Below, piece after piece: positions 1-64,000 of a DNA stretch of 64,000 bases. The stretch is from positions 124,001-188,000 of the forward strand of contig NW_021836000.1 in NCBI RefSeq assembly GCF_006345805.1, in the 5' to 3' direction. The position numbers and the translations under genes were made by a program. The notes beneath the pieces were generated by a model. That model did no database searches. It worked only from the letters and a program-made list of their open reading frames with translations, and was not told the DNA's origin. The stretch is from Octopus sinensis. Taxonomy: Eukaryota. Positions within the stretch are counted from its first letter, which is position 1; the number at the start of each line of letters is the position of its first letter.

Positions 1-500
1 TCAGTACACATACACGGATACGCTTATTCAAATTACTGGTGAAACCTATTCTCCTTTATAATGCCGGAACATGGGGACTTTCTGATACGAACAATTTGAA
101 GCCAGATTCCTTCATAAAGACCAACTTCGTCGCACTCTAAGCTCTTAATGGCATTCAAGGCTCAGCAGTAAAACAGTTTATGCCAGAACATCAAGCAAAC
201 CAATCTCTGATGCAGATAGAGGCTATCCGGACACATCCTAATGGTGGATTTGGATGCACCGGCAAACACCGCTATGGAAGACTATTTCGTAACTGACGGC
301 TTTTGTATCCATGGAGTCCCAATAAATACTTTCTTGGTGACACTGGAAAGAGACCTTTGGAGTGTCAGAAAACTTTTAAGGACGGGGACGATCTTGACGC
401 ATTGCGGGACGTCGGCCAAGAAAGAGGGAAATGGTCCAAACTATTAACTCTTATTGTTTCTTGCGCTGCACAAGCTTTGTCATGATCCATTGAATCGCGA
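1..500 (+). mobile_element. RTE-like LINE 3' fragment (degenerate RT C-terminus)
   Basis: Frameshifted translation gives RIRLFKLLVKPILLYNAGTWG...R*RLSGHILMVDLDAPANTAMEDYF...TLERDL...QERGKW. Same type as 36250-36650 and 50395-51333. Confidence 0.65.
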
Positions 501-789
501 AAGTGCATAAATAATAATAGGGTAACAAAATGGGCGATTTTCAGAATAGGACTGTGACAATAATTAAACTAAATAATAAAAATAATCATTATATCAATAA
601 ATAAAGAGTCAAATTACGAGTTTAGACTAAAATACTTTTCAACTAAAAATCGTATTTTCGAATAATTGATTGATCATTTAAATTTCGTGAATATTAAAAG
701 TATCGTCTTGAGTATGATACTTTTTATATTATGCAAAATTTTAAACGCCTCTTCATGATTTATTTTATTTGCGAGTGTTATTTCATCAA

Positions 790-2140
790 AAATACCACGT
801 GTTTGTTTTTCATCATCGTTTTTGAGGGATTCTTCTATTTAAACGTGTAATCAAAAAAATCTGATTGTTCCATTGGATACAAAATATTAAATTGCTTTAC
901 TGTCTCTTCATATTTCTCAATCATATAGCTAGAACAGGGGTCGGCAAATACTTTTGGAGAAGAGCCAATTTTGAACATTTTTGGAAATTTCGAAAAATTG
1001 AAGAGCCACCTTTTACCACTTGTCAAAAATTTAAATTCATAAAATTAAATAGACATTAATTAAAAAAATAATTAAAAATTCATTTTAGAAAATTAAATTA
1101 ATTAGACGCATTAATTTAAATTGCTGACTTTAGCACGTAGAGGGTTTATAACGAACGATAGTGTTGCTTTTTCTTTTCTAAAATCCTTAAACCTTTTTAT
1201 ATTTAAACATTCATTTTTAACCTGTCATTGAAAGATTCCTTCATATACAAAAGAACATTTTTAAAATAAGTTTTATTTATAGTTCGATCATTTTCTTTCA
1301 AATATTAGCGTAATTTAGGAAAATGTAAAATATTTTGTTTCCCTTTTTGCGATTTGGGACCAATTCCCCATCGGCGATCTCGTGGCTTAATAAAAAACTG
1401 GCAATATTTGCAGTCCTGGCATTGTCAGACCAACATTTAAAAGCAGAATTCTCGAACTGATTATTCTTTGTAAGTTCTTCCACAGTTTTCTTTCGGGAAT
1501 CACCAATTGGATATTTTTTGGCGAAATTTAAGTGTTTTGTGTTAAAGTGTCTCTCTAAATTTGACTTTTTATTTTGATTCAAAGTTTCCTGGCAAATGAG
1601 ACATTTCGGTAGTTGTTCTGAATTAGACGTACATGCAAAAGTTTCAGTCCATTTTGATTGAAAATGTCGCTCATTATCGATTTTTTATTAATTTTTTCTT
1701 GCTAGGCATATATCGATGTACCACAAAAAATTAATGTTAAACGTGCAAAGATTTTTTGTTATTAACAAAACAAAAAAAATAGTTAAAAATTGAAATCATT
1801 TATAAAAAAAAATAGTTAAAAATTGAAAGAGCCTACCGAAAGAGTTAAAGAGCCTTCAAAGGCTCGCGAGCCTGCTTTTGCCGACCCCTGAGCTAGAAGA
1901 TTGGATTTTTTCTTCACATGGAATCCACTTTGAATGGTGAAACAATTTTTGATAGTTTTTTCGGTTACTTTATTCTAATCAGAAAAGGTAAACAAAACTC
2001 CATTTGTATTTGTTAAATTTTTGTATTACTCAAGAAAAGCATATCCGCATTCAATTTTCCGAAGAATTTCATTAAATTTAAATTTGAACATAATTGCTAC
2101 ATATAATTTTTATTAAAATCGAGAGGCCAAATGGTCAACA
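790..2140 (-). mobile_element. Degenerate pogo/Tigger DDE C-terminal remnant, split by the hAT insertion
   Basis: KVTEKTIKNCF motif; reading continues across the 935-1890 hAT insertion site. Confidence 0.45.
935..1890 (-). mobile_element. Non-autonomous hAT element (GTF2IRD2/SPIN-like)
   Basis: TIRs CAGGGGTCGGCAAA / TTTGCCGACCCCTG; perfect 8-bp TSD AGCTAGAA (927-934, 1891-1898); BED-like remnant PKCLICQETLNQNKKSNLERHFNTKH. Left end nearly identical to 61143-61322. Confidence 0.92.
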
Positions 2141-3124
2141 ATTTTTTTATTTTTTGGCAATAATTACATACTGACGTCATGCTCAAGAAAAAAGACAGTA
2201 TAAGGCTTCGCTTCGTAGGTAATTATTTTTTAGATGGCATTATTATATATAAATTCAAAAAAATAATTTTAATAATGTTATAATAAAATATTCGTTTTAT
2301 TATAGTTAATTTTATTTGGAAAACCTAATGTAATTAGATAACCACGTCATCATTACTCATTATTTGTTTCGTTGTGCATTGTTTTCTTGTTTTATTCAAA
2401 TTTTATTCTCCTCTATTAATGGTTAATATTTTATTAAAATTGATTAAATATATTGTTGACTTACAGAATTTCATATAATATTTGAATTTTTTGTAATTGA
2501 ATTGATTTTATTTTTACAATAATTTAATCTTTTTTACATGTTAACTATTTTGTGTTGCTTTGATTTGTTTTGTTATCTTTTAATTATCCCTATATCCAAT
2601 TGCTTTGTTGTATTTTTAAATATTACTGAATTTCATATAATATTCGATATTTTTTAATTGAATTGGTTTAAATTCCGTGCATCTGTGGGACGGGAGCTTG
2701 TCCCATTCACAACGCATATGGCTGAAACCCGCAGTTATTCCAAAGCAGATGAGGTTGTTAGCTTCGCCTCTGGAGTCCAGCGTAAGCTTTCCGACCGGAA
2801 TGTCGGCTCCATTACGAGAGTACTCTTCAAACTTAAAGTCTGATTTGAGAGTTTCCTGTAAATGGAGGTCAAGGTCGTCGTTCGAGATCAGTGAGGGATT
2901 CTCTTTAGGATCAAGACTGAGACTTTATCAATTACTGAGACAAGTTTATGGTCGCCTTTGCCAAACATTTTGGTTTTCGAGAGCTCTGTCTTGAAAGAAG
3001 CTGCATCTTCGGTGCATTGGAATTTTAGATTAAAGGAGCCGGACTTCTGCATGTTATCCGGGCTTTCAAAGCAGTTGGCAATTTTTTTAAACTTTTTGAT
3101 CTTTCCCAATTCCATCCCAATGGC

Positions 3125-3358
3125 AACTGTCTATAAATTTGAGTTTTGCGGTTGGCATTTTAAGTTGTAATAAAGTAAAATATATATCAAATCAAAAGAG
3201 AAATAGTCATTGGCAGATAGCCAGAGTATTGCCTCTGACTATTGCTATAGATATTCTTTCGATTAAATACCGGTGCTCACACGGGTCGCCGGTAACCCAG
3301 TTTGTAATTGTAAATCTGAAGTTTGTAATGGACAAATTGACTTGAAAATGATATAGAT
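3125..3358. repeat. Unclassified dispersed repeat interrupted by a short CRE-like 3' end (about 3175-3300)
   Basis: Similar to 33830-33900 and 60710-60785. The insert encodes YLIERISIAIVRGNTLAI on the minus strand and is flanked by AAGTT(T)GTAAT direct repeats. Confidence 0.55.
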
Positions 3359-3365
3359 TAAAACA

Positions 3366-4449
3366 TGTCACAGTCCAGACGTGCGTCACGCCGGACGTGA
3401 GTCACTTTTTAAAAATTTATAAAAATAAATAAAAAATAACTAAATAGATATACCTTACTCCAATTATACCATATTAGTGTTTTTTATGTCTTTTTTGTGG
3501 ATAAAAGTTCATATTATTCCCCCACAAAAAACAAACATAACGCATTTTTGACCCGACATAACGTTTTATCGATTAACTTGAATTTTTTTTATTTAGAAAC
3601 AATTTTAAAATATTAAAAATTATTTTTTTAATTTCCTTAGCCGACTAAACTGTACTTTCTCAATAATATCCCTTTCCTCATTTTCTAAGTCTAATGTGCC
3701 TCCGTCCTGTTTTATCACTCTGTATGCAGATGTATCTATCTGGTCATACAGAGGATATTTTCTCGTGTTTTCATTTATATCTTGATCCATCCGTAAAAGT
3801 GCGTAATCTCCAACTGATATTTCCTCTTCATCAAATCTCCATCTTCTCCTTTTTTTCATTTTTTCGGCCGCACGCCAACCCTAAACCCCACCCTAACGCC
3901 AACCCTAACCCTAATTCTTACCCTACCCCTAGATACAATTGATTAACCTCATTGTGTGTTTGAATAGAGCTAACATATGTCTGCATAGATTTTTGGACGA
4001 GCAATAGTGTATCATTTAATTTAAGTTAGCCGTGTTCAGCTTACAAAAATAAATTTACATGTTTCAAATCTATTTTAAGAAATGAATCCAATAGTTCGGA
4101 TATTCAATCTCTTTCGAATCAACTGCACTATTCTTCAAATGTTCAAAAGTTTTTAGGTCGCTAATTCTACGTAATTCTTTACGTAATCTAAAACATTCTA
4201 CGTAATCTAAAACGTTCTCTTCTACTGATTCCGTCATCAAATGATCCAAATTGTTTAAAAGTTTTTATTTTCAATAAATCATCTTGTAATAGTGTAATTA
4301 GAAACATTTGATAACTTGCAAAATTTAAAAATAAAACACTATAATATATAATATTAATTAAGAAATTGTGATTTTAGAATGATTTTATTATATAGAAAAT
4401 ATAAAAATATCCAAAATCTGACCAAGTGACTCACGTCTGGTCTGTGACA
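3366..4449 (-). mobile_element. Ginger/Tdd-like (integrase-type) DNA transposon, internally deleted
   Basis: TGT...ACA termini; TIR TGTCACAG(T/A)CCAGACGTG(C/A)GTCAC; 5-bp TSD AAACA (3361-3365, 4450-4454). ORF 3620-3859 resembles an integrase C-terminal GPY/F-SH3 region (ISVGDYALL...RKYPL...AYRV...GGTLDL). Confidence 0.8.
3875..3931. repeat. Degenerate (CCCTAA)n telomere-like tract
   Basis: ccaaccctaaaccccaccctaacgccaaccctaaccctaattcttaccctacccc. Confidence 0.7.
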
Positions 4450-4489
4450 AAACATATAATCAAATTGATTTTTTTTTACAAATAAACAC

Positions 4490-5095
4490 TTCTTGAGAAA
4501 CTGTTATTTATTAGAAGTTAACAAAGCCATCTATCCGAAGTGGACCCCGCCAACATAATTGACGTTGCGTTGCCTCTCACGATAGCAACGGAGATCAACT
4601 GGAGAAGCCACCGGGTCTCACGTGTGTCGTGGCTTTTTAATGTGGCTAAGCGTCCAAGCTTCTTTAGGAAGCGAAGCGATTTCCCACTTATTCCTCCAGT
4701 TGTCTCGACCACAATCGGACAGAACACGAATCGATCTCGCAACGCTTCATATTTTCTCTCCTTTGCCCTCATCGTTTTTTCCGCGGCATACAATCTGTCC
4801 ACTCCGGCAATGTTGGACGGGCAGAGAGTGTCCACACAGGTTGCGTCCCAGACTAAGGGTTTCCCCTCTTCAAATGGGAAAATTATGATCCCATCAGGAC
4901 GTTTTCCATCTCCTCGGTCAAGCCCGACCGGTTCAAGTACGGCTGGGTATCCTGCAGACTCCAGGTCTCGCTTGACAATTTTGTTGATCGCCTTGTGTCT
5001 TGGAAATCGTCCTGCACTTCTTCGACAAGAGAGAGCATGGTGTCCATAACAATCGACGGTGGCCCCACACCGGCATTTGTGAGTCCGGCAAATCT
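4490..5095 (-). mobile_element. CRE-like non-LTR retrotransposon 3' fragment (CCHC + RLE)
   Basis: HALSCRRSAGRFPRH, DGKRPDG, LVWDATCVDT, PIVVETTG, ISVAIVRGNA motifs. Confidence 0.85.
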
Positions 5096-5129
5096 ACAGT
5101 CTAAATCTCCAGTCTAATCTCTAATCAAA

Positions 5130-5362
5130 TTGATTATATTTTGTACAGAAGGAACAAAAACCTAATTTGTACAAAACTGGAAGATATGGAAAAACAGAAT
5201 TCGAAAGATTGGATACAGAAACTCTAATAAGCAATAAAATAAAGATGGAGGAGTATTGCAGAAAACTAAGAAAGGAATATAAATACAAACAATGATGAAA
5301 AAGATTTGTGGAATTATGTTAGAGCTGCAATGAAGAATACGGCGTCGTTGGTTTTTGGTATA
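5130..5362 (+). mobile_element. RTE-like LINE fragment, left half (continues at 15756)
   Basis: LWNYVRAAMKNTASLVFG joins, with one frameshift, to THKNKFKYNNEEISHFSSELKNLRIRI after 15755. Confidence 0.6.
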
Positions 5363-5525
5363 CAGTCCGACCCCGAATTGGGGCAGACCCCAGTGGTGGG
5401 GCACCCTCGGATTTTGGGGCACTTTTTTTTGGGCAACATTTGGGCAGAGTAAAATGAAAAATCGATAAAAAATACAAAAATTTTGGGGCACTATAAAATT
5501 GTGGGGGATGAAATTATAAGTAAAT

Positions 5526-7060
5526 TGGCAAATTTATCAGATGGTTTATTACCATCCGGTGTGCAGACATAATAGCACTTAACGTTATCCATTATGACAC
5601 AAGAGAAGAATAGTATCTTTCCTGCTCTCAACATGCTCTTTGTTAGGAAAGGAGCCTGTATGAATTGCGCTTTCAAACAGTTCATCCTATAACCGATGTA
5701 GATTAAACCAGCTCCAGATCTACCATTTTTCCTGTTTTCCGCTGACAGGAAGACATTGATATCTACACTCCTAGTTATGACTCTGAGATGTCTCGGATGG
5801 AATCTACCTATTGAACCTATGTTGGTTCTTAAAAGAACCCCGCCTGATGCCGATCTGTCCTTGACGATTATTGACTTCTCCATCATGTTGCTGTGATAAT
5901 TTCTGTAAGGCTCGTTGTCATCGAAATACGAGAGTGACGGATCTACATTGTCTGAGCCTCGACCGTTGTGCGGATCAATGTCATGTTGATCAGAAAAGGC
6001 ATGCACTGGCACAGTCGTGAAAGGCGGAATGTTCATAGCCTCTTGTCTTAGATTGACCATTTGTGAGGGGTCATACTGTCTAGTGATCACCTCGGTCAAT
6101 TTGCCAATTTCGTTGGTCTGAATGTGCCTTGATATCTCTGACTTGTAATGACCGACATGGTCACACAAGTTCATTTTGATAAGGCTGTCCAAAGCAGTCA
6201 GACCTTCGTCGCTGAGTGATAAAACCGCTTCGTGAAGACCCTTCATGTGGTCAACACCCATCACTCTTGTAGGGAGAATAGAAGTCAGTTTGTTAAGTTT
6301 ATCTTTCTGGAGAATCAACTCGTCATAAATGATTTGATCTTCATCCTTGAGTGTCCCTCTGAGTGGGAGAGCATTCTGAACCTTATCTCGGTTCTCGAAA
6401 TACTCTTTCCTGCTCCTTGTGGTATTTTTGCTTGCCGACGCACTCGATACAAAGTCATTTCGGATCAGGTTCGGATCTTTCATTAAGGCATCCTGCCTGC
6501 ACATTTCTTTCTCTTATTGATTTTCCAGCATCACTCTCTCTGCTTTGTCGGCAAAATCGTTAAAGACTTCTTTAATCTTATCACTGGGTAGATTATCAAA
6601 GTAAGTCTTATCAAATGTGACGGGATTATCCAGGTCATTATCCACAAAGAGTGATATGTCGGTTAATTCCAGCATATTCTTGTGATACTCTGGGTTTTCC
6701 TTTAAGTTCTCATCGGATAAATTGTTTACTGCCTCGCGGACATTTCGCATTCTTGTCAACTTGCTGAAGATGACATCAGTTTCGACGACCCTAGGCCTTC
6801 GAACAAGCTGACTTACGGATGACCCTGAATATGCACTCCTGGATAATTGTAACGATTGAACGTCACTCAAATCCGCTCTATTATTCGTTCCAGTTGTCGA
6901 ACAAACTCAAAACATTCGGCAAGTCCTCTGCTCATTGCAAATGGCATGAGAAGTGAAAAAGGAAAGCAAGGAGGAGGCTTTCGGTGTCTCGATTTTAAAT
7001 AAAACCTTTTCTAATAACTCTTCTCTTTCGGTTGCTAAGTTAATAAAATCTGTTCGTTCG
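5526..7060 (-). pseudogene. Intronless, GC-richer virus-like ORF (about 510 codons, two in-frame stops); candidate endogenous viral element of unknown type
   Basis: ORFs 6907-7164, 6514-6870 and 5491-6504 are one frame, separated only by TGA (6907-6909) and TAA (6514-6516). No micro-introns, no TE motifs; flanked by direct repeat TTATAAGTAAAT. Confidence 0.5.
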
Positions 7061-7074
7061 TTATAAGTAAATAA

Positions 7075-7213
7075 TTTTTTTGAGTAATAAAAATTTATAA
7101 GAATAGAATGCAATGGCTTAGTTTCAATCTGCCTCATTAGATATTCATGTTGAATTTCCACCAATTTCGTTATTGTCGGTTCATTTATATTTTCGATATT
7201 GTACTTTTAGGAT
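7075..7213 (-). mobile_element. Internally deleted RLE-type (R2/NeSL-like) retrotransposon end with poly(A)
   Basis: T-run 7075-7081; 3' end GAGTAATAAAAATTTATAA also at about 14298; KPLHSIL coding segment also at 15081-15105. Confidence 0.7.
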
Positions 7214-7310
7214 AAGAATTAAAAGTTAAAATACAATTCTTTTACAACATCTCAAATTGGATTTTTGTGAGAGTTTTTTGATTAAGAAAAATTTTTTTTG
7301 ATTAAAATAA

Positions 7311-8451
7311 ATGGATTATCAATGGAAACTCCAAAAAAATAAATATTGTTATCTAGGACATATTCCAAGATTTTAAACTGCTATGAAGAGCTTCGTTGTA
7401 TTAAATTGTTAAGACTACTTGGAATAAAATCCATTTGATCTCAAGCAGGTAAAAAAGCGGACAAGACCGCATTTACTTCTTCCTAGCATTCGAGAAAAAA
7501 AGATGCCGTCTTGAAGTCAGACAAAGCCACAATTCACGCATAAATTATCAAAAAACAGTTTTGAAATTTACAAAAACATTGCATCCTTCGAATTTACCAA
7601 AACAAAGTCAAACAAATTTCACATTAACCAATCAAAAAAAGATCGGCTTCGTAAGCCCCAGTGGCTGAAGACTATGGATGTTGGAATTCAAACGTCGTAA
7701 GAACCAAGTTTTCAGCCGGGGTCAAATCTTGTCAACGTTCCCCACCCGTGAGGCGACGAGTCCATCTGGCACGACACAGAGTCGAAAGGGGACCTCATTC
7801 CTTCCCCTGATCACATTACCGATGAAGAATCTCCATTATGCAAAAAACCCGTCCGGATTCAAATGAAGTGCGGTGAGCTACGGTAGGAGGCTGACAAATG
7901 GGAACTGGACATACCAGAAATTCCCCACATCTCTTTGGAGACGGATAGCTGTAATGAAGATTTGGAGGCCAATGTTGATCGGCACAAGCAATCCCTTCGT
8001 TCTTTGCTCCTTCATTTGATTAGTTAGTTGTGACTGTTTGTGCTGGGTTTGCCATGTTGTGCAAGCTTGGGGGTTATAAATAAATAAAAAAAGATCGGGA
8101 AATTTTTAGGCGAGGACTCGTAAAGCTTATAATGTTTTCCTTGTACAACAAATATTAGAAAAAACTAAAATACAAAACCAAGAAGACATATCTTTCAGAG
8201 AAATTGATACATTGGTTAGTCTGAATTGCACAACTTAAGAAATACTAGTACTATATAAACAACGGGATCGACACTCAGCACGTCGCATCACTGGACAGAC
8301 AAGTCCTGGACAGCGCCCTTTCAATGATTAGCCCGTCCCTCAAACACGTTTATTTTCTCAAGTTAGACTTGAAGCCAATCGAATGATTTGATCAAGTCCC
8401 TTGTCGAGAATGTACAGGAGGACTATTTGTTGGGTTTGAGAAAGGCAATAG
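7311..8451 (+). pseudogene. 5' fragment of axonemal inner-arm dynein heavy chain (DNAH7-like)
   Basis: Spliced EIDTL/KY*YYINNGIDTQHVASLDRQVLDSALSMISPSLK...VENVQEDYLLGLRKAI resembles the DNAH7 N-terminus (YYIHHGIDTDHVAP...EDYLLSVRKSI). In-frame TAG, a LINE insertion, and truncation after this exon. Confidence 0.7.
7648..8085 (+). mobile_element. LINE 3' fragment with (TAAA)n tail
   Basis: GC-richer insert ending TAAATAAATAAAA; TSD AAAAAAAGATCGG on both sides. Confidence 0.7.
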
Positions 8452-9836
8452 GTGAGACACTCGGCTACGAAGCATTGACGGTTAACCTGCATACATTCGC
8501 GTTTAAACCGCGAATATTTAAGTTTTATAAACAAAAATTAATGTTTTTCCCAAATTAGCTAAAAGCTGTCTTGTTAAAATAAACTTAGATCCAAAAACTA
8601 AAAATTTTATTATAATACAATTCATTATTTATACAATTCTGTGAAGTTGTGGGCGATTGCTCGTTCGGTTAATTTGTCTATCGCATCCTCCGTCTTGTTT
8701 CGAGCATTTGAATAGCAAGATTAAGGTATATCAATGTTTTCTGTTTTCTCACAAATACCACGTTGTAACGTTTGATTTAAACATGTTTATTTTAATTCAT
8801 ATTAAGAAACAAATAAATTAAAATAAATATAGTTTCATAGATATAAAATAATAAAACCTAAATAAACAAACCCGTGTCAATAAGATATTGAGAATTTAAG
8901 CATTCTCAGACAGCACGAACTTGTACCCATTTTTTACGAAGTTGATAGAAATTTGGATTTATGACGTTAAGATTTTTGAATCCATTTTGAATTTGGTGAA
9001 AATACCAAAAACTTTTGTTATCACTGAATTAAGCATTTCTCCATATTAAAGCTTGAATCATTAATGTAATCATTAGTGACTATATCGGGATTGTAAATTA
9101 AAGAAAATAAATTTAACATCCAATTTTTAAAAAAAAGCCTTTTCGAATTCTCAAATATGTTTGAATAACATCAAATGCAATGTTTTCATCATCAAGATTT
9201 CAATAATTTACAATGTTTTCATCATCAAGATCTTTGCAACGTTTGAGACAAATAATAATTATTTTCGTTTCTCTTTAAATTTTGGATAGTTATTTCTTTT
9301 TTCCCAATCATATATTCAACAAATATTTTTGGGAAATCTAACATATTCAATGAAGTGGTGATCGTTGGTAAACTTTTTTGAACAAATATCAATGAAATAT
9401 TCTTTTCGAATGTTTTATTGCGCTTGCGGCAGTTTTGACATTTTATTGTATTCCAGACACGTAAAAAATCAAAAACTCACTCAATTTTAAACACTATTAA
9501 TATATTAAAAATGCTTACTTTTTGAATTAAATCACTCACGTTAATTTTGAAGATTTTTCTGTGCGGTTATCATATGATTATAAATAATAAATTTCTTCAA
9601 GAAAATCCAACTGTGTTGTTTTTGTTTTTGAAGACATACTTTTGCCAGAATAAATGTACTATATCAAAACTTGTGGTAAATCAGCTAATTATAATTTAAA
9701 CACCATCATTCTTTATTACCGCAAAGAATTATTTATTTAAACTACCATTGTTTCACTCAATTTTATTTTGAGAATTTTTTGTACAGAAAAATTATCAGAG
9801 TTATATTTGATAAAAAGGTTATTCAACTTAGTCTTA

Positions 9837-9953
9837 ATTAAAAATAATTTAGTTTGCCTAAAGTGATAAAAGATTAATCGAAGGGAGGGTCAGCCGCCTG
9901 ACGGATCGCCAAACTGTTCCCCCGGATAACGGCGATCGAAAACCGAAGTTTTT
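9837..9953 (-). mobile_element. Very short CRE-like 3' end
   Basis: Encodes FSIAVIRGNSLAIR; near-identical copies at about 35210-35300 and 63590-63680; TTAGTCTTA on both flanks. Confidence 0.7.
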
Positions 9954-10078
9954 TTAGTCTTAGTTGAAAATTTTTTGATATTTGATTTTAATAAAGGTTA
10001 GTATTTGTCCAAAAAAATAAATTGTTAGTTATATCGATTTCCAGAGACTAGGAGTGAATAATTATTTAAAACATGTCT

Positions 10079-11443
10079 CTATCTAATATTCAGTGATTTT
10101 TTCATTTGTGATATCAAGGGCGATTGTCCTTGGCCGCATTCATCTCCATTAACATCGTCAAAATCTAAAGTCCAAACAAACATCCCTGCTAGTCCATTAT
10201 CTTTCACATATTTTCCCTACAAGATAAAGAAAAATTTATTTCCCTTTTCTTTAATACTTCTGATACTTTCATATCCCAACCAATGATAGTCCTTAACTCC
10301 ATGAGAAGCTTTTTGCTTATCGTCCCAAACTTCATCATAACCTTGATTAGAATACTAAAAATTTTTTTTAGAATAAGAAGTACCTCAATATAGGCTAGAA
10401 TTCCTGATTCTTTTGTTATCGGTCCTTGGCTAGGTCCCCCAACGATTTTATCTCCAATTTTTGGATTTTTTGATCTAGTTTTGAATCCTTGTCCGTAGGT
10501 TGGTAACCCGATGAGTAGTTTTGACTTTGGAGCACCGTGCTTAGACCAATATCTGACTACATAATCCTGTAAATTTTGAGTTTATTTAATCTGAGTACAG
10601 TGTTGAATGTATCAGCATCGTTTATTCCATATAATCCTGTATGATGGCCAACAGTGTCCGAAAATTGACCGTAGAAATCATAAGTCATTAAATTGATGTA
10701 ATCAAGATATCTAATTTTCAGAATGTGAATATTTAACCTAGAAATTTCTCTTATGTCATATGAAGACTGAATTGTCGACACTCCTGCTGAAACAGCTGCT
10801 GTCAACAAATATCTTTTCGAGCCTTTTTGAAATTCTGTGCTCATAATTTTCAAAAGTCGACTGTACGCTTGTTTTTGATTCGTAGGAAATTCCCAATCAA
10901 TGTCAAATCCGTCAAAATTGTATTTCTTTAAAAAGTCTTTTGTTTTTTTAGCAAATGTTTCTGCATTAGAGTCGCTTCTTGATACAGTCGTAAACTCATT
11001 GAGCAGTTTGTTCCACCCTCCGACAGAAAGCAAGATTTTCAAACGAGGATTCAAACGTTTAAGAGAAGTGATTCTATGAAAATCGTTATATTTACCTAAT
11101 ATATATGTAAAAAATTACCTCCAGGCAAGTCAGACCAATTGTCATTTGAAATAATAGAAAGATTATTTACATCAATGGTGCAGAATGCATATATTATATG
11201 CGTACAAAGGTTTGCTAAATGGCTGTCATCGAATTCAAACCCCCCTGGCCTGTATTTTGCCCAGTTTGTATAATAGCAGAACAATACTTTAATAATTATT
11301 CATTTTTATGCTACCTTTAGATTCCACTGGCATAAAAGAATGTGTTAAATCAATTTTTAGGATTTGAACATAAATAAAAAAACCGACTTTTTTAATTAAC
11401 AAAAACACCAATTAATTAGAAAATAACTAGTAATCAACCACAT
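10079..11443 (-). CDS. Secreted GH18 chitinase, catalytic domain only, 8 exons
   Basis: Signal-peptide-like [15 protein letters not shown]; [30 protein letters not shown], intact [11 protein letters not shown] (DxxDxDxE), [21 protein letters not shown]. Seven short introns restore an open frame to TAG. Confidence 0.93.
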
Positions 11444-11689
11444 AATGAATAGACAATTATCATAATGGAACTAGAAGTCTTTGATTTAAGGCTGCCAAAA
11501 TATAAAAGATTTACTGACTAGCAAATTAGCGTTCATTTTTTGACTGGCCATGAAAATCCGTTGGAAAAGTCCGAGTAAAAGTGAAAATCGTTATCAAAAA
11601 GCCATGGTACACTAGTTTAAATTTAAGCTTGCTAATGTGAAGATTTTTATCGCATAAGGATATTTATAAAATATCGATTTATACATATA

Positions 11690-12075
11690 ATTTATTTATT
11701 TACCCCTGCCCCCTTCAGTTGAAGGAAACCGGTGGCTAACAAGAACGAAATTGTCAATGTCGGACGCTCCCAAAGATCCCCGATCGCGATCCGGCGTTTT
11801 GAGGAATCAGAAGGTGGGCCTGGACACGAGAAAAGGTCACTGAGAGAGTGAGAATGCGTGAATTCAGCAAGGCTTATTCTTCGACGATAATTGCGTAGCC
11901 AGGTATGATGGCCACAGCGGAGACGGGCCAAGTTTATTCGGGCTTCTCCAAAAGGGAGGATTCGTTATTGTTTATTGGTGGCGGAAAGCGTCCCAGAAGC
12001 TTGTTTATTCCAAGACATCTGATTGCCTTCGTAGTTACCAAGTCGTGAATTCTCTTTTGGTTATCTCGGATGAAG
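11690..12075 (-). mobile_element. I/Jockey-like LINE 3' fragment
   Basis: ARLRCGHH...HSLSDLFSCP...DLWERP; (TAAA)n tail. Confidence 0.65.
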
Positions 12076-12399
12076 CAGCATTATTTGTTATGCCAAAGTA
12101 ATTTTTATATCCCTGAAATCCATCGAAATTTGAAAGTGGTTTAATCAGGGAATTGCCCTTTAAAATTAGGGATCAATCATTAATCAATTTCGTTACTAAG
12201 ATGACGTTATCGAAAAAAAGCTTTGGTAGACATGCAACTCGCTAGATACATATGTTCTGCTTATCTGGATAATTTGTCTACAATTTTGAGAATTTGTGAA
12301 GAACACAGATTGATCTAAATAGAGATATTGGTTCCTAGTCTAAAATATTTTCCTAAAACGTCGTGTTGAAGAATATTTGCGCCTGATTACACCAATAGT

Positions 12400-13330
12400 A
12401 TAAATTTAATTTATACAAACAAGACAAAAATTACAGATAGCTAAGTTAGTTAAAGGCCTCACGAGACACCCGACCAGCCGCGCGAATGGCGAAGACGTTC
12501 CCTCGGATCACAGCAATCGACAGACGTTCCAGGAGCCAAGAAAACTCTCTTGGATCGTGACTAGTCCTTGAAATCCGTCGACCGAGCGAGCGAAGGAAGC
12601 GGAGTGTCTTGGGACCGAAGATCCCGGAGGACTCCAAGGCAATTGGAGTAAAGAGCAGCGAGTTGGACAGGTGGCCGTACTTGAGAATCTTTCGCTCCTC
12701 GGCCTGCCTGGAAGCGTGCCCAGGATTGGCGGCGGACAGCGCGAGATTTCCCAGCGAGAACGTGTCCGAGCAGGTAGAATCCCAAATAAGGGATTTCCCC
12801 TGCTCGTAGGGGAAGGTGGACATGCCGTCAGGGCGTTTGCCATCCCCTCTATCCAATCCAACAGGTTCAAGGATAGACGGGATGCCTGCTGAGGCGAGGG
12901 CTCTCTGTATGATCGAGTTGAGTTCACTGTGACGGGGAGCACGACCGGCACTCCGCCGGCAAGCGAGGGGATGCAAACCGTACTCGTCAACAGTTCCCCC
13001 ACAACGGCATTTGTGCGACTGGCAGATTTTCAGCCCGACACGGAGGGAGATTGCAATTCTTAGGCATTCCTTGTCCAACAGGTTCCCGATGGAAGGGAGA
13101 GGGAGAGCCTTTAACCAGACACCGCTGCTTTCACAGCGACCTGCACGGAGGCAAGCGACACGGTGTTGATTGGAGACAGGAAGCAGGCCTTCGAAGATTG
13201 CCTGACAAGAGATTTCGTCCCATTGGCGCTGTACAGATTGAGAGTTGGGCAGCTTCGAACCAAACCGAGCCTCCCACCGACCACGGGCTGCAGAGTAAAC
13301 TTCAGACAATTTCCGTTCGGGGAGGTTTCT
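12400..13330 (-). mobile_element. CRE-like retrotransposon 3' portion (open 287-aa ORF with CCHC + RLE)
   Basis: SGVWLKALP, HKCRCG...HPLAC, RHSELN, RPDG, WDSTCSDT, ERKILKY, PIALESSG, LSIAVIRGN. Confidence 0.9.
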
Positions 13331-14296
13331 ACCAATTGTTATCGCTTTTGAAAAAAATAATTAATTTTAAATATCATCATTAACAAAGCTTTTAAATAAA
13401 TACGATTTCTATTGTTTTTATTTATTTTGTTTTTGAATAAAAATTAATTATTCATAAAAATCTGATTTAAATCAAATAAATCCCGTTTAAATTAAACAAA
13501 TCTGAATCAAAATAATTAATTAAATTAAAACCCCTTTCATGTCTTTTAATTATGTTTTTTTACTTAAAAATTGTTTTTTTCTTTGTTACTCTTCAAATTT
13601 AATAGAGATGGCAGCAAATTCTTTAAAAATTGAATAAAAATTTTAAGGAAAACAATTAAGCAACCGACATACCAAATCATGCTTTTAATAATTATATAAA
13701 AATTTTATAAAAAAAACAAAATCAGTAAAAAATTAAGTTGAGAGTTTATTTGAAAAGAGCATTAGTCAAAGAGTTGTCATATATAGGCAATATCCGGGGT
13801 CAACATGGATAGTTACAAACTTGTGTCGGAGGAAGCTTCAAGCATATTCCTGTACTTTGCTTTTGTTGAGGAATGTAAAGAAACTATTTTTACCTAATTA
13901 TAATCACCATTTTTTAAGCGAGAAACTGATTTTTCTTTAATATTACTGAAAAGATCATCAATGCATGGTTTTACAGCAGTGTTTCTTAACGTGGTCCCCA
14001 GAAATATGTTTAGGTCAATTAATTCATTTTATTCTACTTTTTTTTGTTATTTGATTGTAATGGTTAATCGCAAATAGATTGATTCTTATGTCCAATATGG
14101 ATTTACAAAATATACTGGATCTGAAAACGTCGATATCTTGAAAATAAAATTGGAGATTATTTCCCAGTTAGTGAACCAATTCGTCAGGGAATATGGCCAG
14201 TGTCAAACTCACTGCGGGCACGTCCTCTAATCCCGTTCTTCTTCTATATGACAATATTTGCTGCATAAATGCGGTTTAAAAGTTAAAAATTTTATT

Positions 14297-15102
14297 GAGT
14301 AATAAAAATTTATAATAGCATTTTTTAAGCATCTATATTTTTTTAGAACAATCTTAGTCTCTTATGCCAAACTATCATAGTCGGTGCATAGAGATCCTCG
14401 TCCACTTGTATTCCTGATTCAGAAGAATCCTTCGGTTGACACTCAATCACTGCTTGCTCCTCTTCGGGAACCGATATTCCATGTTTTGTCTCCACCTGCA
14501 TACTCTCCAATGTTTTGTGTTTGGATATATGCCTCCACTCTGTCTTCCACTGCGATAGAATCCAGATGACTTTTAAAGAATCTTGAGACAATTCCATCCC
14601 AAGTAAGTGCAACAGGGATAATCTTCACTTTAGCCCGATGAATCGCCCCTAATTCATTTGTCAAAAGGTCATATTTGTGGAACTTTTTCACTTCAACTTG
14701 CTTTAGGCAATTTTGTGAGGTAATCCCAACTTCAATGAATGTAATTGTATTTCTCATCTTGTCTTCGACAAAAATATCTGGTTTATTGTTTGAGACAGCC
14801 GTATCCGTAGAAATAGTGGTGTCCACTCGAATTTCCACGTAGACATTTGACAACTTCATTGTGCCGTCTTAGATAAGAGCTGTTCAGCATTCTTCCACAT
14901 CTGGTAACGGTCTTCTTTGCTGAGTTGCAGTGATTGCATTAATTTTCTCCGTTATCAAAAAAACAAATTTCGATCCTGTAGTAGACAACACATTCCTTCA
15001 GTTCTTGCAGAGTTGTTTCCATGAACTAGCTATTCTGCAGATTCATTAACATTAACTTCAGTGTCCTTCAAACACTGGAAAAGAATAGAATGCAATGGCT
15101 TA
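14297..15102 (-). mobile_element. RLE-type (R2/NeSL-like) retrotransposon 3' fragment
   Basis: LQDRNLFF, CNHC, NKPDIFV...FIEVGITS...EVKKFHKYDLL, IIPVALTWDG (PD-(D/E)xK nuclease). Confidence 0.85.
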
Positions 15103-15182
15103 GTTATAAGTAAATAAAATTATATTTTATTAATAAATACATAATTTAAATTTACACGTTTATTTACATTTTTTTGTTGTCA

Positions 15183-15668
15183 ATGGTTATAAACTACGAA
15201 ACAAAATTAAAGATTGCTAAATTGATATTGAAGAACAAATTATCTGAAAGACAGATAATTCAAAAATACAAAATTAGTAAAGGCATGATTTCACGAATAA
15301 AAAAACAATTGTGCCTTTTCTTGAACAAGGAACTGTAAACGCGGATGAAGATTCAATTGAAAAGATTCGTGATTCCGTAAGAATCGAAGATAGCATTACA
15401 GAAGAATTAATCAACAATGCCGTAAACGAAACATTGAATGGGGAAAATGACGAATTTGTAGATAATATTTATAACGAAGGCTTAGAAAAAGATAACATGA
15501 AAACAATTCTAAGAGAAACGCAAGATTAGCTTGATCAGTTAGAGAAGAAAATTTTTCACATATTTCCTGAAATGCTCAAAGAATTTTACGATTTTTGACT
15601 TAATTTTATAAAAAAATGTAAGAAGTAAAAGGAAAACTGCGGATAAATTAACTGATTATTTTTCTAAA
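15183..15668 (+). pseudogene. Internally deleted Tigger transposase (HTH N-terminus + acidic C-terminus)
   Basis: MVINYETKLKIAKLILKNKLSERQIIQKYKISKGMISRIKKQ (HTH) fused to an acidic tail ending in LTDYF, upstream of the right TIR. Confidence 0.75.
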
Positions 15669-15755
15669 ATTGATTTTTGATGTTTAAAAATCTCTGTTTT
15701 TATTAAACCCTCACTTTTTGGGGCACTTGGTGCCCAAATTCAGGGTCGGACTGTA

Positions 15756-16200
15756 CTCACAAAAACAAATTCAAATATAACAACGAAGAAATATCACACT
15801 TCTCTTCAGAACTAAAGAATTTGAGAATTAGAATTAATAAATATACGAGTCAAGACCTAAAGATTGTTCGTAGAATGATTTCCTTCCTGATAGAAGATAT
15901 TCACCTGGCTGTCAAAATCGCAAATACCGCTTCCAATTTTTTTAAGACCACTCGTGAGTTCCACAAGGGGATTCGTTGTCGCCTATTCTATTTATTATTT
16001 ATCTTGAGGGTGCACTTAGGGATCATCCATCAATGAAAAATATTATGAGTTGATTTATGCGGATGATCAGGACTTTGTATCAGATGATTCTGAATTTCTC
16101 AAATACATAAACGAACATTTTCCTAACATTTTATAAAGATGGTTCTTGAATTTAAACACTGACAAAAATGGAATTTACATTATTCAGACGTGCAGAGGGA
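15756..16200 (+). mobile_element. RTE-like LINE fragment, right half
   Basis: VPQGDSLSPILFIIYLEGAL and IYADDQDF RT motifs, with frameshifts. Confidence 0.75.
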
Positions 16201-16249
16201 ATATCCGACGAGACGTTGAGAATTTAATCTTTTTCACATTTTAACCATT

Positions 16250-17480
16250 TAATACTGTGGTATTACATTCGTTACGACAGAGAAGATTATAGAGGTCATG
16301 GACCCAATGAAACACGTGTCTAGAACGTAATTAATCCACTGGATCGTAGAGATCGGTCGGCACTGGCTTGAGTCATTTGCCAAGATCGCGAAAGGCGGAA
16401 GAGTAACTTCGAATCTCTTTCTTTGGCTTTTGACTATAGCGTCTTTCATCGCATTTGGTTCTTCATGAAAAGGACGTTCTGTTTGTATATTATTGATATC
16501 TGACATCCCGATTCGTTCTTTCAACATCAATCAAATGGGTTTATCTCTAATCTGAAGCCTTATTATAAATTAACGTCTTTAGTTACTAATAACTAACTAA
16601 TCTGTATAATTCTCCTCCTTTTTGGACCGTTGCACTGGATCTGCGTATTCTCCTCCTCTAACACTTCATATGACACATGAGACACATCTTCCGGCAAATC
16701 TGATGGATCTGTTGTTTCTCTAGCCAATTTTAGGAGGTGGTTGGTGGCTCTCGAAATTTGTTCCTCATGCTTTTCAATTTCCACTCCATTTTTATGTTCA
16801 ACAAGCATGGTTTTCAATGTCTTTTTAATCGTCAGCGATTGTATATACGATCTAGTGGAAGCATCCAACTTCAGTCTTTCCATATAAGACTTATAGAATT
16901 TAAAAACTATCCCGTCCCATGTGAGGACAATGGGGATTATCGTTACCTTCGCACCGTGGATTTGAGATAATTCTCCAGCAAGAAATGATAATACTAAATT
17001 TATTTGAAAAGTTTAGATAAAATTGATTCTTAATTATAGCGTTTGCTTTCAGTCGATTCTGCTCCTCTTCAAGCTAATGTTTTCGACTGGTACACTTATC
17101 TATTTTACAGGGCAGACCACTTTTGTGGTTGTTCTCGAGTCCGATTTAATCGCATGATTCGCCGTTGTAGGCAGGAGTTTGTACTCCGGGCGCATGCTTT
17201 CCAGTGTTTTCTTGATTACGATTGTCTGGACATATGCCCGCGTTGAATAATGGTCTTGTAGCGAATTCTGGTAATGCTTATAGAATTTGGATGTTATTCT
17301 ATCCCACGTGAGAACTTTTTCATTATGATTGAACCTCAATTCGCTTGCCTAAAGGTCGTATTTATGTAATTTCTCAACTTCCACATGCTTCAATGATTGT
17401 TGAGAAATAATCCCAACTTTGATCAGTGTAATGATGTTCCGAACTTTGTCGTATTCAAAAACTTTCGATTTATTATAATT
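16250..17480 (-). mobile_element. Two tandem RLE-type retrotransposon 3' fragments
   Basis: IIPIVLTWDG...YIQSLTIKKTL (16593-16985) and VGIISQ...EKLHKYDL...LTWDRITS...YVQTIVIKKTLES (17100-17480). Confidence 0.75.
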
Positions 17481-17889
17481 GACTACAAAATTGAGTAAAG
17501 CGGTTTTTTCGTATCTCTTCAATTAAGTGCTTTCCTTGCAAATGTCCGGAAGGTAGGCCAGAATGAATTCTCACGTACCGAGATCCATTAGGAAACCTGT
17601 ATACCCCTTTCTTAATAGAGTAATTCAGAGATTTTCAATCTTCTCAGGTTTTGTTGACGCGTCTACATAATTAGGATCGTCCGCGTAGCAAGAGCCAATA
17701 TTATACAATGACTTTCATATTTTATGTACGTCATTAGTCAAAATGGAATAAGCTTATCAAATCCTGAAAAATCAAAATTCAAGTGATGATCGTACATATG
17801 TACATCATCACGGAATCGCATTAAGCCACCACGAAACGTTTCGTAACCCCAAGCAATAAGTGAGTTGCTTCTGTGCTTCAGGGATGCTG

Positions 17890-18590
17890 CTTACCAGCTT
17901 GCGGAAGTGGAATGCTGCCGTGACACGCCGGTGAAAGCTATGAGACAAATAGAAAATTTATCTGATGAGGAGATAGAGAGTGAGGAGGAACTGGTTTCGA
18001 ACTCTTCTTGTTTTTGCGCATTTGTAATACTAAATACTCTTTCACAATTTGAATTTGATACTGGAATTGACTTTAGCACTGTGTAGCCGTTAAGACTGTA
18101 CACAGCTAAAACGTCACCATCGAATAGTTTGATACTGTCACTTTCATTCAATTGTTCTCCGGACAGTGTGGGATGTTCTTTCTGTCCTTTTTATGGACGT
18201 TAGTATTAACTGTTGGGGAGGTTGTTATTGGCTGCGAAAAGATTCTGTTGATGTTTTCTCCGGAAAGGAAATGGATTCATTCTAGTGCGGATAGGGATTT
18301 CAAGCGCAAATGGGACAAGGCTGATTAGACGAGACTATTTTTCCCAGCTCTCTAAAATAAGCGCATTTTTGATAAACGATGAATGGGGAAACGTTTAGTT
18401 TGGCGGACTTGGTAATCCGTACGGATATTTTTAAAAAACCTCGGAAATCGGATAGTTCAATGAGAAATGAGTTGACATCCAGATTTCCGAAATTTTTTTG
18501 TAGGTCCAATTGGGCAAATACAATTTTATTATTTGTCCTTTCATAGTTTCTGAAATAACCGGCATCGAACAACAACAGCAACGACAATAA
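17890..18590 (-). mobile_element. hAT transposase C-terminal remnant
   Basis: Dimerisation motif LKSIPVSNSNCERVFSITN; upstream LDVNSFLIELSDF. Confidence 0.55.
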
Positions 18591-18639
18591 TTTTAAATTT
18601 TTTAGAAATACAAATCCATTTATTAAATAATAATTAATA

Positions 18640-18813
18640 AAACCTGTTTTTTGCGCGTTGTAAATTTAAATTAAAAATATCTTTTAGAAAAAATTAAAAA
18701 AATAATTAAAAAAAGCATAAGACTTTACTTTACGAGAATTATAAATTTTAAAAAATTCACATATCACACAATATAAAAAATTTAGAAAACCAGTTTTTTT
18801 TGCGCCCACTGTA
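18640..18813. mobile_element. Solo Tc1-like terminus with inner and outer direct repeats
   Basis: Ends CCAGTTTTTTTTGCGCCCACTG-TA; inner copy CCTGTTTTTTGCGCG at about 18643. Confidence 0.5.
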
Positions 18814-18829
18814 TTTGGTATTGTTGTCT

Positions 18830-19330
18830 TTGACAAATGTGGCATCGGATAAAAAATCGATGATATACAAAACAGTTATTTTTCTTAAAATTTGAAAGAG
18901 GACGCATTAAAGATTTCCAACTTGCTTTGACCCTTATTTAAAGTCTTGCTCCCAATCCTAAATGGGGAGATGTCAATATACATAGCTAGCAGTTGTCACA
19001 TTTGTAACGGATTTATTTTGGTCGTAAAGTTAATGCAGGACATCCAGTCTTCTCTGGTGTAACCCTACTATAAGAATATTTGAGAACTTTGAGACTGCCC
19101 TATCCCATTTTAAGATTACCGGAATAATCTTTACTTTTCATTTGCAAGAAAATCATATTCGTGATATTTCTTTATTTCAATTTTCTTTGGAGTTTTTTAA
19201 ATAATGTTAAGATAAATAAATTTGTACTTTCTTTTGTCTTGTAGACAAAAATGTCGGGTTTATTGAATAAGGCAGCTTTGATTTTGGCATTTTGGGTCGA
19301 AATAGACAACCTAAATGTGCTTTCTATTCA
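18830..19330 (-). mobile_element. Degenerate RLE-type retrotransposon fragment
   Basis: NKPDIFV, KKYHEYDFLANE, IIPVILKWD. Confidence 0.65.
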
Positions 19331-21050
19331 TTTTTCGGTCCTACATACATTTAAATATAACCGAATGTAGTAAATTTTTTCTAACTGTTCAAAATTAAGA
19401 TTTATTTGAATAAGAAAGAAAGAAATAAAATTAAGTTTAGTTAATGATTGTTTCTGTTTCTGATTCGATCTATAATATAATCAGCTCGCTCCATCAAAAT
19501 TCGTATAAACCGTTCAATTATGTTGATTACATTTATATCATCCAGTATCAGCTCCTCTTCGTCTAACCATTGGTCTAACTCTTCAAGTGTAGATATGATG
19601 TGGATAATTTCATTTATTTCATTCTCAAAATCGTCATTGTTCTCAGTATTTTCCGGGGTTGGAATTCTTTGCACCATTTCTGTTTTTCTCAATTTTTTGC
19701 TATTTATAATAAAATTCAACACGTGAGAAGATTTTGTTTTAATTCAACATTTTTATTAATAGTATCACTTTTTTGAAAAATATCAAAATTTTATGACTGA
19801 ACTATTTTTTAATTTCCTAAGTTTTATTAAACAAAATATATTTTAATTGTTCAAATCTTTTATTTTACACATTAGATATATTTTTTGAATTGTAATTTGT
19901 CATTAATTTTTATACATATTATGAGTAATTTATATTTAACATTATTGTGACTCATTTCTTTTGCTAGTTTATTAATTTAAACATTATACATTAATTTTGA
20001 AATAAATTATCATTTATTGAACTGAGTTGCAGGTTTTTGCTATCAGTTCATTTCATGTTAGGTAGTAAAGGCGTTTTACGATAAATTATGAAAGACATCA
20101 GATCAGACACAAGATTTACTTGCAATGCACAATATTAGATAAAAAAGAAATTCAGGAAAAATTAAAACAAGCTTTGTTTAATCTTGGTTTTGGGAGCATT
20201 TTGAAATTTTTACGCCCAAAGATCAGATCAGACTTAGGCCTCGATAATAGAGCTAAAGTTGGCTCACATCCCGCCGTATAGCAAAATAAATGAAAAAATT
20301 TGTTTCTTAAAAGGAAAAAGAATGACTTTTTGGTTCAAAATATTTGTTTTTACTGCCACTAATACACTTTACTGAAAAAATAAGAAGTCAATTCATTCCA
20401 GATAATTAGTCTGCTTCACATTGAAGCATCAGGGCCATTATTTGTTTAGAACATAATTTATTAATGTATAGTTCTGTCCCGATGTACCCAAATATTCATT
20501 TAAAACATAATTTGATTTTATCTGAAGGGGCACAACCATCCTGATACACTCCCCATTTGAAATCATACTAAAAACACGCTCAACAACTATTTCTTCCTCC
20601 TTTTATTTTCCAGTAAAAAATTCACCGAAAACAATCTCCTTTTACTTCACAAGACACAGCAGAGTCGCAGGAACTTAGCTAAGCCACTTGTGCAATCACA
20701 TCGACTTTTCGACACGTTCATGGACAATTTGGAATCTACCTGGTCAATAAAGACCCCGTGACTTGAGTGACGGAGACCAAGGTGTCTCTCCCTTTCCATT
20801 TTTGTGACGTCGGTGCGAAAAAGGAACTGGGAGAAGTCGTAGATACTCAGGAGGTAACACATTTTGAGAGAGGCATTGTCAGTAAAAGGAAAGCAGGCCA
20901 AACAAATACTGTTGTTAAAATAAAACGTACAAAGTTTTATTTTGTAATTTAAAAATAGATTTATTAAATAATTAGGTAAATTTCATTTTGAATATTTTTT
21001 TGTAAAATCACTATTGGTTTCACGTTTGGTTTTACGTGATTTAAGTTGAA

Positions 21051-22215
21051 ATGGATTCAGAATATGAAATTATGATAAAATATTTTATCAATGGCACAAA
21101 ATATGGAAGGAGGAATAGAAAAGGTTTTATTAAAGTAAATATCCTCAAATAAAAAGTTCTTGGATGTCTTATTCAGCTTTCTACGCCGAAAAACGGACTT
21201 CTTTACTCCAGAAGCTAAAGACAAAGCATATTCTGTGACAACCCATAGCTTATATTGCTTATTAGATGGTTAAAAGTCGAATGGACTATCAATTTTCCCT
21301 TGTCAAAGAACAGCCAAAGAAGCCCGAAAAGCCACAACCACGCAAAGTCGTTAATGAGCCTCCACCTGAAGAAGAAAAGGTGACCGAACTAACTGACCAA
21401 GAATTTGAGAGACTACAACAACAGAGTATATTATTTATTAATTTAATAAATTAATTAAATTATAACTCAATATGAAAATAATTATTTTTAGATATGGAAG
21501 ATTTAACACCAGCTAATGGAAATAATTCTGATAAACTGACAGAAATTCCTGATGAAGAAGACGCTGAAGAAGACAGGGGAAAATTGGCGCCAAATTCAGG
21601 AAATGGCGCGAATTTGGAAAATTATTCATGGACCCAAACGTTACAAGATATTGAAGTATTTTGTCTTTAAATGTCACTTTCAGCTCAAAGTCCCCATAAG
21701 ACTTCCCTCTGGTGCAAGATTGAGAGGAAAAGACGTGAATGTCAAAATTTCCAGAAAAAATCTCACAGTCGGACTAAAAAATGCGACACCGATAATCGAC
21801 GGAGACCTCTACGCAGAACTAAGGACAGATAACTGCACGTGGGTGGTTGATGGAAGCACAGTGACGGTGTTTTTGGAAAAGGTTAACGACTTTTTTGACA
21901 TTTAGGTGAACCAAATGGAGTGGTGGAGTCGTCTGGTTACGACGGATGTTGAAATCAACACCAAAAAAGTCAATCCTGAGAATTCTAAGGTTTTTTTTTT
22001 AGGATTTTTGTGTTTTAGCTGAGTGATCTTGATTCGGAGACTAGAAATGTGGTGGAGAAGATGATGTATGATCAACGACAGAAGGAATTGGGACTTCCTT
22101 CTTCGGACGATCAGAAGAAACAGGATGTAATGAAGAAGTTTGGAGGAATTGGTTTATTTTTAGGTTTATGGCACAACATCCCGAAATGGATTTCTCTAAC
22201 TGTAAATTTTCGTAG
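21051..22215 (+). CDS. NUDC: Nuclear migration protein NudC (multi-exon)
   Basis: [52 protein letters not shown] domain, [67 protein letters not shown]. Exon 1 lacks about 2 nt (possible assembly error). Confidence 0.93.
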
Positions 22216-22339
22216 TTTACGTAAAATTTGATTTTTGGGGCTATGTTGGGTTTATTTTTAAGAATAAGTATTTGAAATTTGTTAATATAAATAAGTTATA
22301 TCGATTTTAATTCAGCAAAATGGGCACGAGTCCTAATAT

Positions 22340-23197
22340 ATTATTAAAGTAGGTACTTTTTTAAACAAACTAAAGTCAAATAAAGAACAATCGAAATCAT
22401 TGCGTTTGTAGTTTTCATACATATTTGAACATTTTATCTACAATTTATTAGAGTTAGTAAATACCTGATCTTCTAATAGTCTCATTTTATTCTCTGCATT
22501 CTCCAATCTGTTTAGCAAATCATTTTGATTGTCTTTGATTTCGGGATTTTTCATTTCCTCGATCTAATGAATATTATAAAAGACATTTTTACTCTCATTT
22601 CTAAATCGACTTTTAATTTTTGATTTTCTTTTAAAAGTCGTTTGATGTCTTTTTGATCTTCAATGTCATCAAAGTCTTAAAATTTAATATGATTATTTTA
22701 AACATTTATTAGATTTATTTTCAAGTTCTTTTTTGATACTATTTTTGATTTCTTTATTGATTTTATTTATGTCGATTGAAGTTTGTTTAACTTGCTGTGG
22801 ACGGTCAAGTTTAAATAATATTTTATCAAGCATTTTTTGTTGTTTTTCATAATTATTTATCAATTTTTGTAATTTTTGCTTCTCAAAAGATTTCTAAAAA
22901 ATGATTAAAAAGATACTTTGATTAGTTCATATTGTAATTTGGAAGCCTTATTTTTACATTCCGCCATTTTCAGTTTTTTTAGATTTTGAATTTTTGCTTA
23001 ATTTTTGTACATAAAATACCAAATTTTAAAATTTCTGGATCTTCTTTGACTACGTTTTGAATATCAGTTCTCCATTTCTGTTTAATATTCATGCTTTCGT
23101 CCTCAAGTGTGTTTATTTTCTTTTGAATTTGCTCAATTTCTGTAATTTTTCTGGTCAGATCTGAAACAAACATGTTTCTCGAGCAAAGATCGCTCAT
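22340..23197 (-). CDS. Uncharacterised coiled-coil protein (multi-exon, convergent with NudC)
   Basis: ATG-initiated heptad-rich exon (LTRKITEIEQIQKKINTLEDE) followed by GT-AG micro-introns and further K/E-rich exons; 3' end approximate. Confidence 0.5.
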
Positions 23198-25511
23198 TTA
23201 ATACTTTTTTTAATATTAAGTTCAATAAATAGAACAATCAAATTTTTAATCAATTTTGATGTACTTGTCAGAAATCGGAGTTCTTTAAAACATAGTAGTT
23301 CAGACTAATTTAAATGGAACATTACGTCATCCTTTTTATAGTACACGTCAACTTCTTTTATTATTGGTGTTCAACGTTTTGTAGTACATCTCACTTAGTT
23401 AAATGTATATATTTGAACAAAATATATAACATAAGGACAAATAAATGTATATCTGCTTTAATATCTGCTTTATTACAAGAATTTTTAAGAAATTATAAAA
23501 TGTTTTATACTATGTAAAAAGCTATTTCAACTATTTCGAATTTAATTTAAATACAAGATAAGTCCTTAAATTGAAATAGCAAATTTTATATTTGAATATT
23601 TAACCGTGCTTTAGCCCTCCGGAGTTTCCTCTCTGCCCATTCCAAACTTAATTTGTTTTCATTTGTTAATAAGCTAAAATTAAATTAATATTTAACCTCA
23701 AATGTAATTTTTAACTTTATTAAACAAAACTGGTTTATCCAAATGTTCTTGATTGTCTATTTAGAGCGGAATGATTTGCAAACTTCAACAAAAATTTGGT
23801 TTTAAATTTCTCTCGATTAATAATTTTAGTTTTCATATGAACTTAATGTTTTTTAAGAAAAACATAATCACAAATTTTCAGTTTTAATGAAAACTTTTTA
23901 TAAATCTTTAAAGTTATCGACTTTAAAATATAAATGATGTGTATAAATAAATATCAACACCTATGTCACATTAAGGCTGAATATTCATACCAGTAAAGCC
24001 AAAATCAAAATTAAAGTTGACTATTGATAGATTAAAATGGTACAATTAAAAACCCTCAGATTTGTTTTTTGATAATAACTGATGACGTCACATTGATTTG
24101 ACGAAATTTAGCAAAGATTAAATTTATTTGTTTATAAAGCTGGATTGATTGAATGGGCAAGAATGTTATTTTAATGAGAATTACGTAAACTGTTCATAAA
24201 TTATTTAAAACTAACAAAATTATTTAAAATAACCTTTCGATGATATAGGTAATGAAAAAACAAATAAGCTTAACAAAATTGATCTCCAAATCATAAAAGA
24301 CCGAAAACGGATTTTAAAAGTTAAACGACAAATTAGAAGAAGAAAGAAAAAAGGTCATTTTTAAATTAACAACGAAAATACAAACTAAAAAGCTAGCTTT
24401 CTAACCCCGTCCAAAAATCAATCATTTCAATCCAGAAAAATAAGGTTTGTCCATAAATTATCAACAGTAATCAATTGAGAAAAATAAAAATGAATATCTT
24501 AAGAATATTGACTACTTCACTTTACGGAGTCATGATTTTACAAAAAATCTAATAAAAAAGTCACAGAACAAAAGAAATTTTTTACAAATATTTCCGGTTA
24601 TTCTTCGAGATATTGATCGTCCTAAAGTTGTAGATGCACATACAAAGGCCAAATATTATTAAATAAACAATCATCAAATAATATAATTAATTAATTTTCT
24701 AATATTTATTTCATTAAAAAGAACATGCGACCCTAGAGAGACTAGTCGACTGTTCTAGCATGTCTCTTTAGTTTTTTTCTCTTGTTCAGCAACTTGCATT
24801 AACTTTAAAAATCTTTAATTTCAAAAAATTAGGAAAATTAACTTATTTTTAAGGCCATGTTTGCAAGCCGAAATCTCCTCACCTTTTTCTCTGAACTTTT
24901 CTTTCGTTTAATAATAAAATTATTTATATTTTATTTAGAATTTACAAAATATGTAATTTTATTGTTAAGTCTTGAAGTCATCATAATATTGGAATGGCAC
25001 TGCTTCAATGGTTTGCAAATACAGAGTAGGTTTGGCATAATTAAATTCCGCGTAAAATCTATTTCTAATTCACTGTTTCATTGCCGAAAACAAAAATTTA
25101 GAAGTTTGTTTTTCTATTTCTCTTTCCGTGGTTATTGATTGTATAAAATTTCATTCACATCAGATTTTCTTTTTTGATAAAAAAAATTATAAAGATTTTA
25201 CAACATTAGTTCTACAGTTGTAAGGATGGTTTTCAAATGGAAATTGTCTGAATCTTTCTGTTCTGTTTGGGACTCAATATAAATTTTTTTATTCAATAAG
25301 TTGTTTAATCTGAATTTTAATTAATATGGTGGTTAAACATAGTAGGCCACAGGAAATAATAAGCTTTCATAAAATTTCCAAAAGGCTCTTATCTAGAGTG
25401 TATGATTGAATTGTAAATATTTAGATTTAATTAATAATTATATATTTAGATTGAAATTTAAATATTTTTTAAATTAGAAATACACTATATTTACGCTTAG
25501 TATCTTCTGTA

Positions 25512-26270
25512 ATGGACAAACAAAGTACAAACAAATTAGTTAAAAAATTATTTAAATAATTATAGATTTTGGAACAAATTCTTAGTGCAACTAAAAGGAT
25601 TGCTTCAGCAGGAACTGATGTCTTTCTATCAAATCCCGACCACTTTTCGATGCAAGAATTGGCAGACCTACGTTATCTCTTTAACGAATTAGACTCAGAC
25701 AATGACAGGTTCTTTAATATACTATTAAAAAATAATATTATATATTAAATGAATATAGTATTTATATATGAAATAAAAACTAAAAATTGTACAAATTTAG
25801 TATTCTTAATTTATCTCAACTCGAAAATGCCTTCAAAATACTTCGAATCGAAAAGGCCAGGTTTCTGATTGAATATATAAACGAAAAATCTATAAAAAGT
25901 TAGTAAAATAAAAATTTTTTAATAAATAAATTTAATAATTTTGTTTAAATAATAATAAATTTTAAGTAAATTTGGAGACATTCATGTTGATCATCGATAA
26001 AATTCAAGGAACGGATTTAAATCCAATAGAAATGCTAAAAATATGTTTTGATCAGATCGACATTAGTATAAATTATATTAATCATATAATATAGATAAGA
26101 AGGGTTTGATTTCGGTAAATGATCTGGAAATATTGTGTAAAAATCGGGATATTAAAATTAAAAGAAAAATGATTGTCGAGATGGTAGAAGATGCGGATTC
26201 GAATGGGGATGGATTACTCAATTTTGACGACTTTTGTCAAGTCATGATTAAGACTGACATTTTCTATTAA
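25512..26270 (+). CDS. Centrin/calmodulin-like EF-hand protein (5 exons)
   Basis: LFNELDSDNDSILN, FDQIDINKKGLISVNDL, EMVEDADSNGDGLLNFDDFCQVMIKTDIFY*; four GT-AG introns restore the frame. Confidence 0.88.
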
Positions 26271-26804
26271 TTTGACATATTTAAAACTAACATTGTTTTA
26301 AAGTGTAATGAATTTTTTAAAAATAAAATACATTTTAATTTTGACAATATTTCGAAACAAGAAATTTAGCGTTTTGATTTGTATTCATTTTATCGACGAA
26401 TTTTTAGCAATTTTGTTGAGTGAAAAAATGATTTTTTTATATTTTTACTTTGAAAATATATCAGTTTGTGATTAGACTACTAAAATAGTTGTATATAGAA
26501 AGTTGTTAAAAAATCACAAGAGATTTGGAATATTTATTATTATTTGTCGTTTATTATTCAAATATTTGATGTTACTTGCTACTATTTGTTGTTGAGAAAA
26601 ATCGTTTGATGCAGGATCTCGATATTACTTTACTGAGGGCATCAGAAATGAATAAACTTACTTTGTATTATTGTAATGTCTGAAACCAATTCTGATCCCT
26701 TCAGTTAAGGTTCCAATATTTTATTTCGATTTGTATTAGTTCAATTTTCTTATTTGTTATTCAGTTCGATATTTCTATTTTGAATAAAAATTTGAACAAA
26801 TCAA

Positions 26805-29100
26805 AGACAAGATCTAAGATTTAATGAATTGATCAAGGGATTGTAAATTTATTTAAATCGTTTTATAAAAAGGAATGACTAGAAATTTGAAAATGGGAAC
26901 AAATATAGAAACATTGTCATTTACAGACGAACTTACCAAATTTAAATTATAAATAGCCTACCTTTAATTATTGAGGCTTTGAATGAAGTCACAGTGAAAA
27001 CTATTTGCTTTAACAAGGCAATTACACGAAAACCTCTCGAATCCGCTTGTTTCTCGAATCCGGTTCTCAAGTATTGTGAAAAATAATTTTTTATTTAATT
27101 GCAAGTTAAATTAACATTTTAAAAATTTCATTACACGTTAAATTGTATTTTTCTGATGCGTCGTTGTGTTAGACTTTCTATTGACGAAAAAATTTCTATT
27201 ATATTTTTGACAACCCATTTGTTTCTCACCTCAAATTTCCAAGATTTTTTCTCCACGATTAAAAAAGAAAATTTCTACCGAGAACTATGAACGACCTAAG
27301 TCAAAATCGGATTTTTTGAATAGAACTGATATCAAAAAATTAAACATAACGAGAATTCCAATACTCAATGTAGTCCCTGTTAGTGAAACGACGGGCAGAG
27401 TGATGGTGTCATATTGACTTTGGAACTTCTCAGAGGCCATATAACGGAACGAGGGATGATAAGTCCAATCGTATGTTAATATCTAGTCCAGGTTGGTATG
27501 CCGTCAGATTTGCTGTTGTCAGAGAGAAAATCCACAGAATAGATTCGAGAAACAAGAATAATATGAATAATCTTGGGATTTAATATCCAAATACCAGTCT
27601 AATTTTTAGAAGATATTGCTTCTTAACGGTTAAATTCCAAAATGAGTGTCAAAATAGAAAGATATTGCTTCTTCTAGATAATGCCCTAGTCCACTATTTT
27701 TATGGCAAATTCAGTAATATCAATTTGTATTTTCATCCTCCAAAGACAATCTAAGATTTAATGAATTGATCAAGGGATTGTGCATTTATTTAAATCGTTG
27801 TATAAAAAGGAATGACTAGAAATTTGAAGATGGGAACAAATATAGAAACATTGTCATTTACAGACGAACTTACCAAATTTAAATTATGAATGCCCTACCT
27901 TTAATTATTGAGGCTTTGAATGAAGTCACAGTGAAAACTATCAAAAATTGCTTTAACAAGGCAATTACACTAAAACCTCTCGAATCCGCTTCTCAAGTAT
28001 TGTGAAAAATAATTTTTTATCTAATTGCAAGTTAATTAACATTTTAAAAATTTCATTACACGTTAAATTGTATTTTTCTGATGCGTCGTTGTGTTAGTCT
28101 TTCTATCAACGAAAATTTCTATACTACGTTATATTTTGACAACCCATTTGTTTCTGCACCTCAAATTTCCAAGATTTTTTCTCCACGTTAAAAAAAAATT
28201 TCTCTCGAGAACTATAAACGACCTAAAATCAAAATCGGATTTTTTGAATAGAACTGATATCAAAAATTAAACATAACGAGAATTCCAATACTCAAATTTA
28301 ATGAAATTGATGTAGCGATGATAAAATGGATTGCAAAACAAGCTCTCAATTTGGAAAAAAAATCATCCAGAATTTAAAGACAAGTTGTGTTAAGAAAATT
28401 CACGGAGACAGTGGATCAGTAAATCATGATGAAAAATCTACTGCTGATTTTAATGAAACAATCAGTTTAAATTGAACAATATGGATTGGACAATGTTATA
28501 ATGCAGATGAACTGGTTTTTTCAAGGCGATTCCTTCTAAAAGTGGTGTGCCACTAAATCAAGGCCTGAATATTTTCTTTATTATTATGCGCAAATTGTTC
28601 TGGTTCCAATAAAGAAGGCCTGCAATGATAGGAAGATAAAAAGTCCAAGATGTTTTAAGAATTTCAACATTGGAAAAAATGTTACCTACACCATACCAAT
28701 AAAAGCATGGATGATTTTTTGTTCGGTCACAAAATCGGCGGATCGAGAGGTTTTACTGTATCGAAAATTGATTAAAATACTCGAAAATCCATTGACGAAA
28801 AACGCATTAAATTTGAATACTTTACAATTAAAAATAAAAAAAAGTAAAATTACGAAGAGTTTCTTGTCTGTGCATTCGTCGTCTGCAAAACTCTTGATCA
28901 ATACAATTTGAAGAAGAAATTGAGGATTAAGAAATAAATAACACAAACGACAAAAGAAGCACTTAAATATTTGGAAAATATTGATAAATATTTTTTGCAA
29001 GAATCTGGTGAACATATTTCCCTGATTACAAATTTGAGGAATATATCAGCGAAAAGTACAAAGAAACCAAAAATGAACGATTATATGACAGATTTCTAAT
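26805..29100 (+). mobile_element. Nested Tigger elements with a partial duplication
   Basis: Outer DDE_1 (RKILLLLDNA..H, DQGIV, VTVKTIKNCF) is interrupted at TA by an inner element 27968-28758 (TIR CA(C/G)TAAAACCTCTCGA; HTH, YNADETG-like motif). 26805-27367 duplicates about 27742-28295. Confidence 0.85.
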
Positions 29101-30061
29101 TAAACTTTTTTCTTTAAATTTATTTAACGAATGCTCAATTCTTATTTTCTTTAAATTAATATTTTTTTGACAAGCTCTTCATGATGCTATCATCAATGTC
29201 AAACAGAATTAGTTGTGATTAGCTTATTCTACGAATTTGCATAAAATGAAAAATTTGAATAAATTAAATCTTAACATTTGTAGTTAGTATTTTTGCTATA
29301 AAATACATGAAGGTATTTCTAGTAGTTTACATAAATCACGACAGCTGATATCAAATGTTATTTGTTAGTTAGTAGCCTCGAACTTCCTGACATGCAAAAA
29401 GTTGGCGTTATTACGGCAGAGAGCTTTGCCCGTCGCTCCGATAGATTTCGAAACCTGCGCGTGGCAACGACATTGGTGGTAGTGCAGGACAGCAGAACAA
29501 ATGATAGACAGAAATCGGATTGGAGTTAAATATGTGGATGAACTTTTTTATAATTTTTTCTCCATGTAATCGGGTTTAGGGCAAGGATGATGTTTGCAAG
29601 AAAGTCTTGCGAGAATCGCAAGTTCCTAAAAAGTTTAAAAATGCCCAAAGTCAACATAGATGATTTTAATGAATTGTTAATGATTTTATAATAATTTTTC
29701 TATTATTAATAAAAAGTTAGTGAATTAATATTAGTTAATATACAACGTGTATACCAGAATGTTTCCTGTTCTTGTGTGGCTTTTTATTCTTATTTTCCTT
29801 TATTAAAATCAACGTTTAATTTTGGTTTGTATGATTTATATTCTCGATATTTTTTTAAGATTATGTTTATCTGTGCATTTTATTAAAACTTAAATACATT
29901 GTTCATTTGAAAAATATTTTAAACAAGAAATTTTTCAAGTTGATTATTATTCGACTAAACAATGATTTATTTTTATTAATACTGCTTTTAATTTTTTGTA
30001 TTCCTCTTAATATTTTAGTTCTATTTTAATATCTACAGTATGGTTCAAAAATATTACACCC

Positions 30062-31275
30062 ATATGCAGTATGCTTCGCATTTAAGTCTCCAACAAGAAT
30101 TGGATTTTCATTTCCTTCCATAAAATTTTTGACAATCGACGAATAATCTTTTAACCTTTTGGAGTATATTCCTCCAACGGTTATCCATCCCATAGAAGTT
30201 TTTAAATCAATGGATGCTAATTCACATACATTCTGTTCAATTATTCTTGATTCCGAATGTCAATAGACTTTTTTGTAAATATTGATGTTCCTGTGCCGGC
30301 GTTAGCACCAGGATGCCAAGGAATATCAATCGAGCTGTATCCAGGAATAGTGATATTTCCAGACTTCTTCATTTTCGTCTCGTTAATGATAAATACATCC
30401 ATCTGAACTGTGCTGATAAGAGCTTTCGAAGAGAGCGGGCATTAACCAGGGTAATCCTGGTCACGTTTGATTTATTTGGTGGCTGCTTTCCTCTTTTAGG
30501 AGAGCCACCAAACCGAGTAAAAGCTTGGCATCTTTTTTAGTTCTGGTCACGTCCTTAATAGATCTTTCGAGCTCACTAATTAAGTCAGCTCGAGGTCGAC
30601 CCGTCATTGACCCAGCTCCTGAAATCGACAAAGTCTGCACCGCCGAGTGAGATATAGTCGTTTCCTCTGTCTGTGTTCCAACTTCAACTGTTTTCCTAAC
30701 TCTTGGAACGTTCCATCCCGCCCATGGCTTCAAAGGTAAATTTTTTATGTCTGTTTGGTTGATTTTAGCATTCTCCGAAGCTTCTTTTAACAGTTTCTGA
30801 ACCAGAATTTTATCATTTTTCAGCTTTGAAGCTTCTTTAGCTTTCTCACAGCCCCGATAATTTGCCAAGTGGCTCGAAGAACCGCAGTTGACACATTTTT
30901 TCATGTTAGAGTCCTTGCAATCTGTTCCAGCATGTGTACCCGAACAAAATAGATATTTCTCCTGATTTTACAAAAGCGTGCTATGTGGCCAAACCCTTGG
31001 CATCGATAGCACTGGCCTTACATTCGAAAAGCCACTCCAAACTAACCCCAGAGCTGGAGGGATCGGTACGATCCATTGAAAACGTTGCATCACTTAAATA
31101 AATAGTGGTGCAAGGGGTCGTTATTTTTATCGAAGGGACATCTGGTGTCTCATTAGAGTTGACCCCAATCAGCAAACAAACTTGGTTCTTCCGTCTCCTT
31201 GGTTTCGTTTGGCTCTTCTCTCCCCCTCTTAATCTAGTGACGAGTTTGTTACATAGAAAATAAACAATTCAATAG
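30062..31275 (-). mobile_element. LINE 5' portion (gag-like ORF1 + start of APE endonuclease)
   Basis: QCYRCQGFGH, FCSGTHAGTDC, KCVNCGSSSHLANYRGC; RITLVNARSL...INETK; 17-bp TSD TCAAAAATATTACACCC (30045-30061, 31276-31292). Confidence 0.85.
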
Positions 31276-31769
31276 TCAAAAATATTACACCCCTTGACTT
31301 TTTGACAAAAAATCAATTTTCTATACTAATAATTGATTAAACTATTTTTATGCAATTTAGTTCTTATTAGAGTTGATTTACTAATTTTTATTTTTTTAAA
31401 TTAAAAATCAATTTATTTTATATCTGTTAGTAAAAACATGAAAAATTGCCGCCTCATAAATAGTACATCATTTAAAAAGTCAGTATTTGGTGTGCCCTCC
31501 TTTATTTTTTGATGACTGCTTTTAGTCTCGAGGTCATTGATTCCACCAATTTGATACTATTTCCTTTGGAATTTTTTTTTTCCATTCTTAAATAATTAAA
31601 TTTTCTAGATTTTTTTGTTTTGTGACGTCAAATGTTTCAATTTTTCTTTTTAAATAGCACCACAGGTGTTCAATTGGATTTAAATCTGGCGACATGCTCG
31701 GCCAGTCCATTTGCAAGATTTTTTTCAGTCAAAAAACTTTTAGTATTCTTTGCAGTATGCTTCGGATCG

Positions 31770-32488
31770 TTATCTTGTTGGCAGAGCTCTTTTGACCTCA
31801 TCTCGGAAGGTCGGTACAAATAAACCCTGGATCAAGAGTGAACGCTCCTCAGACGTCTTCAATACCGTCCCCAGAGTTATTATTCTTGACAAGACTGCGT
31901 TCCCCCCGTTGTAAAAGCCAACAGTACAGAACCTTAGTACAGACACTGGGTCATAAGGGTTTGATCCCAACATCTTATCAAGAAGACAACACAACTTATC
32001 CAATGGTTGCTTCTCTACGTACTTTAAGGAGAATTTAGCGACAAGGTTTTGATCAGGGTTAAATGACGGTGACAGACGCGCCATTGCTGAGTTGTATCTC
32101 TCGATTAAGGCCGTCACGGCCTCGGGGTTCCTCGATTTTACTTGACTATATCGGATCGGGAAGAGTACCCGCATAAAGGCCTGAGCCCATTCGCTCGCTG
32201 CAGGATTCTTCAAAGACTCGGCAGGTCTAGGCCTGCCTATTGATATAGGGTCTTTGGCTCGAAATATCTTAAAAGCTTTTGCTCCCAGCTTGTACATCTT
32301 CGTGGTGGGTTGCTGAGGAAATACGCCAATGCGTATGCGATAAGCTCCTGATTAAAGTAATCAAGCCTCCCAAGCTCGTCGATTACGTGGGTTCCGATAC
32401 TACCAACAGAGAATGCGTTGATCCAAGTTCCACTCGATTCGCATTTTCCAGTCACTAAACAGGCACGTCTGTGTTGGTTTGATTGGTT
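31770..32488 (-). other. Endogenous viral element: rhabdovirus/Mononegavirales-like nucleoprotein fragment, copy 1 (175-aa ORF 31770-32297)
   Basis: DKLCCLLDKML...SVLRFCTVGFYNGGNAVLSRIITLG...LIQGLFVPTFRDEVKR parallels the conserved rhabdoviral N core (KIVAAxDMF..xxLRxGTxxSRFKDCAAL...WI...xDExxR); GC-richer and intronless. Confidence 0.75.
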
Positions 32489-34393
32489 CAGAAGCCTCTC
32501 ATATTTTCAGCAATATAATTTTTTCTTTAACACGTTTTACTGGTCGTAATAACGTTTTTTTACATGGTTTTCGATTTTCTAGTCCAAAAGAATATAAGCA
32601 TTCCTTATTGTTGATCGAGAAAGTCGTAAATTGTGCTCATTCAATGTAATTTGCAATTTCTTGTAAAGTGGAAAATGATTTTGATCATATTTCGTCAATA
32701 TGCGTTTTTAATCGCCAGAGTAAGTTTTTCTGGACGACCAGAACCAACGGCACGTTCAAAAGGCATTCCATTTTTATTTCGCGCTGAGTTGCTGCACGAA
32801 AGATTTTGAAACATTGAATTCTTTAGCGATTGTTTCTTTGTGAGCCTCCTCGCCTTAAGTGTTCCGCAATTAAATATTTTTTGATCAGGAAACTTTGAGA
32901 TGACATCGTGCTGTATTTTGAAATTAATTATTAAAGAAAAATCAAGTAATTATAAAAAAAAGTGTAACAAAAATAAGTGTCGCAGTAATAGGGATTCCAG
33001 GAAATAGCGATCGTTAGTAATAGTGCGCATAGTATTCAAATATAAATAAATTAACAATTTATAAATCTATTTAAAAAAAAAAAAAGTATTTTTTTTTGAA
33101 AATGTTTTTAATTTTTGACAAAAATAATCAATTTTATTTGAGCAGGATATATCATCGATGTGCAATATGAAAGGGATCAGATTATGATTATGAGTCAATG
33201 CGAATTTACCGTCAACACTCAGTACCGCCAATGAAATCGTTCTTCAGGCTCCGGGCTGAATATACTGTCGTTGGGCTTTTACAGCACGACAGGGTCCAAA
33301 TTAGTTCGACGAATCTGTGATCAATCATGAGGCCCCTTACGGCTGGATATTAATAGGATAGCTATCGTGGAAAAGCTATAAAAATTTTGTTCGAATAAAC
33401 TCGCTTATAATCTTAAATTTTTGTTTTTTATGATGGCAATCGAAATATGACCAACTATTTGCTATTTCACATAAAAAAAAGAATTTGAATTACTTTCCAT
33501 ATTTCATTTTGTTTAAATAAAAATAAATCGAAATCAAAATACACTCCATAGCAGATTAAACCGCTGAAAATTGACTAAGATTGTTAACAAAAAGCGTCAT
33601 TAATACATTTAAAAAAAAAACGTTCAAAACAATAAACGATCTATCTTAAGCAATATTTCATTATTCCTGTACGCTTTAAAGCAGATTTTGTAGTAGCTAT
33701 TTATTAATTTATAAAATTATCAAATTAACGAAAAATCGTCCTGCCAGTATTTGTCTTTAAAGATGTCTCTATTTGGACAATTAAAATTTTTATAATTATT
33801 TTACTTCGATCGCTATTCCTGAGATCTCTATTTACGTAATTGATTTTTGTGGTTGTAGTTTAAAGTTTATAATAGACAAATTGACATGAAAATGCTATAG
33901 CTGACGAATCAGTAGTAGATTGAGAGGCATAAACAGCAATGTGTTACGTTCGGTGGCCTAGACTTATTCTCTGAGAGGAGTCCTTGTGTATCTGGACAAT
34001 TCATTCAATATTATTAAAGATTCCATTTGAGATAGTTAAAGTTTTCTTCTTATATCACTTGACTGAGTTGACAGCTATAAGGAGTACTTTGCATTCAGAT
34101 TTCCAAAATGACTTCATCAATGCAAACCGAAACACCTACAGATGCACATAGTTTTTGACTTAGTTTGATGACGATTCTTCAATTAAAATATTTTTAACAG
34201 AATTTCCAGGTAAGCTCAAACTATGGATCAGCAACTTCCTAAGTGGACGAAGGTATAGGGTATACCTCAGAGGACTGAAGTCAGGTCTTCTGCCTAATGG
34301 AGTACCGTCGGGTTGCTTTTTAAATATTTGAATTAAATTGACTATTCATATCTAACCTATTTCTTATCGATGAATCTACACATTTTAGGACTC

Positions 34394-35590
34394 ATGTTCA
34401 CAAAATATATCATTCAAATGCTAAAAATAAAAATCAGCCAACATAAAACTAACTTAACCAGTTTATACGATTCTAAAAGTAATCAACGATGGATAAATTT
34501 CATAAAATATTATTGGCTTGTCAAAAATCTAATTTTGTAGCAAAAATTTCGGCCAGAATGAACTTCAGGATAATCTAGCTCTGATTGATCAACATAATTT
34601 AGAGTTCGAAAAATACCACCTTTTATAAACTGGGAATCAATTCGTTTGCAGACATGGTCTCATCTCATTTTTATTGATAAAAATCATCAGACAAACAAAG
34701 AATTCTCACAGTTACATATTTTTAGGGCAAATGGACGCAATCGTTATGAAAAATATTCAAAATATTTTTCAGAAACTGAACTCGATTCTCCAAAATATGA
34801 TTTTCCATATCTTTTGACTGGGGAGATCAAAATTTAGTCACAAAAGTCAAAAAACAGGGTCGTTGTGGGTCGAGTTGTATATTCGAGGCGATCTGTAAAA
34901 ATGACTATTTTTCTAGCTTGTCAGTTTCGAAGGTCAATACACAATCAAATATGGAACATTGACTAGTTTTATGAAGAAAATGTGCTTGATTGCTTTAATT
35001 TTAACGTATGTCAAGGTGGATACATTGAAGATGTTTATGACTATATCATTCCCAATGATGAGATAGATAAAACTGCTGGGTATCCTTACAAAGGAAAGGT
35101 TACAGAATTCAAATTTATTGTAGAAAAAAACATGTCAATACAAGAACAATCCAGTTAGAGTCTTAAAAATATGTTAATTGACATACAAATATATAATTTT
35201 TTTTAGTTTAGGCAAAAGTGATAAAAGATTAATCGAAGGGAGGGCAGCAGCCTGGCGGATCGCCAAACTGTTCCCCGGATAACGGCGATCGAAAACCGCT
35301 GAAAAAGCTAGTCCATTGACAGCCATTGACATAATATTCTGAATTAACAGTATTAAAAACGTTAATGGAAATTGTCCCTTCACAGTTCTTATCGACTCAT
35401 CATCTATTAGTTTTCAATTGTATCGTGAAGGTTATAAAATTTCTACAGGTCAATAGGTGTCCATGGTAATGCCCATTGTGGCACAGAATTAAATTATGTA
35501 GTTACTCTTGTCGGATATGGGGTAGAAAAAGGCAACGAATATTGCCTCATTAAAAACAAGATGCCGGATTTAAAACTAAAAAAAACAGTT
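34394..35590 (+). pseudogene. Cathepsin L/papain-family cysteine protease pseudogene
   Basis: Prodomain IDQHN...LGINSFAD; FDW...VTKVKKQGRCGSSCIF, EENVLDC, CQGGYIEDVYDYII, YPYKG, LNYVVTLVGYG...YCLIKN. Catalytic motifs altered, frameshifts, CRE insertion. Confidence 0.8.
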
Positions 35591-36249
35591 GGGGTCGACG
35601 CTGCGCGAATTGCTGGCTTTGAAAAAATAGCACGAAAACAAAAATAAAAGGGCGACATTGGCATGGGAAGATTTATTATCAGTTTATCCAAACTTTTATT
35701 TTCTTTACCGTCTTCTCTCTGCTATTAGTGCGAAAAACTGCTATCTCCCCCTGATGCCAACTTTTCCCTTTTGTTGACAGTGATTTTAATTCTTTTTTCT
35801 CATTTTTCAGGGGAGACCAATTAATTTTAAATATTGATTATATAAAAAAAAGTTTAAAAAGTTTATCCAGAGAAAAAAGGAGATATTACGCACATTAAAT
35901 TTATAACAGAGTATATAACAAAAAAAGTATATAAAAAAAATATAATAAAATATAAGATCAAAAATGATAAATATATTGTTAATTATGTTTTGAATTGATA
36001 TAAAAAACGCCTTCAAAGCAATCTTTAGGCAAAAAGCTTAAATAGCCAATAAACATAAGAACAGTAAATAAAAAAAAAAAATAGCAAATCACAAAAAATG
36101 ATTAAAATTAAATAAAATTTGATCTAATTAATTGCTTTTTGATTTAATGTAATAGAAAAAATATAAAATGAAATTTAAAACAATTTAAGTAAAAAAAATT
36201 AACATGAGATTTGCTATCATTATAAAAAAGACTGAAAACAATAAATTTT

Positions 36250-36650
36250 CTTTCGCAATTTCCGATACCGAACTGAGGAATCTTGACTCATGGTGTACAC
36301 AGGCATCAGAAAATCAACAACGAATCTCTCCACAGGCTCAGCAATTTGGCGCCAATCAGCCATGACATCATAGACGGCCGCTGGAGAGTATTTGGGCACA
36401 TCCTAAGAATGGACCAAACTGCACCTGCCTACCAGGCCATGGAAGAATACTTCCTGTCAGATTGACTAGAATTTCGCGGACGGCCCCGAACAACAGTGCC
36501 ACCTGTTCTGCAACACGACCTAGTTTGCGAGGGGAAATCCCTAAACAACTGCGATGAATTGGACAAACTCTGCAGGTGGGCCTAAAACCGCAGAAGGTGG
36601 AAAACGATGGTTAAGAAGGTCGTATCGTATGTGACACGCAAGGAAACATG
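36250..36650 (+). mobile_element. RTE-like LINE 3' fragment
   Basis: RWRVFGHILRMDQTAPAYQAMEEYF...RGRPRTT. Confidence 0.75.
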
Positions 36651-37094
36651 ACTTATTCTGTTCATTTTCCTACGAGAAGTGCTATAATAATACTTCTTTT
36701 AAGCTTAACTAATTATTTCATGGCTAATTGGTGACCTTAGAAAGTGTTTGCATAAAAATTCCATCTTGGAATGTGGCAGAGTGGGTTAATACAGTAAAAT
36801 GACTATGAAGATGTTATTTATCAATAAACAAGAAAACAAATAAAATGAAGGATTATTGTCATTTTTTAAGAGACGTACACCATTAAAAGAAATGGCTCCT
36901 AATGATGAAAATTGGTACTGGAATTCATTGATATTAAAAATTTTAAAGAGTCTGTTTCATTCTCAAAACAATTATATAAGAATTCGTGACATTCAATTGA
37001 GTGGAATCCTAATAGATTATCAAAACGTTCTCCAACAAGTTCATTAAAAGTAAATAGGTTATTAATAAAAATCGACCATGTTCATATTCTATTT

Positions 37095-38560
37095 TTGTTG
37101 TTGTTGCGTAACTCCGATCTCACATCAAGTTATGAGACCAGCAGATTGCAGAAATAACAGCGCCCTCCCAGATTGCTCCTATAGGACCTCCGGGGAGTGA
37201 ATGGCAAATTTTGTGCGGAGCGAAAGAAGACCAGGACAGCGGAATAGATGGGCAGTTGTGTGCTTGTCAGCACAGCAAATGGGACAAAAGGGGGAGATCG
37301 AGATGTCCATTTTATGAGGAGTGATGACCAGAACGGAAACGAGCCAAGTTTGTCTGGCCCGAACGGCTAAAAAGCAATTCAGAAGGGTGAACGTCAGGAG
37401 GAGATTTATTGAGTACAGAGTTAGGCGTCAGCTTAAGAATTGCTGACGTAGATATCGAATCGTGAATTCTCTTCATTGGATATGGACATTGGTGCAGGCC
37501 ATCAATTTTAGCAAGGATCCGGGAATATAGATTCGCCGGCGTGTTCTTCACTGAACGAGAATTTCCGTTTAGCACATGTAAGGCAGAGCAAGGATGATAG
37601 GGAATTCGAGATCCAAATAAAAATTGCGCTCCTCTCATATTTAGATAATCATCAATTGGATTTTCCTCGGGGGTTCACATAAGAGCTTCAATGAGAGTGA
37701 AGTTAGGAACAGCCCTAAGAAATCATCTCCATGGCATGAAAAATGATTTAGCTCTTCGATGTCCAAACACCAAACCAGCTTGATCGGATATCTGCAGTAT
37801 TTTTCCATCTCGGTTTTCTTTCGACAGCCAAAAGATAGGCATTTATAATTTAGGTCTCCTGCAATCAGTGCAAATTGGTTGTTTTTGAAGAAATCAGCAC
37901 TTGAGTTTTTGTTTTCAGCTAATTTCTTAGAGTAAATTCGCCCAATCAGAATCGGAATCTAGGAGGTGGATGGAATCTGTAGTTTTATTATTCTTCATTG
38001 AGGGACAGCCCTATATTTAGCCCGGTGTTCTAATGATTCACAATTGATGCATAGTTTCGTGCTTCCTCTCGAATTGGGGATTCTTTCCTATCATGAAGAC
38101 CGTTACAAGTAAAGCATCCTATTTATGCTTTGAAAAACGCGTGCTATACGCCCATAGGCTTGACATTTTTAACAACGAGTCTCATGCTTACAGAGCAATG
38201 CGTAGTCAATTTTCTAAAGCCAACGTTTAGTCCTAGTCGGATTAATGAATTTGCCTCACGTATCAAAGAGGATACTTACTTTCATACTAGTAAGCTTTTT
38301 CCAGACTTCATGAAACGTTCCACTTTAAATCCCGGTGAGAGTATCGTTGGGAAGAACTTCTAGAGTTCTTCATTACTTGCCCAGTATGGAAAATTCCTTA
38401 GGAAGATCTCCGATGAACGTAACTTAACCTGCCGTATTTGATGGCACTCAGAGCCAAAAAGTTTTAGCTCATCACCTCTATTTGGAAGTTTCTACCCTCC
38501 ACATGAGATCTGAACTCGAGTATAAATGCGCCATTCAATTTGGGTGAAATTCTAGCTTTT
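37095..38560 (-). mobile_element. I/Jockey-like LINE remnants (gag knuckles + 3' end with (CAA)n tail)
   Basis: CQAYG, CINCESLEHRAKY; LARFRSGHH, HTTAHLFRCP; TTGTTGTTG tail at about 37095. Confidence 0.65.
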
Positions 38561-39229
38561 AGAGGAGTTTAAATTGAGCATGGTATGTTGTATTTCTGTA
38601 TTTCGCAAAGTATTTGGCTGTTTATTATCAGATTGAGAGATATAGTTTCACGGGGAGTATCAGTATCTTATTTTCAATGTTAAGATTATTTTGAATTTTT
38701 GACATCACAAGAACGATGTGCTAAAATAAGACTTTTTCTTTCACATTACAAAATTTTTGTGAAACTCCTGATGTGAAAACATCCTTTCTTTGACATGAAT
38801 CTTTATAAAATTTTTTACTGTACTTATATTATGAAGATATCTAAAAAGCTACGTAGAGTTTTCTTTATTTATCTGAATTATTAATTTTTTTATAAATATT
38901 GTTTTTTAAGTATTTTGTCAAGAAAATTCAAAAGAGAGTTCTCTGTAAAAATCTCGCTAAATTTCACGCTGTCTACTAGAGGTTTAAAGTCTCTGGGTAT
39001 ATCCTCCAGGTAGATTATAAACAAAATAGAAAACAAAAATTTCTTTGCGGTATGCTATGCGATGTGGAGAAAAGCTGTGAAGTAGTTTTTCTCAGTGTTG
39101 TTGCTACTTGCCTGTTTTTCAAAAGTTTTTATATAATTCTGACGTTAATCAAATTTAAAAAATTGGTAGCTAAATGATTTTCCTTTATAAACTAAATAAA
39201 AGGTTTTTGTAATGTCTATTGAAAAGACC

Positions 39230-39980
39230 TCTATGCATTTTGCGTATTCTTCTCATAATGCCCATCCCCACTGTGTACTCGATAACATCGGCAATATCTA
39301 CTTTGGAAAAACCTACATTCATTCAGACACCCAGATATTGTGCGCATAGCCTTGTTTTGTACTGATTTAAGTGCCATTGTCGAGTTTATGAATAGGCAGG
39401 GCGCCCAGCTTGGACTTGCATAACTTAATACGGGCGTATGTATTGTTTGTAAACTCGATTGAGAAGTGGCTTCTGGGCGTCTGTAATGTGACCATTTATT
39501 GCTTTTAGTATGTTTGTGCGTCTGATTGCCTATCAGAAATGTTAGAGACATGCTTGTTGAAGGACATAGTTGGATCAAAAGTAAGTCCGAGGATAGTAGG
39601 GTTTTTGCATAATGGTAGGTCAGAACCAATGAGAGATAACTTTGGGTGAAGGTTTGATTGTCTTCTGTCGGAAGAAAATAAGGTGACCGATGATTTCGAG
39701 TCTGTTCTCAATTAACCAATTCTCAACGGAGTATAGTAGTTGCTGGATGTTGAGAGAGGCTGATATGTATAATCTACGTGTTTAGAAGCAATGATAATTT
39801 CATCTTCGTAAGATAATGTCAAGTTGTTTGGGTCATTAGCCGGAAAGTCATGTAAATATAAGTTAAATAGGGAAGGGGACAACACAGAGCTCTGCGGTAT
39901 CCCACTTGGAAGATAACGTTGTTTTGAACATCTGTAATTCATATTTTGCAGTTGGAATATGTCTCCATAGTGACCCATTG
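39230..39980 (-). mobile_element. LINE reverse transcriptase fragment
   Basis: GIPQSSVLSPSLFNLYLHD, YEDE (degenerate YADD), PTILGLTFD, VLSYASPSW, VQNKAMRTISG. Confidence 0.8.
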
Positions 39981-40075
39981 AAAATTCAGCATTTTACAAC
40001 TTTTTTTATTTATTTTAGATTTAATTACATTAATTAATTTATTTCAAATAAAAATGATATGTTCTAATTATTTTA

Positions 40076-40860
40076 ATGCTCAACATTCTCTTCTGCATAA
40101 TCTTATTTCATTCATACATCGCCAATTTGGATTGTAATTTGTCTCTCTTTAGAATGTTATACTTGATTAATTCATCATTATATATTTTAGCTCCAACTGT
40201 TTTTATAATGAAACAATTAAATGATGATTTGAAAACAATTAACATTTTTGATGGTGTCACATTTACAGAAAATCCACGATTAAGAATTTGATTTCTCTTA
40301 AAAAATTGTTACATTTTAACAATTATATATAGTCGATGCGCTAGTCATTCTCTACACAAACTAGTTGAAGATTCATTTGAAGGACTAGAATCGTTATTGT
40401 ACATGTATATTATTTATTTATATTCTATTGATTTCTGTTTGAATGTAGAATGCTTAATTACATCAATATCAATACTTTTTCTGGTGTTCCAATTACTTAC
40501 ATGTTTCACAAAAATAATTAATTTAAATTTAGGCATATGCCGAGCGGATCAGTTTTTATTCCTTTCAATTTTAAGGAGTAATAAGCTATTTAAAATAAAT
40601 TATTTAAGAAATCGTTTAGGAATCCATATGTTTCCCGATCAACATCTCTGTTTCTTTGAAAATACTGCACAGCCATTTAGGTTTGTTTTAATTTATTTTT
40701 CGTTTTAGCTTCCAGTTTTCAAACCACACATGGATATTTTTTAACAAGAATTTTGTTATGCTGTCTCATTCAACTATGCAGACTCAAGAATCCTACAGTA
40801 AAAAACTGTTTATTTAATAATAGTTTGCAATAATTGTCTACCAACACTAACTAAACATAA
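40076..40860 (+). CDS. Putative small secreted LRR-like protein (multi-exon)
   Basis: Hydrophobic N-terminus MLNILFCIILFHSYIA; LHKLVEDSFEGLESL LRR-like segment; micro-intron pattern. Model incomplete. Confidence 0.35.
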
Positions 40861-41735
40861 TTTGTTCATCTGATATAGAACTACAAATTGATATCAAATT
40901 TTGACCAAATAATATTTAATTAACGTTTTTTCTTGAAATAAATTTAATTTTACGAAATTCGAATTTTTATTTGATAGTAGTAATTAGCAAGGAACCTTAA
41001 GATTACTTTGTTTATAGAAAAGTCATACACACATCGCCATTTCACTGTGATAAGTAGTTGCGAATTCAAGTATTGATTGCAATCCAGTTTTACTTAAAAT
41101 GAAAAATTTTATTCTAGATTTAGTTACATTAATGTGTTCTAATTCTTTAAATGCTTGGGAAATTCTTTCGCCATCTGACACATAAAAATAAAAAGTAATT
41201 ATGAAGATACCAAAAATCCAATAATGAAGTACATTTCAATAATGAAGAATCCAATAATGAAGTAATTTGAACAGACTGATTACATTGAAGTTTAATCAAA
41301 CTCTGCTGAAAATTAAGTTCCTGATATTCTTTAAATGAAGTCACGAAAGGTTGAACGATCCAGTTTGGAATTGGATCTTCAACAAAAAAGAAATCATCAA
41401 ATTTTGTCTTGAAATTTCAGATGTTTGATTATCAGACTTAAAAGAAAATTATCAGGTGGATTAGTGTCCGAGATGATATTCAAGCATTAGGAACATTGTT
41501 GTTACTTTTTTTAATTTCATTACCAATAGTAATAACTTTTTTTAAAAGCCATTATTATTTGATTAACATTTTTGTCTTTACAGACTCTTCTGGCGCCTAA
41601 GTTGAGTAGGTTTCAGTTTATTGTTTCACAAAATTCTATGGCAAATCATGCATTTTGCCTTTATTTCATTATTTGAGGCTACTTTTGCCGTTATCTCCTA
41701 ATTTAAATTAATTAATTTTGTTTTCTTTATTAACA

Positions 41736-44700
41736 AATTTTTATTTTTTTTTTTTTTTTAGCCTATAATATGTTTTATTGTATTATTAAAGTCAAAATAC
41801 TAAGTAAAGTCAACAACTAATAAATTCTCCCAGCGAGACGGAGGGAACAGCTGTTGCCACGCATGACAGCCAGCAGGATCCTCTGAATGAGGAAAGTAAA
41901 TTCCCTAGGGTCCTTGGACCGCGAAGAACAAAGATGTCCCAGTTTCTTTAGGGAAGTGAGGGTCCCGGAGCAAAGACGCCGGAAGTCTCGACAACGATTG
42001 GCCCAAACCAAAGTCATCCATCAAAGACTGATATTTCCGGCACTTCGAAAGCTCAGCCTTATTAGCACGAGACCCAGCAAGAGAGGCCGATTCGTTGATG
42101 AAAGACTTTGAGAAGGTATCCACACAAGTGGAATCCCAGACCAAAGGTCTCCCAGAATAAAACGAGAACAACGTAGAGCCGTCCGGCCTTTTCCCGTCAC
42201 CACGGTCGAGACCCTTAGGCTCAAGGACAGAAGGGTAGCCGGCCTTTTCGAGTGAGTCGAGAATGATTCTGTTAATCGCCGAATGGCGTGGAATACGACC
42301 CGCGCTTTTCTTGCAGGAGAGGGCATGGAGCCCGTATACGTCCATAGTAGATCCGCACGGCAGGGGTGGGGACTACAGATCGGAAGTCCGAGGCGGAGGC
42401 AAATGCCAAAACGGAGGGCGTCGGAGTCAAGACAGGTGTCCAAATGGGTCGAAGGAAGGCAGTTAAGCCAAGAGCCAGAATGCGGTTGGCGGCTGGCACG
42501 GTAACAAGCCAGTCTGTGCTGGTTCAGGAGAGCCTCCAACGAGTCCGCATGATGCTTACTAAGAATTTTATCCCATTCACGTTGGAGGGACCTATCAGAA
42601 GGGAACTCAAGCCCTTTTTCCTTCAAAGCAAAAGTGCAGAATTAATATCAGAGTCCAAACGAGATCGGGCGATTTTTCAAGAATCTTATGGACAAGAAGA
42701 TACAATCCTGAAGACGATGAAAGGAAAGCGGGAGAGAAATGTCGAGAGCCGAGCGGAGCCCAAGCCCACCAAAAGGAACAGGAAGTTTGGCCTGACGCCA
42801 ACCGACATCATCGAACTTGACGTTAAAAATAATCTCGGCTGAAGAACGCACCAGAGCGTCAAAAGACTCCAAAGCAGAGGAACAGAAGCAACAGGAACTC
42901 CTTAGGACATAATTGATCCTCGGAATCAAAAGAAAGTTTTGAGGATAAAAAAAGCGGGATGGGATCGATGTCCACAAGTTTATCACAAAGAGAAGCAAGA
43001 GCATTTCTCTTGGAATCGAGAATACGAGGAGACCGATTGGTGGTGGATCGGGGCACCAGGATTTCAAGTTCAGAATAAGAGGTCTGCCTCAGATCGGGCA
43101 AGAGGCCACGAAACTGGGCAAAAAGGTCTTCGAAGGTGAGGTCTTCGACGTTAAGATTAACGATTTCAGATTTTAGAGAATTGATTTCAAGACCAATAGA
43201 TGACAACGCCGGGAGTAGAGATTGCAAGTCGTTTAGCAAAATGTCGGGCGGACCACCAATAGTATAGTCGTCCAAATACCAAATATTAAGAGGGGACGCA
43301 ATCCTGCGGGCGACAAAGTCCACCGAGAGGGCAAATAATAAAGGACCCAAAGGATCGCCTTGCTGTACGCCACAGGAAGACGAAATGAAAGAATCGCCAG
43401 CAACCAAGAGGGTCGGGTTACCATAAGAAAGAAAAATGAAGGGCAGCAGAGAAGGAATTCTGGCCTTGCAAACCTCAAGAAGATGCTTTCTATTGAGCGA
43501 ATTGAAAGCGTTCTTCACATCCAATTTTAATAATAACTGGGGCCTCTGAGAGACGAGCCGATTCAATGAAACACCGGGCAGCGTGGACCGAGGCCTCGCA
43601 CCCACCAGGTACCCCCACACCCAACTGAATGGGCTGGAGTTCGTCGCTAATAGAAGGAATTACAAGCTTGCATCCGACCTTTGCAAACAAGCGACGAAAA
43701 ACGTTCCCGACGGCAATAGGTCTGATGCCGCCGTCTTTCTTCCCAAAGCAGACAGGTTCGCAGAGAAGAAGAGCAGTCTGGCATGCTCGGATATGTCCCA
43801 CGCGGAGAAATAGGTTATGGCAATGGCAATGGATTGAGAAAGACGGTTTCCAGCCTCAGCAGTATTGGAGATGAGGTCCATATTAGTGAATGGGACGGAG
43901 ACCGTCAACACCACCACTACTGTTCCCCCTGAAAGATTTCAAAGCAAACAAAAGTTGTTGGACAGATGAAGAGGCGATCGAGACCTCCTCAGGGGTCCGG
44001 GCACAAAAGGCAGGGACATCGCCAGCCGGGTGCTTGGCGCTGAGAATTTTGAGGACATCCGGGGTTATCGAACGGACGGAATCGGAAGACGAAAGAATAC
44101 GGACCGCAGGGCCGACATCATGCGATAAGGCAGGAATTGACACGTTTGCGTAAACGAATACGATTATCTTTAAGAGTAGTTGGTTCATGGGACTTGCCCA
44201 GAAGAGGAGGCAGAATGAAGGAATCCTCCATGAACTTATTAATATTTCCTTGATGGAAGAGGAAAGGGATTTTACCGAGCCCAAGCCTTGAACTGGGGAG
44301 CCCAGGGCAAATATGGCAAAGCAAAACAAACGGTTCCAATCGGAATGGACTGAACACAAATGACTGACTCGATCAAAGCAGACAGAGCCTTCGCCGCGGA
44401 AAAACGGGCAGAACGAGGAATTCTTATAGGAATACGATAGGACGCCCGGTAATCACGAGCGAGTCTTAAGACAGACTCTGGATTAAGCAGGAAGGGGTCC
44501 GGGCGAAGGGATAGGATTAGTAAAATCAGAGGACCCGGTACAGATGGCAGGAGCGAAATATGACGGGGGGAAAGAAGAGCAAGCAGAGCAAACCCATCGG
44601 GAAAGGGAAGAGGCAGATTTCTTAGAAAGCTTGATGCAGGATAAATGGAAAAAGGCATAACAACGGTCACAACGGATGGTCTTTTTCCGATTATTACGGA

Positions 44701-44846
44701 TATTGCAAACAGAACAGACAGACAGACATAGATATGGAAAATTAGAATTAGCAATAAATGGATTATTGGTGAGATAGAAAGAAAGAGAAAGAGGAAAAGA
44801 AAAACAAAAAGAGAAAGGGAAGCAACAATGGATTATTGGATAGCAA

Positions 44847-44878
<32 letters not shown>

Positions 44879-44924
44879 GTGCACCACAACAGCAACAACG
44901 TGCAGATTATTTTAGTTTAAAAAA
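41736..44924 (-). mobile_element. Near full-length CRE-like non-LTR retrotransposon (PHD-RT-CCHC-RLE)
   Basis: PHD finger CSVC..RCDRC..FHLSC..WVCSAC; GIRPIAVGNVFRRL, QLGVGVPGGCE, LDVKNAFNSL, GVQQGDPLGPLLF, WYLDD; RPDG/WDSTCVDT; poly(A) at about 41738-41759; candidate TSD TTATTAACA; many 1-bp frameshifts. Confidence 0.93.
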
Positions 44925-45002
44925 TTATTAACAGCTCTTTTCTTTTTTTAGACGGATTTAAATGATTTAATGATCTAAATTTCCATTTTGTTAAGGAAAT
45001 TA

Positions 45003-45939
45003 CAGTGGAACTTGTCTAAACCGAACTCCGACGGGACCATGAAAATAGACCGGTTTATAGAGAGATCCGGTTTATCAAGGTTTTGAAATTTATGAACATA
45101 ATCTTACCAAAAGGACTTAAAGTAAGATTCTATTTATTAAGAAAATCTGTCAAAAAAGATTGTTTAAGGTTTGATTTTTTTCACAATGGCCGTGTGTTCA
45201 GAATCATTAATTCTTTATTGACGGAAGGAGAGAAGGATCCTCCGTACAAGCGAAGTGCTGTATATCTTCGAGAATTGAGCGAATGTCAATGCGAGTTAAT
45301 TTGACTTCGTCTGCTTTTTGCGACTCGTCATCGTGGTTAGAATCACTCGGACTCTCCGCATCAGTTGGTTTTCTTGGAAGATGCTGCTCCAAGATGGCAT
45401 TTTCCCATTCGTCGAAATCTAGCCCTCTAAAACCATTCCCAAGTGATCTTATTTATATCATCAACTTGCATTTATTTTCAAAAACGCTTTTTCTTGCTGT
45501 TTCCATTGTCATCGTATATGTCCAGATATTTAGTAGAGTTTTTCAAAATATCAGATACAGTGCTGGTCCCAATACCATATTTTTGGCTTAGATCTTTCTG
45601 TGTAACTTAGGTGTGGATTGATAATCTTTTATGAGTTAAACTTTATGGTTCAGGTCGAGTTCACAACGAGTACGTTTCATTGATATTAAGTCAAATAAAA
45701 ACTTATTAACTTTTAAAATTATTATTTTTAATTTTTAAAAATACTTCTTTGTTCGGTTTGCACAGTGTGAAAAAAGCCGTTGGGACTTGACATTACGGCC
45801 GGTTTCAGAATATAGAGGATCCGGAATAAAGAGATGAAATTTATATTGAAAAATACTGTAAAAAATTGGGACCGGAGAAAACGGCCGGTATACGGAGAGA
45901 TCAGGTATATTTAGGGGTTGGTTTAGACAAGTTCCGCTG
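45003..45939 (-). mobile_element. Internally deleted Tigger element
   Basis: TIR CAG(T/C)GGAACTTGTCTAAACC with TA TSD; HTH KYGIGTSTVSDILKN and C-terminal KQSFLTDFL. Confidence 0.9.
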
Positions 45940-46063
45940 TACTTTAATTTTTTAAACTTTTTTAATAATTCTTTAAGTGTATAAAATATTTTTTGTAAAG
46001 TTTGTCATTGAACCCTCAATCGTGATAAAATAAGAATTAATATTAATTTAGCTTTCATCTCAT

Positions 46064-48533
46064 TTATTTCCATGAATTCGTGATTGATGAATTGATTTTC
46101 TTAAACTCAAAATGACAAGATTCCGTGATTCTTTGGCTTTCGAATTTTTGCCTTTGGAAGTAAATATAGGATTTAATTGTGTCTAACCGACAAATATTTA
46201 TAAGATCGGCATTTGTTAACAACTAAAATATTTTTTTCAGTTCTGTGCCCCTTTATATAGGTTACTGATTGAAATTTTTTACTAGTCATCCACACTTTAC
46301 GGTCAACTTCAGCAGTTGCGAAATCTGCATACAAAGTTCTCAATTTAGAATTTTTACGTCTTTTAAAGTTGTTTAGCTAATCATTGCTTGTTTAAACTGT
46401 TTAATTTTATATTCTTGCATTTTAACAAAATCGTTTTATCATCGTAAAAAATTAACTTCGAAACCCAATAAATTTTATTCAAGTGAAAAGTAATCGCGGT
46501 CAAGAAAAACTTGCATTATCCCCTTATAAGATTCTAGAAGGTTCAAACTTTTTCAAAATTATATCCGGAACTGTCCTGAAATCTAACAAGTTTGTTGTTT
46601 TCAGAGACTAGAGGATGATAATTATTTGAGAAAAATACTGAAACTTATAAAAAAATCTTTCAAGCAACTCAATGAATCATTTTTTAAAAATAGAAAATGT
46701 ATACAAAAAATATGAATATCAAATATTGAAAATATCAACAAGTGTTGATGATCGAGAAACATTCTAACGGGCGATTTCATCTTTCTTATGAGGATTAATT
46801 TCATGGGCCAAATCCTTGTTCATTATTCCAAATGATGAACAAAATCTTAGATTTGGACTAAATTCCCATTTTTAACAGACAGGCAAGTCCCAAAAACGTT
46901 TTTTCCAACAAAATTTCTTTCATTGCCTCAGCAATTTGTCTAAGACGAAATTTGAAAATTAAACAGCCGTCATTTTCCAAGTCATACTTAGTCTTTATTT
47001 TAATAAAAAATACACTAAATGAGTGTGTGAATTGTCTAATATAAGACGCGATACAAACATGTGAAGCCACGGGGTGTTCTACACGCACTGACAAACAAAA
47101 AACTAAAATATTAAATTTTTAAAAACCATATAAAAACGGTTGTGGGAGCATCAAAGGAATCGTTTTCATTGATAATCTTAGATAAGCCATTATTGGCTTA
47201 TTTAATCTAAACTTAAATATTTAGTTTTTATTTACTTTTCTTTTCTCTTCGACGACTTTCCAGCAATTTTCTTTCATAGGAATTTTTTTCACTTTCACAA
47301 TCTTCCTGAATTTCACCGTCTTCTAAACACTCAACCAGTTTGGATCTTCAGTCTTTTTTTCTACATTTTCTAGAATTTGAGTTCTTTTTGATAATCTTTT
47401 CTTTTTAACATGTTTCTTTTTAGTTTTTTTTCTGAATATTTTGAGGTCGTTTTTTGTTTGTTCTGTTTTCTTGATTCTAGTACGTTCCAGTTTTTGTTCT
47501 TTTCTTCAACAAATTGTTCCAAAAGTGTACTCTTTCTTTTTTTCTTTTTACTGTAATTTTCTAGATTTTCAATTTCTTTTATCTTCTCAATTTCAGAATT
47601 ATCTAAAATTTCACTTTCATCTTCTTTCTTAACAGTTCCAGAATTTTTTGAACTTTCTCATTATTGTTTTCAAAACAAGTATGGCTTTCGTTCTTTCCAA
47701 TATCCCATCTAGATTGTCTAGAGACCTTTACTGTCTAAATAAAGTTTTTTGACATTTTTTCAAATCATACATTATTTTCCTCCCTCCAATCTCACACAAA
47801 ATCTTCTCAAGTCTGGTAATCGCCAAGGGATTAAACAGTCCTTTGTAATTGCCTACAGTCTCACTGAGCTTATAAATATTCTAATCAATAATCGAACAAT
47901 TTAATCATACCTGATATGTTTGATCTTGTCTTACGTTTAATACTAGTAACTGTATTAAGGAAATTCAACATAAAGTTTTTTAGCCTGGTTATCAACTAAA
48001 AATATATTAATTCTGACTTGTCTTTGCTAGAAATTGGTTTTGAGGATTTCTCCCAATGTCATCAATTGAGAAATGAGGTGATTCAGAAAGAGATGATTGT
48101 TAAATATAAATATCCACGTTTTTAAAACATTGATAATTTTTTCCTAAAAATAAATTCGGAAAAAACTCGGTCTTGTATTGGACAATTGTAAATGTTTATA
48201 AATGTATCAGAAATATTGTATAAAAATTGATAAATGAAAATAAAATTATCTTCGGATTCCTTTAATGAGCCGACAAATAAATCCAATATATAAAATGCCC
48301 ATAATTTAAGTTCTTGTGGGCACTAATAAAATATGTAATTTTTAAAACTTGAAAGATAAATTTTTCAAGGACAAGGACGATATGTTTATAGTGAGATATT
48401 GCATTAATTCCTGTCTTTTTTAATTCAATCAAAGTCGTTTGGCTGACTGATGGGTATTTTATGGTTGAAAGCTGTTAAAGTTATGGATATCAATTTTTAT
48501 CACCACGTGAATAAATTTATTTACATTGTCCAT
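46064..48533 (-). CDS. SCAF4/SCAF8-like SR-related CTD-associated factor (CID + K/R/S-rich + RRM-like), multi-exon
   Basis: MDNVNKF...INAISHYKHIVLVLEKFIFQCPQELKLWAFYILD...DTFINIYNCP...EKIINVLKTW resembles the SCAF CID (AIKFYKHVVQSVEKFIQKC...KIVRVLNLW); 3' end approximate. Confidence 0.75.
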
Positions 48534-50394
48534 TAGAATTATTGTGTAATCATAGTTTATTAAATAAACAAGTTTTATTTGAAAATAACAAAAAACCAAA
48601 AAATAATAAAAAATCAAAAATATTGTATCTTCATCGTCTGACGAATACTGAAAATAAATTATAAAGAATTCTCTTAAAAATAAATATCTTATATTTCAAG
48701 AGAGTTCGTTTCGCCATTATGTGACGTTAGTTTAAAATTTACTTCAAATTTTAACAAGCGTCGATATGGCATTTATTCTGGTTGGATTACACGAATTTAG
48801 GATTTTTATTGTAATTTATAATTTAATGCTTCCCATTTCAATCTTATAAGCGATATCAGTTATGTTGGCTACATAGAATAAAATCGTTTCATATTTTAAG
48901 ATAAATTATATTTCAAATTTCTCATTTTTCATTTCTCTGCTTTATAAAAATAGTTTATTATTAAGGGTTTTTAATTTTTAAAATTTAAAAATTTTAACAA
49001 TTTCAATATTTCTAAAATATTGTCCTCGACGCTAAGTCATTGCTTTCCATAAGTCTTCTAAATTGTACGCCTGTATATTAGACACTCACTATTTTTGTAA
49101 CCGTCGGTATTCCACAATGATAAGTAATCATTTAGCGGATTATTTGTAGCCTATTATAATCAATCAAATAAACAAATCAAATATGACTGGGCAATCCAAA
49201 TTAGTTATTGGCAACACAGGAAGCAAGCAATTCACATCTAAACCATCTGGGACCAACAGTAGATCTTAGACGGTAACAGAAAGGTTAATATCTCTATTAT
49301 TTATTTCCATTAACATTTGAAAGATTATTTTTTGGTTAGTCCAAATTTATTAAAGTGTAATTAATTATTTAATTTTTAAAGTTGAAATTGAATTGTTATA
49401 ATTTAATAAAACTATTCTTTCCAATTCCTCAACAAATAGAATTTTTCAATCAAAAATATTATCGTTAAAATTCAGTTTGGTTCACTTTAGCGAAATATTC
49501 TGACAAACCAACACAGGTAGGGAACGGTTTATAATAAAAAAATAAAAGTTAATTAAAAAATTTAGATTTCAAATTGAGAACAATTGGCATTTCGTTTTTT
49601 GAAAGCAAAATTGTGAGAAATTGTGTCTTATTGAGTTGTAAAGAATTCTTAAACACATATTAATCATGAACCAAAATTGAAACATTGAATGACCTTCATT
49701 TATAAATCCTGTCTCTATCTGAGATTAGATTAAACATAGAATTATAATTGTTAACTTCATTTTTATTAAACGATTAAAAGAAATTAACGTTCATGTAATT
49801 TGATATCAAAATATTAATACATTCATGTAGAATCAGCACTTTAAAAGTTAAAAAAACAGGGATTGCCTGTAGTGGACTATTTTATAATATTTTATTATAA
49901 ACGAAAAGAAGAAACATCTGATAAACAAATAGAACTTTATTCAAATTCAAATTTCAAAGAAATTAACAATTATACTAAAACTTTGCTCAATAAATGTACA
50001 TCCTATTCAATTACTTGATAAAAAACTGATCTTGTCGGGTTATTTAATTATTTAGGTAAAAAACCAAAAATAGAACAATGTTTGATTCCGTAAAGAAAAC
50101 TTGTTCTATGGTAGATTCCGATAAGAAACTAGCAAACAATCAAAAATATAATTCTTTCATTAAATCAATAAAAAAATATGTATTGCCTGAACATTCAAAT
50201 TTATAAATTGTAACAAAAATTTGAGAAACATTGTAGATAGAGTGTAAGGACCTCAGAGACTGCCATCATAATCATCATGCAATATTAATAATGATTTAAC
50301 TATTTTAGTTAGTTAATAGAACTTAATAGAATTTTAGAGTTTTCTGGATGAAGATAATACATGGCTGATCCGTTTTCTTTTATCTAGTACTGAA

Positions 50395-51333
50395 TAAGCT
50401 GTACGGCTTAGGAATATGACATCGATGCTTTTCACGACTACGGTTGGAACACCTCAGGGAGACTCTCTATCTTGAATTTTATTCATCTTATACGGGGAGG
50501 CCTCACTGAGAGCTCTCAGAATTAAATGTGGAGGACCTGGCATGTGGCGGATCAATGTGGAGGACCTGGCATATGAAATAATTGGTTCCATTATATATGC
50601 AGATGGCATAGACTTTGAGTCAGAAAAGTATTTGGAATTCAAACTTGTTTTTAAAAAAATTCCCAACGAATTTAAGAATTGGTCCCTACATGTTAATAAA
50701 GAAAAGACCGAACACATAAGAATTACAAGGGAATTAAAACATTGATGAAAACTAAAGGAAAAAAGGAAACTGAGATCGCTACTTTATGATAGCAAGGACA
50801 TGATATATAAAAGAGTGCTATCCAGTCCAATGTATAAGAAATGCAAGTCGACCAAAGCTAATAAAAACAAAACTCTGAATAAGGCTATACAACTCGTATA
50901 TAAAACCGTACTTGTCTACAACTCGAGTACATGGAGAGTCACAGAGTTAGAACTCAAGAAAATAGACACATTTTATCGAAAGCTATTACGCAATTTACTC
51001 AGCCTAGATTGGGCAACAAAGATTTCCAACAAGAAATTGTACTCTATGAAATAATTGGTTCCAATAAGTACTGAAATTATCGAATCAAGATGGAGGCTAT
51101 TTGGTCATGTACTTAGAATTGACATAAACACTCCCGCAAAAATTACAATAGACAATTACTTTGACAATGAAAACAAAACATCCTTCAAAGAAAAACCTAG
51201 AGTCACTCTCCTTGTTCTTCTAAACAAGGTTCTTAATAAAATTGGAAAAAACCTAGAAGACGTGAGAAACAGATACCGATGGAGAAGCTTGGAGAATAAA
51301 ATCTCGAAACGTGTGGCACAAAAAGGACCTTAG
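50395..51333 (+). mobile_element. RTE-like LINE RT fragment
   Basis: GTPQGDSLS, YADG, LVYNSSTW, RWRLFGHVLR. Confidence 0.85.
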
Positions 51334-52394
51334 TTAATTTACATTCTTTGGTTCTGTGAACGTGCTTTTAAAAATAATAGAACTCGTATACACAAAATAT
51401 TTAGGAAATTTGTGCACTTTAAACACTTTAAACACTTTAAACACTTCAAGTGCAGATCTGTTAAAAGTTTGATTAAATTTTGTAAAAAATATTTTATTTC
51501 TTATATCCCGAAAAATTCTTTTTCCTATCAGAGGATTTCGTGTGCAATTGTCCGCGGAAATTCACACGCTATCCTAGGGTCATACTAATTAATTCAATCG
51601 ATTTTCTTAATATTGGTTTTATTCCTTTTTCCTATTAAATTTGAATAGAATACTTAATTTTAACTTACTGGTATAAATTTTGAGAAAAGTAGACATAATA
51701 AAAAACTAAAAAAGATTTAGATTGGATCGACTTAAAAATCATTTACTTTTAATTTTAAAAATATGGTTTTCCCATAATAAATCCATAATTGTTGTGGTTG
51801 CCACTCCTTTAATTGTAGACTACTGACATATTTATAAATAGTAAACTTTTAAAAATTATAAATTTAAAATGATTCAGATACTCAAAAAACAACAAATCTA
51901 ACATCCTACAAAAATTAATAAATTTAAGATATTTTCAAAGAAGAAAATAAGATTTTATTTAATTTAAATTATAATTTTTTTAACATTAAAAAATAATTTT
52001 TTTGACTTTTTACCCTGGGCTGAATATAATAATCAAATCTTAAAATCAAAAATTATTTTGTTGTCTAGAAGAGAATCACATGTTAGATAATACAATGGAT
52101 AAATTGTATATACAAAGTTTTTTTAAATTTGCAGAAACTTTCGCGAGGAAAACAATCAGCTAACATCTGAAAATGATCTGTATTCTAAAATATTAAATCT
52201 AAAAAGATATCTATTTTTAGAAAGCGAAGCTGATAGCGATGCCGATAGCATTGAAACAATTTCAGTGTTTGGGGATACTTCCTTGTCTGATTTTTAGCAT
52301 TTTTATAATGTTGGAATTTCAATAATTTTCTGTTTTATATAAGATTTAGGGTTATTAATAAGAGAATTATCACTGAATATAATTTGAAAACTCA

Positions 52395-53025
52395 GAATAT
52401 GCCTTCGTCTCGGACTACCGATTTGTAATCCCCACCCCTGCCGGTGTGGATCAACGATGGACACATACGGGCTCCATGCCCTTTCCTGCAAGAAAAGCGC
52501 AGGTCGCATACCTCGTCATTCGGCTCTAAACAAGATATTCTCCATGCCCTCGAAAAGGCAGGGTATCCTTCTGTCCTTGAGCCAATTGGTCTTGACCGTG
52601 GTGATGGAAAAAGGCCTGATGGCTCGACGTTGTTCGCTTTCGACGATGGTAAACCACTAGTTTGGGATGCCACGTGTGTTGATTCCTTCTCTAAGTCGGC
52701 CATCAACGAATCCGCCTCTCTGCCCGGGTCCCGTGCTAATAGGGCTGAATATACAAAATCCGAAAAATACCGGGGCTTGTTAGACGGCTTTTGGTTTTGG
52801 CCAATTGTTGTTGAGACTTCGTGCGTCTTTGGCACAAAGACAGTTGATCATCTGAAGAAACTTGGCCACCTCTGTTCATTACGCTCCAAGGATCCTAGGG
52901 AATTTACATTCCTAATCCAAAGGATCCTGTTGGTCGTTGTGCGTGGGAACAGCTGTTCCATCCGGCTTGCTGGCCGATTAATTTAACCTTTAAACTCTTA
53001 TTGAAAGACTTTTGTATAAAAAAAT
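52395..53025 (+). mobile_element. CRE-like retrotransposon 3' fragment (same family as 41736-44924)
   Basis: GLHALSCKKSAGRIPRH, RPDG, WDATCVD, LIQRILLVVVRGNSCSIRLAG. Confidence 0.88.
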
Positions 53026-54422
53026 CTGTTAATGTTAGCTATTTTGATTTTTAATGGATTTTTGATCAAAACAAATCAATATGCTCATCTTTGAATAGAC
53101 ATTCAAACCAACAAATTCTATTTAAATTCCGAAAATCATAAAGAATAAAAACACATGCTATTGTGGTGATTAGCATTTTTAATCCCATTAAACTTAAATT
53201 CAAACTGTAGAACATCTCAATATCTTAGATCAACTTTCTAGGAATATTGTTTCAATGCATGAAAATTTCATTAAAAAATATTTTGAAATCATTTTAAATT
53301 GTCTAAAAAATTGAATCATTTGAAGCTTTGTTTTTTATTTTTAACTTTTTTAATTAGACTTTTAACTGTTACATAGAAGTATTTTTAATGGAATTAAATT
53401 CCAAAATAATTAGAATTTCTAAAAAAATCGATTTTTATAAGTTTATTTTAGATAAAAAGAGTCTGATTTTTATCTTCTAACAAAAAAACCTACACCTTCA
53501 AAAATTCATATAAAATTTTAAATCAAAATAAACATTTATTCATTATTTTTTATTAATTCGAACACTAATCGAACTTTTATTTTTAACTTTATTAAAATTT
53601 GTATAAATAATATGTTTAAGCAAATTGGAAATTGTTTAAATTCAAAAAAATGTTTTTAATAAATTAGATCTGATATTCGGTATACATGAAGAGAAAACCA
53701 AACGACATATCAGATATAACGTTTGAAAATAATATTTTTAATTAAATTTATTTAAAAAACTTATAGAGACTCGAGCAATGCAAAATTCCAACACTTATCA
53801 GATAAATTAACGTTTGTTAAAATATTTAAAAATTATTAAAAATCGTTTTTAGAGAGTTGCTTGAAGAGTTAAATGAGGAATTCAACGACCAATTTTTGTT
53901 CGACTGCGAAAGCGTTGGGACCGTTTCAGTTTGCGGAGACTCATTTCTATCGGACACAGAGATCTAAGTTATTCTTATAATATTAAACTAATTAACAATT
54001 TCAATTTTTGGTTTGAAAATAACATAAAAGAATTACCACATAATATTTGTTAATGTCAAAATTGCAACTCAATTTTGTCAACAAGTTAAATTCTTAAATT
54101 TTGCAATGATTTTTAATATAAAAAATCATGATTAACAACTTTCATATAAAAAAATACCTAAAATCTTATTATACTTATTTTTAACCATAAGAAGATATCG
54201 GAATAACTGTTTTAATAAATAATTGGGGATATGTCGTTTGTGTTCAATGAGAGAAAATTTCTAAAATTAAAAAATAAACGTATTGTTAATATTTAAAGTT
54301 TTAAATCAATTTTACTGCTATCCAAAGATAAACTAATAAATATTTAATTATCAAACAAATTTCAAAAAATAATAAAATTATAAGAATTTATTGCCAACAA
54401 TAAAAAATCCCACAAACAATTA

Positions 54423-55438
54423 CTAATTACTCAACTTTTTCACATTACGGTTTCTAACACACGATTCTAAAATAAAAATAAGCAAAAAACCCAATCGTTT
54501 CATATCAACGCCAGAAAGCCACTCATTATTAGCAATATCTCCATCTTGTTCCACCCCGTTGACCTGAACTCCATTTTGAGGGAAAGTTCCCTTGGTCTGC
54601 TTCCCCCGTCTTCCTTTCTTCTAAAAACAAATATCAAAAAAAGACCAAACAAAATAATTTTTCATAAACCGAAATCCAAAAATCGCAAATATCACGACAC
54701 AAGCAATGCAAATTAAAGACATAAAAAAACTAAAAATCAAATAACAAAAAAGTACGCTTCTCCGTCAAATGTATCCTCATTCTCCACCATGTAAACAAAA
54801 GTTGAAAAAACATTTTCTTTTATCAACGTCGACTAACAAAATAATTATAAAATATACATTTTTATTAGAATACATTAAATTTAACTCCAAAATAAATTGA
54901 TAGTGTGCATAGTCGGCTGGAACTTGAAAGGAATATAAAAATGTCCCTTCTTGGAGAGCAGGTATTGTTCTTGAATAATTTTTTGTAGTAAACTAATCGA
55001 TAAATGTTTAAAAGTCACGTTTTGTATGTTGGAACTATCTGGAGGGTATAAAAGTGACGCATATGCGGTTACAACAGTCAAGTTGTTAAGTGAATTTAAA
55101 TTTCGAACTGAAAATAAAATTTTGACATATTTTTCAACAATAAATTCTATTTTTATATTATTTTTTATTACTTTCGGTATCATTTAATATTTTATAAAAT
55201 ATTTCAATTTCTTTCGTAGTGGTTTGATCCGAACTGTCAACAATTGGAGATAAATCCTCAGAGTTCTAAATAATTTATAAATATACATCTTTTTGTTCAT
55301 ATATATCAGTAGTATAGTCCTCTTCAATAAATATATCATCGTCCTCCTGGCTATTTACTCGTATATTTTGACATCCGAGTAATACTTGGTTATTAAAAGT
55401 ATATTACTTATACATATTGTAATTAATAAAAGACGCAT
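54423..55438 (-). CDS. SSR1: Translocon-associated protein subunit alpha (TRAP-alpha), multi-exon
   Basis: Signal peptide MRLLLITICIILLG; acidic N-terminus; VKILFSVRN, AYASLLYPPDSSNIQN, EGTFLYSF, ENEDTFDGEA followed by a TM helix and a basic tail with a late Trp. Confidence 0.82.
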
Positions 55439-55745
55439 CAAAATATTTATAATTGCCTACGTGTACACGAAATATATTATTTCATTTAATATTCAAAAAA
55501 ATAAAATATTAAATTTAAATAAATATAAAATAATGCCAATAAATATGCATTAAAAATAGTAAAAATTTTTTATAACTATAATCAAAATGATATAAAAATC
55601 CTTCAATAAATATAGTTAACTTTAATTGTTGATCTTTATTAATTTTTAAAAATTAATTTATTTAAAATAAGTTTAATTAAAAATTTCAATTTAAAATAAA
55701 TAAATACTCCGGCAAACATATAAACCTTGTGGGACGTATACTTTG
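55439..55745. promoter_or_regulatory. Probable bidirectional promoter between SSR1 and RFC5
   Basis: 307-bp AT-rich spacer between divergent ATGs; inferred from layout only. Confidence 0.5.
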
Positions 55746-57017
55746 ATGAATCTTTCCATTGCTCACCCCTGGTTTACCTCATAAAAATAAAATCAAAGGA
55801 TTGAAAAATACAGACCAGATTTTTCTGAATTATCGTTACAATCAAATATAAATCGAACAAGTTATATTTGTCAAAAAACAACAACATAGTAAAAAGACTA
55901 ATAGAACATGATGAAATCCCTCACTTACTATTCTACGGTCCATCGGGTACTGGAAAGACGAGTACAGCAATGGCCATTGCCCACAAAATGTATTCAAAAA
56001 ATGACAAAAATGCCATGACTTTAGAGGTAATAATTTTTATGAAATTTTAGCTCAATGCTTCTGACGATAGAGGAATTAATTTTGTAAGAGAAGAAATATT
56101 CTCGTTTGTTAGTACAAAGTCGCTTTTTGGGTTAAAATTTTGTTTTTTGATTATTTTTTCTTAGAAATAAGCTCAAATTGGTAATTTTAGATGAGGCAGA
56201 TTCAATGACCCACGACGCACAAAATGCATTACGTCGAAGTATATTTTATTTATTAATTAAAAAATTATTTATTTAAAAAATATATTTAATTAATTTTTAT
56301 AGTTATTGAAGACTATTCTTCAAATGCCAGATTTTGTATTTTATGCAATTTTGTGTTCAAGATTATTTCACCTATCCAGTCAAGGTGTATGAAATTTCGC
56401 TTTGGACGTATTTCTGGAATAGTTGTCCGCCAAAGACTGTCACATATAGCCAATTTAGAATCGTAGACTTAATAAATATAAAATTAAAGAATATCCCTGG
56501 CCGAGGAGGCCTTCGAAGCGATTGTTAGACTGTCCAATGGAGATCTTCGAAAGGCTATAAATATTCTGCAGAGTGTCTGCATGGCTTCTCCTCTTGGACA
56601 TGACTCTGTTATCAAAGACATTGACGTTTATGCCTGTACTGGTAACCCTACTCCTTCTGAGATGAAGAATATTATTGAAATAATATTAAATAATGATATT
56701 ACATATTCTGCTAGGGGTTGATATTGGGAAATAAATGTTGTAGAGGTTTGGGATTGGATGTGTGAACAGAGCATTTCGTTGAGTGATGTGATTACTCAAG
56801 TATTTGATTTTTTTAAAAAAGGTTGTTTTTTGTGTTGGAATGTGGAATAGTGACGCTTGATGCAAAAGTGAGAATTAATTTGAATATTAAACTGAGTGAA
56901 ATCGAGTTGGTTATTTGGGGTATTTGTGGTAGGTATAGATTGGCGATGGGGACTAACGAAAAGATACAGTTGGGCTCACTTATAGCAGCATTACAGCTTT
57001 TACGTGATTTTGAATAA
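55746..57017 (+). CDS. RFC5: Replication factor C small subunit (RFC5 / yeast Rfc3 type), multi-exon
   Basis: PWIEKYRP, PHLLFYGPSGTGKTS, LELNASDDRGI, KLVILDEADSMTHDAQNALRR, QSRC, GDLRKAINILQ, EYRLAMGTNEKIQLGSLIAA. Confidence 0.95.
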
Positions 57018-57796
57018 TTTTTTTGTTTTTAATGTTTTTTGACTTTTATTTCTTTCTAAAGTTAATGTTATTTTTAACTATGTTCAGCATCTGTTTTGGT
57101 AGGTTTCCAAGTTTCGTTGGTACTTGAGTTTTTGTTGGTTTCTTGTGACTTTCTGTTAAAAACTGAGAAATTTGACTATCAATAATGAACTTCTGATTGT
57201 GTACAAAAATTTTTTATGTTATTAAGTCACTCTTTTAAAGCCAAGTTTCTGATAAAAAATTCATTCTTTAATTGATTATTTCAAATAGTGTTGATTTTAT
57301 CCGAAATTTAATGACTATCAACATTTAGGGAATTGATATATATTTTTTTAATTTTAGTTTATTGGATGGTGGTTCTCATTTAATCCAATTATTGTTTGTA
57401 TGAAAATAAATTTTTCTTGAATTTTCAAAGAGATTTTCAAAATCTTAGTGCATTTTCAAATATACCAAATCTGAATTAAACCATCACTGTCGCTTGTGTC
57501 AAAAACATTGACTCAACACTTATCATACTTGGGAAAGGTACTTCGGGGTGATGGTATAGAAAAGAAAATCTTGCTATCTGCGTTTATAGGTATGAGAAAA
57601 CAAGGAAGATCATAGTTGAGTCAAACATCAATAGTCGTTAAAATAGCCGGAAATCATTTTTTTAATTAAAAAGCTAGTTAAAAACCTGGATTCGTGAATA
57701 AATTTGATCAATAAAAATCGACAAAGGCGTAATCGGCTAAATATAACTCAACTTTGCTTAAACATCTACATAAACTTATAGTTGTTTGATGAAACA

Positions 57797-57848
57797 GGCC
57801 CTCCGCAGGAGCTAGGTCGCGGTGAGCGAAGCGAGCTGCCGAGCTAGT
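57797..57848 (+). mobile_element. Helitron-like 3' terminus (GC-rich hairpin + CTAG-T)
   Basis: GC-rich island containing GAGCGAAGCGAGC and ending GCTAG-T, in AT-rich context. Confidence 0.4.
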
Positions 57849-57904
57849 ACTTTATATATTGTTTAAACGCATTAATGTTGCGTCAAGGTTATACAAAATG
57901 AATT

Positions 57905-58118
57905 TGCAAAATTGAATTTCCTGCTAGCAAAGGTAGTATTCCTACTAGCAAAATCGATTTTCCTAGCCGCAAATTTAATTTCCCACTTGCAAAACCGATT
58001 TTCATGACCGCAAATTAATTTTCTTGATTGCAAAATCGATTTTCTTAACCGCAAAAATCATTTCTTATTTGCAGGAATGAGTTTACTGACCGCAAATTAA
58101 ATTTCGTACTTGCAAAAT
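57905..58118. repeat. Degenerate minisatellite with units of about 21 bp
   Basis: About 10 units of (T/C)GCAAAATCGATTTTCxT.. alternating TTGCAAA and CCGCAAA (about 42-bp higher-order period). Confidence 0.8.
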
Positions 58119-58291
58119 AGAGTTGTAAATGGTATAGTAATTAATTAAACTATTTTTATGCAATTTAGTTTTCATTAAAGTTGATTTACTTACTAATTTT
58201 TATTTTTTAAAACCAAAAATCAATTTATTTTATATCTGTTAGTAAAAAATGAAAAATTGCTGCCACATAAATAGTACATCATTTAAAAAGT

Positions 58292-58461
58292 ACATCCTCA
58301 CATCCTCATTACATCCTCATCTCATTCAGAGGATCCTGCTGGCTGTCATGCGTGGCAACAGCTGTTCCCTCCGTCTCGCTGGGAGAATTTATTAGTTTGT
58401 TGACTTTACTTAGTAGTTTGACCCTTTTGGAAATTTTAACATTGTACAAAAAAAAAAAAAA
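58292..58461 (+). mobile_element. Short 5'-truncated CRE-like insertion with poly(A)
   Basis: Matches the 3' end of the 41736-44924 element; TSD ATTTAAAAAGT (58281-58291, 58462-58472); empty site in Tc1 copy 1 at about 31470. Confidence 0.9.
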
Positions 58462-58755
58462 ATTTAAAAAGTCAGTATTTAGTGTGCCCCTCTTTATTTT
58501 TGATGACTGCTTTTAGTCTCGAGGTCATTGATTCCACCAATTGATACATATTTCCTTTGGAATTTTTTTCCATTCTTCAATAATTAAATTTTCTAGATTT
58601 TTTTATTTGTGACGTCAAATGTTTCAATTTTTCTTTTTAATAGCACCACAGGTGTTCAATTGGATTTAAATCTGGCGACATGCTCGGCCAGTCCATTTGC
58701 AAGATTTTTTTCAGTCAAAAAACTTTTAGTTTTCTTTGCAGTATGCTTCGGATCG

Positions 58756-59474
58756 TTATCTTGTTGGCAGAGCTCTTTTGACCTCATCTCGGAAGGTCGG
58801 TACAAATAAACCCTGGATCAAGAGTGAACGCTCCTCAGACGTCTTCAATACCGTCCCCAGAGTTATTATTCTTGACAAGACTGCGTTCCCCCCGTTGTAA
58901 AAGCCAACAGTACAGAACCTTAGTACAGACACTGGGTCATAAGGGTTTGATCCCAACATCTTATCAAGAAGACAACATAATTTATCCAATGGTTGCTCCT
59001 CTAAGTACTTTAAGGAGAATTTAGCGACAAGGTTTTGGTCTGGGTTAAATGACGGTGACAGACGCGTCATTGCTGAGTTGTATCTCTCGATTAAGGCCGT
59101 CACGGCCTCTGGGTTCCTCGATTTTGCTTGACTATATCGGATCGGGAAGAGTACCCGCATAAAGGCCTGAGCCCATTCGCTCGCTGCAGGATTCTTTAAA
59201 GACTCGGCAGGTCTAGGCTCGCCTATTGATATAGGGTCTTTGGCTCGAAATATTTTAAAAGCTTTTGCTCCCAGCTTGTACATCTTCGTGGTGGGTTGCT
59301 GAGGAAATACGCCAATGCGTATGCGATAAGCTCCTGATTAAAGTAATCAAGCCTCCCAAGCTCGTCGATTACGTGGGTTCCGATACTACCAACAGAGAAT
59401 GTGTTGATCCAAGTTCCACTCGATTCGCATTTTCCAGTCACTAAACAGGCACGTCTGTGTTGGTTTGATCGGTT
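58756..59474 (-). other. Endogenous viral element: rhabdovirus-like nucleoprotein fragment, copy 2 (175-aa ORF 58756-59283)
   Basis: Same junctions and same upstream frameshift as copy 1; 5 amino-acid differences in the 175-aa ORF. Confidence 0.75.
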
Positions 59475-60299
59475 CAGAAGCCTCTCATATTTTCAGCAAA
59501 TAATTTTCTCTTTAACACGTTTACTGGTCGTAATAACGGTTTTTTACATGGTTTTCGATTTTCTAGTCCAAAAGAATATAAAGCATTCCTTATTGTTGAT
59601 CGAGAAAGTCGTAAATTGTGCTCAGATTCAATGTAATTTGCAATTTCTTGTAAAGTGGAAAAATTATTTTGATCATATTTCGTCAATATTGCGTTTTTAA
59701 TCGCCAGAGTAAGTTTTTCTGGACGACCAGAACCGACGGCACGTTCAAAAGGCATGCCGTTTTTCATTTTCGCGCTGACTTGCTGCACGAAAGATTTTGA
59801 AACACTGAATTCTTTAGCGATTGTTCTTTGTGAGCCTCCTCGCCTTAAGTGTTCCGCAATTAAATATTTTTTGATCAGGAAACTTTAAGATGACATCGTG
59901 CTGTATTTTGAAATTAATTTATTAAAGAAAAATCAAGTAATTATAAAAAAAGTGTAACAAAAATAAGTGTTCACGTTTTTTTTGAACAAAGATTTTTTTT
60001 AATACTTGGTTAGCTTGGGAATATAGCCGATCATGAAATAATAAATAAAGAATCATGTAGATTAAACGATTTTAAATTTAGTATTCTTTAAAAATTGTTA
60101 CAAATAAGATACAAAAATTAAGAAAAACACATATTTTTCCAATGGTCACGTTTTTTTTGAACAGACTGTATATTCGCAGATGGTCCTCTAACGGTATTTC
60201 TGCTCAGGGATCATCCCCTTCGAATGCTCCATGTCTGTGATTTCAGATGATTCCTTTGGAGTTGAAGAATCATCCTGATCAGCAGTCGGCTGGCTTTCA

Positions 60300-60575
60300 A
60301 AGAGGATAGATATGCGAGCCAAGCTAGATCTTTTGGTGAAGGGAATCGCAGTCCGCTCAGATTAACGGGTAGGGTCGCTTGTCCCATCCGTGGTCGTCAA
60401 ATTTCACATTGGTGATATGTTCAATGGTGGTTCGTAAGAGACAATCAATATCGTCGAGCTGTTGCATTTCCAAGTAGCAGGGTGCGCTCCGAATAACGTG
60501 ATTCAGTTTCTCTGCTGATAAGGCGTTTCTTAGCAGGAAGCGTTCCAAGAGAAGATAGAGATTTCTAATCGCCAA
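60300..60575 (-). mobile_element. CRE-like internal fragment
   Basis: FLLRNALSAEKLNHVIRSAPC...DCLLRTTIEHITNVKFDDHGW (post-RT region). Confidence 0.7.
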
Positions 60576-61142
60576 AATATTCATATGTTTCAATTATTTT
60601 TTTGTATCATCACTGTATTTGCGATATCTTGTTTTTTTAGTTTCGATGTATTTTGACGAAAAGTTTTTTATATGCAACATTGACTTTCATAATTACAAAT
60701 TAGAAGTTTTTACGTGTAAATTTGATTTTTGTGGTTGTAGTTTAAAGTTTGGTAATTGTCAAATTGACTTGAAAATCGTATAGCTGACCAATCAGTAGTA
60801 GATGAGAGACATAAAGAGCAATGTGTTACATTCGGTGGCCTAGACTTATTCTCTGAGAAGAGTCCTTGTGTATATGGATAATTCATTTAACATTGTTAAA
60901 AAGTCCATTTGAGATAGTTAAAGTTTTCTTCTTATATCACTTGACTGAGTTTACAGCTATAAGGAGTACTTTGCATTCAGATTTCCAAAATGACTTCATC
61001 AATGCAAACCGAAACACATACAGATGCACATAGTTTTTGACTTAGTTTGATGACGATTCTTCAATTAAAATATTTCTAACAGAATTTCCAGGTAAGCTCA
61101 AACTATGGATCAGCAACTTCCTAAGTAGACAAAGGTATAGGG

Positions 61143-61740
61143 CAGGGGTCGGCAAATACTTTTGGAGAAGAGCCAATTTTGAACATTTTTGGAAATTTCG
61201 AAAAATTGAAGAGCCACCTTTTACCACTTGTCAAAAATTTAAATTCATAAAATTAAATAGACATTAATTTAAAAAATAATTAAAAATTCATTTTAAAAAA
61301 TTAAATTAATTAGACGCATTAATGAGAAATGTGATTCCTCATTTCTTTGGAGAGTTGGTTAATGTCTGGGTCGTAAGTCGTTAATTTTAATCTGAGGTTA
61401 GATTCCAAATTCGAATCTGTAATTTTGTTCCTTAATTTCGATTTTATATAATTCATATGAGAAAAACTTTGTTCACACATATAAGTGGACCCGAATATTG
61501 TCAAAATTCCGTATGCAACTTTTTTTAATTCATAATAAGAATCTGGAAGAGAATTCCAAGTTTCGAGAATCACATCTTCCAGTTTCTTTTGTATAAAATT
61601 AATATCATTCTTAATTTTACCAGACAATGTTTCTGTTCCAAGGTTTCAAGAAATTCTGAAAGGCGAATAAACTTTGATGCCCATAATTCCTTACATGTCA
61701 AGTCCAATAGCTGCATTTCGAACTCAGCTGCGTTGATTTG
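61143..61740 (-). mobile_element. hAT element A 3' end (GTF2IRD2/SPIN-like)
   Basis: TIR CAGGGGTCGGCAAA; ILTIFGSTYMCEQSFSHMNYIKSKLRNKITD...HISH*. Confidence 0.9.
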
Positions 61741-63532
61741 TCCGCGGACCCCTTGTGAGTAAATGAAAAATTTCGCGGACCCCCTACATATTTCATCTTC
61801 ATCAAAAACTTCATCAAAAAAGCACTAATAATTAATATGAAACAGTTAACAAACTTAATTTTATCCACAAAATCAATTATTGTTTCATGTCTTCCCTGAA
61901 GCGATTTGTTGAGTGAATTTATAGCCATGAACTATCCATTAATATTGAAATAAATTCCGATGATTTGGAATTTTTTTCGCGAATAAAATTTTCAGATAAT
62001 TCATTCCTTAAAGAAAAAACTCTGGCAAGAATGTTTCCCCGAGATAGCCATCTCACCTCAGTGTGGAATAACAAAGCCTTTCCATCCTTTTCAAATTCTT
62101 CGCAAATAAGTCTGAAAATGCGCGAATTTAAAGCACTCTTTTTAATATAATTTATGATATGTACGACATCATCGAGAACATATCTTAAATCTGAAGGTAA
62201 TGTTTTTGCAGCAAGTGCATATCGATGTAGCATACAATGCATATGTTTCGTTTCCTGGTTAGCAAGTCTAACTTGGCCTCTAAAGCCAGAATGAAAGCCA
62301 AGCATTGCTGAAGCTCCATCGGTTGTGCAACAACATACATTATTCCAAGATAACCCAACACTGTCAAAAAACATAGAAATTGCTTGAAAAATATCTTCTC
62401 CTTTAGTGGTCGATTCAAGCGAATAGGAAAATAAAAATTCCTCTTTAAAATCTCCGTCATAAACAAACGAGCAAATATTATTAATTGAGCACAGTTCGCT
62501 ACATCGGTGGATTCATCAACTTGTATAGCGAAATTTTGATGGCATGAAGTTTTTATTTGTTCTACCACCTGAAATAAATAATATAATAATAACCTGACAC
62601 TTAATATTTTCTGACATTTCAGAAATTCGTCGATGAACAGTATCATTCGATAATGGTATTTCCGAAATCATATTTTCAGCATGAGTGCCAATAAGAGTAC
62701 GTACTATGTCTTTACAACAAAGAAGAATCAGTTTTTCGGCAATATTATGAGGTTTCTTTTCTTTCGCTATACGTAATGAGATCATGTAAAATGCTAATAG
62801 CATGGAATTATCAGAAGGCAAAGTTTGTATGAAACGAGTCAATACTTGATTTTTCATCATTTTACGCAAAGAAATAAAATAATGAAGAAGAAGAATATGG
62901 TTTATTTAATACAATAGCTCCAAAAGAAAAGTGGCCGAGGAATTAGAGCTTAGGGGGCTTGATAACGAGAGCCACGAAGGTCTCAACTTCGATTTTGCCC
63001 CGGGAGACTGTCTTATCTCCCTTAGCGAATTCGAGTTTTTGCCAGGATTAGATGGGGATGACATGTGCGCAAGTGTCTCACAAGAGTTGTTGGTTTCATG
63101 CTATTGTGTGACAGAATTTTCATGCACACAACACATTTTGGGCTTTCAAATCCATCTTTATCAATACAAATAAACCCATATTTTATATAATCAGGATTAT
63201 ATTTGCGTATCTTAATAACATGCGAGGAATTCATATCAATAGCGTGCTTAAAAATTTTATTAACTTTTACTAAAAAATAAATATATATATACGATTTTTA
63301 TAAATAATTGAGTTACATTCAGCTTTAAAGTAATTTAGCCTTCTCAGTATTATTGAATATTAAAATATATTAATTTATAATATATCTAAAAGAGATATTA
63401 TTAATTATGATTTAATTCTATTATATATTAATTTAAAATTGTTATCATTAAATAGAAACATTTAAATAAAGTTTCAGAAAAATCTCGCGGACCCCCTGGA
63501 ATCTTTCGCGGACCCCAGGTTGAGAACCACTG
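61741..63532 (-). mobile_element. hAT element B (Buster/Charlie, ZBED5/8-like transposase) with two micro-introns
   Basis: TIR GTTGAGAACCACTG; CGCGGACCCC subterminal motifs; PKCVVC..MKP..LVRHL, KKPHNIAEKLI, PLSNDTVHRRI, VDESTD, TDGA, HCMLHR, LLFHTEVRWLSRG. C-terminus missing. Confidence 0.92.
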
Positions 63533-64000
63533 AGTTAGAGTCTTAAAATATGTTAATTGACATACAAATATATTAATTTTTTTAGTTTAGGCAAAAGTGA
63601 TAAAAGATTAATCGAAGGGAGGGCCAGCAGCCTGGCGGATCGCCAAACTGTTCCCCCGGATAACGGCGATCGAAAACCGCTGAAAAAGCCAGTCCATTGA
63701 CAGCCATTGACATAATATTTCTGAATTAACAGTATTAAAAACGTTAATGGAAATTGGTCCCTTCACAGTTCTTATCGACTCATCATCTATTAGTTTTCAA
63801 TTGTATCGTGAAGGTTATTAACATTTCTACAGGTCAATAGGTGTCCATGGTAATGCCCATTGTGGCACAGAATTAAATTATGTAGTTACTCTTGTCGGAT
63901 ATGGGGTAGAAAAAGGCAACGAATATTGGCCCATTAAAAACAGATGCCGGATTTAAACATAAAAACAGTTAGGGTCGACGCTGGTGAATAGCCGGCTTTG
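63533..64000 (+). pseudogene. Duplicate of the 3' half of the cathepsin L-like pseudogene
   Basis: Near-identical to 35153-35620, including the CRE insertion; this copy has YWPIKN. Confidence 0.85.

What the first reader, a model, noticed from the sequence alone, without database searches (positions are those of the whole stretch)
5363..15753. 10.4-kb Tigger-bounded composite carrying an intact chitinase, a dynein fragment and a virus-like ORF
Seen: matching 23-bp TIRs with TA on both sides lie 10.4 kb apart, and removing the block rejoins one LINE ORF (..NTASLVFG / THKNKFKYNNEEIS..). The deleted Tigger transposase lies at 15183-15668. The interval between holds an apparently intact intron-containing secreted GH18 chitinase. 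Inference: a Pack-like unit that could move a working host enzyme gene if transposase is supplied in trans. The cargo may instead have arrived after the element settled here.
Basis: partly seen in the sequence, partly recalled or inferred. Interest (0 to 1): 0.75.

Follow-up and report, generated by a model that had tools for sequence, protein, structure and literature searches.

The report
Transposon holding circle-delivered chitinase gene
A small broken transposon was split by two later insertions at the same 12-base site, one a likely RNA-virus gene fused to a retrotransposon tail and the other a reordered 8-kb copy of a chitinase locus that likely arrived as a DNA circle; no copy at a new site was found, and the DNA likely belongs to a dicyemid parasite assembled together with its host.

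Summary
The TIRs, TA duplication and interrupted LINE are real. The cargo came afterwards: other copies of this pogo/Tigger element are 0.8-1.5 kb and carry the 12-mer TTATAAGTAAAT once, where this copy has it three times, bracketing two insertions. Insert 1 (5526-7060) is an orphan ORF fused to a LINE 3' tail; at another locus the same LINE family bridges it to an RNA-virus polymerase, so it is probably a partitivirus-like capsid. Insert 2 (7075-15103) is a circularly permuted copy of a chitinase locus: one LINE copy and its own target duplication are split between its two ends with a 25-bp overlap, and a short LINE 3' end with A-tail caps it. The best reading is a DNA circle captured at a LINE-primed break (about 0.65). 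The only other full copy shares the flanks, so the block has not transposed, though an intact sister transposase with near-identical TIRs exists. The chitinase frame is open but its last intron lacks GT, and expression is not shown. Introns of 23-32 nt and the best homolog point to a dicyemid. An earlier first-reader note on this same DNA also proposed a circle.

The parts
5116..5360 (+). Left half of an old decayed LINE (LINE-A) into which the transposon inserted
   Evidence: Joined to the right half in empty-site copies L043, L052, L053
5361..5362 (.). TA target duplication, left
   Evidence: Sequence
5363..5525 (+). Left arm of a non-autonomous pogo/Tigger element; TIR 5363-5385
   Evidence: Matches family copies and runs directly into 15104 in them
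5514..5525 (.). First copy of the 12-bp internal target site
   Evidence: joint 5513 to 15104, 12 letters fit both sides
5527..6897 (-). Orphan ORF, likely RNA-virus (partitivirus-like) capsid; in-frame stop at 6514-6516
   Evidence: No family or homolog; pS 0.92 against pN 0.063 to the C12637 copy; linked to an RdRp at C12418
6898..7062 (+). 3' end and (GTTC)n tail of a high-copy LINE, fused to the orphan ORF
7061..7074 (.). Second copy of the target site (12 bp shared with the first, 14 bp with the third)
7075..7098 (-). A7 tail plus the terminal ~19 nt of LINE-M, capping insert 2
   Evidence: Matches the 3' ends of LINE-M copies
7099..7220 (-). 5' part of the split LINE-M copy; 7099-7123 repeats 15081-15105
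   Evidence: Other LINE-M copies run from 15105 into 7099-7220
7220..7231 (.). LINE-M target duplication, copy 1 (partner at 14277-14288)
   Evidence: Single in the empty site of C12749 and C12462a
7232..8466 (+). Dispersed repeat carrying a dynein-heavy-chain-7-like piece (8249-8383), interrupted by another LINE at about 7650-8090
10079..11443 (-). GH18 chitinase gene, six introns of 23-32 nt plus a putative 74-nt first intron; catalytic motif DGFDIDWE; last intron lacks GT
11650..12064 (-). LINE fragment upstream of the chitinase, cut at 12064
   Evidence: Continues with other sequence in C2705 and C8597
12064..12076 (.). Inferred closure junction joining upstream and downstream donor sequence
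   Evidence: weakened because 12062-12260 is a repeat
12076..14288 (.). Sequence that lies downstream of the chitinase in C12749 but upstream here; 12400-13330 is a later LINE absent from the second copy
14277..14288 (.). LINE-M target duplication, copy 2
14289..15105 (-). 3' part of the split LINE-M copy
15104..15117 (.). Third copy of the target site
15116..15753 (+). Right arm of the element with deleted transposase; TIR 15731-15753
15754..16200 (+). TA duplication and right half of LINE-A with RT remnant
17536..17888 (-). Separate RdRp fragment outside the element, related to the C12418 RdRp

Best explanation
An 801-bp non-autonomous pogo/Tigger element sitting in an old LINE was split at one internal 12-14-bp site by two later insertions, a LINE-tail fusion with a likely RNA-virus gene and a circularly permuted 8-kb copy of a chitinase locus that likely arrived as a DNA circle and was likely tethered by LINE reverse transcriptase. 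Shown: the element came first; both inserts have target duplications; insert 2 is permuted, with one LINE-M copy split between its ends. Inferred steps: (1) a donor segment (upstream LINE fragment, chitinase, dynein-bearing repeat, LINE-M, downstream DNA) closed into a circle at 12064/12076, by end joining or by pop-out from a tandem array followed by deletion; (2) the circle opened inside LINE-M with a 25-nt stagger; (3) a LINE-M reverse transcriptase primed at the target, copied about 26 nt of its own RNA tail, and this end was joined to the opened circle through 2-nt microhomology, the other end likewise, duplicating 14 bp of target; (4) independently, a (GTTC)n-tailed LINE primed at the same site in the opposite direction and switched after 165 nt to the non-coding strand of a viral RNA. 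The order of (3) and (4) is unknown. The block is a passenger-laden, so far stationary element that a sister transposase could in principle move.
For: Target site single in 6 of 10 element loci examined (the other 4 lack that stretch) and as a joint in DNA run X1; three copies here, 0.01 expected by chance per 10.4 kb. LINE-M runs from 15105 into 7099-7220 in 5 of 9 distinct loci (L151 and L152 repeat L139 and L138). Its 12-bp target duplication lies at 14277 and 7220, facing outwards, and is single in 7 of 9 related loci (2 exact, 5 with one change, 2 without anchor). Donor order in C12749 runs chitinase, 7609-7219, 14267-14094, 13597-13331, 12396-12076. All six short introns are retained, so the template was DNA. 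Nine junctions are shared with the second copy. The orphan ORF abuts the same LINE family at 3 of 3 independent loci, and at C12418 a 925-bp LINE piece bridges it to an RdRp.
Against: No circle was observed. Donor-type contigs are only 78-95% identical to the blocks, so the true donor haplotype is not in hand. C12462:67-106 kb is itself tandem-like and has the 'downstream' block 19.5 kb upstream of its chitinase, so block order alone does not prove a circle; the argument rests on the split LINE-M. The closure junction lies at the edge of a repeat. The A-tail is only 7 nt in AT-rich DNA. Described dicyemid circles are mostly 600-800 bp and non-coding or mitochondrial (PMC6543705, passages), ten times smaller than this one. 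The orphan ORF has no sequence or fold match to any capsid.
Confidence: 0.65

Rival explanations
1. Linear copying from a tandem duplicate: the LINE-M-bearing locus first duplicated head to tail, and a LINE-M-to-LINE-M segment was copied into a break in the element by template switching (gap filling, FoSTeS/MMBIR), with no free circle.
For: The donor region is tandem-like in C12462. Gap filling is the usual origin of single-copy animal Pack-TIRs (PMC8277862, passages). Junctions show 2-nt microhomologies.
Against: Needs both ends to fall within 25 bp of each other in the same LINE-M position by chance. The donor-type loci have no LINE-M at that site. The target is duplicated, not deleted.
Confidence: 0.2
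2. RNA route: an unspliced read-through transcript from one LINE-M copy to the next was retrotransposed (3' transduction), giving the A-tail and target duplication.
For: A-tail, 14-bp duplication and LINE-M sequence at the 5' end, all on the minus strand.
Against: All six sense-strand introns are retained, and five of them are skipped in contigs of related transcripts. The internal LINE-M jump has no GT-AG ends and coincides with the 5' end within 25 bp.
Confidence: 0.07
3. One reading: a Pack-like unit that captured the chitinase and has moved, or moves, as one piece.
For: Both TIRs and the TA duplication are intact; 7 of 7 sister-family loci have both TIRs and different flanks, 2 of 7 with a complete transposase frame; their TIRs differ from the window's at 2 and 4 of 23 places.
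Against: 0 of 2 other copies lie in new flanks. The second full copy has a broken right TIR. The internal target duplications date the cargo after the element.
Confidence: 0.05
4. Assembly artefact from mixed haplotypes of a co-assembled organism.
For: The contigs belong to an unplaced, heterozygous-looking fraction; no contig of the runs laid spans the whole block.
Against: A second copy with its own substitutions and indels shares all 9 junctions; an X2 contig bridges the ORF-LINE junction (6658-6941).
Confidence: 0.03

Closest known systems
Duplication through circular DNA intermediates (human cSDPs; cattle KIT, tilapia vasa and yeast cases as cited in PMC7450558; first quarter of the text and passages read)
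   Same: A-B/C-D to flipped block order, closure junction without long homology, opening point inside a repeat element, intron-bearing gene copied whole.
   Different: 8 kb against 22-3918 kb. The integration scar is a 14-bp target duplication with a LINE 3' end and A-tail, not only micro-indels, and the opening point is duplicated by 25 bp.
Single-copy animal Pack-TIRs (PMC8277862; abstract and passages)
   Same: Host sequence between the arms of a TIR element, acquired after the element inserted, one locus, parental copies elsewhere.
   Different: Cargo 9.6 kb against a median of 224 bp; target duplicated rather than gap-filled; cargo permuted; two separate insertions; not multicopy like Ssk-FB4.
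LINE chimeras by template switching (U6/L1 type, search listing only; L1 insertions with templated DNA, PMC11702581 passages)
   Same: LINE 3' end with tail, foreign sequence at the 5' side, 12-18-bp target duplication; reverse transcriptase bridging DNA ends.
   Different: The foreign parts are an antisense virus-like ORF and an 8-kb genomic DNA segment; two different LINE families used one site back to back.
pogo/Tigger elements (PF03184 DDE_1 plus PF03221)
   Same: TA duplication, 23-bp TIRs beginning CAGT, family transposase with both domains.
   Different: This copy lacks most of the transposase.
Dicyema japonicum chitinase-like protein 1 (A8CF43, P0008)
   Same: 49% identity over 361 aa, best match outside this assembly among 14 proteins compared.
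   Different: The window protein keeps DxDxE where P0008 has DxNxE, has Ser for the Cys in EYC, and lacks the hydrophobic C-terminal tail.

Membership tests
pogo/Tigger (Tc1/mariner) | TA target duplication and short TIRs beginning CAGT | tested here: met
pogo/Tigger (Tc1/mariner) | Family transposase with CENP-B-type HTH and DDE_1 domains | tested here: met
   L187 (same family) and L192 (sister family)
pogo/Tigger (autonomous) | Complete transposase in this copy | tested here: not met
   801 bp without cargo, core deleted
Pack-TIR | Non-TE host sequence inside a TIR element with a parental copy elsewhere | tested here: met
Pack-TIR, multicopy class | Copies at several sites with different target duplications | tested here: not met
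   0 of 2 other copies in new flanks
Pack-TIR, gap-filling class | Capture after insertion with a gap in the element | tested here: inconclusive
   Capture after insertion met; the site is duplicated, not gapped
Circular-intermediate duplication | Flipped block order with the derivative's ends joined in the donor | tested here: met
Circular-intermediate duplication | Donor ends joined without long homology | tested here: inconclusive
   12064/12076 junction lies at a repeat edge and the donor is tandem-like
Circular-intermediate duplication | Only micro-indels at the acceptor site | tested here: not met
   14-bp duplication plus LINE tail; hence a variant
Circular-intermediate duplication | Free circle observed | not testable with these tools
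   Needs circle-enriched sequencing
LINE template-switch chimera (insert 1) | LINE 3' end with tail, foreign 5' part, target duplication | tested here: met
Partitivirus capsid | Sequence or fold similarity to a known capsid | tested here: inconclusive
   No hits; model unusable, pLDDT 33
Partitivirus capsid | Partner is a small single-ORF RdRp segment | tested here: met
   PF00680 E 2.3e-22; 8 viral contigs of 1.1-1.9 kb, 5 of them checked, longest frames 537-549 aa. The family name is recalled from segment size and motifs, not from a call.
Active GH18 chitinase | DxxDxDxE motif and full barrel in one frame | tested here: met
   conditional on splicing of the last intron
Active GH18 chitinase | Signal peptide and expression of this copy | tested here: inconclusive
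Active GH18 chitinase | Enzyme activity | not testable with these tools
   Needs an assay

The most novel reading that the evidence does not exclude
LINE reverse transcriptase can prime the integration of a multi-kilobase extrachromosomal DNA circle, and in dicyemids, animals known to make DNA circles during development, this returns whole intron-bearing genes to the germ line; here it preserved the only open-frame member of a chitinase subfamily inside a transposon that an active sister transposase can still mobilise, next to a first record of a dicyemid RNA virus.
Probability: 0.25. Interest if true: 0.8.

Novelty: new variant of a known kind. Interest (0 to 1): 0.57.

Why it matters
How circles re-enter chromosomes is left open in the literature on circular-intermediate duplications (PMC7450558 discussion passages). 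This locus keeps every scar at base resolution: closure point, a 25-bp staggered opening, a target duplication and a LINE tail, which names a testable integration route. It lies in a lineage known for extrachromosomal circles, so whether such circles feed back into the germ line becomes a concrete question. It also records an RNA virus, with a protein unknown to current databases, in a phylum for which my search found no virus paper, and it flags that repeat-rich contigs labelled as octopus are probably parasite DNA, with at least one chimeric gene model (P0001) built on them. As a mobile gene carrier it is so far only potential.

Tried and rejected
Search for the composite at a new site: chitinase DNA gave 20 matches and orphan-ORF DNA 42; only C12462 and the deleted C5037 copy hold the block, with the same flanks; counts are lower bounds. 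An extra TA at the left junction, suggested by the frame offset, was rejected: the single-TA join aligns without gap to empty site L043. Identity of the orphan ORF: Pfam, two word-index searches, the representative library (one hit, P0015, a repetitive protein that I read as a topoisomerase II fragment and treat as spurious), the Atlas, viral contigs and a single-sequence fold (pLDDT 33; no fold search run) all gave nothing. The 165-bp repeat as a small RNA or MITE: no Rfam match; it is a LINE 3' end. Expression: no RNA holder listed. Contigs of runs X2, X3 and X5 skip five of the six short introns, but X2 carries the paralog letter at the 4 listed sites that separate this copy from L023-L025, and the tool showed only 40 of 111 differences; this neither shows nor excludes expression of this copy. 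Selection after arrival: window against second copy 2 synonymous and 6 non-synonymous differences, too few to judge. The parent dynein gene was not identified (the weaker hits were not inspected). An autonomous copy of the element's own subfamily was not found among the loci examined. No supplements were read; supplements of PMC8277862 or of virome surveys could hold comparable cases.
Full report
Observation. The TIRs (5363-5385, 15731-15753; 2 mismatches) and flanking TA are present. The pattern has 20 exact hits in G000 and the reversed control none. The flanks are halves of one decayed LINE: of 5 flank-matching loci examined (out of 17 matches), L043, L052 and L053 join both sides without the element. 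The join is not in frame and both sides carry stops. A second copy of the whole region lies at C12462:269.7-294 kb, about 98% identical, with its own indels (it lacks the LINE at 12400-13330) and a 24-bp deletion in the right TIR; it shares all 9 junctions checked. C5037 is a third, deleted copy with the same left flank.

The element came first. Three other complete copies are 832, 1322 and 1525 bp; this one is 801 bp without cargo. In 6 of 10 element loci examined the left arm runs straight into the right arm through one copy of TTATAAGTAAAT; the other 4 lack that stretch. DNA run X1 shows the same empty joint, 5513 to 15104. The window has the 12-mer at 5514, 7061 and 15104; 0.01 copies are expected by chance in 10.4 kb. 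So there are two insertions with target duplications inside a resident element. The family is pogo/Tigger-like (DDE_1 and HTH_Tnp_Tc5). A sister family 75% identical has near-identical copies (99.8% between two), both TIRs and different flanks at 7 of 7 loci examined, and a complete transposase frame at 2 of 7; its TIRs differ from the window's at 2 and 4 of 23 places. Mobilisation in trans is thus possible, but no composite was found in new flanks.

Insert 1 (5526-7060). The last 165 bp are the 3' end of a high-copy LINE with a (GTTC)n tail and an upstream RT frame. Fused to it, antisense, is an ORF with an in-frame stop at 6514-6516 and no match in any library tried. Two independent relatives exist in the genome: an uninterrupted 466-codon frame at C12637 and a fragment at C12418. 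Against C12637, pS is 0.92 and pN 0.063 over 416 codons, as expected for a protein conserved between diverged viral lineages. All 3 loci abut the same LINE family, and at C12418 a 925-bp LINE piece runs from the end of the fragment to an RdRp (PF00680, E 2.3e-22). That RdRp has 8 relatives among viral contigs of 1.1-1.9 kb; the 5 checked have one long frame of 537-549 aa. I infer a capsid of a partitivirus-like segmented dsRNA virus (family name recalled; about 0.65 for capsid, 0.85 for viral), captured by template switching. Another RdRp fragment lies at 17536-17888.

Insert 2 (7075-15103) is permuted. Sequence at 14289-15105 and 7099-7220 is one LINE copy (LINE-M): 5 of 9 distinct loci run from 15105 into 7099-7220, and 25 bp are present at both ends (the same joint in run X1). 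Its own 12-bp target duplication sits at 14277 and 7220, facing outwards, and is single in C12749 and C12462a (exact) and five more loci (one change), 7 of 9 examined. C12749 reads chitinase, 7609-7219, 14267-14094, 13597-13331, 12396-12076, whereas here the last three blocks precede the gene; the upstream LINE fragment is cut at 12064 and continues otherwise in C2705 and C8597. This is the flipped order used to recognise circular intermediates (PMC7450558, first quarter and passages read). Against it: the closure lies at a repeat edge, C12462:67-106 kb is tandem-like with the 'downstream' block 19.5 kb upstream of its chitinase, and donor-type blocks are only 78-95% identical. The split LINE-M remains hard to explain by a linear copy, because the donor-type loci lack LINE-M there and both ends would have to fall within 25 bp. 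The left end carries A7 and about 19 nt of the LINE-M 3' end, joined to the internal position by 2 nt of microhomology. I infer that a LINE-M reverse transcriptase primed at the target and tethered the opened circle; L1 insertions with templated genomic DNA and RT bridging of DNA ends are described (PMC11702581, passages). Retention of all six introns argues for a DNA template.

Chitinase. GH18, introns of 28, 23, 27, 32, 29 and 27 nt, motif DGFDIDWE, open frame of 362 aa from the ATG at 11333, or 374 aa with a hydrophobic N-terminus if a 74-nt intron is used (no signal-peptide predictor was run). The frame is open here and in the second copy; L023 has a stop, L024 a stop and a frameshift, L025 a frameshift, L026 lacks the 5' half and C8597 has a deletion; some of these may be assembly errors. 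The last intron begins GG here, in the second copy and in 3 close paralogs, AG in a fourth, and GT in all 3 distant paralogs; unspliced, it ends the frame before the last barrel strand. A Cys kept in the distant paralogs and in P0008 is Ser in the subfamily. Codon changes shared with the second copy are 5 silent and 1 replacement; those private to the window are 1 silent and 3 replacement. Function is open, perhaps 0.4 that this copy makes active enzyme.

Dynein piece. It is part of a repeat with at least 7 other copies that also includes 7219-7646 and is split by another LINE with a 13-bp duplication. It came along as donor-region content, not as a separate capture by the transposon.

Organism. 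The source label of the protein predicted at this locus is Octopus sinensis, and that model fuses a LINE-M frame to the chitinase. But the best outside match is Dicyema japonicum chitinase-like protein 1 (49% over 361 aa, 356 bits against at most 258 for 11 others); the introns match the dicyemid median of 27 bp (PMC6543705, passages); and 163 of 164 search-derived loci lie on contigs of at most 1.3 Mb, with one 40-bp hit on a 164.8-Mb scaffold. D. japonicum has 36.7% GC and 49% repeats (PMC6736024, passages). I put dicyemid origin at 0.9. Dicyemids make extrachromosomal circles, but those described are mostly 600-800 bp, so the link to an 8-kb circle is a hypothesis.

Comparison and novelty. 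Structurally it works like a single-copy Pack-TIR filled after insertion (PMC8277862, abstract and passages) but fails the multicopy test and differs in size and scar. Each mechanism has precedent; a circular-intermediate duplication with a target duplication and LINE tail, stacked on a virus-LINE chimera at one site, is a variant I did not find in print: searches on Dicyema and circles (4 papers), circular intermediates (20 of 67 listed), circle reintegration with target duplication (20 of 26 listed), dicyemid and virus (15 of 22 listed; one read in passages), viral elements and template switching and co-assembly (1 listed), mostly seen as listings only and in an open-access library only. An earlier first-reader note on this same DNA proposed circle integration; I had recorded that reading before looking, and it is not independent support.

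Verdict. Real, well-preserved nested structure; not a demonstrated mobile gene carrier; likely a circle-borne gene duplication. Interest 0.57; new variant of a known kind.

Noticed in passing
window 17536-17888 (-); also C12418:30611-32300, C12814:5216-6526, C12598:202962-203697: RdRp fragments of a small-segment RNA virus, embedded in or abutting the same (GTTC)n LINE family at C12418 and C12814; the window fragment is 68% identical in DNA to the C12418 copy.
   Followed up: partly
L096:556-1953 (C12637): Uninterrupted 466-codon orphan frame next to LINE sequence, no homolog in the protein collections searched.
   Followed up: partly
L163-L167, L191, L192: Young pogo/Tigger family with near-identical full-length copies and complete transposase frames; probably recently active.
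   Followed up: partly
G000 contigs of at most 1.3 Mb (C1794, C7755-C7758, C8591-C8703, C12404-C12814 and others): All repeat families of this window map to a set of small contigs and not to chromosome-scale scaffolds: a second genome, likely dicyemid, inside the assembly.
   Followed up: partly
P0001 (predicted from window 10079-14868): Public gene model fuses the LINE-M endonuclease frame to the chitinase and misses the tiny introns.
   Followed up: yes
window 7219-8466; L144-L150: Dispersed repeat carrying a dynein-heavy-chain-like fragment in at least 7 other places; its ends and type were not defined.
   Followed up: partly
C1794:1.247-1.293 Mb, C12467:139-157 kb, C12404, C9535: Further chitinase paralogs at 64-81% DNA identity, several clustered; an expanded GH18 family.
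   Followed up: no
C12462:67-106 kb and C12749: Tandem-like duplication of the chitinase donor region with different deletions in each unit.
   Followed up: partly
window 21500-22230 (+): NudC-like gene (CS domain) with very short introns.
   Followed up: partly
window 31500-34200 and 58500-61100: Two copies, 27 kb apart and 92-99% alike, of an element with a mariner-like remnant and an unassigned 193-aa frame (no Pfam match).
   Followed up: no
window 41800-44900 and 52400-53000: Inverted, 75-80% alike copies of a restriction-endonuclease-type LINE, related to those at 4518-5093 and 12400-13330.
   Followed up: no

Follow-up and report, generated by a model that had tools for sequence, protein, structure and literature searches.

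Anatomy of the insert and its target

The window analysed here is the whole 64,000-nucleotide stretch taken from the Octopus sinensis assembly (contig NW_021836000.1, positions 124,001 to 188,000), and the segment under study, 5526–7060, is a chimera of two parts, in which a LINE 3' end, on the plus strand, lies head-to-head with a copy of an orphan viral gene on the minus strand. The gene copy (5526–6897, minus strand; 42% GC), likely a rhabdovirus P gene, runs for some 457 codons, from about codon 9 to a point three codons short of the stop, and is 87% identical in amino acids and 76% in nucleotides to an uninterrupted 466-codon paralogue at locus L033 on contig C12637. It carries neither a 3' UTR nor a poly(A) tract and, having no start codon and one true in-frame stop (6514–6516, minus strand, found by reading the frame), it is dead as a gene. 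The original prediction described this segment as a minus-strand frame of about 510 codons broken by two point stops. The minus frame is indeed continuous over 5526–7060, with stops at 6909–6907 and 6516–6514, but its first open reading frame and the stop at 6909 are antisense LINE sequence; the 5'-most 55 'codons' consequently do not belong to the gene, and the length of 510 codons and the second stop cannot be maintained.

The LINE piece (6898–7060, plus strand) comprises 163 nt and closes with AATAAAA and a (TTCG)n tail. It is the 5'-truncated 3' end of a young, multi-copy LINE of the APE-RT type, contrary to the earlier view that the insert has no recognisable transposable-element motif. 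When the assembly was searched with the insert, 40 of 294 candidates being scored, 29 of the 43 matches listed were found to cover just 6898–7062, at 94–99% identity, and comparison of 12 LINE-tail loci identified 6898–7060 as the LINE 3' end with its (TTCG)n tail. Long copies of this LINE encode a zinc knuckle, an endonuclease and a reverse transcriptase; ordinary 5' inversions are seen at two of the 12 loci, and identity between the part present in the window and its counterparts elsewhere reaches 98.8%. Two further features that had been remarked upon are confirmed: the insert is richer in GC than its surroundings (41.8%, against 32.9% for the window), though this is not diagnostic, several other 1-kb bins of the window reaching 41–50%; and it has no micro-introns, alignment with the uninterrupted paralogue showing no intron-sized gap.

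A sequence check showed the 12-mer TTATAAGTAAAT to be present on both sides of the insert, at 5514–5525 and 7061–7072, as expected if it were a 12-bp target-site duplication, but a third copy at 15104–15115 complicates that part of the original prediction. The first copy (plus strand) is native to the target, a DNA transposon whose left arm occupies 5361–5525 (plus strand) and has 41 matches in the assembly: among 13 sibling elements the 12-mer is single in ten and absent from three. Insertion into a Tigger element, as had been proposed, is borne out, since the element is of pogo/Tigger type, with a TA target and CAGT terminal repeats, and a sibling copy (L044) encodes a transposase with a CENP-B-type HTH (HTH_Tnp_Tc5) plus DDE_1. 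The second 12-mer (7061–7072, plus strand), directly behind the LINE tail, is likely the target-site duplication, and is matched at 11 of its 12 bases in the probable allelic copy. A similar AT-rich word stands at that place in two of four copies of the repeat that follows 7072, and the case for a 12-bp duplication is slightly weaker for it.

Beyond position 7072 none of the 13 siblings shares the flank of the window that begins at 7073. The Tigger-like element resumes instead after the third 12-mer, in all five siblings compared, and its internally deleted right arm, including this 12-mer, extends over 15104–15755 (plus strand) to a terminal repeat and TA. Between the second and third 12-mers lies an 8-kb block (7073–15103) of repeats together with a chitinase gene with tiny introns. 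Paralogues of the chitinase segment occur at four other places with 92–95% identity, and pieces of one repeat are found at both ends of the block, its two halves in swapped order. It was likely brought to this site by an event of its own, a duplication at the DNA level. The simplest order of events is insertion of the LINE/virus chimera with a 12-bp duplication, followed by this DNA-level duplication; the pair of 12-mers at 5514 and 15104 could also bound one complex insertion.

Copies and probable identity of the orphan gene

A protein search of the assembly, which scores just the best candidates, and in which parasite DNA may be incomplete, gave nine matches to the orphan gene in five loci, none of them arranged exon by exon. 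The copies include a probable allele of the window copy (98.8% identical), which is broken by a frameshift near the C-terminus instead; a partial copy at L034 (G000:C12418:24000-34000; 78% nucleotide identity); and the uninterrupted copy on C12637. There is also a rearranged mosaic copy at L035 (G000:C5037), in which window pieces 1–3366, 4449–4860, 5968–6495, 6601–6741 and 8359–8685 recur at 85–99% identity; this contig is short, and either misassembly or a real rearrangement may apply. The C12637 copy has the form of an mRNA retrocopy, with a 13-bp duplication, an 18-nt leader, a 60-nt trailer and an end of the type ATG(A)n. Its 5' end overlaps the duplication, and the start signal is ambiguous, resembling both AACAA and (C/T)AAGAA types. 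The same locus contains a strongly diverged ORF (L033:8824-9123, plus strand) which we take to be histone H4-like, and presumably in line with a fast-evolving parasite.

Over the 448 codons compared between the window and C12637 copies, differences number 50, 21 and 254 at the first, second and third codon positions respectively (pS 0.92, pN 0.063). Nearly all differences are thus synonymous, and purifying selection between the copies is shown. These values, taken with the identity of up to 98.8% between the LINE part and other LINE copies, place the divergence before the insertion, and from this comparison of sequences the gene would appear to have diverged under selection beforehand, as in a replicating RNA virus.

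Searches for relatives of the orphan protein in collections of 5.8 billion and 1.84 billion proteins, in Pfam, PDB and Atlas, and in IMG/VR and JGI contigs, gave none, and two AlphaFold models (pLDDT 35 and 34) were unusable. A likeness of its C-terminal part to 30K movement proteins is, we presume, possible. The assembly is rich in rhabdovirus fossils, with 32 matches to N and at least 33 to L. The L fossils resemble rabies and VSV L most closely among solved structures (E 4e-90 and 4.5e-84), other full polymerases being listed at 5e-8 or weaker. The N protein of a sister lineage found no match in 5.8 billion proteins, and queries with N and L found no related contigs in IMG/VR.

One fossil, L139 (G000:C9340:10000-19999, minus strand), preserves several genes in order. 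The end of N comes first, followed by gene 2, of 417 aa, then by gene 3, which has no Pfam match, then by G (Pfam E 1.2e-11) and finally by the beginning of L. TG(A)7 is found at all four junctions, AATG(A)7 ending two of the genes and TTG(A)7 the other two, and AACA follows three of the four stop signals, being absent at the junction of genes 2 and 3. For salmon-louse rhabdoviruses the stops are reported as TATG(A)7 and the starts as AACAA/AACAG or (T/C)AAGAA, and L139 has in common with those viruses its TG(A)7 stops, AACA starts and short intergenic spacers (PMC4234470).

Gene 2 of L139, which has 16 matches in the assembly, is the one match of the orphan protein outside its own copies, and a weak one. 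The two agree at 16 of 45 positions (36%) with a pairwise E of 3e-6, and a further segment aligns collinearly at E 0.13. In a set of 2,849 ORFs taken from 197 sequences each is the best match of the other outside its own family (E 0.002–0.014), and none of 3,000 shuffles reached the score. Comparison by hhalign gave a probability of just 18%, and adding further gene-2 copies did not improve the profile–profile comparison. Both proteins have an S/T-rich and then an acidic N-terminal segment, a composition that fits P. The second position in the N-P-M-G-L array is occupied in L139 by this weak homologue, while among the fossils examined the orphan itself was not found at a native N-P-M junction; at L034 an N fragment runs straight into the orphan copy. 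The stop and polyadenylation signal is represented by the ATG(A)n end of the C12637 copy, an end that the window copy does not have. In the protein collections searched, no catalogued rhabdovirus P showed sequence similarity to the orphan. Taken together, these observations leave little doubt that the orphan is of rhabdovirus origin, and it would probably be the P gene of an unsampled rhabdovirus; the 'P-like' protein of the original prediction stands as the best assignment, through its weak match to gene 2.

A point against the P assignment is that at another locus, L108, an unrelated ORF follows N. The junction there lacks TG(A)7, however, and an ORF of this type stands before N in L110 and L164; judged from this arrangement, the pairing of N and ORF at L108 may be a chimera. 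The ORF belongs to a viral-looking family (L108:5135-5929, plus strand; L110; L164; L176; L034:49-462) with 18 matches in two lineages about 33% alike, and may form the first part of some longer protein from a different virus.

It is improbable that the gene is instead a rhabdovirus accessory gene, or that gene 2 of L139 is not P. At 466 and 417 aa both proteins are long for P, which counts in favour of an accessory gene, as do the existence of the second ORF family after N in L108, with its 18 assembly matches, the missing AACA at the gene 2–gene 3 junction and the failure of gene 3 to match Pfam; against this, the ORFs lying between N and G in L139 number exactly two, as in a canonical N-P-M-G-L genome, and the two proteins share the S/T-rich and acidic N-terminal segments already described. 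There is only a small chance that the gene comes from a partitivirus, as its capsid gene or as an additional segment, even though partitivirus polymerase fossils adjoin the L034 copy and also occur in the window, the size would suit a 1.5-kb segment, and the same LINE captured the polymerase. In the C12637 copy, however, poly(A) follows ATG, like a rhabdovirus stop signal; the one match of the orphan is to a rhabdovirus gene; and another ORF (L089) looks like the capsid, by a motif likeness without database support. The mRNA form of the L033 copy, the abundance of rhabdovirus fossils and the match to L139 gene 2 led us to drop the capsid reading. Slighter still is the chance that the gene is a host processed pseudogene or a LINE ORF1/gag. 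The C12637 copy does resemble an ordinary retrocopy in its poly(A) and target duplication, and LINE ORF1 fragments adjoin two of the copies, but the nine matches show no exon-by-exon arrangement, synonymous sites are saturated among the copies, and the orphan has no zinc knuckle, belongs to no Pfam family and matches no LINE ORF1 protein among the 2,849 ORFs. A best match to LINE ORF1/gag and a spliced host parent, the two outcomes named beforehand as fatal to a viral reading, were both looked for and, within these searches, not found.

Virus–LINE junctions and the route of insertion

The insertion of a foreign, viral RNA by retrotransposon machinery, as first proposed for this segment, is upheld, and the insert was likely written into the Tigger-like transposon in one twin-priming event. 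On this scheme the LINE endonuclease would have cut the target; one DNA end would have primed reverse transcription on the LINE RNA, of which 163 nt were copied, while synthesis from the other would have begun close to the viral mRNA's 3' end and run nearly as far as its 5' end; head-to-head joining of both cDNAs would have followed, and a later or coupled DNA-level event would have put 8 kb between the second and third 12-mers. The layout agrees with twin priming in that the LINE 3' end with its (TTCG)n tail forms one end of the insert, and the partner RNA lies 5' of the truncated LINE in the opposite orientation. For cellular RNAs, a study of LINE-1 chimeras associates template switching with the same orientation and twin priming with the opposite one (PMC13174262). 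The window copy starts about 40 nt inside the 5' end of the mRNA and stops about 70 nt short of poly(A), which fits an mRNA template primed from the second DNA end. A point against this scheme is that primer homology at the left junction amounts to just 1 nt, as measured against a strain 24% divergent.

Junctions were tallied in all fetched loci, the count being confined to viral pieces no more than 80 nt from a LINE recognised by any of three references, and 14 classes were obtained, or 12 after merging two duplicates. In this sample, which is non-random in that loci were partly chosen for holding a LINE and one LINE reference was cut from a counted locus, seven of the eight distinct junctions on the truncated side of the LINE are inverted, so that the viral piece meets the LINE with its 5' side, and one is co-oriented (one-sided p 0.035); over all junctions the proportion inverted is 10/12 (p 0.019). 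The LINE 3' side accounts for four junctions, three inverted and one co-oriented, which may be separate later insertions. Five of the seven inverted junctions fall within about 55 nt of a start codon (the P-like gene, N twice, L and the polymerase) and two are internal. The inversion and the proximity to start codons together favour twin priming on viral mRNA. L069 has the same layout as the window: there a partitivirus polymerase is paired with a copy of this LINE, and the duplication measures 11 bp.

The same P gene copy might also have arisen by a template switch, if the LINE reverse transcriptase had left its own RNA and continued on the minus-strand genome of the virus; the product would likewise be a truncated LINE with antisense viral sequence on its 5' side. 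The multi-gene fossil L139 shows that genome-length or read-through RNA was also copied, and one junction (N beside a LINE-B ORF1 piece) is co-oriented. We nevertheless regard such a jump as unlikely: each end of the insert falls no more than about 70 nt from an mRNA end as preserved in the C12637 copy, the clustering of junctions at the start codons of N, P and L is not predicted by a genome template, and the partitivirus case at L069 would need a free minus strand, when the minus strand of a partitivirus is normally inside the capsid. The combined reading, a rhabdovirus P gene captured by twin priming, is considered reasonably likely as a whole.

Neighbouring viral fossils, the host and known systems

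The window holds more viral material than the two virus-like sequences credited to it at the outset; at least five pieces can be counted, namely the P-like gene, two N fragments, a partitivirus polymerase fragment and a partitivirus-capsid-like fragment. The other insert originally read as viral N (31773–32351, minus strand) lies inside a Tc1-like element, has 32 matches in the assembly and is indeed rhabdovirus-like, a close relative scoring against Rhabdo_ncap at E 7.5e-4, below the curated cut-off. A second copy (58759–59337, minus strand) was duplicated together with its Tc1-like element (96.6% identity over 1.5 kb). The broken fragment of a partitivirus-type RNA polymerase (17524–17881, minus strand) is 55–76% identical to the polymerase at L034 and L069, which is assigned to RdRP_1 in Pfam and is itself 58% identical to named alphapartitivirus polymerases; those polymerases are 47–59% identical to the polymerase fossils over most of the query. 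An ORF fragment at 16153–16479 (minus strand), 42% identical to the L089 ORF, is, like that ORF, presumed to be partitivirus-capsid-like from a motif likeness, and has no support from Pfam or PDB. Both partitivirus-type fragments are present in the allelic contig too. By the evidence here, the partitivirus polymerase fossils are neighbours of the insert and not its source.

Several other observations concern the setting of these fossils. L034 is a dense mosaic of N, the orphan gene, partitivirus polymerase and three LINE families, and G fragments lie upstream of the window on C12471, at 66912, 81592 and 98741; the clustering of viral pieces at L034 and C12471 recalls, in our own estimation, piRNA clusters. 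A 104-codon ORF beside viral pieces at L034:3734-4045 (plus strand) belongs to no family and has no other copy among the fetched loci. ORF fragments beside viral pieces at L110:1955-2782 (minus strand), L086:2-1405 (plus strand) and L095:675-1292 (plus strand) may represent other RNA viruses. Another L fossil, rhabdovirus-like but from a separate lineage, is found at L130–L132 (G000:C23:23.14 Mb); the contig there is very long and may be that of the cephalopod itself. Finally, a long tandem array of 36-nt units, open in several frames, is inserted in a LINE at L070:1-2940 and L112:6250-10000.

The chitinase gene of the window has GT-AG candidate introns of 22–32 nt, as predicted from its sequence. 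The genome of the dicyemid Dicyema japonicum has a mean intron length of 38 bp and many LINEs (PMC6736024). Judging from the candidate introns, the cell in which the insertion took place was probably that of a dicyemid parasite co-sequenced with the cephalopod. In four of five RNA runs no contig matched 5300–7300, and in four of five the matches on 7100–20000 were of 42 nt or less; these near-empty results mean that those runs are not shown to contain this organism, and are uninformative on expression or a live virus.

LINE-made viral fossils are already known, as are antisense chimeras of LINEs with cellular RNAs. Endogenous bornavirus and filovirus elements made by LINE-1 (EBLN) arose when a LINE copied the mRNAs of negative-strand viruses, and they show target duplication (PMC3205384); the C12637 copy fits this description exactly, poly(A) included. 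The window copy differs in that it has no poly(A) and is inverted against the LINE piece itself, in that it represents a rhabdovirus gene, likely P, and in that its host is probably a dicyemid. Closer to it in layout are the antisense RNA/LINE-1 chimeras ascribed to twin priming, involving 5S, tRNA halves, U5 and some mRNAs (PMC13174262). In these, a non-LINE RNA likewise lies antisense and 5' of a truncated LINE, with the start of the RNA near the junction and duplications of 7–17 bp, as here. The partners in the present case are viral mRNAs of 0.8–1.7 kb from two virus families, and the LINEs are not L1 but of a two-ORF APE type with short tandem tails; the word 'viral' occurs zero times in the main text of that paper.

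The literature searched, which included few subscription papers, contained no description of repeated antisense virus/LINE chimeras, and no account of a dicyemid or octopus rhabdovirus describing these inserts. Rhabdoviruses of cephalopods have reportedly been treated by Rey-Campos et al. in 2023. What appears to be new is the repeated occurrence in one assembly of antisense virus/LINE chimeras, drawn from two LINE families, three genes of rhabdovirus origin and one of partitivirus origin. Their layout allows the nature of the template, mRNA or genome, to be tested from junction positions alone, and the orphan protein could be placed by gene order and stop signals in sister fossils where searches of 5.8 billion and 1.84 billion proteins were blank. 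Should the host prove to be a dicyemid, the fossils document RNA viruses in a phylum from which the literature searched listed none. It is tempting to speculate further, and very tentatively, that active LINEs of a dicyemid routinely use twin priming to capture mRNAs of its RNA viruses, which become fixed in antisense orientation at clustered loci, and that this would amount to a non-LTR antiviral small-RNA archive; the fossils would then represent several lineages of an unsampled group of dicyemid rhabdoviruses whose P protein belongs to none of the known families, and the rhabdoviruses of cephalopod transcriptomes might in part be those of this parasite.

Follow-up and report, generated by a model that had tools for sequence, protein, structure and literature searches.

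How circles of DNA re-enter chromosomes is an open question, and further cases in which a segment did so by way of a circle are reportedly to be found at cattle KIT, at tilapia vasa and in the work of Chicote 2020. The nearest parallel to the locus described here comes from the African apes where, according to the accessible text of Damert 2022 (PMC9132208), recombination between two SVA elements reintegrated an lcr16a circle that became the founder of NPIPB. Duplications mediated by extrachromosomal circular DNA (eccDNA) are also described in human, in the part of Takahashi and Innan 2020 available to us (PMC7188851). The mobile elements concerned here belong to another group; RLE-type non-LTR retrotransposons (the R2/R4/NeSL group) are characterised, in the accessible portions of two accounts (PMC7650587, PMC2881922), by a single ORF with reverse transcriptase, CCHC knuckle and endonuclease, by 5'-truncated copies and by target-site duplications. 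From its sequence, we consider it moderately probable that a 7-kb cargo block entered the present locus by integration of a circle via two such retro copies. The features discussed below are collected in Table 1, in the coordinates of the window, by which we mean the whole 64,000-nucleotide stretch that was analysed.

Table 1. Features of the locus and the basis on which each was delimited.
Feature	Position	Strand	Basis
DNA transposon, left part, non-autonomous, TA-flanked	5363..5513	+	inverted end 5363-5385, TA 5361-5362
12-bp target site, first copy, native transposon sequence	5514..5525		exact match; contig joint
Insert A, 1,534 bp, 12-mer on either side	5526..7059	-	contig comparison, sequence scan
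Outer target-site duplication, left copy (3' flank of left retro copy)	7060..7074		exact repeat
Left retro copy, short A tail and 21-nt 3' end (block A, 7080-7100)	7075..7100	-	block A identical to 14295-14315
Left retro copy, part lying upstream of its 767-nt deletion, with block B (7099-7123) and block X (7124-7218)	7099..7218	-	block B identical to 15081-15105; tblastn
Inner target-site duplication (5' flank of left retro copy)	7219..7231		exact 13-nt match to 14276-14288
Cargo, genomic DNA with introns (7,044 bp), lacking a tail and terminal repeats	7232..14275		sequence scan
Candidate 5' exons of axonemal dynein heavy chain, one in-frame stop	8150..8451	+	PDB match
GH18 chitinase, five introns of 23-32 nt	10079..11290	-	Pfam GH18; intron reading
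Second retrotransposon family, 3' fragment	12446..13360	-	related copies 4518-5093, 41830-42404, 52397-52973
Inner target-site duplication (3' flank of right retro copy)	14276..14288		exact 13-nt match to 7219-7231
Right retro copy, truncated at the 5' end; contains block B, zinc knuckle and restriction-like endonuclease, then 3' UTR (block A) and tail	14289..15105	-	exact repeats, relatives
Outer target-site duplication, right copy, flanking the right retro copy on its 5' side and sharing its first 3 nt with block B	15103..15117		exact repeat
DNA transposon, right part, internally deleted, HTH-like N-terminus from 15177	15118..15753	+	inverted end 15731-15753, TA 15754-15755

The outermost layer of the locus is a DNA transposon that we take to be Tc1/mariner-pogo-like. 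Its 23-nt inverted ends (inverted repeat I14) match at 21 of 23 positions with TA on both sides, and its right part has an HTH-type Pfam match (E 9e-5). This transposon lacks a DDE/D transposase domain, an HTH-like start and an acidic end being what is left, and it is filed as a deleted, pogo-like element and not as a member of Tc1/mariner-pogo. The locus was compared with contigs from three runs of one sample containing the stretch, a comparison that rests on the best 15 joints (of 27), the best 15 loose ends (of 394) and the best 21 pieces (of 1,855). One public-run contig joins the outer flanks of the transposon, 5352 to 15754, and represents another copy. Another joins 5513 to 15104 with a single 12-mer (12 letters) shared between the two sides, which means that the whole 9.6 kb entered one site inside the TA-flanked transposon; this empty site, present in other copies of the host transposon, represents the state preceding both insertions.

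The 12-mer at that site had been placed at 5514, 7061 and 15104 by the original prediction, and a longer 15-mer at 7060-7074 and 15103-15117. All three 12-mer matches are exact on the plus strand of the whole window, as is the 15-mer; maximal exact extension is 12 nt for both pairs that include 5514 and 15 nt for the longer pair, and the minus strand of the window holds no exact match to the 12-mer. With up to one mismatch there are 7 matches in the window against 2.35 expected, and between 5000 and 16000 no other 12-mer outside low-complexity sequence occurs three times, save a subterminal repeat of the DNA transposon. The letters that form the edge of the 15-mer, G and TT, might just as well be retro sequence (a 3-nt overlap), so that the true duplication is 12-15 bp. 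Since the overlap with block B accounts for this edge, it does not fix the sequence of the two uses of the site, and we have dropped the 15-mer as proof of insertion order. Insert A consists of one 511-codon frame interrupted by two stops, without poly(A) and without inverted ends. It has no relatives in Pfam (one sub-threshold match), the protein collection, the Atlas or NCBIfam, nor among 1.84 billion representatives or in viral contigs, and its predicted structure is unusable (pLDDT 33). Being flanked by the duplicated 12-mer, it indicates that featureless DNA is able to enter this motif with a duplication.

The block beyond insert A does begin, as had been proposed, with an A tail and the 3' end of an RLE retrotransposon and end in the 5' truncation of the same family. 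The left copy does reach further upstream than the right, but its limit is not the approximate 7213 first given, as similarity continues to 7218 (tblastn with P0004). In the translation of the right copy, which is decayed by stops and frameshifts, a CCHC knuckle and then a restriction-like endonuclease can be seen, and these are common to 40 relatives; Pfam gave no knuckle or endonuclease match on the right copy. Full-length relatives (P0008, P0011) carry reverse transcriptase upstream in the same ORF (PF00078; L1 and R2 structures), while the truncated local copies are without it. The family presumably resembles the R4 clade. Three junctions share a loose AT-rich motif, and a distant relative, L002, lies between LSU and 5S rRNA matches, inside neither. 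Elsewhere in the window, at 16590-17520, two related truncated retro copies stand in tandem.

A circle model predicts a second, inner target-site duplication, and this is found as an exact 13-bp repeat (7219-7231 and 14276-14288) that was absent from the original prediction. The flanks proper to each copy differ at 3 of 13 positions and the crossed flanks at 0 of 13, which leads us to reject a separate target-site duplication for each retro copy; the flanks are swapped. In simulation, random pairs gave an exact match of at least 13 nt at two fixed junctions, allowing 3 nt slack, 4 times in 100,000, and AT-rich pairs did so 18 times in 100,000. Tail and target motif lie in the same register at both 3' junctions (36/40, ungapped), and the inner repeat consequently resembles a normal insertion scar of this retro family. 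It is probably not part of the element, because L002 shares the terminal 8 nt and has an 11-nt direct repeat on either side (flanks were examined in four metagenome relatives, L002 having the one readable pair). Between the outer site and the inner one 10 of 13 positions agree, implying that the family has a target preference; for this reason the inner match weighs less, as little as 1 in 8 under a strict motif.

The same scars could have been left if a head-to-tail dimer of truncated retro copies had formed first, by template jumping or target re-use, and the middle motif had then been recut to capture a linear 7-kb fragment with a 13-bp duplication, involving neither recombination between copies nor permutation. 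Insert A, which entered the same motif with a 12-bp duplication and without tail or inverted ends, lends itself to this explanation, as do the truncated pair in tandem at 16590-17520 and the end-to-end template jumping of R2 reverse transcriptase cited in the accessible text of PMC2881922. However, under target re-use the middle site would be expected to match the outer, yet 3 of its 13 positions do not, although the two outer copies agree perfectly; under read-through RNA, a spacer of exactly one duplication length is left without reason. A 25-nt overlap between the copies, and a hint that the cargo ends were formerly contiguous (both considered below), also count against it, and we regard this origin as quite unlikely.

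Sequence shared between the two copies amounts to 25 and 21 nt (46 nt), all identical, and so offers no subfamily markers with which to score chimerism. An internal deletion has shortened the left copy, the two sides of its joint overlapping by 2 nt, and the order X-B-Y is native to other family copies (contig joint 15080 to 7099). The upstream break of this deletion lies no more than 25 nt away from the other copy's 5' end, for which the chance is about 25/900, or 3%, a coincidence that capture by a dimer leaves standing. Single crossover with a circle of about 8 kb, as originally envisaged (the inferred size is 7,982 bp), accounts for the crossed flanks and the inner duplication, but not for the deletion; with 767 nt missing from the left copy, and so little sequence in common, a clean crossover is insufficient. 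The asymmetry suggests one-sided copying once round a circle, which we slightly favour over a clean crossover with a later 767-nt deletion unrelated to it. Ectopic gene conversion, its template being a linear tandem array with cargo plus retro copy as the unit, would give identical order and identical swapped flanks, and chromosomal templates would suffice for it in place of a free circle. Nevertheless, the array it requires is not seen among the contig joints listed (best 15 of 27) and it provides no reason for a stop 25 nt past the start of homology, making it decidedly unlikely.

The cargo is DNA-type in its content. Its ends show no terminal repeats above background, by which it is ruled out as a terminal-repeat element. 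Chitinase and dynein genes had been predicted within it; the former is confirmed by Pfam and the latter weakly supported, the sole PDB match being to residues 166-197 of dynein heavy chain 7 (4,024 aa; E 0.45). These are probably 5' exons of an axonemal dynein heavy chain gene, judging by that match, and the gene is not able to be complete within the cargo. The next dynein exon queried alone, and a further dynein search, gave no match, a pattern search for the next exon gave no candidate in the 64-kb window, and three-frame scans of the cargo against PDB returned nothing, which is uninformative since they missed the known exon too. The second retrotransposon fragment, presumably CRE-like RLE, has no Pfam match. 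The chitinase introns measure 23, 27, 32, 29 and 27 nt, four being GT-AG and one GG-AG, and all five are kept in the sense of the retro element. Their retention disfavours 3' transduction, whereby a read-through RNA running from one retro copy through the cargo into a second copy would have been reverse transcribed into the site, since the introns stand in the sense of such an RNA. That the block opens with a 5'-truncated copy and closes with an A tail followed by the duplication would suit this process, but two copies bearing identical 13-mers on their facing ends would already have to exist at its source, and we consider it highly improbable.

If the inner site is rebuilt, two reverse-transcriptase motifs fall in order and in frame across it, and this pair hints that the cargo ends were once contiguous. 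Random joins gave the same pattern in 4 of 40,000 cases (strict) or 80 of 40,000 (loose), for motifs picked after the sequence had been seen. The reading across the inner site found no support from Pfam, NCBIfam, PDB, a home-made profile or BLAST against the window, and a search for further reverse-transcriptase profiles in plasmids gave nothing. A loose contig end at 14188 (run X2) cuts through the left motif. No joint connecting the two cargo ends appears among those listed (best 15 of 27, where absence proves nothing), nor does a contig spanning the whole stretch among the pieces listed (best 21 of 1,855). A contig of run X1 is continuous over 8442-8795, and so the circle junction would not lie just behind the dynein exon, unless X1 is arranged alike.

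We infer both the circle itself and the repair route, which may have been as follows. A resident retro copy, bearing an outer duplication of its own, would have occupied the 12-bp site within the DNA transposon, while a second copy of the same family, with its own 13-bp inner duplication, would have been carried on a 7,982-bp circle cut from elsewhere in the genome, together with the chitinase gene and the start of the dynein gene. Homology between the two copies would then bring the whole circle into the chromosome, swapping their flanks. In the one-sided route, a broken chromosomal end would pair with the retro copy of the circle, synthesis would proceed once round the circle and a further 25 nt, halting where the initial pairing began, and a 2-nt microhomology would serve to join the new end to the other resected end. 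A variant, in which target-primed reverse transcription starts the process and switches template to the circle, would yield the same product.

The short introns (23-32 nt) indicate that this DNA probably derives from a dicyemid, a tiny parasite of octopus, and not from Octopus sinensis itself. Dicyemid introns have a median of 27 bp in the accessible text of PMC6543705 and a mean of 38 bp in PMC6736024, and O. sinensis is a host of Dicyema japonicum (PMC6736024). The papers within reach of our search treat neither this locus nor the integration of circles through retro copies in dicyemids, and those read do not mention dicyemid contigs in this assembly. Noto 2003 reportedly described extrachromosomal circles in dicyemids. 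The abundance of circles in dicyemid samples, as far as the accessible text of PMC6543705 goes, bears on whether the arrangement is an assembly artefact, in which a separate contig or a real extrachromosomal circle was threaded in via the shared retro repeat. The assembly seems to be that of another animal, with this contig as a minor foreign component, and the want of a listed piece over the whole block (again the best 21 of 1,855) would agree with this. However, at the left junction the copies have blocks of only 25 and 21 nt in common, accompanied by a novel deletion joint that a misjoin would not make, the contig on record is 285 kb, and both outer duplications and the host transposon ends are intact. 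An artefact is therefore very unlikely.

Integration of a circle via retro copies, if correct, makes this locus probably a further case of a rare and already described route, with the swapped-scar signature left by an unrelated element in an invertebrate. Being one unconfirmed event, among elements that are decayed, it offers a good example rather than a new system. Its two-copy signature of inner and outer duplications can nevertheless be searched for genome-wide without a known donor, and the asymmetric junction leads to a specific prediction on the repair route. A broader and doubtful possibility is that dicyemid RLE retro copies act recurrently as landing pads, at which multi-kb gene-bearing circles might re-enter the germline by one-lap copying with closure through microhomology; the element's endonuclease may start this process, at a motif open to repeated use at which DNA like insert A is captured as well. 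If true, genes such as chitinases would be moved and duplicated recurrently in an animal that makes circles during development.

As described in the available text, the SVA case (PMC9132208) resembles ours in that two direct copies of a single non-LTR family enclose the cargo, one target-site duplication lying at the outer boundaries and another at the inner. There, reciprocal subfamily markers are present in both chimeric elements, and the donor and the shifted exons are known; here, in contrast, the element is of RLE type, the copies are short and asymmetric (a 767-nt deletion and a 25-nt overlap), the host is an invertebrate and the target lies inside a DNA transposon that also took a second insert. 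Like the human eccDNA-mediated duplications (PMC7188851), our locus implies a segment that re-entered elsewhere after circularisation, opened at a new point. In the accessible account those cases offer no sign of local homology at insertion and rest on comparison with the donor, whereas here homology between retro copies is the main evidence. The family shares the single-ORF layout, 5' truncation and target-site duplications of the R2/R4/NeSL group, as far as that group is covered by the text available to us, but its target is a loose AT-rich motif and not an rRNA or snRNA gene. Finally, the probable host lineage makes many DNA circles (Zverkov 2019, PMC6543705); in the accessible part of that study, circular contigs above 500 bp have a median of 702 bp, are mitochondrial or non-coding and mostly measure less than 1 kb, with no 8-kb gene-bearing circle or reintegration described, and it is in size, gene content and return to the chromosome that the circle proposed here would differ from them.

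Exact-match search of the window bore out the predicted 12-mer at 5514, 7061 and 15104; identity is limited to 12 nt for pairs involving 5514 and extends to 15 nt for the other pair. Between the two retrotransposon-bearing ends there are four exact blocks of at least 13 nt, and the repeat-and-copy feature is real in the sequence. Both copies are minus-strand members of an RLE-type non-LTR family, possibly R4, with 40 relatives, the full-length ones carrying PF00078. In the right copy (14289-15105) the 5' truncation falls at block B, and a knuckle, an endonuclease, block A and a short tail follow it. As predicted, the left copy does extend farther upstream, to 7218 rather than to about 7213; it continues to the end of block B and from there jumps 767 nt, with a 2-nt overlap, to block A. 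In two runs a contig joint leads from 15080 back to 7099, which shows that X-B-Y (X being left copy 7124-7218, Y the part deleted there) is the native order of the family. An assembly artefact as the source of the arrangement is improbable.

Exact repeats between the retrotransposon-bearing ends, and insertions at the 12-bp site
Feature	Coordinates	Remark
15-mer (outer TSD)	7060-7074 = 15103-15117	exact match
Block A, 21 nt	7080-7100 = 14295-14315	exact match
Block B, 25 nt	7099-7123 = 15081-15105	exact match
Inner 13-mer (inner TSD)	7219-7231 = 14276-14288	exact match; absent from the original prediction
Insert A	5526-7059	one of two insertion events
Retrotransposon-bounded block	7075-15102	one of two insertion events

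Inverted ends at 5363-5385 and 15731-15753 (21 of 23 positions matching, TA outside each) and an HTH-like frame starting between them at 15177 define a deleted DNA transposon around the 12-bp site, which we take to be pogo-like; on either side of it lies decayed sequence of a reverse-transcriptase element (RVT_1, E 0.002). When contigs from three runs of one sample were compared with 5000-16200, one joined 5513 to 15104 with 12 shared letters, that is, the transposon without any insert, and another joined 5352 to 15754, the outer flanks without the transposon. These joints imply that two events brought 9.6 kb into a single 12-bp site, and either may have come first, because the 15-mer edge overlaps block B by 3 nt. 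Insert A holds an intron-free 511-codon frame with two stops (42% GC) and had no relative in any database searched; our guess is an RNA origin, viral or mobile, with copying in trans. Deep contigs cover its first 140 nt, which may be a repeat.

Followed in the sense of the element, the block runs from one outer TSD through the right copy, inner TSD, cargo, inner TSD and left copy to the other outer TSD. A separate TSD for each copy would contradict integration of a circle; instead, each copy's own flanks mismatch at 3 of 13 positions, the same three in both copies, and the crossed pairs have no mismatch, so that the circle reading survives, and the inner repeat confirms it in a way that had not been predicted. 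By chance, exact matches of at least 13 nt at two fixed junctions arose 4 times in 100,000 random pairs and 18 times in 100,000 AT-rich ones. The 3' junctions of both copies show tail and motif in one register (36/40, ungapped) and, since the empty-site contig proves the outer motif to be target DNA, the inner 13-mer is most simply read as a target site too. In favour of this, a metagenome relative, L002, has the same terminal 8 nt followed by a different 11-nt flanking repeat. On the other side, the two sites share 10 of 13 positions, a likeness that implies target preference and lessens the weight of the inner match. When the inner flanks are joined around one complete copy, the computed circle measures 7,982 bp, against about 8 kb in the original prediction. 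We regard a circle as the probable origin of the block. A tandem dimer of retrotransposon copies combined with capture of linear DNA, for which insert A provides a precedent in the same site, is unlikely, and a tandem-array donor in place of the circle slightly more so.

After a clean crossover each copy would still have all 820 nt of shared sequence; the left copy keeps only 25 + 21 nt of it, which fits a one-sided event. One end would pair with the retrotransposon copy on the circle, synthesis would run one lap and stop just beyond the start of pairing, and the product would be joined to the other end via microhomology. The position of the left-copy deletion fits such an event too: it starts at most 25 nt from the right copy's start, otherwise a coincidence of about 3%. 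Possibly, the 767-nt loss is a later, unrelated deletion.

The cargo (7,044 bp) has no terminal repeats above background. It contains a GH18 chitinase with five introns of 23-32 nt, retained in the element's sense, which argues against an RNA intermediate and makes RNA transduction very improbable. A fragment of a second retrotransposon family, presumably CRE-like, is also inside. The predicted chitinase/dynein segment stands for chitinase; the cargo probably holds exons from the start of a dynein heavy chain gene, the candidate match having E 0.45 and two further searches giving no support. Should the dynein label hold, the remaining 5.8 kb is too short for a protein of 4,024 aa, implying an internal break such as a circle predicts; a search for the break gave no position, a contig of run X1 being unbroken over 8442-8795. 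Rebuilding the cargo ends by script around one 13-mer, on the assumption that they were neighbours, gave a single frame with two motifs, in our view of reverse transcriptase, in expected order and spacing. Random joins had this arrangement in 4 of 40,000 (strict pattern) or 80 of 40,000 (loose), the patterns having been picked after the sequence was seen. A reverse-transcriptase relic across the inner site was unconfirmed by five other methods, a loose contig end at 14188 cuts through the left motif, and the motifs offer only a hint of former contiguity. No joint between cargo ends occurs among the 15 contig joints, of 27, that were listed; a donor with the retrotransposon copy already in place would not give one.

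A deeply covered repeat inside the cargo at 7580-8130, just upstream of the candidate dynein exons, had no family match. The public gene model P0001 (10082-14859, chitinase-3-like) fuses the right-copy endonuclease fragment with chitinase exons across 3 kb, probably an annotation artefact. The last chitinase intron (10243-10217) starts GG instead of GT, so that the gene copy may be defective or mis-called. Other letters in contigs over the gene suggest paralogues.

Two Tc1-like elements, 97% identical, lie at 31470-32980 and 58462-59970. Behind the transposase start each has a minus-strand 193-aa orphan frame (31773-32351, 58759-59337) that by eye resembles, we presume, a negative-strand virus nucleoprotein; Pfam, NCBIfam, Atlas, PDB and a fold search returned nothing usable for it. 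The second element bears a short CRE-like fragment with a long A tail (58281-58470), flanked by direct repeats some 11 nt long, which resemble the outer/inner target motif on the opposite strand; the first shows the empty site near 31460-31480. Two further 5'-truncated RLE copies of other subfamilies stand in tandem at 16590-17520, the upstream one followed by target-motif-like sequence with its register off by one base, and additional RLE fragments occur at 17877-17966 and 19072-19360. L002:1-3477 places the relative, with its 11-nt direct repeat at the ends, in very GC-rich DNA, with a prokaryote-sized LSU rRNA match on one side and a 5S rRNA match on the other. In the window, a handful of degenerate CCCTAA-like repeats at 3870-3930 are possibly an interstitial telomeric remnant.

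A predicted fusion protein recorded for Octopus sinensis, on a 285-kb contig, gives 100% matches to the right copy and the chitinase. The chitinase introns agree in size with those given for dicyemids in the portions available of two reports (median 27 bp, PMC6543705; mean 38 bp, PMC6736024), the second of which names Octopus sinensis as host of Dicyema japonicum, and we infer that the stretch is a dicyemid contig within the octopus assembly. A CS-domain (nudC-like) gene at 21260-22200, with very short introns by eye, is a good marker for host placement.

Dicyemids are reported to form many circles, mostly below 1 kb (PMC6543705, in part). Our search of openly accessible main texts found no dicyemid case of such circle reintegration. 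In the available sections of Takahashi and Innan, circle insertions are described without evidence of local homology (PMC7188851). The class of mechanism is already known, and rarely documented. As far as the accessible text of Damert (2022, PMC9132208) goes, lcr16a between two SVA elements was interpreted as recombination-mediated circle reintegration, and whether that event is unique is left open. For SVA/lcr16a there are a donor and chimeric markers, and for the present locus neither, but the two share the same inner/outer TSD arrangement.

What the first reader, a model, noticed from the sequence alone, without database searches (positions are those of the whole stretch)
31770..32488. Rhabdovirus-like nucleoprotein captured inside a Tc1 DNA transposon, in two copies
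Seen: a GC-richer, intronless insert of about 700 bp sits in sense orientation between the Tc1 transposase N-terminus (..ENMRGF) and its QQDNDPKH motif, where the DDE core should be. It has the same junctions at 58768-59474. Known: the stretch DKLCCLLDKML..LRFCTV..NAVLS..LFVP..DEVKR matches the spacing of the conserved rhabdovirus N core. Inference: an RNA-virus gene was reverse-transcribed into a non-autonomous Tc1, which could supply a promoter and mobilisable ends. This would be a DNA-transposon vehicle for amplifying viral sequence (small-RNA source or interfering N fragment), and a record of a negative-strand virus of this host lineage.
Basis: partly seen in the sequence, partly recalled or inferred. 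Interest (0 to 1): 0.87.

Follow-up and report, generated by a model that had tools for sequence, protein, structure and literature searches.

The report
Rhabdovirus fossil between two unrelated transposons
A broken piece of a gene related to rhabdovirus nucleocapsid genes lies between leftovers of two different Tc1 transposon families and was copied along with its whole neighbourhood, so it is likely an ordinary viral fossil and not a transposon carrying viral cargo.

Summary
The viral call holds; the 'Tc1 vehicle' does not. About 605 bp of the insert encode part of a very divergent rhabdovirus-like nucleoprotein. A profile of its relatives in this genome retrieves 4 rhabdovirus N proteins among 5 hits in 1.84 billion proteins, and profile-profile probability is 98.5%. 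The genome holds 32 N-like and 33 mononegaviral L matches. But the first 120 bp of the insert come from a non-LTR retrotransposon, and the two Tc1 'halves' belong to different families (34-40% protein identity). The left one jumped into the retrotransposon piece later: a third copy has the empty site. No copy has both ends. Leads: a mild excess of silent changes in the 175-codon frame (10 of 17), and host genes with 22-33 nt introns, suggesting a co-assembled parasite such as a dicyemid (untested). No earlier scan note on this sequence was found.

The parts
31782..32389 (-). Copy A, rhabdovirus-like N fragment (about 605 bp). Covers the region matching residues about 100-315 of a 582-residue relative; broken by an internal deletion with frame change near 32311; cut off at both ends
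31770..32297 (-). Copy A, 175-codon open frame from an internal Met of N; the last residues and the stop come from the Tc1 family 2 piece
32387..32506 (-). Copy A, 120-bp piece of a non-LTR retrotransposon (CRE-like; clade name recalled from domain layout), joined in sense and in frame to the N piece at 3 shared bases
32503..32980 (-). Copy A, inner 5' piece of Tc1 family 1 (positions 206-687 of about 1500); left end missing, reading frame broken
31277..31781 (-). Copy A, 3' piece of Tc1 family 2 (positions 748-1257 of 1269)
30034..30061 (-). Outer 28 bases of a family 2 right end with TA, separated from 31277 by 1.2 kb of a LINE 5' piece
58768..59375 (-). Copy B, rhabdovirus-like N fragment, same junctions and same internal deletion (near 59297); 175-codon frame 59283-58756
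59373..59492 (-). Copy B, 120-bp retrotransposon piece, the continuation of 60174 onward
59489..60168 (-). Copy B, 5' 680 bp of Tc1 family 1 with its left end after TA, inserted into the retrotransposon piece; the rest of the element is lost
60174..60540 (-). Copy B, upstream part of the same retrotransposon, outside the Tc1 end
58135..58767 (-). Copy B, 3' piece of Tc1 family 2 with a 170-bp insertion (58292-58461); cut at the duplication boundary, right end absent
31327..57469 (.). First unit of a tandem segmental duplication; the second unit starts at 58135 and runs about 19 kb past the window end (offsets 25.5-28.4 kb, about 94-98% identity in the long blocks)

Best explanation
This is a non-retroviral endogenous viral element: a fragment of a divergent rhabdovirus-like nucleoprotein gene, likely copied into DNA by a resident non-LTR retrotransposon, that now lies between unrelated pieces of two Tc1 families and was doubled by a segmental duplication. 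Order of events: (1) inferred: viral RNA was reverse-transcribed and became joined, in sense and in frame, to a CRE-like retrotransposon piece; (2) shown as a junction, inferred as to cause: the N piece was joined to the 3' part of a family 2 Tc1, which runs out to its genomic end, so this is most likely a DNA-level deletion between neighbours; (3) shown: a family 1 Tc1 inserted at a TA inside the retrotransposon piece and later lost about 820 bp including its right end; (4) shown: a 26-28 kb tandem duplication made copies A and B, while copy C lacks the family 1 insertion. It most likely does nothing as a mobile unit. If it has a role, it would be as a passive source of viral-matching RNA, which is untested.
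For: N identity: 4 of 5 hits in 1.84 billion proteins pass the PF00945 cut-off, one named nucleocapsid of Hymenopteran rhabdo-related virus OKIAV8. Profile-profile probability 98.5%, E 2e-15 over 292 columns; the window protein alone gives 84.6%, E 7e-6. PF00945 is the only Pfam hit in 4 of 4 long genomic relatives, E 0.0008-0.04. The genome has 33 mononegaviral L matches; one tested fragment hits rhabdovirus L chains (6UEB, 5A22) at E 3e-90 and 4e-84 against 3e-8 for the next best. Between the window piece and two other loci, silent sites are saturated (pS 0.84-0.97) while pN is 0.07-0.14, as expected for separate captures from an evolving virus. Two Tc1 families. Empty, footprint-free site in copy C. 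Shared neighbourhoods. A short-read contig bridges the retrotransposon-N junction with 0 differences (probably the same sample, so not independent). CRE-like sequence lies within 150 bases of the N piece in 5 of 14 distinct events (my count), against 12% of background points, P about 0.02 (threshold chosen after looking).
Against: The window protein alone has no Pfam or PDB-sequence hit, and no relative reaches the PF00945 cut-off (13-19 bits against 26). Three word-index homologue searches found nothing, and the profile of genomic copies found no N among PDB sequences. One of the 5 profile hits is an unrelated helicase. Both structure models are poor (pLDDT 35 and 40). No poly(A) or target-site duplication marks a retrotransposition event at this locus, so the capture route is inferred. 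Ten of 17 changes among the three copies are silent (P 0.009 against site counts, 0.066 against transposon-frame controls), which a purely neutral fossil does not predict.
Confidence: 0.8

Rival explanations
1. The viral fossil is kept by the host: the 175-codon N fragment is expressed, or the locus is read into small RNAs, and interferes with related viruses. This can be true together with the history given above.
For: The frame is open in copies A and B with no indel across 594 aligned bases while the Tc1 pieces beside it carry many. Ten of 17 changes are silent, expected fraction 0.29, P 0.009. EVE-derived piRNAs are described in mosquitoes (PMC6797480, passages).
Against: Against transposon-derived frames in the same duplication (11 silent, 23 replacement) the excess is not significant (Fisher 0.066). 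The numbers are small and the test was chosen after looking. Copy C has lost the start of the frame. AT-rich flanks attract indels, real or from sequencing, more than a GC-richer stretch. Copy A lacks the Tc1 left end that could supply a promoter.
Confidence: 0.14
2. One reading: a non-autonomous Tc1 captured the viral gene and spreads it. In its weakest form, an ancestral block bounded by a family 1 left end and a family 2 right end was moved by one of the two transposases.
For: All parts lie in the same sense and look like one element with its core replaced. The two termini share 17 of 25 bases. The ancestor of A and B would have had both ends.
Against: Different families (no nucleotide match beyond 17 bases, 34-40% protein identity). 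The left element is a later insertion. No copy has both ends. Only 3 of 20 examined N-bearing loci touch Tc1 sequence, and all 3 are this one locus. All 3 share flanks.
Confidence: 0.03
3. The protein is not viral but a host or transposon gene with a chance likeness to N.
For: No direct Pfam or PDB hit for the window protein; about 21-24% identity to the nearest N proteins.
Against: Independent rhabdovirus N proteins are the only coherent hits. The copies are intronless in a host rich in tiny introns, scattered and broken, and share contigs with L fragments (C10696, C4577, C12603, C8999).
Confidence: 0.03
4. Copies A and B are not a real tandem duplication but two haplotypes or individuals joined in the assembly. 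The viral piece is then a single polymorphic locus.
For: Copy C sits on a separate contig that is collinear for over 29 kb and carries the same NudC-like gene at 96%, so the assembly holds alternative haplotypes. Contig depth of the C form (58-125) exceeds that of the A/B form (about 37).
Against: The second unit begins abruptly inside the Tc1 piece at 58135, and the units differ by large insertions. No read-level test of the boundary was possible.
Confidence: 0.12

Closest known systems
Non-retroviral endogenous viral elements from Rhabdoviridae N genes (Katzourakis and Gifford 2010, PMC2987831; passages read)
   Same: Fragment of a rhabdovirus-like N gene in nuclear DNA, without target-site duplication or poly(A), as that paper reports for insect EVEs; many N and L pieces in one genome.
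   Different: Far more divergent from known N proteins (21-24% identity; below the Pfam cut-off); host is likely not an arthropod; relatives are longer (582 residues) than most N proteins seen here.
Virus-retrotransposon hybrid cDNA and EVE clusters in Aedes aegypti (PMC6797480; passages read)
   Same: Viral sequence joined directly to retrotransposon sequence within a transposon-dense region that also holds other viral pieces.
   Different: There the partners are LTR elements (Ty3/gypsy, Ty1); here it is a non-LTR, CRE-like element. piRNA output is not known here.
Rhabdovirus nucleoprotein family PF00945 (VSV N, PDB 2GIC; nearest named hit OKIAV8 N, QMP82261.1)
   Same: Core region aligns, with D252, R267, L281 and E312 of the 582-residue relative invariant across 10 rows.
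   Different: Long branch; nearest is an unnamed 494-residue protein, P0004 (a placement the tool flags as unsure).
Non-autonomous Tc1/mariner elements with captured cargo (recalled concept, no call)
   Same: Superficial layout: transposase start, foreign insert, transposase end.
   Different: Ends are from two families, no copy has both, and no new insertion sites were found.

Membership tests
Rhabdovirus nucleoprotein (PF00945) | Score above the curated Pfam cut-off | tested here: not met
   Window protein: no hit. Four long relatives: 13-19 bits, cut-off 26.
Rhabdovirus nucleoprotein (PF00945) | Remote homology to the N core by profile methods | tested here: met
   4 of 5 library hits are PF00945 members; hhalign 98.5%, with the template built from those 4 hits.
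Rhabdovirus nucleoprotein (PF00945) | Two-lobed helical N fold | tested here: inconclusive
   Model pLDDT 40, built with 4 rhabdovirus N rows in the alignment. Top 10 PDB rows are vesiculo- or lyssavirus N but at E 0.02-0.05. BFVD gives 4 hits at E <= 0.001, 3 named rhabdovirus N. TM-scores about 0.2.
Rhabdoviridae | L protein in the rhabdovirus clade, linked to this N | tested here: inconclusive
   One of 33 L matches tested, best hits rhabdovirus L chains. N and L pieces share 4 contigs but are never continuous.
Rhabdoviridae | Gene order N-P-M-G-L | tested here: inconclusive
   At C6088 N is followed by a second frame without Pfam match. M and G were not sought.
Non-retroviral endogenous viral element | Viral sequence continuous with host DNA | tested here: met
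   Flanked by transposons, with host genes in the same window; a short-read contig bridges the left junction.
Non-retroviral endogenous viral element | Fragmentation or decay relative to the virus gene | tested here: met
   Cut at both ends, internal deletion with frame change.
Non-retroviral endogenous viral element | Source of piRNA or other small RNA (common, not obligatory) | not testable with these tools
   No RNA holder listed.
Non-autonomous Tc1 with cargo | Both terminal inverted repeats from one family | tested here: not met
Non-autonomous Tc1 with cargo | Both ends with TA present in a copy | tested here: not met
   A lacks the left end, B the right end, C all of family 1.
Non-autonomous Tc1 with cargo | Copies at independent insertion sites | tested here: not met
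   3 of 3 copies share flanks. Genome search counts are lower bounds.

The most novel reading that the evidence does not exclude
A tiny-intron parasite (dicyemid-like) repeatedly banks a previously unrecorded, deeply branching rhabdovirus lineage through its CRE-like retrotransposons, by template jumping onto viral RNA, and keeps at least this 175-codon N fragment under selection as an antiviral product.
Probability: 0.1. Interest if true: 0.72.

Novelty: new member of a known kind. Interest (0 to 1): 0.38.

Why it matters
As it stands, it is a fossil record of an unrecorded and very divergent rhabdovirus-like lineage, with at least two N clades and many L pieces, in a host that is likely a little-studied parasite. 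That gives bait for finding the live virus in RNA data. It is also a clean warning that two Tc1 fragments in the same sense can mimic one element with cargo. It would matter more if the CRE-like route of capture or selection on the frame were confirmed, since the virus-transposon hybrids in the paper read here involve LTR elements.

Tried and rejected
Direct Pfam and PDB-sequence scans of the window protein: nothing. Word-index homologue searches with the window protein (longer lengths), the 582-residue relative and a mixed alignment: nothing. ESM Atlas: no usable hit. Profile of genomic copies against PDB sequences: 8 weak unrelated rows. PF00945 against the genome found 1 match, on the large contig C9, and none of this family. 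Single-sequence fold: pLDDT 35, not used. The match of alignment A7 to PDB N proteins is circular, because A7 holds four rhabdovirus N rows; not counted. Alignment A2 misplaced one fragment and was replaced by A3. A family 2 left half was sought up to 20 kb beyond the window and in 30 kb of C12462: none, so no larger family 2 element encloses the insert. Sequencing runs: no RNA holder listed; this says nothing on expression. A search for a second NudC gene on large contigs with a 46-residue exon found only the two small-contig copies; too weak to prove or exclude a second organism. A terminal-repeat comparison was out of register and was redone. Literature: searches listed no paper whose title or abstract start points to a Tc1 carrying RNA-virus cargo or to rhabdovirus EVEs in dicyemids; the library lacks most subscription papers.

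Full report
Observation. Both copies are there, on the minus strand, about 98% identical in each part. The insert is GC-richer than the Tc1 pieces (0.45-0.46 against 0.30-0.32) and holds a 175-codon frame at 32297-31770 and 59283-58756.

The insert is a chimera. A search of the genome with 58768-59474 gave 41 matches; 36 cover only the first 113 bases or fewer. These are pieces of an abundant non-LTR retrotransposon. A full-length relative has a PHD-like finger and a reverse transcriptase; I call it CRE-like from recalled domain layout, not from a tree. The retrotransposon piece is 59492-59373. The viral piece starts at 3 shared bases (59375-59373), in the same frame, and ends at 58768. An internal deletion near 59297 changes the frame, so the open 175 codons begin at an internal Met.

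The viral call. The window protein alone has no Pfam or PDB-sequence hit. It has 32 matches in the genome, in two clades about 43-45% identical to each other, one with an uninterrupted 582-codon frame. PF00945 (rhabdovirus N) is the only Pfam hit in 4 of 4 long relatives, but below the cut-off. A profile of 10 natural pieces against 1.84 billion proteins gave 5 hits at E <= 0.001: four pass the PF00945 cut-off (E 2e-13 to 3e-71), one being the nucleocapsid of Hymenopteran rhabdo-related virus OKIAV8, and one is an unrelated helicase. Profile against profile gives 98.5% over 292 columns; the window protein alone 84.6% over 118. The template was built from those four hits, so this shows extent more than it adds independence. 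The fold test is weak: pLDDT 40, alignment seeded with the four N rows; top rows are rhabdovirus N in both libraries, at E 0.02-0.05 in PDB and 2e-4 to 8e-4 in BFVD, with TM-scores near 0.2. Context agrees: 33 mononegaviral L matches, none in 14 control genomes; the one L fragment tested hits rhabdovirus L chains (6UEB, 5A22) at E 3e-90 and 4e-84 against 3e-8 for the next best. Between the window piece and two other loci, silent sites are saturated while pN is 0.07-0.14. The sequences therefore diverged under strong protein constraint before capture, as separate captures from a virus population would.

The flanks are two Tc1 families. Of 12 loci fetched for the left piece I compared 8 (leaving out the two self hits and two more); all 8 match up to 59489 and none matches the right piece. 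Of 12 fetched for the right piece, 10 are not this locus; all 10 match from 58767 and none matches the left piece. An intact member of each family was compared: no nucleotide match beyond 17 bases, 34-40% protein identity over the long blocks. Their termini share 17 of 25 bases. The retrotransposon sequence continues outside the left end, at 60174 onward. In the third copy (C12462) the two retrotransposon parts are continuous and read like intact elements, with no footprint. So the family 1 Tc1 jumped into the retrotransposon piece after the block existed, and later lost its 3' part. No family 2 left half lies within 20 kb beyond the window or in 30 kb of C12462. Copy A lacks the family 1 left end, and its family 2 right end is split by a LINE piece. 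Copy B lacks the right end. Copy C has no family 1 sequence.

Spread. A and B begin two units of a tandem duplication: 31327-57469 matches 58135 to about 83060, at offsets of 25.5-28.4 kb. C12462 is collinear with the window for over 29 kb and carries the same NudC-like gene, so it is likely another haplotype. Of 20 N-bearing loci annotated (of 32 matches; one overlapping locus dropped), only these 3 touch Tc1 sequence. Contigs of a public run, probably the same sample, bridge the retrotransposon-N junction with no difference and show copy C's deletions, so the junction is not a long-read artefact. The duplication boundary was not tested at read level.

How it was captured. Inferred. Grouping the 20 loci into 14 distinct events, 5 have CRE-like sequence within 150 bases (my count), against 12% of background points, P about 0.02; the threshold was set after looking. 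At C6088 a full-length CRE-like element lies head to head with an N start and a following second gene, which fits template jumping onto a negative-strand genome. At our locus the join is in sense and internal, which fits a template switch or a later deletion equally well.

Function. Most likely none as a mobile unit. One result cuts against a purely dead fossil: 10 of 17 base changes among A, B and C in the frame are silent (counted), P 0.009 against the expected fraction of 0.29, but only 0.066 against transposon-derived frames in the same duplication (11 silent, 23 replacement; those controls are partly non-independent pairs). Copy C has lost the frame's start. I give maintenance about 0.14.

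Host. Host genes here have tiny introns (six candidates of 22-33 nt). All 190 match rows from five transposon and N searches lie on contigs numbered 381 or higher; those whose length I saw are 9 kb to 1.3 Mb, while C9 and C23 are 110 and 33 Mb. An earlier scan note calls the main genome a mollusc (unchecked). PMC13644364 reports introns this short, among animals, only in myxobolids and a dicyemid. A co-assembled parasite, perhaps a dicyemid, is likely but untested.

Papers. Passages read: PMC6797480, 10.1101/2023.11.03.565523, PMC2987831, PMC13644364, PMC9241645. Abstract and outline: PMC8857657. Others were seen as search listings only. No supplements were opened. Searches listed no report of a Tc1 carrying RNA-virus cargo or of rhabdovirus EVEs in dicyemids; the library is incomplete.

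Verdict. New member of a known kind: a rhabdovirus-like N endogenous element in a transposon-dense region. The striking claim, a DNA-transposon vehicle for viral sequence, fails three of three defining tests. What remains of interest is the divergent virus lineage, the likely host, and the link to non-LTR elements. Interest 0.38.

Noticed in passing
L079:5137-10000 and L080:1-930 (G000:C6088): A full-length, young CRE-like element (5' part 99-100% identical to 11 other copies, poly(A) at its 3' end) lies head to head with an uninterrupted 582-codon N-like frame, about 95 bases from its start, followed by a second viral-like frame. This is the layout expected if the reverse transcriptase jumped from the 5' end of its own RNA onto the 3' end of a negative-strand genome; template jumping by the R2 enzyme is described in PMC8857657 (abstract). 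Insertion next to an older viral piece is not excluded.
   Followed up: partly
L031:2955-3782 (G000:C10696): Nodavirus methyltransferase-like frame (PF19222, E 3e-12) about 1.5 kb from an N-like piece: a second virus family left fossils in the same region.
   Followed up: partly
G000, 33 places: Mononegaviral L fragments, 29 on high-numbered contigs and 4 on the 33-Mb contig C23; a separate, decayed PF00945 match lies on the 110-Mb contig C9.
   Followed up: partly
window:21051-22216: NudC-like host gene with six candidate GT-AG introns of 22-33 nt, inferred from frame continuity. PMC13644364 (passages) reports such short introns in animals only for myxobolid myxozoans and a dicyemid. With 0 of 190 match rows from five searches on contigs numbered below 381, the window likely comes from a co-assembled organism, not the main genome.
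   Followed up: partly
L043:1047-2103 and L048: A second, independent N clade is also fused in sense to a CRE-like piece, in a nearby region of the retrotransposon frame.
   Followed up: partly
window:5491-6906 (minus strand): Two adjacent intronless frames of 340 and 130 codons at GC about 0.41, with no credible Pfam hit; could be another foreign or viral piece.
   Followed up: no
L038:2-1405, L045:2132-3007, L049:675-1292: Long intronless frames of unknown kind directly beside N-like pieces, no Pfam hit; possibly fossils of other RNA viruses.
   Followed up: no
window:57934-58097: Short array of about 41-bp units just before the start of the second duplication unit.
   Followed up: no
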